Origin: Candidatus Saccharimonadota bacterium
Lineage (GTDB): Bacteria; Patescibacteriota; Microgenomatia; UBA1406; GWC2-37-13
Direction of reading: 5' to 3'
Length of the DNA stretch: 32,000 bases
Assembly: GCA_001790095.1 (NCBI GenBank)
Contig: MGBH01000001.1
Span: forward strand, 990,001-1,022,000
Shown: positions 1-32,000 of the stretch, one piece after another
Position numbering within the stretch: position 1 is the first letter of the stretch
Layout: every line of letters begins with the position of its first letter
Program-made: the position numbers and the translations under genes
The notes under the pieces: generated by a model
Database searches by the model: none
What the model saw: the letters and a program-made list of their open reading frames with translations, nothing else
Told to the model about the DNA's origin: nothing

Positions 1-589
1 TGGCTGCGTCAATTGCATAATGACAATTCTGTTTTTCTGATTCAACTATCTTTGACACCACATCTTTCCCTACAGCCTTTGTATCTAATAACTTATCTCC
101 TTGAAACCCCTTAGGAAAAAGATGTTCTATCACATGTCCTGCTGCTTGAGGAATCAGTTTATCAGAATAAGAGTCTGAATATCCATGTCCGGCAGCTCCA
201 AATAGTGCTTGAAGGTAAGTTATTTCTACTGGGGGAGGTGACCATCCGATTTTCCACCCATATTTATCCAAGGCAGGAATTGCGGAGATAAAGTTTCTTG
301 AGAGATAAGGTAGTTCTGTCTCCTTCTTCGTTGCATATACTTGAAGTTTTGCCAACCATTGCTCTTGTGACAGAGAGGTTTTACTTGTCTCTGCGTCACC
401 TACTCGTTGATTTGCTGGATTGTCCTCTGGCATATACTGCCACCCATGCAGTTCTCTACTTAATGAAGGAGGAATATTTACTTCAAGACCTAGATGCAAT
501 CTACGCTGAGTCTCTATTTTCAAAGCTTGAGGACCCATCTGAGATCGATCTACTAGATTAGAAGGAGAAACTTCGTTTTGAACAGTCAT
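1..589 (-). CDS. hypothetical protein, 5' part only (gene runs off the left edge of the window)
   Basis: Manual reverse-complement translation from ATG at 589..587 stays open down to position 2 (196 codons): MTVQNEVSPSNLVDRSQMGPQALKIETQRRLHLGLEVNIPPSLSRELHGWQYMPEDNPANQ...FGAAGHGYSDSYSDKLIPQAAGHVIEHLFPKGFQGDKLLDTKAVGKDV... It is absent from the ORF track, probably because no stop lies inside the window. It is longer than the opposing 298..561 ORF. No family recognised. Confidence 0.5.
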   Translation of the reverse strand, partial: MTVQNEVSPSNLVDRSQMGPQALKIETQRRLHLGLEVNIPPSLSRELHGWQYMPEDNPANQRVGDAETSKTSLSQEQWLAKLQVYATKKETELPYLSRNFISAIPALDKYGWKIGWSPPPVEITYLQALFGAAGHGYSDSYSDKLIPQAAGHVIEHLFPKGFQGDKLLDTKAVGKDVVSKIVESEKQNCHYAIDAA

Positions 590-663
590 ATTGTTTCACT
601 AATAGTATTACAAAAGTTTAAAACCGTCAAGTTACCAAGTTATATACTAGATATATTCATATT

Positions 664-2853
664 TTGTACAATATCTCTATGTTTAAAAAGTTCCCCCTTA
701 TTTTTTTGTGTGTACTTCTCTTTTATACCCGCTTTGTTGGTCTAGACTGGGGGTTGCCATACCCTATGCATCCTGATGAACGCAATATGGCCGTCGCAGT
801 TCAGCAACTTACCTGTAAAGGGTTGGGGCCAATCGCCTATCTCCAACCGCTAACCGAATGTCTGAATCCTCACTTTTTTGCGTATGGACAGTTTCCGATC
901 TATCTTGCATATTTTGGCATACTCATATTCCATTTTTTGCAAGGCATAAAAGCTCCTCCTGGTTTTATTGAGGCTACGATGGCTTTGCGAACAATCTCGG
1001 CATTAGCCTCAGTAGCAAATGCTTTTGTATTGTTTCGTATCATCGAATTTTCAATTTTAGATTTTCAATTTTCAAACAAATCTCATTCTAAAAATTCAAA
1101 AAATAAAAAATTGAATGAAAATTGGTTATTGAAAATTGGTTCATTCCTGGTCTTGATATTCTCTCCTTACTTCATCCAATTCTCCCATTTTGGTACCACC
1201 GAGTCACTTCTTATGCTCTTTTATTCTTTCATCATTTACGAATGCATCAAGCTCATTCAGAACAAAAACCTAAACACTAACTACTATCTACTAGCTACTA
1301 TTTCAGGAATTGCAATCGCCACAAAAGTTTCCTCCGTACTGTTTTTAGCCGTACCTGTCGTGTTTATAGGTATAAAAACAGGTTTGAGAAGTCTAACTGT
1401 ACTCTTTACTCTTTCCCGCTTTATTCTTCTTACCATGCTCGTCTCTATCATCTTTTCTCCCCACAACATCATCTCCCTTGAAGAGTTTGCGGGCTCGATG
1501 AACTATGAATCAGCGGTGGCAATCGGAAGCTATGTTGCCTTTTACACCAAACAGTTTGTCAATGCTCCCCCCCTTATATTTCAACTGACTAAGATTTTCC
1601 CTTTTGTATTGGGTTGGCCTCAATTTATATTGTCTGTCCTTGGTCTTCTTGTCTTATCATGGAGAGATAAAAGGATAAACGTGCTTCGATTTGCTTTTAT
1701 CGTTTTTTTTCTTCCGAATGCGTTTGTATTTGCAAAATGGACACGATTTATGACGCCTATTTTCCCGATTTTAAGCTTATTTACAATTCTCACACTTTGC
1801 AAACTTCTTAAAGTTTTCCAAAACAAATTCTCAATTATCAATGATCAATTTTCAATCATTTATCGAAAACTGAAAATTGAACGTTGGAGGTGTATTGAAA
1901 ATTGGAAATTGAAAATTGATCATTCTATAGTTTTTATATTAATCACTATAGTAATTCTCCCCGGTATCGCATACCTTTCTATCTACCAAACACCTGATGT
2001 CCGTTTTAGGGCTTCGAAGTGGATCTATAAATATATCTCCCCGGGCTCAAAGATCCTTTCTGAGACAGCCAACGTGATAGATATCCCCATTCCTCCACCA
2101 AACTACCACCCGCCAATTGCTAACTACCAAATCGTATCTTTTGATTTCTACAATCTTGACCAGAATCCAACCCTCCCTCCTCAACTAAACCAGTTTGTTA
2201 AAACCGCTGATTATATTTTTATTCCATCCAGACGCATATTTGCAAATCATCCCAAACTTCAGTATCCCCTCCTCAACAAGTATTACCAAGATCTGTATTC
2301 GGGAGGCCTGGGATATGAAAAAGTAGCAGAGTTCACCTCTTACCCAAAGATCAGCCTGTTTGGAAAGACTATCCTTGAACTGCCGGATGAGGGAGCTGAG
2401 GAAACATGGAGTGTGTTTGATCACCCGGTCATCAGAATATATAAAAAAGTTTCAAATTCCAAATTACAAATCACAAATGACAAACAAATTACAAATAACA
2501 AAATTCAAAACCCTCAACTGGATTTTTCAAACTACCAAACTACTAACTACCAACTACAGACTACTAATTACCACCTTCTTATCGCCGATACTCCCCAAAA
2601 GTGGGAAAAGGGCCTTATGTATGTACAAAACAGAGAAGATATTGGAGGATATGATGGTATGATATTTATGTTTCCGGATAGCAAAAAAAGATCTTTTTGG
2701 AATAAAAATACGTTTATTGATCTTGATATATATTGGATGAATGATGATAAAATCGCGGGAACAACCATGCTCCCCTCTATCGAAAAATCAAAAGATACGA
2801 TCATCACAACTTCGTCATCTGAAGTCAATGCGGTGATTGAGATTATCCAATAA
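664..2853 (+). CDS. GT-C fold (PMT/ArnT-like, GT39/83-type) lipid-carrier-dependent membrane glycosyltransferase fused to a C-terminal DUF192 domain
   Basis: 729-aa track ORF. The track start is TTG at 664. The first ATG is at 679 (MFKKFPLIFL...), preceded by TACAAT at 667-672. There are many hydrophobic segments, and the first loop 'GLDWGLPYPMHPDE' is typical of PMT/ArnT-like GT-C enzymes. The last ~95 aa ('ADTPQKWEKGLMYV..GMIFMF..SFWNKNTFIDLDIYWMNDD') follow the DUF192/COG1430 signature (A-x-T..GLM, GMLF, FWMKNT..PLDI). Three low-complexity segments are encoded by repeat DNA (see repeat features). Confidence 0.7.
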   Translation: MYNISMFKKFPLIFLCVLLFYTRFVGLDWGLPYPMHPDERNMAVAVQQLTCKGLGPIAYLQPLTECLNPHFFAYGQFPIYLAYFGILIFHFLQGIKAPPGFIEATMALRTISALASVANAFVLFRIIEFSILDFQFSNKSHSKNSKNKKLNENWLLKIGSFLVLIFSPYFIQFSHFGTTESLLMLFYSFIIYECIKLIQNKNLNTNYYLLATISGIAIATKVSSVLFLAVPVVFIGIKTGLRSLTVLFTLSRFILLTMLVSIIFSPHNIISLEEFAGSMNYESAVAIGSYVAFYTKQFVNAPPLIFQLTKIFPFVLGWPQFILSVLGLLVLSWRDKRINVLRFAFIVFFLPNAFVFAKWTRFMTPIFPILSLFTILTLCKLLKVFQNKFSIINDQFSIIYRKLKIERWRCIENWKLKIDHSIVFILITIVILPGIAYLSIYQTPDVRFRASKWIYKYISPGSKILSETANVIDIPIPPPNYHPPIANYQIVSFDFYNLDQNPTLPPQLNQFVKTADYIFIPSRRIFANHPKLQYPLLNKYYQDLYSGGLGYEKVAEFTSYPKISLFGKTILELPDEGAEETWSVFDHPVIRIYKKVSNSKLQITNDKQITNNKIQNPQLDFSNYQTTNYQLQTTNYHLLIADTPQKWEKGLMYVQNREDIGGYDGMIFMFPDSKKRSFWNKNTFIDLDIYWMNDDKIAGTTMLPSIEKSKDTIITTSSSEVNAVIEIIQ
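1045..1142. repeat. in-frame imperfect palindromic element built from CAATTTT/AAAATTG heptamers (insertion 1 in the GT-C gene)
   Basis: Left arm is gaattttcaattttagattttcaattttcaaac. The reverse complement of the right arm is gaaccaattttcaataaccaattttcattcaa, which shares AATTTTCAAT and ATTTTCA blocks with the left arm. Translated as SILDFQFSNKSHSKNSKNKKLNENWLLKIG between two hydrophobic segments. Confidence 0.7.
1839..1925. repeat. in-frame palindromic element (insertion 2 in the GT-C gene)
   Basis: Perfect 17-nt inverted repeat: aatgatcaattttcaat (1840-1856) and attgaaaattgatcatt (1908-1924). The spacer is rich in gaaaatt units. Translated as FSIINDQFSIIYRKLKIERWRCIENWKLKIDHS between hydrophobic segments. 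Confidence 0.75.
2449..2575. repeat. in-frame heptamer tandem-repeat block (CAAATNA units, then AACTAC-type units) linking the GT-C body to the DUF192 domain
   Basis: caaattc caaatta caaatca caaatga ... caaataa, followed by actaccaaactactaactaccaactacagactactaattacc. Translated as SNSKLQITNDKQITNNKIQNPQLDFSNYQTTNYQLQTTNYHL. Same unit family as the intergenic hairpins at 8437-8509 and 11309-11410. Confidence 0.65.
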
Positions 2854-2859
2854 TAAACA

Positions 2860-4080
2860 CTATTTTAACCAACCTGTTCCATTATTTACTCTCTCATGAG
2901 CTCTTGATTTCATAGGGTGTGGCTTACTTATTCCTTTATTTGATCCTTTCGATGGGTTAAATTTTGCTTTTTGTTTTCTTTTTGGAAATGATGCTTCAAG
3001 TTCTGTTGGATCTATAATCAATCCGACTCTTCCAGCTAAAAACGACATCCATGTTGCTTCAGGTGAGGGACGTTTTTTTTGCATCATTCTTGCAAATGAT
3101 TCTTTCTGAACGTCTCTGGCGCTCATCATAGCCGCTTCTGATACTCCATATTCTTCTAAAAGATCCACAAACTGATTCTCTTTTGGAGAATAATCCGCTC
3201 CTTGATCGCGATTGTGTCTTATGGTATCAAGTGCATCTTCATATGGCACTGTTCCACTATTTACAGCATCAATAAGAGGATAATAATACATGTAGGCAGA
3301 TATATTATGTGCACTATCATTCTGTCCTGTTATCTTTTGCATAAATCCAAGTAAATCTGAATTTTGATGCATAACAATTAACTCATCCATTGATATTCCG
3401 TACTCTTCAGCAAGAGCGATCATTAAATATCCTCCTTGTCCATATGACGTACGTCTGCGCACACCTAATTGTTGACCTTTATAAAGTTCTACAGCATCGG
3501 CAAGTGCTTCGCCATAGGCAGGAAGTGCCTCTCTTCCCTCCTCAGCTAGTGAAGGTACAACCATTGAAAATCCATCATAGAAAACCTCATCTTCTTCTGG
3601 CACACCAATTGAAGCAAGAACCTCTGGAGGAACAGGTGCTCGTGTAACATTTAAATGAGTAGCTTCATGATCTATTGCTCCTTGAGTAAGTTCTGCCCTT
3701 GCGGGTCCTCCATAGATAGTGGTTCTATGCTCATTAGTTGAATAATCATACTCCGTAGTCATTGAATACTTCCCCAGAGGATCTGGCTGCATATTTAGGT
3801 CTGTCCTACTTACAAGATCATCCGGATTACAGTTACCAGCTAAACCAGAACAATATGCTCCATAGACCAAAGCAAGCGCTTCCCTCATATCTACTCCCTC
3901 AGGAAAAACTGGCGCCTCAATACTTTCCGGGAGTCTTTGTATTTGCTCAACCTGAGAAGGTTGACCTGCACACCCAACCAACAAATAGTTTAAAACCATA
4001 AAGAATAACACATGGTTCAAAGATGGGTGGTGATGTTTTCTGCCCTGCTTTTCTACATATGAAGTATGTATTTCTTTCAT
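2860..4080 (-). CDS. putative lipoprotein with an HExxH zinc-metallopeptidase motif
   Basis: 406 aa. N-terminal hydrophobic segment ending in the lipobox-like 'LLVGC'. Single 'HEATH' (HExxH) motif in 'GAIDHEATHLNV'. No specific peptidase family recognised. Confidence 0.45.
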   Translation of the reverse strand: MKEIHTSYVEKQGRKHHHPSLNHVLFFMVLNYLLVGCAGQPSQVEQIQRLPESIEAPVFPEGVDMREALALVYGAYCSGLAGNCNPDDLVSRTDLNMQPDPLGKYSMTTEYDYSTNEHRTTIYGGPARAELTQGAIDHEATHLNVTRAPVPPEVLASIGVPEEDEVFYDGFSMVVPSLAEEGREALPAYGEALADAVELYKGQQLGVRRRTSYGQGGYLMIALAEEYGISMDELIVMHQNSDLLGFMQKITGQNDSAHNISAYMYYYPLIDAVNSGTVPYEDALDTIRHNRDQGADYSPKENQFVDLLEEYGVSEAAMMSARDVQKESFARMMQKKRPSPEATWMSFLAGRVGLIIDPTELEASFPKRKQKAKFNPSKGSNKGISKPHPMKSRAHERVNNGTGWLK

Positions 4081-4140
4081 GCAAGATAGTATACTATACT
4101 ATCTTATAGTATACAAGCTTATTATACTAATTACTCTTCC
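4081..4140 (-). promoter_or_regulatory. promoter/operator-like region upstream of the HExxH lipoprotein gene
   Basis: On the minus strand, TATACT (4093..4088) lies 7 nt before ATG 4080, and a further TATAAT lies upstream. The region consists of repeated tagtatac/tatact words, including the inverted repeat gatagta-tacta-tactatc (4085-4103). Confidence 0.3.
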
Positions 4141-5007
4141 TTAATTATCTATACCGCAGTACCATTGTATATCTTTTAGATTTAGCCCTGAACCCTTATA
4201 CTCATAATTACCACATGTTTTACAACGCTTGTTTTGATCATTGCACGCATCAAAACAATCAGGAACAGAACTATAAAACACTTTTGCATCTACCTTTTCA
4301 CAAGCGTGAAGATTCATCTCGCAGGGTTTATTGCAGCAAACAGTGTCCCTATATCCATATCCATTTTGATTTACATACTGCTGCATTTCTGAAGAAACTG
4401 ACCGATTCTGATGCAATGCATCTATTTGTTCCATTGTTGATATCTTAAAATAAGCCGGTGAGAGTTCATCGCACATATTAAACACGCCTCCGGAAAGCCA
4501 ATTGCCATTACACAAAGATCCTTTATTTTGATTGCACCAAGTAGCAAGATTCAATACCGGTTCTTTTTTGAATACTGTTGATTCCCCAAGTCGACACACA
4601 CCTTTAAATATTTCTGTTGCTCTTCCGGTTGTATTTACTTTTGGAAATGACACTACAAAACAAGGATAATCGATCCCTTCTTTACACGAGGTTAAAGAGT
4701 CAGTAATTCTTGGAGTTACGTTTTCATAATAATAATCCCCGTCATTATCTCCTGGTTTAAAGAATGTTTGGCCCCAGCAATCTTCCTTTTTTTGAATATA
4801 TACACTAAATCTGTCTGTTGTTTCGATGTACTGATCAAGATCTTTTGCAAATATTTTTGTAAAAAAAACGGGGTTAGAAGAAGCTTTGGGATTAGATGAT
4901 ATGTTCTTTATTTTACCTAAAGAGAGGCTTACCCACAAAACGATCGCCAAGATAAGACCGATAGATAAAAAAGTGAGATATTGTTTTGAAAAACATAGTT
5001 TATTCAT
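4141..5007 (-). CDS. secreted or membrane-anchored cysteine-rich protein, unknown function
   Basis: 288 aa. N-terminal hydrophobic anchor 'LTFLSIGLILAIVLWVSLSL'. Many Cys, clustered in the C-terminal third (TVCCNKPCEMNLHACEK..DCFDACNDQNKRCKTCGNYEY..WYCGIDN). No family recognised. Confidence 0.5.
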   Translation of the reverse strand: MNKLCFSKQYLTFLSIGLILAIVLWVSLSLGKIKNISSNPKASSNPVFFTKIFAKDLDQYIETTDRFSVYIQKKEDCWGQTFFKPGDNDGDYYYENVTPRITDSLTSCKEGIDYPCFVVSFPKVNTTGRATEIFKGVCRLGESTVFKKEPVLNLATWCNQNKGSLCNGNWLSGGVFNMCDELSPAYFKISTMEQIDALHQNRSVSSEMQQYVNQNGYGYRDTVCCNKPCEMNLHACEKVDAKVFYSSVPDCFDACNDQNKRCKTCGNYEYKGSGLNLKDIQWYCGIDN

Positions 5008-5058
5008 ATAAATTCATGATATAGACAAAGCAGTGCTTTTACAAGATCTATCTCTGTT

Positions 5059-6108
5059 TTATTTTTTAACTATTTTAAATACTGTTGGTGGATAGATAGA
5101 TAAGTCTTCAAGGATTATCCTCCCTTTTTGAGTAGGTTTGTTCAGATTCCAATCATAAATTCCAAGCTCACCCTCATCATCTATCGTATACGCACTGTAA
5201 TGAAGCTTGTCTTTATTAACAAGACCAATGATTTTGGCGATATAATCAGTATCTTCTTTTGATCCGAAATCTTCTCTATATACTCCTCCAAACTCACCAA
5301 CCAGTACTGGACAATCGTACATCACCTTCTCCCACAAAACCCCATATACAAGATGACCACTACTATCTTGAGCTTCCTGAGCATTCATCCAAGGATAATC
5401 ATGGAAATCACATATCACATTATCAATGGAAAGTGGATTCTTTTCATCGAAAATACGACCATACTGAACGCCTGTCATGAGTATAATGGCATTGGGGTTA
5501 TGTGCTCGAACATATGCTGAGGTTGATCGTGCAACCTTTTCCCATACAACCCATGGAATATCGCGCGGCTCAGCCCATAATCCATACATAATATGCTGTT
5601 CTGCCTTATACCTCTTTGCAACATGTTCCAACATCTGGGGAAACCGTGCCACTTGCGTTAAGCCATCATGAGAGGTGTCTTTAACATTTATCGCCGGCAT
5701 TACATAGAGATATATACTATTTTGTCTTGACCAAGCCACAATCTCATCTAATAAAGCATCTTTGCCTTGTGTCTGGTAGGGGTTTATATATATACCCAGA
5801 AGATTTATGTTCCACTCCTTCACCCTATCCAAACGTTTCATGAACTTATTTTTTGAAGTAAGCCCATTGGTCAATATCATACTTGTAACTCCTTTTAGTT
5901 GGACTATTTCGTCTGTGTCTTTTCTACGTATCTTATTTCCTTTTACATACAAAAGTGGGGGTCTATCTAGGACTGAAGGGGAAATTGTTTTTGCTTTTTT
6001 TATTGATGGGAGAGGTTTTTGAACACTTTTTACCCGCATAAAAAAAAAGGAAAGTGCGACCAATAAAATAAGAAGAGTAAAGAAAAAAACTTTTTTCGTC
6101 ATAACCAT
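5059..6108 (-). CDS. secreted glycoside hydrolase, GH5 (cellulase-family)-like
   Basis: 349 aa with an N-terminal signal/anchor. Motifs are placed as in GH5: 'YGLWAEPRD' (acid/base Glu of the N-E-P motif, with Asn replaced by Ala), 'CDFHDYPW' (H-x-Y), and 'PVLVGEFGG' (nucleophile Glu in the GEFG motif). Confidence 0.55.
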   Translation of the reverse strand: MVMTKKVFFFTLLILLVALSFFFMRVKSVQKPLPSIKKAKTISPSVLDRPPLLYVKGNKIRRKDTDEIVQLKGVTSMILTNGLTSKNKFMKRLDRVKEWNINLLGIYINPYQTQGKDALLDEIVAWSRQNSIYLYVMPAINVKDTSHDGLTQVARFPQMLEHVAKRYKAEQHIMYGLWAEPRDIPWVVWEKVARSTSAYVRAHNPNAIILMTGVQYGRIFDEKNPLSIDNVICDFHDYPWMNAQEAQDSSGHLVYGVLWEKVMYDCPVLVGEFGGVYREDFGSKEDTDYIAKIIGLVNKDKLHYSAYTIDDEGELGIYDWNLNKPTQKGRIILEDLSIYPPTVFKIVKK

Positions 6109-6111
6109 ATA

Positions 6112-7275
6112 TTATCTCTTTAGAGCCTCTATCCCCGGCAGCGTGCCTTTTTCAATAAATTCAAGCATCGCTCCTCCACCTGTTGAGATATGGGTTATCT
6201 TATCAAGATATTCCTTTTTTGAGATGGCAGCCAACGTATCTCCTCCCCCCACAACCGAAGTCACCCCTTCATTATTGGCAATTGAGTAATAAATGAAGTC
6301 TGTTCCCTGTCGAAATACGGGGTTTTCAAAATATCCTACAGGCCCATTCCAGATGATAGTCTTTGCTTTTGCCAAAATGCAGCCGATCTGAGCCTTTGTC
6401 TCAGGGCCTATATCAAAAATTGACTTGTTTTGAGGAATGCTATCTATCTTTACAACCTCACTTGTTTTACTGTCCTTATGTTCCCCCACCAATACATCCA
6501 CCGGAAGCAAGATGTGAGCCCTGTTTCCTTTAGCAAGAGCCAAAAGTTTTCTTGCCAGCTGCACTGATTCGTATTCGCAAAAGCTCGTCCCCACCTCTCG
6601 CCCCTGAGCGCATACAAAAGTATTTGCCAGTCCTCCCCCTATGATAAGGTAATCCACCATTTTTACCAGTTTATTTACTAAGCCTACTTTAGTAGATACT
6701 TTAGCTCCTCCGATGATCGCAACCATGGGCTTTTTCGGCTGTTTGATGACCTGACCCAACATATCTAACTCTTTTTTTAAAAGAAGCCCACCGTAACCCG
6801 GAATAAAATTGGGTGGCCCCACAACTGAGGTATCAGTCCGATGACACACCGCAAAAGCGTCATTCACGTACACATCGGCAAGGCCCGCAAGCTTTTTGGC
6901 AAATAAAGTCGAAAAGTCTTTTTCCTTAGGAAAAAAGCGGATGTTTTCAAGCATGTAGACTCCTTTTTCCTTAATAAAATCAGGAGTCTCAAAATGATCA
7001 ACAAGTGTCACTTTCTGACCCAGGTATTCCTGTAACCTTTTGGCAACTGGTTTGAGAGTATATTTTTTATCTATACCCTTTGGTCGTCCAAGGTGGGAGA
7101 TGAGAATAAGCGTATTATTATTTTCCAATAAACGATTGATAGTTGGAAGAGACTGACGGATACGGGCATCATCAGCTATAGTAGCATTGGGATTGAGTGA
7201 TACGTTGAAGTCAACCCGTAATAAAACACGTTTGTTTTTTATCTCAACCTCATCGATATATTGGATTGCTTTCAT
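6112..7275 (-). CDS. pgk: phosphoglycerate kinase
   Basis: 387 aa. 'LLRVDFNV', 'IIGGAKVSTKV', 'HISTGGGAMLEF' and overall PGK colinearity. Confidence 0.95.
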   Translation of the reverse strand: MKAIQYIDEVEIKNKRVLLRVDFNVSLNPNATIADDARIRQSLPTINRLLENNNTLILISHLGRPKGIDKKYTLKPVAKRLQEYLGQKVTLVDHFETPDFIKEKGVYMLENIRFFPKEKDFSTLFAKKLAGLADVYVNDAFAVCHRTDTSVVGPPNFIPGYGGLLLKKELDMLGQVIKQPKKPMVAIIGGAKVSTKVGLVNKLVKMVDYLIIGGGLANTFVCAQGREVGTSFCEYESVQLARKLLALAKGNRAHILLPVDVLVGEHKDSKTSEVVKIDSIPQNKSIFDIGPETKAQIGCILAKAKTIIWNGPVGYFENPVFRQGTDFIYYSIANNEGVTSVVGGGDTLAAISKKEYLDKITHISTGGGAMLEFIEKGTLPGIEALKR

Positions 7276-7314
7276 AGTAATTTACTTCAAACTAATAAAT
7301 AAAGTGTTTCTGAT

Positions 7315-7397
7315 GTCATCCCCGTGAAGACGGGGATCCAGTCTATAAATACATTGGTTGACATTTTAGTCTAGATTCCGGCCTTCGCCGGAATGAC
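7315..7397 (+). repeat. 83-bp double-hairpin (MITE/REP-like) element, copy A
   Basis: gtcatccccgtgaagacggggatcc...attccggccttcgccggaatgac. Two GC-rich hairpins: atccccg/cggggat at 7318-7337 and attccggc/gccggaat at 7375-7394. The two ends are inverted copies of each other. The reverse complement matches 12194-12276 at 82 of 83 positions. Located between gap and pgk. Confidence 0.9.
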
Positions 7398-7405
7398 GCA
7401 TTTTT

Positions 7406-8419
7406 TTAACAAAAATCAGACACTCTTTCCACCAAATCAACAATTCTTGTGGCATAACCCCATTCATTGTCATACCATCCAAATATCTTGAGCAATTTTC
7501 CACCAATAACCTTTGTGTAATTGGAGTCAAATATACATGAGTGTGAATCACCAATAAAATCACTTGACACAAGCGGGGCGGTTTCATAAGACAAAATACC
7601 CTTCATTACACCTGCAGCATATGTTTTAAAAGCTGAGTTCACTTCTTCAGCCGTTACATCTTTTTTCATGACAGCTGAGATATCAGTGAATGAGACTGTT
7701 GGAGTAGGCACTCGCACAGCCATACCATCAAGTTTACCAGCAAGTTCTGGGATAACTTTGCCTACTGCTTTTGCCGCTCCGGTTGTGGATGGGCCTATGT
7801 TGAGAGCTGCAGCACGGGATCTGTCAGGTTTTTTATTTGCTTCATCCAAAAGAGACTGGGTTGCGGTGTAAGAATGTACGGTGGTTAGATATCCCATCTC
7901 AACGCCAAACTCCTTTTCAATTACTTTAAACATAGGAGCTGCACAGTTGGTCGTACAGGATGCGTTTGAGATCACTTGTTCACTCTTCCAATCGATCTTA
8001 TCATCGTTTACTCCCAAAACTACATGAGTCGTCTCTTTGTCCTTTGACGGAGCGGTCAGAAGCACTTTTTTCACCGTTCCTTTTATATGTTTCATCAGAT
8101 CCTCTTTTTTGGTGAAGGCGCCTGTTGCATCGATTACCACATCAACCCCCCTTGACTCCCATGGGATAGCGTCAATATCAGCGATCATTGAGGCAGGGAT
8201 CTTTGTTCCATCAATGGTTATGCCATCCTCAACCGCTTCAACTTTTTTCCCGAATCTTCTATACACTGAGTCGTATTGCAAAAGATATGCCAACATATCA
8301 GGAGAGGTTTTGCGGGTATTGATAGCTACGATATCAAACGTATTCCGCTCACTTACAATGCGGGTAACTGCTCTTCCTATTCTTCCGAAACCATTTAGTC
8401 CGACTTTAATTTTTTTCAT
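7406..8419 (-). CDS. gap: type I glyceraldehyde-3-phosphate dehydrogenase
   Basis: 337 aa. 'GLNGFGRIGR' NAD-binding motif and the 'SNASCTTNC' active-site motif. Confidence 0.95.
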   Translation of the reverse strand: MKKIKVGLNGFGRIGRAVTRIVSERNTFDIVAINTRKTSPDMLAYLLQYDSVYRRFGKKVEAVEDGITIDGTKIPASMIADIDAIPWESRGVDVVIDATGAFTKKEDLMKHIKGTVKKVLLTAPSKDKETTHVVLGVNDDKIDWKSEQVISNASCTTNCAAPMFKVIEKEFGVEMGYLTTVHSYTATQSLLDEANKKPDRSRAAALNIGPSTTGAAKAVGKVIPELAGKLDGMAVRVPTPTVSFTDISAVMKKDVTAEEVNSAFKTYAAGVMKGILSYETAPLVSSDFIGDSHSCIFDSNYTKVIGGKLLKIFGWYDNEWGYATRIVDLVERVSDFC

Positions 8420-8436
8420 AATAATGAATCAATCGC

Positions 8437-8509
8437 AAATGTCAAATCTCAAAACTCAAATCTTGTTATAGATTTACGATTTGAAATGTAGATTTGCCAT
8501 TTGACATTT
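8437..8509 (-). terminator. heptamer-repeat hairpin downstream of fbp (candidate terminator or RNA-stability element)
   Basis: Outer stem aaatgtcaaat (8437-8447) pairs with atttgacattt (8499-8509). Inner stem aaatct (8458-8463) pairs with agattt (8470-8475) around the loop tgttat. The arms are tandem CAAATNT heptamers. An A/T-rich stretch follows on the minus strand. Confidence 0.5.
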
Positions 8510-8524
8510 AAGATCTAAAATAAC

Positions 8525-9475
8525 TTATAAAAATGTTAAATATTTCTCTATCTCTTTTTTGCTCCCCAACACAATCGGCACCCTCTGGGTCAAGTTCTGG
8601 GGCTCTATATCAAGCGGACTTTTACCCTGTGATGATACGGCCGATCCACCAGCCTGCTCAATAAGATATGACATCGGATTTACCTCATACATAAGTCGTA
8701 ACTTTCCTGTCGGGCGTTTTTTATTTGCGGGATTCATAAAAATCCCACCCTTTAAAAGGGTGCGATGCACATCAGCCACCATTGATCCAACATAACGCGA
8801 TTGATATGGTTTCTCTTCCTTTTTAATACTGGTCAAATAACGCTGCATGCTGTCTTCAAACAGTTCGACATTGCCATCGTTGATGGAATAATAATTCTTT
8901 GTTTCGGGCACTCTTATATTTTCATGCGAATGAAGAAAGCTACCAATCGTTGGATCAAGAGTAAACCCGTGTACTCCTTGGCCTGAAGAGTAGACGAACA
9001 TGACGCTTGACCCATATAAGACATATCCTGCGGCAACCTGCTTTCTCCCTTCTTGCAAAACGTCGCCTTTGTTTTGATAAATGGAAAAGATCGTACCAAT
9101 GTTAATATTTACATCAATGTTGGAAGAGCCATCAAGAGGATCAAAGAATACGTTGTATTTACCTTTTTTATCAACACATACCGGCTCTTCTTTTTCCTCG
9201 CTTGCAACATACCCTACCTGCCCGCTGTCTTTGAGCATATCAAATAAGAGTTTGTCTGAAAAATCATCCAGTTTCATAACCTCTTCATCATAAGCATTTG
9301 TTGCTCCTGTCTTGCCGAGAATATCTACTAATCCTGATCGTTTCACATGGCTTGCGATGATTTTTACTGCGTTTTCTATGTGGGTCAAAAGAAGAGTGAA
9401 GGAACCTGTTGCGTGGGGATTTTTTTTCTCCTGAGCTACGACAAATTCTGTTAGGGTTGTAATATGTCTATACAT
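8525..9475 (-). CDS. fbp: class 1 fructose-1,6-bisphosphatase
   Basis: 316 aa. 'FFDPLDGSSNIDVN' metal-binding motif, 'GYVASEE', C-terminal 'RLMYEVNPMSYLIEQAGG'. The start overlaps the fba stop by 8 nt. Confidence 0.9.
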   Translation of the reverse strand: MYRHITTLTEFVVAQEKKNPHATGSFTLLLTHIENAVKIIASHVKRSGLVDILGKTGATNAYDEEVMKLDDFSDKLLFDMLKDSGQVGYVASEEKEEPVCVDKKGKYNVFFDPLDGSSNIDVNINIGTIFSIYQNKGDVLQEGRKQVAAGYVLYGSSVMFVYSSGQGVHGFTLDPTIGSFLHSHENIRVPETKNYYSINDGNVELFEDSMQRYLTSIKKEEKPYQSRYVGSMVADVHRTLLKGGIFMNPANKKRPTGKLRLMYEVNPMSYLIEQAGGSAVSSQGKSPLDIEPQNLTQRVPIVLGSKKEIEKYLTFL

Positions 9476-10697
9476 AGGATTGGATTTTTTCTTTTGTTTG
9501 TAACACCTGGAGTTTGGTAAACATTGAGAGAAATTGTTTTTCTAGTGCCTCGCGAATCGGTTTTTTTTCTTCCTCGCTCAAACCCCATAACTCTTTTTTA
9601 AAGGGTCCGCATGCTTTTTTACGGGTTGTATATATAAATTGTTCATCGGTCTGTCCTTCTTTTCTCTCTTTAGCACAATTTTCTTTTAACCACGTATACG
9701 TCTTGTCTTTAAGGATCGTGGGTAAGTGTTCGTATATTGTATTTTGGAATCCGGTTGCCAAATGTATCTCAAGAGTCCTGGTCTCAGGGAATTTTCCGAA
9801 TAAAGCCTCGGGTAAAGTAGATGCGCCATGCTGTACTGCTCCACCGATAGCATACTCTTTCCTCCCCGCTTCACCAACCGTTTCAAGCACTCTAAAATCA
9901 AGTTTTACATCTGCAATTTTTCCATCGGGGAGTGGAATACCTCCGTGACTCGTTCCTGTCTGAACACTTACTTTACTGATTCCCCCCTTTGCCTTTGAAC
10001 TCTGTTTAAATCCGTTCATGAATGCCCTAAATTCTTCCACATTACTGTTTTTTCCGCCAATATGACCTATCTCTCCGCCGACTGAGACCATCACATTCAA
10101 AGGCTGTATTTGACGTATATAGTCGTGCAATAGCACGGTCATCTCATAATTATTTTTTTGTTGCTCATCGACCGTTGGTCGATCAAGGTCAACTAATGTT
10201 GAGGCATCAATGTCGATATTGTAGAACCCTGCCTCAACCGATGCTTTGACAAGCGTTTTAAGGGTATCAATTTCTTTTTGAGGATCGCTTGAATAAACGC
10301 TTCGTTTGAATTGATAGTGATCGCCTTGTAAAAAAACAGGGCCTTTATAGCTCTCTTTTATAGCCGCTGCCAACACTACAACCGCATATTCGTCTGGCTT
10401 TTGATCGGTATAGCTTTGCTCGCTACGTGCGATCTCCAAAATAAACGGGCCAATATTATTTTGGGTAACAAGTTTGAAGATAACTCGTGCGGTGTCGTAC
10501 GTCATAGCCCGTATATTTATGGCCGGCACTGTGAATCCACCCACCTTTCCTTGACCAATTGCGATATATAAATCATGAATTGAGGCAGGATAAATACCTT
10601 TTTCTTTTGCTAGACTGCGTATGCTATCTCGCGCCCCATTTTTTAACGTATCATCCGGAGAGAAAATCGCTTGATAAATGAGAGAGTCAATATCCAT
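9468..10697 (-). CDS. fba: class II fructose-bisphosphate aldolase family protein (long form)
   Basis: 409 aa. 'VPAINIR', 'LQGDH', 'IDIDAS', 'GEIGHIGG', 'TGTSHGG' and 'VQHGAST' occur in the order expected for class II aldolases. Confidence 0.8.
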   Translation of the reverse strand: MDIDSLIYQAIFSPDDTLKNGARDSIRSLAKEKGIYPASIHDLYIAIGQGKVGGFTVPAINIRAMTYDTARVIFKLVTQNNIGPFILEIARSEQSYTDQKPDEYAVVVLAAAIKESYKGPVFLQGDHYQFKRSVYSSDPQKEIDTLKTLVKASVEAGFYNIDIDASTLVDLDRPTVDEQQKNNYEMTVLLHDYIRQIQPLNVMVSVGGEIGHIGGKNSNVEEFRAFMNGFKQSSKAKGGISKVSVQTGTSHGGIPLPDGKIADVKLDFRVLETVGEAGRKEYAIGGAVQHGASTLPEALFGKFPETRTLEIHLATGFQNTIYEHLPTILKDKTYTWLKENCAKERKEGQTDEQFIYTTRKKACGPFKKELWGLSEEEKKPIREALEKQFLSMFTKLQVLQTKEKIQSYV

Positions 10698-10901
10698 AGG
10701 TGTTATGTTGCGAATTTATAACACTTACTCCCTCATTATGCCATATTTATAAGATTGTGCAAGTATGTAAGATTTATGTATCTTGTCGCCAAAGAACATG
10801 TATTTATTTGAATATAATTGCAAAATGCGACTTTTTATACGATCGCGTTGGTTTGCCCTGAGGGTGACGCGGTATAAAAAAACACATGAATAATTCCATC
10901 G

Positions 10902-10910
10902 TGTTATAAT
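10902..10910 (+). promoter_or_regulatory. extended -10 box (TGtTATAAT) 7 nt upstream of the HIT start codon
   Basis: tgttataat at 10902-10910 and ATG at 10918, with no Shine-Dalgarno sequence between them. Implies a leaderless or near-leaderless transcript. Confidence 0.4.
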
Positions 10911-10917
10911 ATACGGA

Positions 10918-11346
10918 ATGAAAGACTGTGTGTTTTGCAAAATAGTAACTGGGAAAATTCCAAGCTACAAGGTCTACGAGGATAACGATTTTATGGGATT
11001 TTTAGACATTGCTCCTCTTAATCCAGGAAACGTGCTTCTTATCCCCAAAACACACTACCACTGGGTGTACGATGCGCCAAATATGGGGAAGTATTTTGAA
11101 GTAGCAAGAAAAATAGGAATCGCCGCCCAAAAAGCCGTTGGGGCACACTCTATCAACTTTTTAACGCTTGGATACGAAGTACCTCATGCGCATATCCGTA
11201 TCATCCCCCGTTTTGATAATGATGGCCACACCGACGGTATTCGGCTAAGCGCAGTAAAAAAGATTGCACCAGATGAGATGAAAAAAATAGCAGAGCATAT
11301 TTTGAAGAATATCAAATCTCAAATGTCAAAAGTCAAATCTACATAG
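10918..11346 (+). CDS. HIT-family (histidine triad) nucleotide hydrolase/transferase
   Basis: 142 aa. 'CVFCKI' N-terminus and the histidine triad 'VPHAHIRIIP'. The last ~13 aa (KNIKSQMSKVKST) are encoded by the left arm of the heptamer hairpin. Confidence 0.85.
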   Translation: MKDCVFCKIVTGKIPSYKVYEDNDFMGFLDIAPLNPGNVLLIPKTHYHWVYDAPNMGKYFEVARKIGIAAQKAVGAHSINFLTLGYEVPHAHIRIIPRFDNDGHTDGIRLSAVKKIAPDEMKKIAEHILKNIKSQMSKVKST

Positions 11347-11410
11347 TAGATAACAAATATTTTATATTTGAAATGTCTATTTGAGATCTACCATTTGAAA
11401 TTTGACATAT
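11309..11410. terminator. long imperfect heptamer-repeat hairpin between convergent genes (candidate bidirectional terminator)
   Basis: Left arm is tcaaatc tcaaatg tcaaaag tcaaatc tacat. Right arm is atttgaaatgtctatttgagatctaccatttgaaatttgacat. It lies between the HIT gene (+) and the PilX-like gene (-), and overlaps both 3' ends. Confidence 0.45.
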
Positions 11411-12198
11411 TAAAACGTTGTCACAAAAAAGTCAGCTGGTATCTGCGGATAAGACTGAAACAGCTCTATTTTCTTCGTAACACCGGATGTGGTCTTTGCT
11501 TCAGAAGATATGGTCCTTCCTTGCGGCTTAAGAGCTGCTCCTTTAAATCCAAGTCTGCTTGGGCTGTTTACCACCCGAACTAGCAGGATTTTTTGCAAAG
11601 ATATACCGCTTAGAATAGTTTTATAGCCGAACTCAACGCCTTTGACAGTTTCTCCTGTCGGTGTCAGCGTAGTATCAGGATATGAAAAAATGGTATCACA
11701 ACTATTGGCAACATGTCTTGTCAAGGCATTGGTCGTATCAGCTATAAAAGTCAGCTCAAGAGCTGGACAGGTACTTTCTCCTTCTGTTTGTACGAATAAC
11801 TCAAGATTCCCACCTGACCAGGGATTGGAAAAAGTATTGGTCTCCTGATCATAATCGGTTAGATAAAACATATACTGCTCTCCCCGTTGTAAAAGAGGGG
11901 TGACAAACTCATCTCCGCCCCTTTCAATCACATCCGCCTGGCCTGTAATACCGGTTCCATCAAATGCAGGAAGCGAGCTTAAGGCTACTGTTGCTTTTGC
12001 CTGAATTGCTGCCTCAAGAGCAGCTTCAGCCGCAGCAAGGGCTTTTTGTGATTCCTCTTCTAGCTTGGTCATCTGGGTTTCGGTCGTTGAGGTAAAGGCA
12101 ATAGTCATCACAACCGTTATAGCAGTTGCCAACAACATGACGGTTATAAGTAATATTTGACCTTTTTGTTTAGCTTTTTTCATAAGTTTTTTTGTCAT
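11410..12198 (-). CDS. PilX-N-terminal-domain-like (type IV pilus minor-pilin-like) protein
   Basis: 262 aa. 'KGQILLITVMLLATAITVVMTIAFTSTTETQMT' followed by 'AAAEAALEAA' resembles the PilX_N pattern (R/K-G-x-x-L-hydrophobic helix, then ..AEaGl..). The ATG at 12198 lies inside repeat copy B. An alternative in-frame ATG is at 12183. Confidence 0.5.
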   Translation of the reverse strand: MTKKLMKKAKQKGQILLITVMLLATAITVVMTIAFTSTTETQMTKLEEESQKALAAAEAALEAAIQAKATVALSSLPAFDGTGITGQADVIERGGDEFVTPLLQRGEQYMFYLTDYDQETNTFSNPWSGGNLELFVQTEGESTCPALELTFIADTTNALTRHVANSCDTIFSYPDTTLTPTGETVKGVEFGYKTILSGISLQKILLVRVVNSPSRLGFKGAALKPQGRTISSEAKTTSGVTKKIELFQSYPQIPADFFVTTF

Positions 12199-12276
12199 TC
12201 CGGCGAAGGCCGGAATCTAGACTAAAATGTCAACTAATGTATTTATAGACTGGATCCCCGTCTTCACGGGGATGAC
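12194..12276 (-). repeat. 83-bp double-hairpin (MITE/REP-like) element, copy B (inverted relative to copy A)
   Basis: gtcattccggcgaaggccggaatctagactaaaatgtcaactaatgtatttatagactggatccccgtcttcacggggatgac. Differs from the reverse complement of 7315-7397 by a single base (caacTaatg versus caacCaatg). Located between the 1191-aa gene and the PilX-like gene. Confidence 0.9.
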
Positions 12277-12292
12277 AAATCGATATACAATT

Positions 12293-15200
12293 TTATTGTA
12301 TCTGTTTCCAATCATACATACTTATTGACAAATATGGCAACAAATCAAGATATTGACGTTGATCCATAGCGATAAACAATGATGGTCTTTGTAAATTTTG
12401 AAGTTGCCTTCCGTTTTCAAAGGTAGGCGTACCTGATTGATGAACAAGACCCCCTTTTATTTTAAGGGCAAGGTCTTCAGTATTGCCTGTTGTTACATTG
12501 TTGCCAATCAAAATCGCTTGCACCTCAGTGACAGTTGAGGAGATGGTAATATCTCTTGCAACGATCGCTATTGCAGCATTACCAACCGATGCGCTGTTTA
12601 AATCAATATTGATTCCAATCCTATTCTGATCAGCTACAAGAACAATTTTTTTGTTAACAAAATAAGATGAGTCGTTTATGTCTATGTCACTTCCCACATA
12701 ATAGATTCCATCTCCCACAATATCTGCAAGCTGCGTAATAGTCTTGTATTCCTTACGTGACTTCATATACTCTGCGTATTTTGTTGGAGTAAAGCTATGA
12801 AGCTGTATATAGGATGTGTTATACCAGTTAGGCTCTGAGTATTGAGTCGCATTTGGACCAAGTCTTAGATTGCCAGCACTTAAGATGCCACCTGCATTAT
12901 TCACAATAAGATATTTGTCAAGCGTATCGTCCGTATCTGAGTCTGTATATTTAAGCATGTTGTTGGGGATGATGCTTGACCTGCCAGATCTAAGATTGTC
13001 ATAAGAAACGTTACCCATCTTAAGCCACGATGAGGGAACAGAGAAAAATACAGGAATCGTTGGGACTACGCCGGGTGGCACAATGGGGGTTGGAGTAATA
13101 CTCCCTCCAAACGGTGTAGGGGTGGGAGGAAGCGGTGTTGCGGTTGGAATGGGTGTACTGGTTGGACTCACTTCTCCTGTTGGGATCGGAGTTAGAGTCG
13201 GACCGCCAGGAGTAACAGTTGGGATCGGAGTTAGAGTTGGACCGCCCGGAGTTATGGTTGGAGTCGGGGTCAGAGTTGGTCCGCCCGGAGTTATGGTTGG
13301 AGTCGGGGTCAGAGTTGGTCCGCCCGGAGTTATGGTTGGGGTTGGCGTTGATGTAGGGCCAACGGGTGTTGGAGTTAAAGTTGGCGTTGAAGTTGGAGCG
13401 TTAGTTGGGGTCGGTGTCAGAGTCGGACCGCCAGGAGTTATAGAAGGAGACGGAGTAGGACTCAAAAGACAGATTGTTATTATCTCAAGATACTCCCCTC
13501 CACATTGATTACTTTGACGCCAATCAACATTACCATAATCGCCATAAGTAGCAGAAAGAGTCATGTCAAAGCATGGCGGTATACAATCTCCTCCTTGATT
13601 ATCAACAATAAGGTTGCAACTATAGTTGGAGGGTGTTTTTGTACAAGTAGATGTGACACCAGGAGGTACGGTGACTTGTAGATCAAGCTGGTCCGGATCA
13701 ATATTCATACTTGTACTACAACTTGTACCTAAATCTTCAATATATTTTCCTTGGATATTGATAGTTGGATAGGGAGATGGAGTAGGTATGGTATAGATAG
13801 TAGTAGTCCAGCCTGAGGTATTGGTAAAACTATCCCGCGCCCTTACTCTCCCATAAAAAGTAGTTCCTCCTGGATATGATTGCTGAAGTGCCTGCTGTGT
13901 CGTATTGACCCAACTATTACTCCAACCTGAAGCAAGAGGACTATAGTCACTTTCTGTTGATACCTCTGATTGATATGGAAGAGCATTTAAACCACCACAT
14001 CCTCCATCGGTAGTTGTGTTCCATTTATAAGAGGCAAAATAATTTTCTCGGCAGTCAGGATCCGGATAAATGCTAACAAATGCTGCTCCACCTGGGGGAG
14101 TTGGAGCTGTTTGATCTATTGAAAGAGCGCGGCTTGGTGCAGGAATAGCAGGTGTCGTACATTTGATTGGAGCAGCTGTTGAACGTCCTCGTGCGCCCCA
14201 GTAATAAGTACCTGTACCAGTTACGCTACATGAGGCATAGCTAACAGGATTTGCGCTTGCAAGCCATCCGCTGTTACAACTCCACGGACTACCAAAACCA
14301 GTATCAGTATCTACTCCAAACTGTATCTGGTCTGAACAAGTATCATATGAGGCTGAAAGAGCGGGAATATTATTATAGCAACCTGATGCTGGCGACTGTC
14401 CGCTTACTCCACAGGTTGGAGCTATAAGATTATAGTTATATACTGTCGAACAGGTCTCTGCTGCTCCGTTTGAAGCACATATTTGAGCTGTCCCACTCCA
14501 TGCGCTTAGCGATATAGTATTATCCGTCCTTGCCGTATAGAGAATTCCTGTTTTTACTTCCACCCCGTTGATCAACAAACGGAATTGGTTGGTACGGGTT
14601 CCACATACGTATCCCCATCCTTGACTACACCCGTTGTTGTTATTGGGAAAGGTCCAGTCAACATCATACCGTTGAGTACAACCAGCCGCAGTATATAATG
14701 TCACTGAACTTACTACGGGTTGCAGGGGTGATGAATCAATACAGCAAGAACGTGAATCAGTTCCTCCACATGCAACTGAAGGAGAGCTACATGAACAAGC
14801 ACAGTTATTCTCAGCTCCAGGATTACAGGTTCGCTCTTCATTGCCGGTCCCACATGCAACACTACAAGAACCCCAGCTTCCCCAGCTTGCAGTACGGGTC
14901 GTACCAGCAGGAGTACATGTATCAACTCCTCCATTATAACCAGGTATCCATCCGCATGATGCACCAGTGCATCCGACATGCTGACCCGTACAGGTAAACC
15001 CAGCCCAGCTTGTTTGGCATCCGCTATACGGATAACTTTCTCCTGACTTTATACCCTGAAGAGCTTGTTCATAATAAGTGTCAGGACTTACGCTCACGTA
15101 GATGCTCGGTTGCGCCACCGGAGCAATAAACTGATCTCCTGCAGCGGGTGAATTCCAATCACCAAGTGGGCTTTTGTTTAATCGAACAGCGTATGCAGCA

Positions 15201-15868
15201 GCCCCAGCTAATGTATTCCAAGATATGGCAGCATTTGCTCCCCTTGTAGAACAGGAAACAACCACGTTGCTTGTACAGGGAAGTGGGGTTGGAGTGGGAG
15301 TGGATGTGGGGATGGGAGTAGATGTGGGGATGGGAGTGGATGTGGGGATGGGAGTAGATGTGGGGATGGGAGTAGAGCTGGGAGAAAAAACTGTAGGGAC
15401 GGGAGTAGAGCTGGGAGGAACTGTAGGAACTGGAGTATCTCCAGGCTCTTCAGTAGGACTCACACATGCATCACAACAACCAACTACCGAATTATCTCCC
15501 GATCCACCTATACATGGATAATAGGTACTATATTTAGTTGCACAATTACACAGTCCCCCTGGAACAGTTACTTCACAAACTGAAGAGCAAAGTATTGGAG
15601 AGTCACATCCATGAGTCACATTTGCACAATATCCAGTATCAACAGGCCCTATCCATTGACATGATTCGCAGCATATATCTCCAGGATGGTTCCAGCTATC
15701 ACCACTACAACTAGGTCCTCCTCCTACTCCACAATAACCCACTGGACAATCATAAGCAGCATGTAATAGTGTTGGTTTTATCACAAAAAAACTGAAAACA
15801 AATATGTTCACTATAATGAATAGCATTATTTGTTTATTGCTCTTGTTTTTAACACTTAAGATGTTCAT
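12293..15868 (-). CDS. large secreted/surface protein: Cys-rich N-terminal module, Pro/Thr tandem-repeat linkers, TSP1-like motif, unknown C-terminal domain
   Basis: 1191 aa. N-terminal anchor/signal 'IMLFIIVNIFVFSFFVI'. Dense Cys in residues ~40-135. (STPIPT)n and (TPTPTITPGGPTL)n repeats. 'SWGSWGSCSVACGTGNEERTC' at residues ~327-349. Confidence 0.6.
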   Translation of the reverse strand: MNILSVKNKSNKQIMLFIIVNIFVFSFFVIKPTLLHAAYDCPVGYCGVGGGPSCSGDSWNHPGDICCESCQWIGPVDTGYCANVTHGCDSPILCSSVCEVTVPGGLCNCATKYSTYYPCIGGSGDNSVVGCCDACVSPTEEPGDTPVPTVPPSSTPVPTVFSPSSTPIPTSTPIPTSTPIPTSTPIPTSTPTPTPLPCTSNVVVSCSTRGANAAISWNTLAGAAAYAVRLNKSPLGDWNSPAAGDQFIAPVAQPSIYVSVSPDTYYEQALQGIKSGESYPYSGCQTSWAGFTCTGQHVGCTGASCGWIPGYNGGVDTCTPAGTTRTASWGSWGSCSVACGTGNEERTCNPGAENNCACSCSSPSVACGGTDSRSCCIDSSPLQPVVSSVTLYTAAGCTQRYDVDWTFPNNNNGCSQGWGYVCGTRTNQFRLLINGVEVKTGILYTARTDNTISLSAWSGTAQICASNGAAETCSTVYNYNLIAPTCGVSGQSPASGCYNNIPALSASYDTCSDQIQFGVDTDTGFGSPWSCNSGWLASANPVSYASCSVTGTGTYYWGARGRSTAAPIKCTTPAIPAPSRALSIDQTAPTPPGGAAFVSIYPDPDCRENYFASYKWNTTTDGGCGGLNALPYQSEVSTESDYSPLASGWSNSWVNTTQQALQQSYPGGTTFYGRVRARDSFTNTSGWTTTIYTIPTPSPYPTINIQGKYIEDLGTSCSTSMNIDPDQLDLQVTVPPGVTSTCTKTPSNYSCNLIVDNQGGDCIPPCFDMTLSATYGDYGNVDWRQSNQCGGEYLEIITICLLSPTPSPSITPGGPTLTPTPTNAPTSTPTLTPTPVGPTSTPTPTITPGGPTLTPTPTITPGGPTLTPTPTITPGGPTLTPIPTVTPGGPTLTPIPTGEVSPTSTPIPTATPLPPTPTPFGGSITPTPIVPPGVVPTIPVFFSVPSSWLKMGNVSYDNLRSGRSSIIPNNMLKYTDSDTDDTLDKYLIVNNAGGILSAGNLRLGPNATQYSEPNWYNTSYIQLHSFTPTKYAEYMKSRKEYKTITQLADIVGDGIYYVGSDIDINDSSYFVNKKIVLVADQNRIGINIDLNSASVGNAAIAIVARDITISSTVTEVQAILIGNNVTTGNTEDLALKIKGGLVHQSGTPTFENGRQLQNLQRPSLFIAMDQRQYLDLLPYLSISMYDWKQIQ
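13188..13343 (-). repeat. 4 x 39-bp coding tandem repeat (TPTxTPGGPTLTP units)
   Basis: Units at 13188-13226, 13227-13265, 13266-13304 and 13305-13343. Units 3 and 4 are nearly identical. A partial further unit lies around 13408-13440. Confidence 0.85.
15296..15385 (-). repeat. about 4.5 x 18-bp coding tandem repeat (STPIPT units)
   Basis: gggagtRgatgtggggat repeated from 15296 (15296-15313, 15314-15331, 15332-15349, 15350-15367, then degenerate). Confidence 0.85.
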
Positions 15869-15877
15869 ATATTAAAT

Positions 15878-16687
15878 TCAATCAATTCTATTTACAGTAC
15901 TAAACAGCAATAGATTAGGATCCAAGACACCATTTTCTAGAAAGTTCATTAACGAAGTATGATAATTTGGATCTTCTAAAAAAGGCTTCATTACGTTTTG
16001 ATAGAAAACCCAATTAGAATCCATACCTCTAAGACTGGTAAATTGTAGTAAGATCATTACGTCTCCTCGTTGAGCGTTTGAAGTAAAAGGATGTGATTCT
16101 TCAATAAAGCTTTTCCACCAATTAAAATCTTGTAACTGTTCAGGGGTGGGAGCAAAAGTTATACCCGCCTGACTCATAAATGTCGTTGTGGCTTCTATCG
16201 TCTGTCCATTGATATATATTGTGCCATCAGAAGCTCTCACAACAAGGTTTTGCGCAAAATTGACAACCTGTCCATCTATAACATAACTACCTTGAAATCT
16301 AACCAGTGAGTCTCCTACTCTTTCCTCGTTTAAATATAGAGGTTCTGCCCCATATTCTGCTCCATGATAAAAAGCACGTATATTATACCAATCTGTTCTG
16401 TTGTCTCCGCTTTTGGTAGACGAGGCGAAAACATCTTTATATTTAGAACCAACCTTTATTTCAATCTGTTTGTTTAATGGCAATAATGTGAACTTTTTTT
16501 CTTCTTCCTTTTCGCGGATATACTGAACAAGCAGTATCATAATAAAGACAAATTCGATAAAAAAGATAAAGAAGAATAAAAAGAAAATAGGACTTGGTTT
16601 TTTACGCCTAGCGGTGCGAGAAATATCATTATGAAGCGGGTGATTTACAACCATATATTCATTATAACGCAACTGCAGAAAAATCAA
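15878..16687 (-). CDS. membrane-anchored protein carrying the shared ~177-aa C-terminal domain (paralogous to the C-terminus of the 801-aa lipoprotein)
   Basis: 269-aa track ORF that starts at TTG. The more likely start is ATG 16654 (MVVNHPL...), with TATAAT (16666..16661) 6 nt upstream. TM segment 'IFFLFFFIFFIEFVFIMILLV'. Residues 93-269 are almost identical to the C-terminus of the 17974..20379 product. Confidence 0.6.
   Translation of the reverse strand: MIFLQLRYNEYMVVNHPLHNDISRTARRKKPSPIFFLFFFIFFIEFVFIMILLVQYIREKEEEKKFTLLPLNKQIEIKVGSKYKDVFASSTKSGDNRTDWYNIRAFYHGAEYGAEPLYLNEERVGDSLVRFQGSYVIDGQVVNFAQNLVVRASDGTIYINGQTIEATTTFMSQAGITFAPTPEQLQDFNWWKSFIEESHPFTSNAQRGDVMILLQFTSLRGMDSNWVFYQNVMKPFLEDPNYHTSLMNFLENGVLDPNLLLFSTVNRID
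15899..16413. repeat. 515-bp direct repeat, copy 1 (partner 17998-18512)
   Basis: Constant offset of 2099 nt with no indels. 16015-16413 equals 18114-18512 exactly (399 bp, checked line by line). A ~62-bp patch (15954-16014) carries ~23 substitutions. The distal ~55 bp are identical again. Confidence 0.9.
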
Positions 16688-16712
16688 AGCTAAAAAATAC
16701 TATAATAAAACC

Positions 16713-18002
16713 ATGGTTAGTTATCTTCCAAAAACCATCTTTGTTTTGTTTTTTACCCTTATTTTTTTACTTGAGGGCCTATCTTTTAAAAAAGGAAGAG
16801 AGATCTCATATGTACTTATTTTGTGTATGCCGTCTTTTTTATTTTACCTTCATTTTATGTTTAAAAATAGAATAAAATTAAGCCCGTTTGTGGGGTTTGT
16901 CAGCGCCCTTTATATTGTGTTTGTTTCGTTGTCTGCTCTTTCCTCTAAACAAATAAACGTCTCTATTGAGGGCGTATTACTTACAATTGCAGTCGTCTCA
17001 CTTTTTATTTATTCTTCATACCATAGAGACGAATTACAAAACATAGTCCTTGCTATGATAATGATTTTGTCATTTGTTTTTATCAGTCGTCATGTTTTGT
17101 ACCGATTAATACCAATTGATTTTGGAGGTCTACTTACTTTATCAGCATTTCAGTTTTTTTACTCTTTTTATCCAAACCATAATCAGCTTGGGACTTTTTT
17201 AACTCTTCCAATAATTACATGTTTTTTTTATCTCTTTTTTACTGCACCTTCTGTAAAGACACCAACAAGTGAGTCGTTTATCAAAAAGACAATGTCGTGG
17301 CTTCTTACAAAAAAACATATATTACTTATACTCTTTTACTTTCCTTTTTTTATTTTTTCTTATTCCCGCTCGAGTTACAATTCCGTATTTTGGACCTTTA
17401 TCCTGATGTTGTTCTATAATAGAAAAATTCTTTTTTCAAACAATTTTTTTTCTAAGAAAAAGATCGTTTTTATTATTTTGTTTGGAATCATTGTTTTGCT
17501 TATGTTTTTTATCACTGTAGAAGAAGTAAAAAGTATTCCGATTATATCTTCTCTTCATGTATGGTTACAAAAATATGCAGGTCTCGGTGGAAAAAGTTTT
17601 CTCTCAGGAAGATTCTTAATGTTCTCTGACATGTTACAAAGAGCTGAAGGAAAATACTTATTAGGGCTCGGCAAACCTCTTATATACTCTCAATCATATA
17701 CTCTCCATACAAATATTGGGTGGCCATCCCATAGTCTGATAGTCGACATCATCGCAAAACAGGGTTTGTTAAGTTTTTTTGCTTTTGTATTACTTCATGT
17801 AGTTATATTTGTCAAATCAGATAAAAGAAGTGTTTTTTTCTATCTCTGGATCAACCTTTTCATTAATTTTCTTACAAATTGGAGCTACACATTCTATTCT
17901 TTATATTGTATATACTTTATCCTACCTGGATTGATCCCTGTTATCCTTTCTTCATCTACTCAAAATAAACAATTTATTCGATCATTCTACCCAATTGACT
18001 AA
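16713..18002 (+). CDS. polytopic membrane protein, O-antigen ligase/polymerase (Wzy_C)-like
   Basis: 429 aa with many TM segments. 'FSYSRSSY' and 'SGRFLMFSDML..GLG..WPSHSLIVDIIAKQGLLSFFAFVLL' resemble the Wzy_C pattern (SR..., R..w, G-x-G, aHN.yl..l.e.G..G). TATAAT at 16701-16706 lies 6 nt before the ATG. Confidence 0.5.
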   Translation: MVSYLPKTIFVLFFTLIFLLEGLSFKKGREISYVLILCMPSFLFYLHFMFKNRIKLSPFVGFVSALYIVFVSLSALSSKQINVSIEGVLLTIAVVSLFIYSSYHRDELQNIVLAMIMILSFVFISRHVLYRLIPIDFGGLLTLSAFQFFYSFYPNHNQLGTFLTLPIITCFFYLFFTAPSVKTPTSESFIKKTMSWLLTKKHILLILFYFPFFIFSYSRSSYNSVFWTFILMLFYNRKILFSNNFFSKKKIVFIILFGIIVLLMFFITVEEVKSIPIISSLHVWLQKYAGLGGKSFLSGRFLMFSDMLQRAEGKYLLGLGKPLIYSQSYTLHTNIGWPSHSLIVDIIAKQGLLSFFAFVLLHVVIFVKSDKRSVFFYLWINLFINFLTNWSYTFYSLYCIYFILPGLIPVILSSSTQNKQFIRSFYPID

Positions 18003-20379
18003 ACAGCAATAGATTAGGATCCAAGACACCATTTTCTAGAAAGTTCATTAATGAGGCATGATAAGTTTCATCATTTAAGAAGGATGCCATAAAATTTTGA
18101 TTGAAAGTCCAGCTAGAATCCATACCTCTAAGACTGGTAAATTGTAGTAAGATCATTACGTCTCCTCGTTGAGCGTTTGAAGTAAAAGGATGTGATTCTT
18201 CAATAAAGCTTTTCCACCAATTAAAATCTTGTAACTGTTCAGGGGTGGGAGCAAAAGTTATACCCGCCTGACTCATAAATGTCGTTGTGGCTTCTATCGT
18301 CTGTCCATTGATATATATTGTGCCATCAGAAGCTCTCACAACAAGGTTTTGCGCAAAATTGACAACCTGTCCATCTATAACATAACTACCTTGAAATCTA
18401 ACCAGTGAGTCTCCTACTCTTTCCTCGTTTAAATATAGAGGTTCTGCCCCATATTCTGCTCCATGATAAAAAGCACGTATATTATACCAATCTGTTCTGT
18501 TGTCTCCGCTTTCTTGAGAGGAGATAAAGACATTTTCAAGAGAATCCATACCCTGCTCTTCTGCCATTTCTTGCACTCTTGTTTCCCATAGCTTTGCGTC
18601 AGCTTCTCTAACAACCGATAAATCTGATAGAGCTATCTGAGATGTATCTTTAGGAGTTTGCACCCAGACTGATACATCACGATTTTGATCTACGAAAAAG
18701 GGGTTACTAAGACCAATGGTTATGTCTGCTTCTCCTTCTTGAATAATAGTTACAGAAAGTCCATCTTCTGAGATACGTATTGATCCATCAAATACCGCGC
18801 CTCCGGCAGAGGAAGAAAAACTCGCAAGCTCTGTCCTATCCACACTGCCCCCTCTTTTGCTGATAAACCCTTCGCTTTGCAATATCCAGTTTCCGTCTCT
18901 TTGCAAGAGATACAGCTTATTGCCCGATGATCCGTCTTGAGATGATATAAATACCAAACCGCTTTCATAGGATCCTTCTGTTTGCACTTCCATCTGTGCA
19001 TGCAAAGCTCTGTTTGGATTTGCATCAACAGTAAAACTACCAACCCCTGCACTTTCTCTATAGATAGTTGACTCCCCGATAAGCTGCTGCTCAACGACCG
19101 ATGGCGCATCAATCTGAGGGACTCCATCCAAATTACCCGTATACTCACTTATCGGCATATATGCTGCATGCTGTACTCCATCATTTTCATAGGTTACTAC
19201 AACAAACGTGTCACTGATAACACCTGTTGCTTGTATGACTACTCCCTCTGCTGGTGAGTTAAGTGAGTTTGCAAAAGAGTCAGGCATGTCATATATACGT
19301 AGTGTACCTGTGCTTGTCATCGTTTCAGCTACTTCTCCTGACTCTTGTGTTGATTCTTGTGTCGGTTGCCCTGCTACTGGCTGATCTGCGGCAACGAGCA
19401 TGATATCAGGATTTATACGGGTGACATTGACCCAACTCACCAAAGCTCCATCATTGTTATAATATCCAAGTATGATTTGAGTAGTGGAAGGATCACCGTC
19501 TCCTAAATTGTCATAGGTTAAATAAGGATGAGTGCCTGGCGGCGCCTCAACCACAGCAAGCTCAAGTAGATCATAATCTGTGGCACTTAAGCCCTGAGGT
19601 AAAAGTGATTGAAATGGAAAAAATGTTTGTGCGCTTTCATCCCAAACTTGCGGTAGGATAAAATTATTTGTACCTCTTTCAAAAAAAGCCATTGACCATC
19701 CATCCTGAGGCACTGAACGGGTTATGTAATAATAGTGCTGATCAAACCAACTCTGGATCGCATCATCTGAGGCAGGATCAACCTGTTCGTTTGGGTGAGC
19801 GATATTCCAATCCTGTACCAGCTTATTGGTCATCAGCTGTAGATATTGTGTTGCCAGCTGTGCTCTGTCGGCAGAATATTCTGGGTCCGAGGAATCAAAA
19901 ATGTGCGGTCTATCAGGATCATAATACGTATCAGAACTATCTATGTGTGATCCCATCCTGCTCACATTTACCCCATCAGGAATCGGTGCAAAATTGCTTG
20001 AGCTTGCTGGATATGCATAAACAAGTTGGCTTTCTGGAGTATTTGTTACAGTTGAAGTAGCTGTAGATTCTTGGGTATTAGTAGCGTGTAAAGTAGGCGT
20101 AGCCCTTTCTTGAGTTGAAGTAGCTGACGCTGTAACTGTGGGAGTAGCAGTATCAGTAGCTGTAGATGTAGATGTAGCTGTAGCTGTCTCAGTTTCGGGT
20201 GCTCCTGGACTTCCGCATCCTGCCAACACCAATGATGCTGCAGCAGGCATTGCCACTCTTGCAATAGGAGATCTCATTATCTGTCCACCATAAACAGCTG
20301 GCTTTACACCAGCTCCGTTTACGTTACTAATTGCACTTTTATCAAGGTTTTTTGAATGACGCGTATGCAACTCACCCAT
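17974..20379 (-). CDS. surface lipoprotein with Thr/Ser/Ala-rich linker and shared C-terminal domain
   Basis: 801-aa track ORF. The likely true start is ATG 20277 (MRSPIARVAMPAAASLVLAGC, lipobox LAGC), preceded by GGTGGA. Low-complexity 'ETETATATSTSTATDTATPTVTASATSTQERATPT' follows the lipobox. The last ~178 aa are shared with the 15878..16687 product. Confidence 0.65.
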   Translation of the reverse strand: MGELHTRHSKNLDKSAISNVNGAGVKPAVYGGQIMRSPIARVAMPAAASLVLAGCGSPGAPETETATATSTSTATDTATPTVTASATSTQERATPTLHATNTQESTATSTVTNTPESQLVYAYPASSSNFAPIPDGVNVSRMGSHIDSSDTYYDPDRPHIFDSSDPEYSADRAQLATQYLQLMTNKLVQDWNIAHPNEQVDPASDDAIQSWFDQHYYYITRSVPQDGWSMAFFERGTNNFILPQVWDESAQTFFPFQSLLPQGLSATDYDLLELAVVEAPPGTHPYLTYDNLGDGDPSTTQIILGYYNNDGALVSWVNVTRINPDIMLVAADQPVAGQPTQESTQESGEVAETMTSTGTLRIYDMPDSFANSLNSPAEGVVIQATGVISDTFVVVTYENDGVQHAAYMPISEYTGNLDGVPQIDAPSVVEQQLIGESTIYRESAGVGSFTVDANPNRALHAQMEVQTEGSYESGLVFISSQDGSSGNKLYLLQRDGNWILQSEGFISKRGGSVDRTELASFSSSAGGAVFDGSIRISEDGLSVTIIQEGEADITIGLSNPFFVDQNRDVSVWVQTPKDTSQIALSDLSVVREADAKLWETRVQEMAEEQGMDSLENVFISSQESGDNRTDWYNIRAFYHGAEYGAEPLYLNEERVGDSLVRFQGSYVIDGQVVNFAQNLVVRASDGTIYINGQTIEATTTFMSQAGITFAPTPEQLQDFNWWKSFIEESHPFTSNAQRGDVMILLQFTSLRGMDSSWTFNQNFMASFLNDETYHASLMNFLENGVLDPNLLLFSQLGRMIE
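17998..18512. repeat. 515-bp direct repeat, copy 2 (partner 15899-16413)
   Basis: See copy 1. Confidence 0.9.
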
Positions 20380-20418
20380 ATTTTTGAGATCGGAAAATAT
20401 AACCTATATTAATAGTAT

Positions 20419-20447
20419 ATTATCTCATAGTTTTGTCAAGCTGTCAA
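20419..20447 (-). promoter_or_regulatory. sigma70-type promoter, TTGACA-17 nt-GATAAT, upstream of the lipoprotein gene
   Basis: On the minus strand: TTGACA (20447..20442), a 17-nt spacer, then GATAAT (20424..20419). A second overlapping TTGACA lies at 20439..20434. Confidence 0.55.
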
Positions 20448-20493
20448 TGATTTTTCGCTTTCCAACGGTCTATACATAACAAATATGTATATG

Positions 20494-23400
20494 CTACATC
20501 ACGTTCTGAAACTGCATTTTTTGTAACATCTCCATGACTCTTTCATTCCAAATAGCGCCTTGTTGTGCGGGGGTTAGACTGGCGACTTTTCCTTCAATAT
20601 CTTCCAGTCTGAAAAAATAATACGCTTCATCCAACACGTCCTGGAAATCACTCCACATTTCCCGCTTCATTTCATCAGCCATAGCTTCTTTCCCCGCTCT
20701 CATCCTGTCTGGTAGATTCGAGGCTGCCTCTGTCACAGCAAGAACACCTGAAGGTAAAACCTGAATCTTTCCTCGGACATGAGGCGGGAGCTGAACCTGA
20801 GCTGTTCCTAGCTTGGCTACTGCAAGTCCTAATGGAGTTCGACCCTCAGCCATATGGATGCCATGAGATTCGCGCACGCGAGCTGGTAAAAACTCATCAA
20901 GCCATGATCCTGCAAAGGTGATTTGAGGTAATTTTAGACCCGCTTTTATAAGACTTTCTGACCCTCCTTGTGGAGGAGCGGGTTCAATAAGAATTTGCCC
21001 CTTGTGCGGATCTATTGTCTTTTTAACCGAGCGTTCTGACAGCTCCGTCATAACTCTCACATATTGGTCCAACTTCCCCATAAATGCCATCTGCCACTCA
21101 CGAAGCCGTACATCTTTGATACCTATGTCAAGCAATGCCCTTTTTCTTTCTTCCTCTTGAGCACGAAGGTGAATGAGGTGCTCTTGAAACAGCTCTGTTT
21201 GCGCTTCATTGTCTCCCTTGATAGCCTGTTTCCAAAGATATTCAAATCGTTTGAGGCGTTTTTCGTGGAGCATATCTGCTCCATAGGCCCATTGTGTCAG
21301 GGGCGGTATAGATATCCTATCTATTAAATAAGCATTAGCAGGATCTCTTATATCTTTTTCTGATAATATCAAGTGTCGTAATCCTGGAATATCGCCCCTG
21401 CCTACACGCTGCAATTCTTGCCAAAGCTCGCGCTCAGTTGTGGCTCCTGACACAAATACCTCAGGCCCTCCCCGATCAATCACAGCCTCTTCCAGATTGT
21501 CCAATTGAAAATCCCGACGCGTCATTTGGCTCGTGATGACGATCGTGCCTGCGGTACAACCTGTTAAGGCCTTTTGAAGCGAACCACGCTCTTCAAGCTC
21601 TTCAGATGCAGTCACGACCCGAAGCCATGGTGGCCTCTCTATAGGAAGAGCTACTTGTGAGCTATCTCCTAGTTTTATTTGACGAAGCACCCGAAGTGCT
21701 CTCGGCCCACTAATTTCACGTTCTGCTTCTTCCATACTAACTACTCTCTGCTCCACTGTGTCTTCCTTACCCTTACCCTTACTAAGAAGTAAAAGGTGTT
21801 TTAAGATTTCTTCCTCCCTTGCCTCCATACTTTCTTGATTAATGAGTATTGATCCAGATTCATTTAACATTTTGATCGCTTGTTCTAAAAGATGTGCCTC
21901 CTGTGCATCGCGCATGATAAAAAGACCAACTCTTCCTTCTCTTTGGATACGTTTTGCCTCTTGAAAAAGCCTAAGCATTTTTCTTTCCTCAGATACAAAC
22001 ATCACATCAGCCAATCCTCCATCTAGACAGGTGGTTTGAAGGGTGTCGATTTTGTGTTTTGGCTGTCTTACCTGTTCATGCCTTTCTATTCTCAACACCT
22101 CAGCCTCATAAATATCCGCATAAGAGGATGCTACAGGGATAAGAGAACCTGAGGTAAATCTCAGCTTTTTATATTGTTTAAAGAGCTCAATAGGCGCTAC
22201 ACTATTGGTCGTACGCGACACCTTCATCTCATTAACAACTCGGTCGTAAAGGAGTTGAAACTGCGCATTGTCAATCCCCCTTTCTTTTTTTTCGTCCTGC
22301 TCCCATATGTTTTTTAACCGCAAAAAGACTTCATGTAAACCCTCAAGTTGTCTCTTTTGAAGAGGAAAGCCGCTCTCATCAAGGAGCGTTGCTTCTTTAC
22401 CGCCCAGATACTGCTTCTGCTCCTCTGATGCAAAAACGGTTTCAAGGGCACATCTGATCATGTCTGCGTCCTGCTCAACTATCACGTGTCTTGTTTGTGT
22501 ACCTCCACTTTGCGGGTCGGTTGAAAACTTAAAATATGATTGATTAATCTTGCTTAATACATCCTGAAGAATAGCTGAGGCTCTGTTATATGCTCTTTCT
22601 GATAGTTTTATGTGATCTCCTGCTTTAAAATAGTCCCTACCCTCACCTTCTTCAAAAAGATCCTTATATTCATATAGAGCATCCCAAAAACTAATAAGTA
22701 TTTCTTGTGTAATCTCTTGTCTTAAATCAGAAGGCATTGTCTTTCTTTCGAAACCCTTTATTTCTTGCATGGTTCTATCTCTTAAAGAGGAGGGTTTTCG
22801 TTTTTTTCTAGATTTTCTTATTTCTTGCGCAAGCCTATTTCGTTCCTCAACAGGCATTATGTCTTGTTCTCTTTGAACCTCTCTTATTCCCATCCATTTA
22901 TCAATATATTCCCATGCTTTTGCTCCCTGGATCGTCTCACTTTGGATCCATGTCTCATGGGCACGATCAAGCATCTCATCATCTGCTTCCTGCACAAGCG
23001 CTATTCTCCCCTGTTTGCTGTAAAAACCCGGGTCAATGGCTGTCACAGTTTTACCTGGTTGATAGTATTGAGACGCATGATCAAGATAAGTAAAACCGAC
23101 AGCATCAGTGGTTGCATATAGTATGGTGCTGTCCCAAACTTCCTGATGAGCTTTCTTGCCTTTTTGGGGGACTAGTTTACCGTTTTTATATATATACTCC
23201 AACCTTGTCCCCACAGGATCTCCTCCCCTCTCATTTTCTTCAACAGATAGATCTGTAGCCACACCTACTCTTATCCCGAGTTTTTTTGAATAAAAATCTC
23301 CTATGTTTTCTGCATGCTCCAAAGCTTTTGCATAAGATTGTTCAAGGATATGAACTTTTTCTCCCTGAAGGGCAAACATTGCTGCGATAAGCGCATTGGC

Positions 23401-23919
23401 TTCTGTTTTTCCCTCTCCCGTATCAAGCTGGATACCCCTGTTATCTGTCTCAAGTTTGCCGAATATATACTCACCCTTATTCAAAAGCATCTGCGTCATA
23501 TAACAAAGCTGGTTGTCGCGAAACACAAACTTCTTTCCCCTTTCAGCGGCATGCTGCTCATACAAAGCAGCCATATAGGCAGTTGTATCTTCAGCCCATT
23601 GGAGCTCTTTTTCTCCCCCTTTTGGAATACTTTTCCATCCTTCCCTTAATCTTTCCGTCACTTTTTGTCGTTTTTCTTGTTTTATCGCGGTTTTTTTATA
23701 TTGACTACGTAATTCTTTTATGGTTGGAAGAGAGTAAGTATAAAATTCATCCTGCATTTTGCCTGACCTGTCAATTGAGGCGAGTGTGCCAAACCACCCT
23801 TCTGCAGTTCTTTTTTCTTGCCAAGAAAAAAAACCTTTTGTTTGAAAAGGGTCATAGACCTTGGAGCGTTTTCTTTGTGGGGATGGATCTCCTTGTAGTC
23901 CTGTCTCTACTACTTGCAT
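20494..23919 (-). CDS. highly diverged SecA-family (SecA-like / accessory-SecA-like) protein
   Basis: 1141 aa, colinear with SecA (consensus recalled from memory). The pairs below give this protein first and SecA second. 'LDTGEGKTEANALIAAMFALQGEKVHIL' versus MRTGEGKTL..YLNAL.GKGVHVV. 'ILYATTDAVGFTYLDH' versus ITYGTNNEFGFDYLRDN. 'ALVQEADDEMLDRAHETWIQS' versus [20 protein letters not shown]. 'LLDESGFPLQKRQLEGLHEVFLRLKN' versus IVDEFTGR.M.GRR.S.GLHQAIEAKE. 'TSQMTRRDFQL' versus TNMAGRGTDI. 'GRGDIPGLRHLILSEKD' versus GRQGDPGSSRFYLSLED. Several catalytic-motif residues are substituted. There is an extra ~130-aa N-terminal extension. Confidence 0.7.
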   Translation of the reverse strand: MQVVETGLQGDPSPQRKRSKVYDPFQTKGFFSWQEKRTAEGWFGTLASIDRSGKMQDEFYTYSLPTIKELRSQYKKTAIKQEKRQKVTERLREGWKSIPKGGEKELQWAEDTTAYMAALYEQHAAERGKKFVFRDNQLCYMTQMLLNKGEYIFGKLETDNRGIQLDTGEGKTEANALIAAMFALQGEKVHILEQSYAKALEHAENIGDFYSKKLGIRVGVATDLSVEENERGGDPVGTRLEYIYKNGKLVPQKGKKAHQEVWDSTILYATTDAVGFTYLDHASQYYQPGKTVTAIDPGFYSKQGRIALVQEADDEMLDRAHETWIQSETIQGAKAWEYIDKWMGIREVQREQDIMPVEERNRLAQEIRKSRKKRKPSSLRDRTMQEIKGFERKTMPSDLRQEITQEILISFWDALYEYKDLFEEGEGRDYFKAGDHIKLSERAYNRASAILQDVLSKINQSYFKFSTDPQSGGTQTRHVIVEQDADMIRCALETVFASEEQKQYLGGKEATLLDESGFPLQKRQLEGLHEVFLRLKNIWEQDEKKERGIDNAQFQLLYDRVVNEMKVSRTTNSVAPIELFKQYKKLRFTSGSLIPVASSYADIYEAEVLRIERHEQVRQPKHKIDTLQTTCLDGGLADVMFVSEERKMLRLFQEAKRIQREGRVGLFIMRDAQEAHLLEQAIKMLNESGSILINQESMEAREEEILKHLLLLSKGKGKEDTVEQRVVSMEEAEREISGPRALRVLRQIKLGDSSQVALPIERPPWLRVVTASEELEERGSLQKALTGCTAGTIVITSQMTRRDFQLDNLEEAVIDRGGPEVFVSGATTERELWQELQRVGRGDIPGLRHLILSEKDIRDPANAYLIDRISIPPLTQWAYGADMLHEKRLKRFEYLWKQAIKGDNEAQTELFQEHLIHLRAQEEERKRALLDIGIKDVRLREWQMAFMGKLDQYVRVMTELSERSVKKTIDPHKGQILIEPAPPQGGSESLIKAGLKLPQITFAGSWLDEFLPARVRESHGIHMAEGRTPLGLAVAKLGTAQVQLPPHVRGKIQVLPSGVLAVTEAASNLPDRMRAGKEAMADEMKREMWSDFQDVLDEAYYFFRLEDIEGKVASLTPAQQGAIWNERVMEMLQKMQFQNVM

Positions 23920-25051
23920 AGTTATTATTGTATACCATAGAGCCTTTATGAGCCAGGAGATTTTGATAATGATATAACATGTGTTTTGCGTGGTAGTTTT
24001 TTATCCGTCTCAAAGATTGATCCGCATAATAATCGCGGATATGTCTGTCTGAAATAATAGTTGACATGTGTTTGGCCAAGCTCTTACTGTTTTGCATGGG
24101 AAACAACAAACCATATTTATTTTTTCCCAGGATCTCCCCTGGACCATAAGGAGTATCTGAACTTATGACTGGCAAACCGTAGGACATCGCCTCAAGTATG
24201 GCATAAGGGTACCCATCCCAGAGTGAAGAATAGACAAAACAGTCAGCCTTTTTTAGCAGTCGTCCTACATCATGCTGCCAACCATAAACAACTATGCGTG
24301 ATGAGATGTTTAGCTCGTTGATTTCTTTAAGTATCTTGTTTTTGTCTTCTCCATCTCCTACAAGATATAAATATGCTCTGGAGTACTTTTTTGTTATGGT
24401 AGAAAACGCCTTTAAAATCGTTGCTATGTCTTTTTGAGGGGAGAAGCGTGAAATGGTGATAAATATAAAGTTCCTTGAAGGTGATTTTTTTCTCGTAGGT
24501 ATTCTTTTTGTACCGTTATATATAACTTTAATCTCATGTTTTGGATAAAAGTACTTCTCCAAACCGCTTTTAACCCCCTGGGAAACCGCTATATAGATAT
24601 CGCTCTTGTCGTGAAATATAAGTCTCCCGGCCACCTTTAATAAAGGTATTAATACAGAATTCGATTTTGTCTTAAAAACCATCTCTACATTATTATGAAA
24701 AGTAAAAATGCTCTGTTGAGGAAACCAATTTATAAGCTTAACCAATCTCCATAATAAGCCTGCATGAAAATCAACACAGAGTACTTTATCCGGCTTCTTC
24801 TTTTTAACAAGCGCACTTATTAATACTATTTCTTTACATAGCAAAAAGAGGTTGGAGGGGGTCAGTGCATAGAAGGACGGAAGACTCTTTTTTGAAATAT
24901 AGGTGATATTGTGCTTTATTTTGCTTTCAACAGGTGACGGAGAAGGCTCCAGACATACAGTATGAAACTCCATGCTTTTTATGTTTGTAAGCTCTAAGAT
25001 AAACGTTCCAGTACCGCCACTTACACTTTTTGTAATAGTAAGGACCATCAT
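23852..25051 (-). CDS. GT4-family (glycosyl transferases group 1) glycosyltransferase
   Basis: 399 aa. N-terminal 'SVSGGTGTFILEL'. C-terminal-half motif 'YPYAILEAMSYGLPVISSDTPYGPGEIL' is typical of GT-B/GT4 enzymes. The 3' end overlaps the SecA-like ORF start by 68 nt. Confidence 0.8.
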   Translation of the reverse strand: MMVLTITKSVSGGTGTFILELTNIKSMEFHTVCLEPSPSPVESKIKHNITYISKKSLPSFYALTPSNLFLLCKEIVLISALVKKKKPDKVLCVDFHAGLLWRLVKLINWFPQQSIFTFHNNVEMVFKTKSNSVLIPLLKVAGRLIFHDKSDIYIAVSQGVKSGLEKYFYPKHEIKVIYNGTKRIPTRKKSPSRNFIFITISRFSPQKDIATILKAFSTITKKYSRAYLYLVGDGEDKNKILKEINELNISSRIVVYGWQHDVGRLLKKADCFVYSSLWDGYPYAILEAMSYGLPVISSDTPYGPGEILGKNKYGLLFPMQNSKSLAKHMSTIISDRHIRDYYADQSLRRIKNYHAKHMLYHYQNLLAHKGSMVYNNNYASSRDRTTRRSIPTKKTLQGL

Positions 25052-25086
25052 GTGTAAATCATTGTATAATACAAATCGTTGATCTT

Positions 25087-26352
25087 ATGCATATAATATT
25101 TCTACTTTTAATCCTTGTTCTTAAACTTCCCTCATTTTACTTTCTGCCTTCCTCATCTTCCCTATTTACAAGCCACTCCCTAGTAAAAATAGGGGTCGTG
25201 CTTATTGCTATGTATATGTTGTACGATGAAAAAATTCGAAGAGCGGCAGGGCGAGCAGTTTTGTCAAACATGCCAATTATCCTTTTCTTGTTTTCGCAAT
25301 CAATCTCAGTCATATGTGCGAAAGATGTTGGATTGTTTTGGAAAAGTTACCATAATTTACTTATCAGCATCCTTATCTTTTTTAAGGCTGCGCTGTTGTT
25401 TGGAAAAAGAAGAAATCTTATTGTCCGTTTTTTATTTTTAGTTGCCATTATAACGACAGGGCTTGAAGTGGCTCTATATCTTGTCCCCAAAGATCTATTC
25501 AGACTCTTGCCTTTTCAGAGCGAAATCCTTGATGCCTTTATCGTTAATCTTGACCGCAACAGATTTTCATTTGAGTCTCATAATGAATTTTTACTTCTTG
25601 TTTTGTTGTTTGTTTCTTTTACTTCCTTGTCCAAAAAAAGGAGATTCGTTGGCCTGATCATAAGCGTAGTATTGATCGCTTTATCGTTTTATTCATCAAA
25701 TCGCACTCGACTCATTTCGCTTATGGGTGCGTTGATATTTTTTATAGTTTCTTTTTTCCATCTTCGTTTCATAAATCATAAGGGAAGATCTGCTAATATT
25801 GTCTTTACTCTTATAGCTGCTTTTGTCTTTGTATTTATTCTATTTCCTCCAAGAGCAATGTTTGAAAGAATTTTTGCTCCCTCTGAGTCCTCTGATTATG
25901 AAACGATTATTTTCCGTATCGATTCGATCAAACACTCTGCTTTACTTCTTCAATCTTCTCCCTTGCTGGGGGTTGGTCTTGGAAACTACCCCCTATATCC
26001 AGCAATACATAGATATGTCCCACCATATGAATTTGGCAAATCAGCTCAAAACAGATATGACAAAGCTGTTCCAGCCTCACCACACAATATATTTGCTCAA
26101 GTTGGTGCTGAGACAGGAATTGTTGGTTTGGGATCGTTTGTTTTCCTCATTTTCTGGTTTATCAGAAAAGACGTAGAGATGTGGCGAAAAGGTAAAGACA
26201 TAAAGATGGTGCTTTCGTTTTGTTCGTGGATTATATTCTTAACTTTTCTTTTCAACCCATCTCATACACTGTATATATCTGGATGGTTTTGGTTTTTAAG
26301 AGGAGTTATTTATTCTAAAAATCATTCAATCCCCTTGATCACAAAATCATAG
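25087..26352 (+). CDS. O-antigen ligase family (Wzy_C domain) membrane protein; PglL/WaaL-like
   Basis: 421 aa, polytopic. 'YSSNRTRLISLMGA', 'GVGLGNY' and 'SPHNIFAQVGAETGIVGLGSFVFLIFWF' match the Wzy_C signature well. TGTATAAT lies at 25063-25070 upstream. Confidence 0.7.
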   Translation: MHIIFLLLILVLKLPSFYFLPSSSSLFTSHSLVKIGVVLIAMYMLYDEKIRRAAGRAVLSNMPIILFLFSQSISVICAKDVGLFWKSYHNLLISILIFFKAALLFGKRRNLIVRFLFLVAIITTGLEVALYLVPKDLFRLLPFQSEILDAFIVNLDRNRFSFESHNEFLLLVLLFVSFTSLSKKRRFVGLIISVVLIALSFYSSNRTRLISLMGALIFFIVSFFHLRFINHKGRSANIVFTLIAAFVFVFILFPPRAMFERIFAPSESSDYETIIFRIDSIKHSALLLQSSPLLGVGLGNYPLYPAIHRYVPPYEFGKSAQNRYDKAVPASPHNIFAQVGAETGIVGLGSFVFLIFWFIRKDVEMWRKGKDIKMVLSFCSWIIFLTFLFNPSHTLYISGWFWFLRGVIYSKNHSIPLITKS

Positions 26353-27203
26353 AAAGAGTAGTGTGGGGTAGTGATAGTCAGGTATTTTCCCGGAATCAGT
26401 GTCTGCTCTTGGGCAAAGATAAGATTGCCGTCTTTTTGCTCCACCATAACCTTGGCTTTTACGGTGATGCTTATTCTTTGGGATGAAACAGAGGGGTCAA
26501 TAAAACGACCCTGCTCGACAGCAAAAGCCTGCGTATCGTCCCCCACGGCTTTTTCAGTAATTTTAAATACCGCATCTGTACCATCAAAATAGGTATCTCC
26601 CACACGTATGCTTTCATACTCCCACGGATGGGCATATTTTTTTTCTAAAGTAACTGTTTTGTGTTCGTAAACCTCACGAAAAGGAACCGTATCTATCTGC
26701 GTAACCGTGCCGCTTATAAAAGATGATGAAAGATCCAACTCAATCGGCATCCCCACACTTATGGGAGATCTTTTAAAACTATAGCTTCCGGATCTTCCCA
26801 TGCTTGTCACTTTGAGACGGGTTGTGATATATACATCAAACTGGTTGGTGATTCCGTTTATTGATCCCCATGGATAATAACGCACCGACAAAATCTCTGC
26901 AACTGGTTTGCCAATTATGTCTTTCTCGAGAACATTATTTTTTATAGCTTTGACAAACCAGACAGGAGCTTTTGCAGTTGAAGCCCACCACATACCCTGT
27001 CCAAGCTTGACTCTTGCATATATATAGGTTGGCTTTGTCACAAACAGTTTATATAGAGAAACTAATCCTACAGACAGTATGCAAAGGATAAAGATCCCAA
27101 CGATATAGTTTTTGTAAAATAAATGAAGAAGTTTCTTAATAGCTCTTTTGTTCCTTTTTGTCTTCATATGCGTATAATATAGCAAATGAAACACAAATCT
27201 CAA
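26322..27203 (-). CDS. membrane-anchored hypothetical protein
   Basis: 293-aa track ORF. The likely start is ATG 27167 (MKTKRNKRAIKK...). Single TM 'IVGIFILCILSVGLVSLYKLF', followed by a beta-rich extracytoplasmic region. No family recognised with confidence. Confidence 0.5.
   Translation of the reverse strand: MRFVFHLLYYTHMKTKRNKRAIKKLLHLFYKNYIVGIFILCILSVGLVSLYKLFVTKPTYIYARVKLGQGMWWASTAKAPVWFVKAIKNNVLEKDIIGKPVAEILSVRYYPWGSINGITNQFDVYITTRLKVTSMGRSGSYSFKRSPISVGMPIELDLSSSFISGTVTQIDTVPFREVYEHKTVTLEKKYAHPWEYESIRVGDTYFDGTDAVFKITEKAVGDDTQAFAVEQGRFIDPSVSSQRISITVKAKVMVEQKDGNLIFAQEQTLIPGKYLTITTPHYSFYDFVIKGIE
27173..27179. promoter_or_regulatory. overlapping divergent -10 boxes (TATAAT on +, TATTAT on -) in an 18-bp divergent gap
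   Basis: Plus strand: TATAAT at 27173-27178, 7 nt before ATG 27186. Minus strand: TATTAT at 27179..27174, 6 nt before ATG 27167. Confidence 0.35.
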
Positions 27204-28013
27204 ACCCTATTGCCTCAATCTGAAGTGATACTTTTTATTGCTGGGTTTTATATCAGGATTATTTTTGAACCATTTGAATTCCTATACGGCCAACAACAGT
27301 TTATGAAAGACTTTCTCACTATGTATGCAGGATTCATCATCAAAGGACCCATACCAAAAACTGATTATTTACTTCGAATTATTCATGCAAAAAACTTGAT
27401 TACATTATTCCGTAAGAAGGAAAACCTAGAGTTTATTTTATATGTAAAAAATATGAAAGAAAATCGCTGTACTACTTTTCATCATATAAGCTCCTCTCAA
27501 CTTCAAACACTTTTTAGAAAAATCCTTCTTGCTCTTTTGGCAAAACATGACGGGTTCCTTTTACATACGTCTGCGGTAAAGATTAATCGCTTAGCATATC
27601 TTTTTTTGGGAAAGCCTTATGCTGGCAAATCAACCTCAATGAAGCTCCTAAAAAGTAGTTATCCGCCTCTTGCTGATGATACGGGATTTATAAGGAAAAT
27701 AAACAATGATTATCTTTTCTTTCAAACTCCTTTTGTTGAAAAAGAGCATTGGATAAAAAAAGGATGGCGAGGGCTTGCTTTAGGGAAACTGTGTTTCTTG
27801 CGCAAATCCAAATCCTTTCATCTGAAAAAGATTGCTGATAAACATGATGTTTTACATCTGTTAATGCGGCAATTTTTTACTGAACAAGAGCATGCAAAAA
27901 AACAGACAGACTACCTTTTTGACTTTGTAAAAGGGTTTGATGAGTTTTATATACTTTCTTTTGCGAAAGATAAAAGAAAATTTATTGAATTTATGACCAC
28001 TCATGCGATATAA
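27186..28013 (+). CDS. HPr-kinase-C-terminal-domain-like P-loop protein (HprK-related kinase)
   Basis: 275 aa. 'FLLHTSAVKINRLAYLFLGKPYAGKSTSMKLLKSSYPPLADDTGFI' parallels the HprK/P core (hG..v...g.gvLi.G.SG.GKSe.al.L...g..LvaDD.v.i). The stop overlaps the PqqD-like start by 11 nt. Confidence 0.6.
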   Translation: MKHKSQTLLPQSEVILFIAGFYIRIIFEPFEFLYGQQQFMKDFLTMYAGFIIKGPIPKTDYLLRIIHAKNLITLFRKKENLEFILYVKNMKENRCTTFHHISSSQLQTLFRKILLALLAKHDGFLLHTSAVKINRLAYLFLGKPYAGKSTSMKLLKSSYPPLADDTGFIRKINNDYLFFQTPFVEKEHWIKKGWRGLALGKLCFLRKSKSFHLKKIADKHDVLHLLMRQFFTEQEHAKKQTDYLFDFVKGFDEFYILSFAKDKRKFIEFMTTHAI

Positions 28014-28266
28014 AATAGAAAAGGGTTTAATTGCACAACGCACAACAAAAAGGATGACTGTCTTTGACTCAAAAAATTTAACTTTTTTTACCTTCAATGA
28101 AACCGCTCTTTATATTTTTAATTGCCTTAAAAGGGGGTTTGATGACAAAGAATTGGTAAAACGAATGATGAAACGCTATCAGATAGATAAAATACAGGCT
28201 GAGAAGGATTTAGAAGAATTTATACAGCTCTTGAAAAAGGAAAAAATCGTCTCACTAAAGAAATAA
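28003..28266 (+). CDS. PqqD-family protein (RiPP recognition element, RRE)
   Basis: 87 aa. 'TVFDSKNLTFFTFNETALYIFNCLKRGFDDKELVKRMMKRYQIDKIQAEKDLEEFIQLLKKEKIV' fits the PqqD pattern (..LN.ta..iw.l.dG..t..el...l...y.v....a..D...fl..L...gli). Confidence 0.8.
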   Translation: MRYKIEKGLIAQRTTKRMTVFDSKNLTFFTFNETALYIFNCLKRGFDDKELVKRMMKRYQIDKIQAEKDLEEFIQLLKKEKIVSLKK

Positions 28267-29485
28267 GAATGACCCGTATATTTTGGAATATCACCCAATA
28301 TGCAGCATAAATAACTTGCGGATCCGCAAAGATTTGCACCTTTTTGCTCCAATGGTTTGGTGATAGGTGATACAGATACATAAACCTTTCTATACCAGCT
28401 TTGATTCGTGTTTGATCATCAAATACTACTGTGTGCAAAATCTTTTTATTAAAATATATTTTGTACTGCTTTTCTATAGGAATTCCTTTTATGAGAGAAC
28501 TTAAAAAAGGGGCCGTTTCGGGAAAATATTTTTTAAGTAGAAGAAAAGTAGCATATATATAGTTTTGCATTCTCAGTGTTTTAATTTTTTCTTGTATTGA
28601 ATGAACGTATCGCTCGCTTTTTTTACTTCTAACTATTTTACGTAATAACTCTAGTCGAAAAACTCCTCTATAGTTATGGTGAAAAAAGTGAAGTGCAAGA
28701 TAGATAATAAGATTTTCGGTAGAAAGGATGGGAATCGAATACTCCTGAATTATTATGGTCCTTTTTTCATTGAGACACATATCAGTAAATACGTCTATGA
28801 GGCTCTGTGGATATAGATTTTCAGATCGACTAAGTTGCGTCATCATAAACACTGCCTCTCTATGAAGATCAAATACTACGAACATTCCGTTGATGATTTT
28901 ATAATATGCGTTTTCTACTGTTTTACCTTGGAGTTTTTTCTGGGTTTGAGAGAGCGCTGTGTCTGATTTTTTATATCCTGTACTTAACAGGACCTCTTCT
29001 GCTTTTAAAAAATCTTCTTTTTTTACCAAAAAATCACAGTCCATATATATCCTTTGAGGGTGGGTTTTTTCAAAGTGTAGATGAAGAGGTAGCCCTTTAA
29101 GGATTACAAACTCTATTTTTTCTTTTTTGAATTTTTCCGCAAGGATCACTATTTGCTGGAAATAGAGAGTTGATTGTACAAGATAAAGGTCTTGAATTTG
29201 GACAATCTCTCCGTTTCTTTTTATGCTTTTAACTTTTGCAACCACTTGATCTGCTCTTATCTTTCCATCTGACTTGAGATTGTTGTCGCCTTTGGTAATA
29301 AGGTATTTCTTATGTCTGTCTTTGTATATAACCCTATGGGCAAAAAGAGTTGCTTGTTTTCTTGTGATTAGTATGTCGTTTATTTTGATATTGATTTTTT
29401 CCCGAGGGTCATAGAAGATAGTATCTTTAGTTTTAATAAGAGGATACATGCTCATACCTAACGAGCGTATGGATGATAGGGTCAT
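28220..29485 (-). CDS. fusion protein: SipW/Sec11-type (S26B) signal-peptidase-like domain + 'uncharacterised nucleotidyltransferase' (NTP_transf_5-like) domain
   Basis: 421 aa. N-terminal ~100 aa carry 'GMSMYPLIKTKD', 'AHRVIYKD' and 'ITKGDNNLKSDG', the S26B Ser/His signature order, with no preceding TM segment. The remainder has 'VILKGLPLHLHF..PQRIYMDCDFLV', typical of the nucleotidyltransferase family (KG...R..DiDlLV). Confidence 0.6.
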   Translation of the reverse strand: MTLSSIRSLGMSMYPLIKTKDTIFYDPREKINIKINDILITRKQATLFAHRVIYKDRHKKYLITKGDNNLKSDGKIRADQVVAKVKSIKRNGEIVQIQDLYLVQSTLYFQQIVILAEKFKKEKIEFVILKGLPLHLHFEKTHPQRIYMDCDFLVKKEDFLKAEEVLLSTGYKKSDTALSQTQKKLQGKTVENAYYKIINGMFVVFDLHREAVFMMTQLSRSENLYPQSLIDVFTDMCLNEKRTIIIQEYSIPILSTENLIIYLALHFFHHNYRGVFRLELLRKIVRSKKSERYVHSIQEKIKTLRMQNYIYATFLLLKKYFPETAPFLSSLIKGIPIEKQYKIYFNKKILHTVVFDDQTRIKAGIERFMYLYHLSPNHWSKKVQIFADPQVIYAAYWVIFQNIRVILISLVRRFFPFSRAV

Positions 29486-29501
29486 TTATTTTGTATGCGA
29501 A

Positions 29502-29678
29502 CTACTCTGAACATAATGATCCAAAACAATAAGTCCCCGAACAACAAGATGTTGTACCCCCCCCACAGTTACACGCAGCAAGTAGTTCTTCTGAATTTAA
29601 AGAAAACCTTCTCGTAAGAAATAAAGTGGAAGCAGATTTCTTTTTTATTATTGGTTTATAATATCTATGTTTTTTCAT
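29502..29678 (-). CDS. unlisted 58-aa ORF: candidate RiPP precursor (basic leader + 6-Cys Gly/Ser/Thr-rich core)
   Basis: Manual translation: MKKHRYYKPIIKKKSASTLFLTRRFSLNSEELLAACNCGGGTTSCCSGTYCFGSLCSE*. ATG at 29678..29676 overlaps the TGA stop of the upstream gene (ATGA overlap). Stop TAG at 29504..29502, 16 nt before the peptidase/NTase fusion gene. Below the apparent ~60-aa floor of the ORF track. Confidence 0.55.
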   Translation of the reverse strand: MKKHRYYKPIIKKKSASTLFLTRRFSLNSEELLAACNCGGGTTSCCSGTYCFGSLCSE

Positions 29679-30271
29679 CGATCAACAGTAATTATTATCT
29701 TTACAATAGCCTGCGTAATGGTAGGATCCTCAAACGGGTTCTCCTCAGTAGTAATGGTAATATGATCATCTTCTTTAATGGTAGAAGCATCAATTTGCTC
29801 TCCCTTCCCGTTTTGGACAGTGAATTTACTATCTTTTGCATAATAATACCGTGTTGAGGTTTTGCCATCTTCATACACTAAATTAAAAGCAATCTCATAC
29901 GCCTTCCCATTCTTTGTCTTTCCTTGAACAGATAGATCTTTCGCCCGACCCTTTTCCTCAAATAAAAGACGAGCTGTTCGCCCTGTTGAGGCGTTGTACT
30001 TTGAGAGCATAGTAATATATTTTGGATGTATTGCGCCGAGTTTTTTGTTTGGAAAAGGAGTCAAATAAGTTTGACACACATAGCTGTTTGGGTCTTTGTT
30101 TAGATATCCTTTTGTTTCTTCAGTTTTTGCAGGTAACGTTATGGTCTTTGTAGAGGTATAATAATACCATCCCACCTCACCGAGTGTAATAGTAAGAAGT
30201 ATAAAGAAGACGACAAGAAGGATTTTGTTTACGTTTCCCATATGTTTTAAGTGTAGGGCCGAGAGGGGCAA
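29675..30271 (-). CDS. membrane-anchored hypothetical protein
   Basis: 198-aa track ORF that starts at TTG. The likely start is ATG 30241 (MGNVNKILLVVFFILLTITL...). Single N-terminal TM. No family recognised. Confidence 0.5.
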   Translation of the reverse strand: MPLSALHLKHMGNVNKILLVVFFILLTITLGEVGWYYYTSTKTITLPAKTEETKGYLNKDPNSYVCQTYLTPFPNKKLGAIHPKYITMLSKYNASTGRTARLLFEEKGRAKDLSVQGKTKNGKAYEIAFNLVYEDGKTSTRYYYAKDSKFTVQNGKGEQIDASTIKEDDHITITTEENPFEDPTITQAIVKIIITVDR

Positions 30272-30281
30272 AAGTCAATCA

Positions 30282-31991
30282 TTATTCGCCCCTTTCAAAA
30301 TACGCCTTTAATATGTCTTTCGCAATTGGAGCCGCTATATCAGACCCCTGCCCCCCCTCCTCAACCAATACCGTCAACATTATCTCAGGATTGTCATAGG
30401 GCGCAAACACCGTAAACCAAGCATGGGGAGCGCCTGATTTGGCGTGGGATTCAGCCGTCCCTGTTTTGCAACCGGTCTGAATAGATTTATAAAAGGCGGG
30501 GTTGCGATCTAAAGATGCTTCAACCGATGCTTTTTTATCATCGGGTGTCTCTTGTAATTTTTTCATGCGCATCTCTGTATTTTTAACCTTAAAATCAAAC
30601 AAAGGCCATCCCGTACCTCCTGGTTCACAGGCTTGCTTCATGCCTTCTTTTACAATATTTTGTGTTTCTTTTGAGATATCAAGAGTCTGACAGCTGGGTT
30701 TTTCACCCTTGAGTAGCTTTGGTTGGCATAGTTTTCCCCCATTGGCAAACGGCAGCGCTCCTTGTGCTATTTGAATGGGTGACAATAGCGTATAACCTTG
30801 ACCAATGGAGTAGTTATATGTATCTCCTAAATACCATTTTTCATGTAGGGTCTCTTCTTTCCAAAAAGGAGAAGGAAGTACTCCTTCTGCCTCATCAATC
30901 CACACGTGTGTCTGTTTGCCTAAGCCAAAAATCCCCGCCCATTTTTTTATCCCCTCAGCCCCCAAGGCTTCACCTGCTTTGTAAAAGTAGATGTCGTTTG
31001 ATCTTCTCAAGGCTTTTGTAATGTCTACAAGTCCTTCTGTTTTGCCATATTGGAGAAAATACCAATTTCCAAATGATAATGGACCCGCTTTTATTGTCCC
31101 TGTGTCTTCTATAATTGTTTTGCTTGTTATTTTTTTCTCCTCAAGTGCGCCCGTTGCTACAAAGAGCTTAAAAAGCGAGCCGGGAGGATATGACCCTTCA
31201 GCAACTCGATTGAAAAGGGGCTTCTCCTCATCCTTGAAATATGACTCAACGCCCCGGTCTCCATCTTCAAACTTCTGCGGGTCATAAGAGGGGGAAGACA
31301 CAAATACCAAGACCTCACCCGTTGCCGGCACAAGCCCAACCACCGCAGCTTTTGTTTTTTTTATCGCTTCGTATGCTTTCTTTTGCAGATCAAGATCAAT
31401 TGCAAGGCGTACTGTTACGCCGTCTTTTGGAGGGATAACAGACAATGTTTTAAGAGATTTCCCCTTTGCATCAACCTCGGTAAGTTTCTTTCCCGGTACT
31501 CCCCGCAGGTCGCAGTCATACATTTTCTCTATTCCTTTTTTTCCTACACGATCTCCAAGCCGTAGTTTGTTTACACAGTTGTCATTTTGTATATTTTCTT
31601 TGTCTGCAAGCTGACGGTATCCGACCAAATGCGCCACCTCCTCCCTTATAAGATAGGTACGTTTTGACTCTATCCTTTCCTCTTTAGAGTCTATGTTTCC
31701 TTCTTTGTTTTCGGCCAAAACAAATCCTTTTCTGTCAAGGATTGTACCTCGTTTTGGTTCTATGACGATCTCCTTTATTCTATTTTCCTCAGAAAGTCTT
31801 CTGTAATAAGAACCTGAGACAACAGTCAACTGAAAAAGCCGTAGTCCCAAGACAAGAAAAGAAAAACATATGATAAATAAAAAAATATAAAGGTAGACGG
31901 CGTTATGAATCTGTGTTGCCCGGCCAAAATTGATATTGGCCCTATGGGCTGACTGATCTGTATGAATTCTTCTTGGGAAAAGGCGTTTCAT
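30282..31991 (-). CDS. mrdA: penicillin-binding protein 2 (peptidoglycan D,D-transpeptidase)
   Basis: 569 aa. N-terminal TM, then 'YYRRLSEENRIKE..KRGTILDRKG'. Transpeptidase motifs SxxK ('GSLFK'), SxN ('RSNDIYF') and KTG ('CKTGTAE'). Confidence 0.85.
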   Translation of the reverse strand: MKRLFPRRIHTDQSAHRANINFGRATQIHNAVYLYIFLFIICFSFLVLGLRLFQLTVVSGSYYRRLSEENRIKEIVIEPKRGTILDRKGFVLAENKEGNIDSKEERIESKRTYLIREEVAHLVGYRQLADKENIQNDNCVNKLRLGDRVGKKGIEKMYDCDLRGVPGKKLTEVDAKGKSLKTLSVIPPKDGVTVRLAIDLDLQKKAYEAIKKTKAAVVGLVPATGEVLVFVSSPSYDPQKFEDGDRGVESYFKDEEKPLFNRVAEGSYPPGSLFKLFVATGALEEKKITSKTIIEDTGTIKAGPLSFGNWYFLQYGKTEGLVDITKALRRSNDIYFYKAGEALGAEGIKKWAGIFGLGKQTHVWIDEAEGVLPSPFWKEETLHEKWYLGDTYNYSIGQGYTLLSPIQIAQGALPFANGGKLCQPKLLKGEKPSCQTLDISKETQNIVKEGMKQACEPGGTGWPLFDFKVKNTEMRMKKLQETPDDKKASVEASLDRNPAFYKSIQTGCKTGTAESHAKSGAPHAWFTVFAPYDNPEIMLTVLVEEGGQGSDIAAPIAKDILKAYFERGE

Positions 31992-32000
31992 TTTTTTACT

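Follow-up and report, generated by a model that had tools for sequence, protein, structure and literature searches.

Linear polyphosphorylated peptides (LPPs), made by the LppA/K/B/S/D/N system of Paenibacillus alginolyticus, were described in May 2026 as confined to Bacillota (Popov et al., Nat Commun 2026; PMC13381572). In this system, LppK phosphorylates the precursor LppA, Ser3 is polyphosphorylated, and leader cleavage depends on both LppS, the experimentally shown leader peptidase, and LppB, with a structure of YxxP recognition in which D70 of LppB binds the Tyr and N33 fixes the Pro of the leader (PMC13381572). The phosphates stay on the peptide, −18 Da products were not reported, and activity of LppN went undetected (PMC13381572). 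LppA carries the motifs [Y/W]xxPx[L/V/I/F/A] and Px9Fx[T/A] within the leader consensus YxxPxVLxHQxIxFETxxS, with cleavage after T-1 and the phospho-Ser at core position 3; the clusters were mined with TIGR02228, PqqD, NTP_transf_5, and TIGR04249 HMMs (PMC13381572). Paeninodin-like lasso clusters are known to contain a PF14907-type nucleotidyltransferase (NTase) in fusion with the leader peptidase B2 (PMC8498205).

Here, we analyzed a stretch of 32,000 nt (hereafter, the window) and found a 58-codon open reading frame (ORF) that is probably the precursor gene (A) of a ribosomal peptide pathway of LPP type in Candidatus Roizmanbacteria (CPR); we put the probability of this reading at roughly 0.75. 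To our knowledge, RiPP pathways have rarely been reported in CPR bacteria, and no prior description of this cassette was found in the literature searched.

RESULTS

A 58-codon ORF overlaps an upstream membrane protein gene

The original prediction described a 58-aa ORF without naming its strand. The ORF exists and lies on the (−) strand, running from 29678 to 29502, with the product MKKHRYYKPIIKKKSASTLFLTRRFSLNSEELLAACNCGGGTTSCCSGTYCFGSLCSE in the ORF listing, while the (+) strand translation across 29502–29678 is riddled with stops. As had been stated, its C-terminal 23 residues contain 6 Cys, 4 Ser, 3 Thr, and 5 Gly. Both the ATGA overlap and the 16-nt gap that had been put forward as signs of operon translation were confirmed: the precursor ATG (29676–29678) overlaps the TGA of the upstream 188/198-aa gene (context ...ACT GTT GAT CGA TGA), and 16 nt separate the precursor from the start (29485) of the downstream peptidase-NTase gene. 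No gene is on record for the exact 58-aa product in the public gene-call collection. The parts of the precursor are as follows.

29502..29678, (−) strand: unannotated, LppA-like precursor peptide gene, assigned by family membership; 58 codons plus stop
29613..29678, (−) strand: leader block 1 (M1-T22), with a basic N-terminus, the RRE motif, and an alternating basic/hydrophobic strand up to L19-F20-L21-T22
29646–29663, (−) strand: Y6-Y7-K8-P9-I10-I11, predicted RRE-binding motif, from column counts and likeness to the LppA motif
29577..29591, (−) strand: leader block 2, E30-E31-L32-L33-A34, from a PSSM scan; family motif [DE]-x-x-h-L-A
29505..29576, (−) strand: core ACNCGGGTTSCCSGTYCFGSLCSE, with 6 Cys in a CxC-x6-CC-x4-C-x4-C framework

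Promoter and terminator scans of the window gave only background-level signals. No tRNA was found in the window, no compositional island was seen around the cluster, and the PADLOC defense models gave no match.

The leader defines a family of 39 peptides

A word-indexed homologue search with the 58-aa peptide returned nothing. A strict leader regular expression recovered only four peptides, and filtering the region upstream of the fusion gene by Cys count only three, so a profile HMM was needed. Seeded with 13 peptides chosen by position alone, the leader HMM recovered further members with E-values of 1e-8 to 1e-4 among 20,746 translated segments. The search beside homologous cassettes that had been proposed along with the ORF yielded, in 74 related loci, 39 distinct peptides with a common leader; the family is present in 35 of 75 loci.

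The leader consensus of the family is KK-Y-x-K-P-x-I-K-x-K-K-I-K-L-N-F-F, with Tyr in 38/39 members, Lys at P-1 in 31/39, and Pro in 39/39; the hydrophobic columns at P+2, P+7, and P+12 are occupied in 39/39, 38/39, and 37/39, respectively. The invariant feature is Y-x-x-P-x-[I/L/V], represented in the window peptide by Y6, P9, and I11. The original prediction had instead likened 'FSLNSEEL' to an F-(N/D)-L-(D/E) recognition box; this region varies in sequence and length between family members and is part of RF-h-[DN]-S-x-[DE]-x-L, a semi-conserved motif of one sub-family. The [DE]-x-x-h-L-A block occurs in nearly all members, 19–40 residues past the Pro (PSSM scan), and is followed by hypervariable tails that often contain six Cys. 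Lengths range from 39 to 185 aa. Only the first part of the full LPP leader consensus is reproduced: the window peptide has P-x10-F-L-T, one residue longer than Px9Fx[T/A]; at the position equivalent to the LppA cleavage site, 9–17 of the 39 members have a small residue, with no fixed Ser after it.

An all-database phmmer search listed six matches. P0126, a 55-aa peptide with 44% identity, is the closest relative and the only true one in that list; the other five of the six, long Thr/Ser/Gly-rich repeat proteins, were discounted as compositional matches. All six Cys of P0126 align with those of the window peptide (framework CxC-x5-CCSG-x2-C-x4-C), and its gene context is the same. The synonymous-substitution check that had been suggested, made against P0126, showed that 13 of 27 identical residues are encoded by different synonymous codons.

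Because the same leader occurs in 39 distinct peptides of related loci, the ORF is not a chance one; judged from its sequence and that of its relatives, it is a real, unannotated gene for a predicted modified-peptide precursor. Its translation within the operon, as a RiPP-type precursor, is supported, and family conservation bears out the view of a basic N-terminal leader joined to a hypervariable Cys-rich core.

Neighboring genes encode relatives of the LPP enzymes

The genes next to the precursor encode the following proteins, domains, and residues.

28220–29485, (−) strand: whole fused peptidase-NTase gene
29186..29485, (−) strand: S26B-type (archaeal/SipW-like) signal-peptidase domain, predicted leader peptidase (TIGR02228, LppS BLASTP, fold)
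29450–29452 (S12), 29336–29338 (H50), 29267–29269 (D73), (−) strand: catalytic residues of the peptidase, by alignment
28523..29179, (−) strand: PF14907 (NTP_transf_5) NTase domain (PF14907 match, fold)
28003..28266, (+) strand: discrete PqqD-type RRE, 87 aa (PF05402)
27186..28013, (+) strand: HprK-like peptide kinase (LppK-like), 275 aa (LppK BLASTP; Walker A GKPYAGKST)

The next gene had been predicted to encode an S26B-like peptidase, and its N-terminal domain matched TIGR02228 (archaeal-type signal peptidase I) with an E-value of 1.7e-12 and 47.5 bits, under the cut-off of 51.85. BLASTP aligned this domain with LppS (36% identity over 95 aa, E = 3e-15), pairing S12/H50/D73 with S29/H68/D93; across 20 homologues, these three residues show little or no variation. 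The predicted structure of the fusion protein, a high-confidence model, combines a SEC11/SipA-like N-domain, resembling SEC11A (7p2p_A), SipA of S. pyogenes, and LexA, with an ANT/Lnu-like NTase domain resembling LnuA, ANT(2'')-Ia, and 5uvd. The window peptidase is short of ~10 N-terminal residues present in all 19 aligned homologues; in LppS, the corresponding helix touches the RRE-leader sheet (PMC13381572). SipW/Sec11 (S26B) signal peptidases share the fold and the Ser-His-Asp residues, but the CPR domain lacks an N-terminal membrane anchor, has its catalytic Ser at residue 12, and forms one protein with an NTase; its predicted substrate is a leader held by the RRE in the cytoplasm rather than a Sec signal peptide. 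The NTase domain matched PF14907 (E = 2.2e-20, 73.8 bits, cut-off 31.2), with G131 and D149-x-D151 invariant in the homologue alignment. PF14907 is also the Pfam family of LppN and PbaN; the pairwise match to LppN itself was weak (E = 0.1). Loci encoding the fusion enzyme number at least 415.

The PqqD-like protein that had been noted nearby is encoded by a gene convergent with, and overlapping, the peptidase-NTase gene. It matched PF05402 (E = 3.4e-11, 43.7 bits, cut-off 23.4). Its N32 and D69 align with N33 and D70 of LppB and are kept in 49/51 and 51/51 CPR homologues, respectively; the overall match to LppB was weak (E = 0.034) and no closer than that to lasso B1 proteins. PqqD/PqqA, TbiB1, and TfuB1 have in common with this RRE the winged-helix fold and an aromatic-x-x-Pro-x-hydrophobic leader motif, whereas the downstream chemistry is unrelated, the CPR cassette having neither the PqqE radical-SAM enzyme nor a cyclase.

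The kinase aligned with LppK at 33% identity over 110 aa (E = 6e-12, BLASTP), with a query rebuilt from a PDF alignment in which small errors are possible. Members of its family matched TIGR04249 ScmC (10/11), TIGR00679 (8/11), and HprK_rel_A/B (TIGR04352/5). Searched against the PDB, the family profile gave mostly P-loop matches to ABC ATPases; beyond the P-loop, it matched only the HPr kinase 1ko7 (E = 2.4e-4).

Membrane proteins, exporters, and surroundings

Two membrane-anchored proteins flank the enzymes.

29675..30241, (−) strand: membrane-anchored partner protein, 188 aa from its ATG, with the frame open as far back as a TTG at 30271; its stop overlaps the precursor start
26322..27203, (−) strand: conserved membrane-anchored protein, 293 aa, possible accessory; divergent from the kinase gene

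Neither had a Pfam or NCBIfam match, nor did the partner match PADLOC. A word-indexed homologue search with the partner found only itself, and its AF2 single-sequence model was poor (pLDDT 49.5). In 29 of the 35 peptide loci, the gene immediately upstream of the peptide is a homologue of the partner gene, mostly with an overlap between the two; the alignment of these homologues displays a TM helix followed by a linker and a DLKxGD-containing beta domain. The 293-aa protein is present in 34/75 loci, and a 39%-identical copy adjoins the kinase in L075. A unit of membrane protein, peptide, and kinase, with the kinase gene facing the other two, is duplicated in three loci (L021, L022, and L026).

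A regular expression for the ABC signature found no exporters in the related loci because the signature motif is degenerate, whereas jackhmmer placed an ABC exporter adjacent to the cluster in 9 of the 74 (e.g., L067 and L012). The window ORFs scanned included no ABC transporter. Wzy_C, GT4, and PBP2 genes surround the cluster.

Comparison with the LPP system

The cassette shares with LPP clusters an HprK-like kinase, a discrete PqqD RRE with the Asn/Asp pair, an archaeal-type signal peptidase, and a PF14907 NTase. Also alike are a precursor with an N-terminal YxxPx[V/I/L] and a hypervariable C-terminus (35–200 aa in LPPs against the CPR range given above), the absence of a lasso cyclase, and glycan/cell-envelope genes around the cluster. 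In contrast to LPP clusters, the hosts are CPR/Microgenomates rather than Bacillota, S and N form a single polypeptide, and the precursor is translationally coupled to an extra gene for a membrane-anchored protein. The CPR leader consists of a basic amphipathic strand plus the [DE]xxhLA block instead of VLxHQxIxFET|AQS, and the cores, Gly/Asn/Pro/Lys-rich in LPPs, are very short or rich in Cys. Further differences are the MsbA-like ABC exporter, which belongs to the LPP core cluster, and a Hint domain, which some CPR relatives (L050 and L003) carry.

Alternative readings of the locus

The best surviving alternative, which we nonetheless consider improbable, is a secreted Cys-rich peptide of bacteriocin- or signal-like type that the kinase and NTase leave unmodified, these two enzymes serving envelope/glycan genes (Wzy_C, GT4), with the peptidase alone, or none of the enzymes, acting on the peptide. 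The envelope-gene surroundings fit this reading, as do the 40 of 75 loci that have the peptidase-NTase fusion with no peptide detected inside the fetched flanks, and the absence across the family of a constantly spaced Ser/Thr downstream of either candidate cleavage site, which leaves no fixed phospho-acceptor position. However, the kinase tracks the peptide and not the fusion enzyme, being present in 32/35 peptide loci versus 10/40 with no peptide detected (odds ratio 32; Fisher p = 5e-9); it is co-duplicated with the peptide and is homologous to LppK, whose substrate is LppA. The Tyr/Pro-binding residues of the RRE are intact and the peptide has the matching YxxP motif; the enzymes therefore appear to be directed at the peptide.

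The lanthipeptide analogy of the original prediction, in which a dehydratase with an RRE would recognize an FNLD-type box and dehydrated Ser/Thr would be cross-linked to the six Cys, fared worse, and we regard it as very unlikely. A core rich in Cys, Ser, and Thr agrees with it, as does the sub-family motif around FSLNSEEL. So does the kinase in the cluster, since kinase-initiated dehydration occurs in class III/IV lanthipeptides. Set against this, the motif that is invariant in the leader is YxxPxI, not the FNLD-like stretch, and no LanB/C/M/KC/L, lyase, cyclase, or radical-SAM enzyme was detectable among the 24 window ORFs scanned with Pfam (the cluster ORFs together with all but one of the 23 ORFs of ≥90 aa listed in 1..22000), several large ORFs of the window having no Pfam match at all. 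The homologous LPPs moreover retain their phosphates and have no reported dehydrated products (PMC13381572). The family cores also speak against it: that of L067 has 6 Cys with 1 Ser/Thr, that of L052 has 4 Cys with none, and the Cys number is even in 16 of 20 family cores. On these grounds, the sequences point to disulfides as the probable fate of the Cys residues, and lanthionine cross-linking as their general fate appears unlikely. SCIFF/ranthipeptides and class I lanthipeptides resemble the CPR peptides in being short precursors with a Cys-rich C-terminal core and differ in their radical-SAM or Lan enzymes and in their leader motif.

Still less credible is a lasso-peptide precursor that relies on a cyclase and B2 protease encoded elsewhere in the genome. 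This reading draws on the YxxP leader motif, on the best database and PDB matches of the PqqD protein, which are lasso B1 proteins (TbiB1 and TfuB1 being its best solved relatives), and on the kinase and NTase typical of paeninodin-type clusters; the lasso_PqqD models matched the RRE below threshold. Like the CPR cassette, clusters for phosphorylated (and glycosylated) lasso peptides of the paeninodin/pseudomycoidin type encode a PF14907 NTase, a precursor-directed HprK-like kinase, and an RRE of B1 type that recognizes [Y/W]xxP (PMC8498205). Yet neither an Asn-synthetase-like macrolactam cyclase nor a transglutaminase-like B2 cysteine protease was found in the window ORFs scanned, gene censuses of the 74 loci gave no third conserved large enzyme, and a different leader peptidase, the serine-type S26B domain, is fused into the cassette. 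Many family cores are 4–9 residues long or have no acidic ring-closing residue at positions 7–9, and the C-terminal Ser targeted by the lasso kinases is not conserved in the CPR peptides. Finally, a chance ORF, of which AT-rich DNA yields many, or a lipoprotein-type signal peptide, suggested by the fit of L33-A34-A35-C36 in 'LLAAC' to the lipobox pattern L-[AS]-[GA]-C, can be put aside as having next to no likelihood, as the former conflicts with conservation across the family in constant synteny and with synonymous codon changes where residues are conserved, and the latter is rejected because the charged stretch before the 'lipobox' (TRRFSLNSEE) has no hydrophobic h-region, with about half of the family also having no Cys past the h-L-A motif.

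DISCUSSION

Taken as an LPP-type precursor, the peptide would be processed as follows, everything beyond gene content being inferred by homology with one characterized Bacillota system (LppA/K/B/S). The RRE would bind Y6-x-x-P9-x-I11 as an added beta strand, with Asp69 bonding the Tyr and Asn32 fixing the Pro kink, and would hand the peptide to the kinase for (poly)phosphorylation of Ser or Thr. The cytoplasmic S26B-like domain (S12/H50/D73) would then cut off the leader in an RRE-dependent manner. The most likely cut is at the h-L-A-[AGS] motif (A34|A35 or A35|C36); the 'LLAA|C' site that had been proposed thus falls on the most conserved downstream motif, while a second candidate, F20-L21-T22|R23, position-homologous to F-E-T| of LppA, remains beside it. 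The fused NTase may attach a nucleotide or sugar-phosphate, either at the phosphate or at a hydroxyl, an addition that PsmN performs in pseudomycoidin. The 23–24-residue, 6-Cys core would be exported and oxidized to about three disulfides, and the coupled membrane protein could be its cognate partner, e.g., an immunity protein, receptor, or export helper.

Since the cores are hypervariable and the partner-peptide-kinase unit is duplicated, we suggest a role in inter-cell conflict or recognition. More speculatively, and with considerable doubt, the cassettes may make a chemically distinct RiPP class: a Cys-rich peptide tagged by kinase and NTase, cross-linked through disulfides or in another way, and made alongside a membrane partner of its own, its partner-peptide-kinase units duplicating and diversifying and its C-terminus activated in some lineages by a fused Hint domain, used by genome-reduced episymbiotic CPR bacteria in host or competitor interaction.

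At the level of gene content, our comparison shows that the LPP pathway is also present, in an altered form with predicted cysteine-rich products, in uncultured CPR bacteria. With such a peptide in at least 35 of 75 related species-level loci, the kinase/RRE/signal-peptidase/NTase logic is widespread in Microgenomates, and the precursor genes are systematically absent from annotations. New in the CPR version are the leader grammar, the fused enzymes, the membrane partner, and the hypervariable 6-Cys cores. The family offers dozens of natural substrate variants for learning the final products of LPP-type pathways, and the compact peptidase-NTase fusion may help reveal the activity of LppN. For organisms whose host interactions are poorly understood, these peptides are candidate secreted effectors or recognition molecules.

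A conserved leader defines a family of peptides

The plus-strand translation of 29502-29678 is riddled with stops, and the peptide ORF is the one on the minus strand, whose product is exactly as given in the original prediction; the residue composition stated there for the last 23 residues also checks out. The ATG of the ORF and the TGA of the preceding gene overlap, and 16 nt lie between the ORF and the start of the next gene (29485). The public gene-call collection holds no gene for the product, which bears out the claim that the ORF was unannotated. By way of a neighbouring protein with a 100% match, the window belongs to Candidatus Roizmanbacteria bacterium RIFOXYC2_FULL_38_9 (CPR/Microgenomates).

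Features of the peptide locus in the window
29675-30241/30271 (−): upstream of the peptide; 188-aa membrane-anchored protein (membrane partner), no family match
29502-29678 (−): peptide ORF, ATG 29676-29678, stop 29502-29504; product MKKHRYYKPIIKKKSASTLFLTRRFSLNSEELLAACNCGGGTTSCCSGTYCFGSLCSE
28220-29485 (−): downstream of the peptide; 421-aa fusion protein, TIGR02228 archaeal-type signal peptidase I (N-terminal, E=1.7e-12, sub-threshold) and PF14907 NTP_transf_5 nucleotidyltransferase (NTase; 73.8 bits)
28003-28266 (+): converges on the fusion gene; 87-aa PqqD protein
27186-28013 (+): converges on the fusion gene; 275-aa protein with a Walker A motif and a weak HPr-kinase match

Relatives of the peptidase-NTase fusion number at least 415, and with an alignment of 20 of them we gathered 74 loci from species-representative genomes, with flanks limited to 6 kb, so that absences of genes from these loci are soft. 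Where their titles name a lineage, it is nearly always Roizman-, Gottesman-, Levy-, Woese- or Beckwithbacteria or "Microgenomates/Patescibacteria". Many loci are titled "uncultured Gammaproteobacteria bacterium" (TPA co-assemblies; e.g., L001, L002, L004 and L007) and one (L024) "Omnitrophota"; these look like mislabelling or placeholder names, since the gene content fits Microgenomates.

In 13 loci, a small ORF lies between a gene for an ~180-aa membrane protein and the fusion gene, as in the window, and all 13 position-matched ORFs have an N-terminal motif in common. A leader HMM built from them and searched against the 20,746 stop-to-stop segments of the loci recovered further members at E = 1e-8 to 1e-4, reaching 36 matches after one iteration and 39 distinct sequences including weaker matches added by hand. 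Anchored on an invariant Pro (39/39), the leader carries Tyr at P-3 (38/39), Lys at P-1 (31/39) and hydrophobic residues at P+2 (39/39), P+7 (38/39), P+9 (33/39) and P+12 (37/39), with basic residues in between (consensus KK-Y-x-K-P-x-I-K-x-K-K-I-K-L-N-F-F). A second block, [DE]-x-x-h-L-A, follows 19-40 residues past the Pro (E30-E31-L32-L33-A34 in the window). The tails beyond it are hypervariable: ~15 peptides have 4-9 residues and no Cys, ~18 are Cys-rich, three are Gly/Ser-rich and three carry a Hint/intein-type domain.

Family members with a Hint domain (PF14890 and PF07591 above cut-off)
L003:1728-2327 (+)
L039:1-467 (−)
L050:2707-3297 (−)

In these members, the leader and h-L-A block are followed by a Cys-containing stretch of 6-15 residues and then the Hint domain. 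Such a domain would form a thioester at the C-terminus of the peptide preceding it, pointing to chemistry that activates the C-terminus in some of the family.

When 1.84 billion proteins were searched exhaustively by phmmer with the window peptide, a single true relative emerged, P0126 (55 aa, 44% identical), in which all six Cys align (framework CxC...CCSG...C...C) and 13 of the 27 identical residues are encoded by different synonymous codons. Its contig has convergent PqqD and ScmC/HprK-like genes past the peptide, as well as a copy, 39% identical, of the 293-aa unknown protein in the window. The leader family together with the Cys framework, synonymous codons and gene context of P0126 shows that the ORF is a real, selected, protein-coding gene.

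Genes associated with the peptides

Peptides occur in 35 of the 75 loci (window counted), and the kinase is present in 32 of these 35 compared with 10 of the 40 peptide-less loci (odds ratio 32, Fisher p = 5e-9). The membrane-protein gene lies directly upstream of the peptide in 29/35 loci, mostly overlapping its gene, and PqqD was found in 58/75. Two precursor genes occur in L021, L022, L026, L035 and L040. In the first three, the unit "membrane protein -> peptide <- kinase" occurs twice, with a separate membrane-partner gene and a separate kinase gene for either precursor; L035 and L040 likewise have a partner gene per precursor, but only one kinase was detected. A single peptidase-NTase gene seems common to both precursors in all five. 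An ABC exporter (PF00005, ~630 aa) adjoins the cassette in 9/74 loci, for instance in L067 and L012, where the membrane-protein gene comes immediately after it; there is none in the window.

Three loci encode proteins of ~420-460 aa with a QueC-like PP-loop domain and a C-terminal PqqD (RRE) domain (L051:1779-3047 (+), L055:1415-2791 (+) and L059:2916-4157 (+)). Those in L055 and L059 adjoin homologues of the window membrane-partner gene, no homologue of which was found in L051; these proteins could be another type of peptide-modifying enzyme that goes with a like partner.

The enzymes resemble those of a polyphosphorylated peptide pathway

The kind of system is already known. Linear polyphosphorylated peptides (LPPs) were described in 2026 in Bacillota, from clusters encoding a precursor (LppA), an HprK-like kinase (LppK), a discrete RRE (LppB), an archaeal-type signal peptidase (LppS), an MsbA-like exporter (LppD) and an NTP_transf_5 protein (LppN) (Popov et al., Nat Commun 2026;17:6633; PMC13381572). 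LppK adds several phosphates to core Ser3; LppB binds Y-x-x-P-x-V, using D70 to bond the Tyr and N33 to hold the kink at Pro; and LppS (catalytic S29/H68/D93) cuts the leader after F-E-T only on presentation by LppB (PMC13381572). The study found no activity for LppN, no final product and no function (PMC13381572). The models in the published domain tables (TIGR02228, PqqD, NTP_transf_5 and TIGR04249; PMC13381572) match window proteins too.

We compared the window proteins with Lpp sequences from the supplements of PMC13381572. Across 95 residues, the peptidase domain shares 36% identity with LppS (E=3e-15), and its S12, H50 and D73, which align with the LppS catalytic residues, are invariant or nearly so among 20 homologues. 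Only 11 residues (29453-29485, −) precede the catalytic Ser, with an in-frame stop just upstream, compared with ~20 in all 19 aligned homologues; the ~10 missing residues correspond to the LppS helix in contact with the RRE-leader sheet. For LppK and LppN, the sequences were reconstructed from an alignment in PDF form, and errors in them are possible; against these, the window kinase shows 33% identity to LppK across 110 residues (E=6e-12), and the NTase has weak pairwise similarity to LppN (E=0.1), both being PF14907. Kinase family members match ScmC, HPr kinase and HprK-related A/B models, and the family profile reaches HPr kinase 1ko7 with a match extending past the P-loop. The PqqD protein is weakly similar to LppB (E=0.034), no closer than to the lasso B1 proteins TbiB1 and TfuB1; its N32 and D69, equivalent to LppB N33 and D70, are kept in 49/51 and 51/51 CPR homologues, respectively. 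The sequences themselves show which parts are present, that the leader motif is conserved and which residues are catalytic.

In an AlphaFold2 model of the fusion protein (pLDDT 88), the N-domain resembles human SEC11A, SipA and LexA, and the NTase domain resembles LnuA, ANT(2'')-Ia and the nucleotidyltransferase-like protein 5uvd. LnuA and ANT(2'')-Ia are enzymes that nucleotidylate small molecules at hydroxyl groups. The single-sequence model of the membrane partner is poor, and this protein evolves too fast for a word-indexed homologue search, which it defeated.

Proposed maturation of the peptide

We infer the mechanism, product and function of the CPR variant, taking each step from LPP. 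The RRE would bind Y6-x-x-P9-x-I11, the kinase would (poly)phosphorylate Ser or Thr, and the S26B-like domain would cut off the leader, probably in the cytoplasm, since it lacks a membrane anchor at its N-terminus; the phosphate or a hydroxyl may then be modified further by the NTase domain. The RiPP-precursor, RRE and S26B-peptidase logic of the original prediction holds, as does its operon argument; its lanthipeptide "FNLD box" analogy does not.

Of two candidate cleavage sites, site 2 lies after h-L-A or h-L-A-[AGS], the motif with the best conservation, and agrees with both the signal-peptidase small-P1 rule and the LppA F-3/x/[T/A]-1 pattern. Give or take one residue, it supports the predicted "LLAA|C" cut. 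Site 1, F20-L21-T22|R23, is position-homologous to LppA F-E-T|, one residue farther from the Pro, and its small residue is not conserved (9-17/39); it stays in play because site 2 would give products of 4-9 residues in ~15 family members. As for the Cys residues, disulfides appear more likely than lanthionines, given that 16/20 cores have an even Cys number (p=0.012) and that some combine six or four Cys with one or no Ser/Thr.

Neighbouring genes

None of the window ORFs scanned encodes a Lan-type enzyme, radical-SAM enzyme, YcaO, lasso cyclase or ABC transporter. Farther from the peptide than the membrane partner are a Wzy_C protein, a GT4 glycosyltransferase, another unknown membrane protein and PBP2. 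A 293-aa membrane-anchored protein (26322-27203, −), with no match in Pfam, NCBIfam or PADLOC, is a conserved cassette neighbour (34/75 loci; in L075, a 39%-identical copy lies beside the kinase) and may be a further cassette component. Wzy_C/O-antigen-ligase-like genes (window, 23852-26352) recur beside the cassette in 30/75 loci and GT4 genes (window, 16713-18002) in 16/75, much as Bacillota LPP clusters are set in capsular-polysaccharide loci. The 1141-aa protein at 20494-23919 (−) is an atypical SecA-like protein whose sole match is a weak, stretched SecA_DEAD (residues 89-589 against 243 profile positions). Four large ORFs lack any Pfam match: 12293-15868 (−; 1191 aa), 17974-20379 (−; 801 aa), 2860-4080 (−; 406 aa) and 4141-5007 (−; 288 aa).

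A CPR variant of the LPP pathway

LPPs were stated to be restricted to Bacillota (PMC13381572), whereas the window variant comes from CPR. In the parts examined, the published data set (BLASTP hits of February 2019) contains no Microgenomates peptidase-NTase fusion (PMC13381572); fusion of leader peptidase B2 to the same NTase family is known in paeninodin-like lasso clusters (PMC8498205). Compared with LPP, the CPR variant joins peptidase and NTase in one protein, has an additional membrane partner and mostly lacks a linked exporter; its leader has two blocks; and its core is 6-Cys, very short or Hint-fused. Our literature search found no earlier description of it. The CPR variant carries a newly described RiPP family into a little-understood region of the tree and reveals dozens of unannotated precursors.
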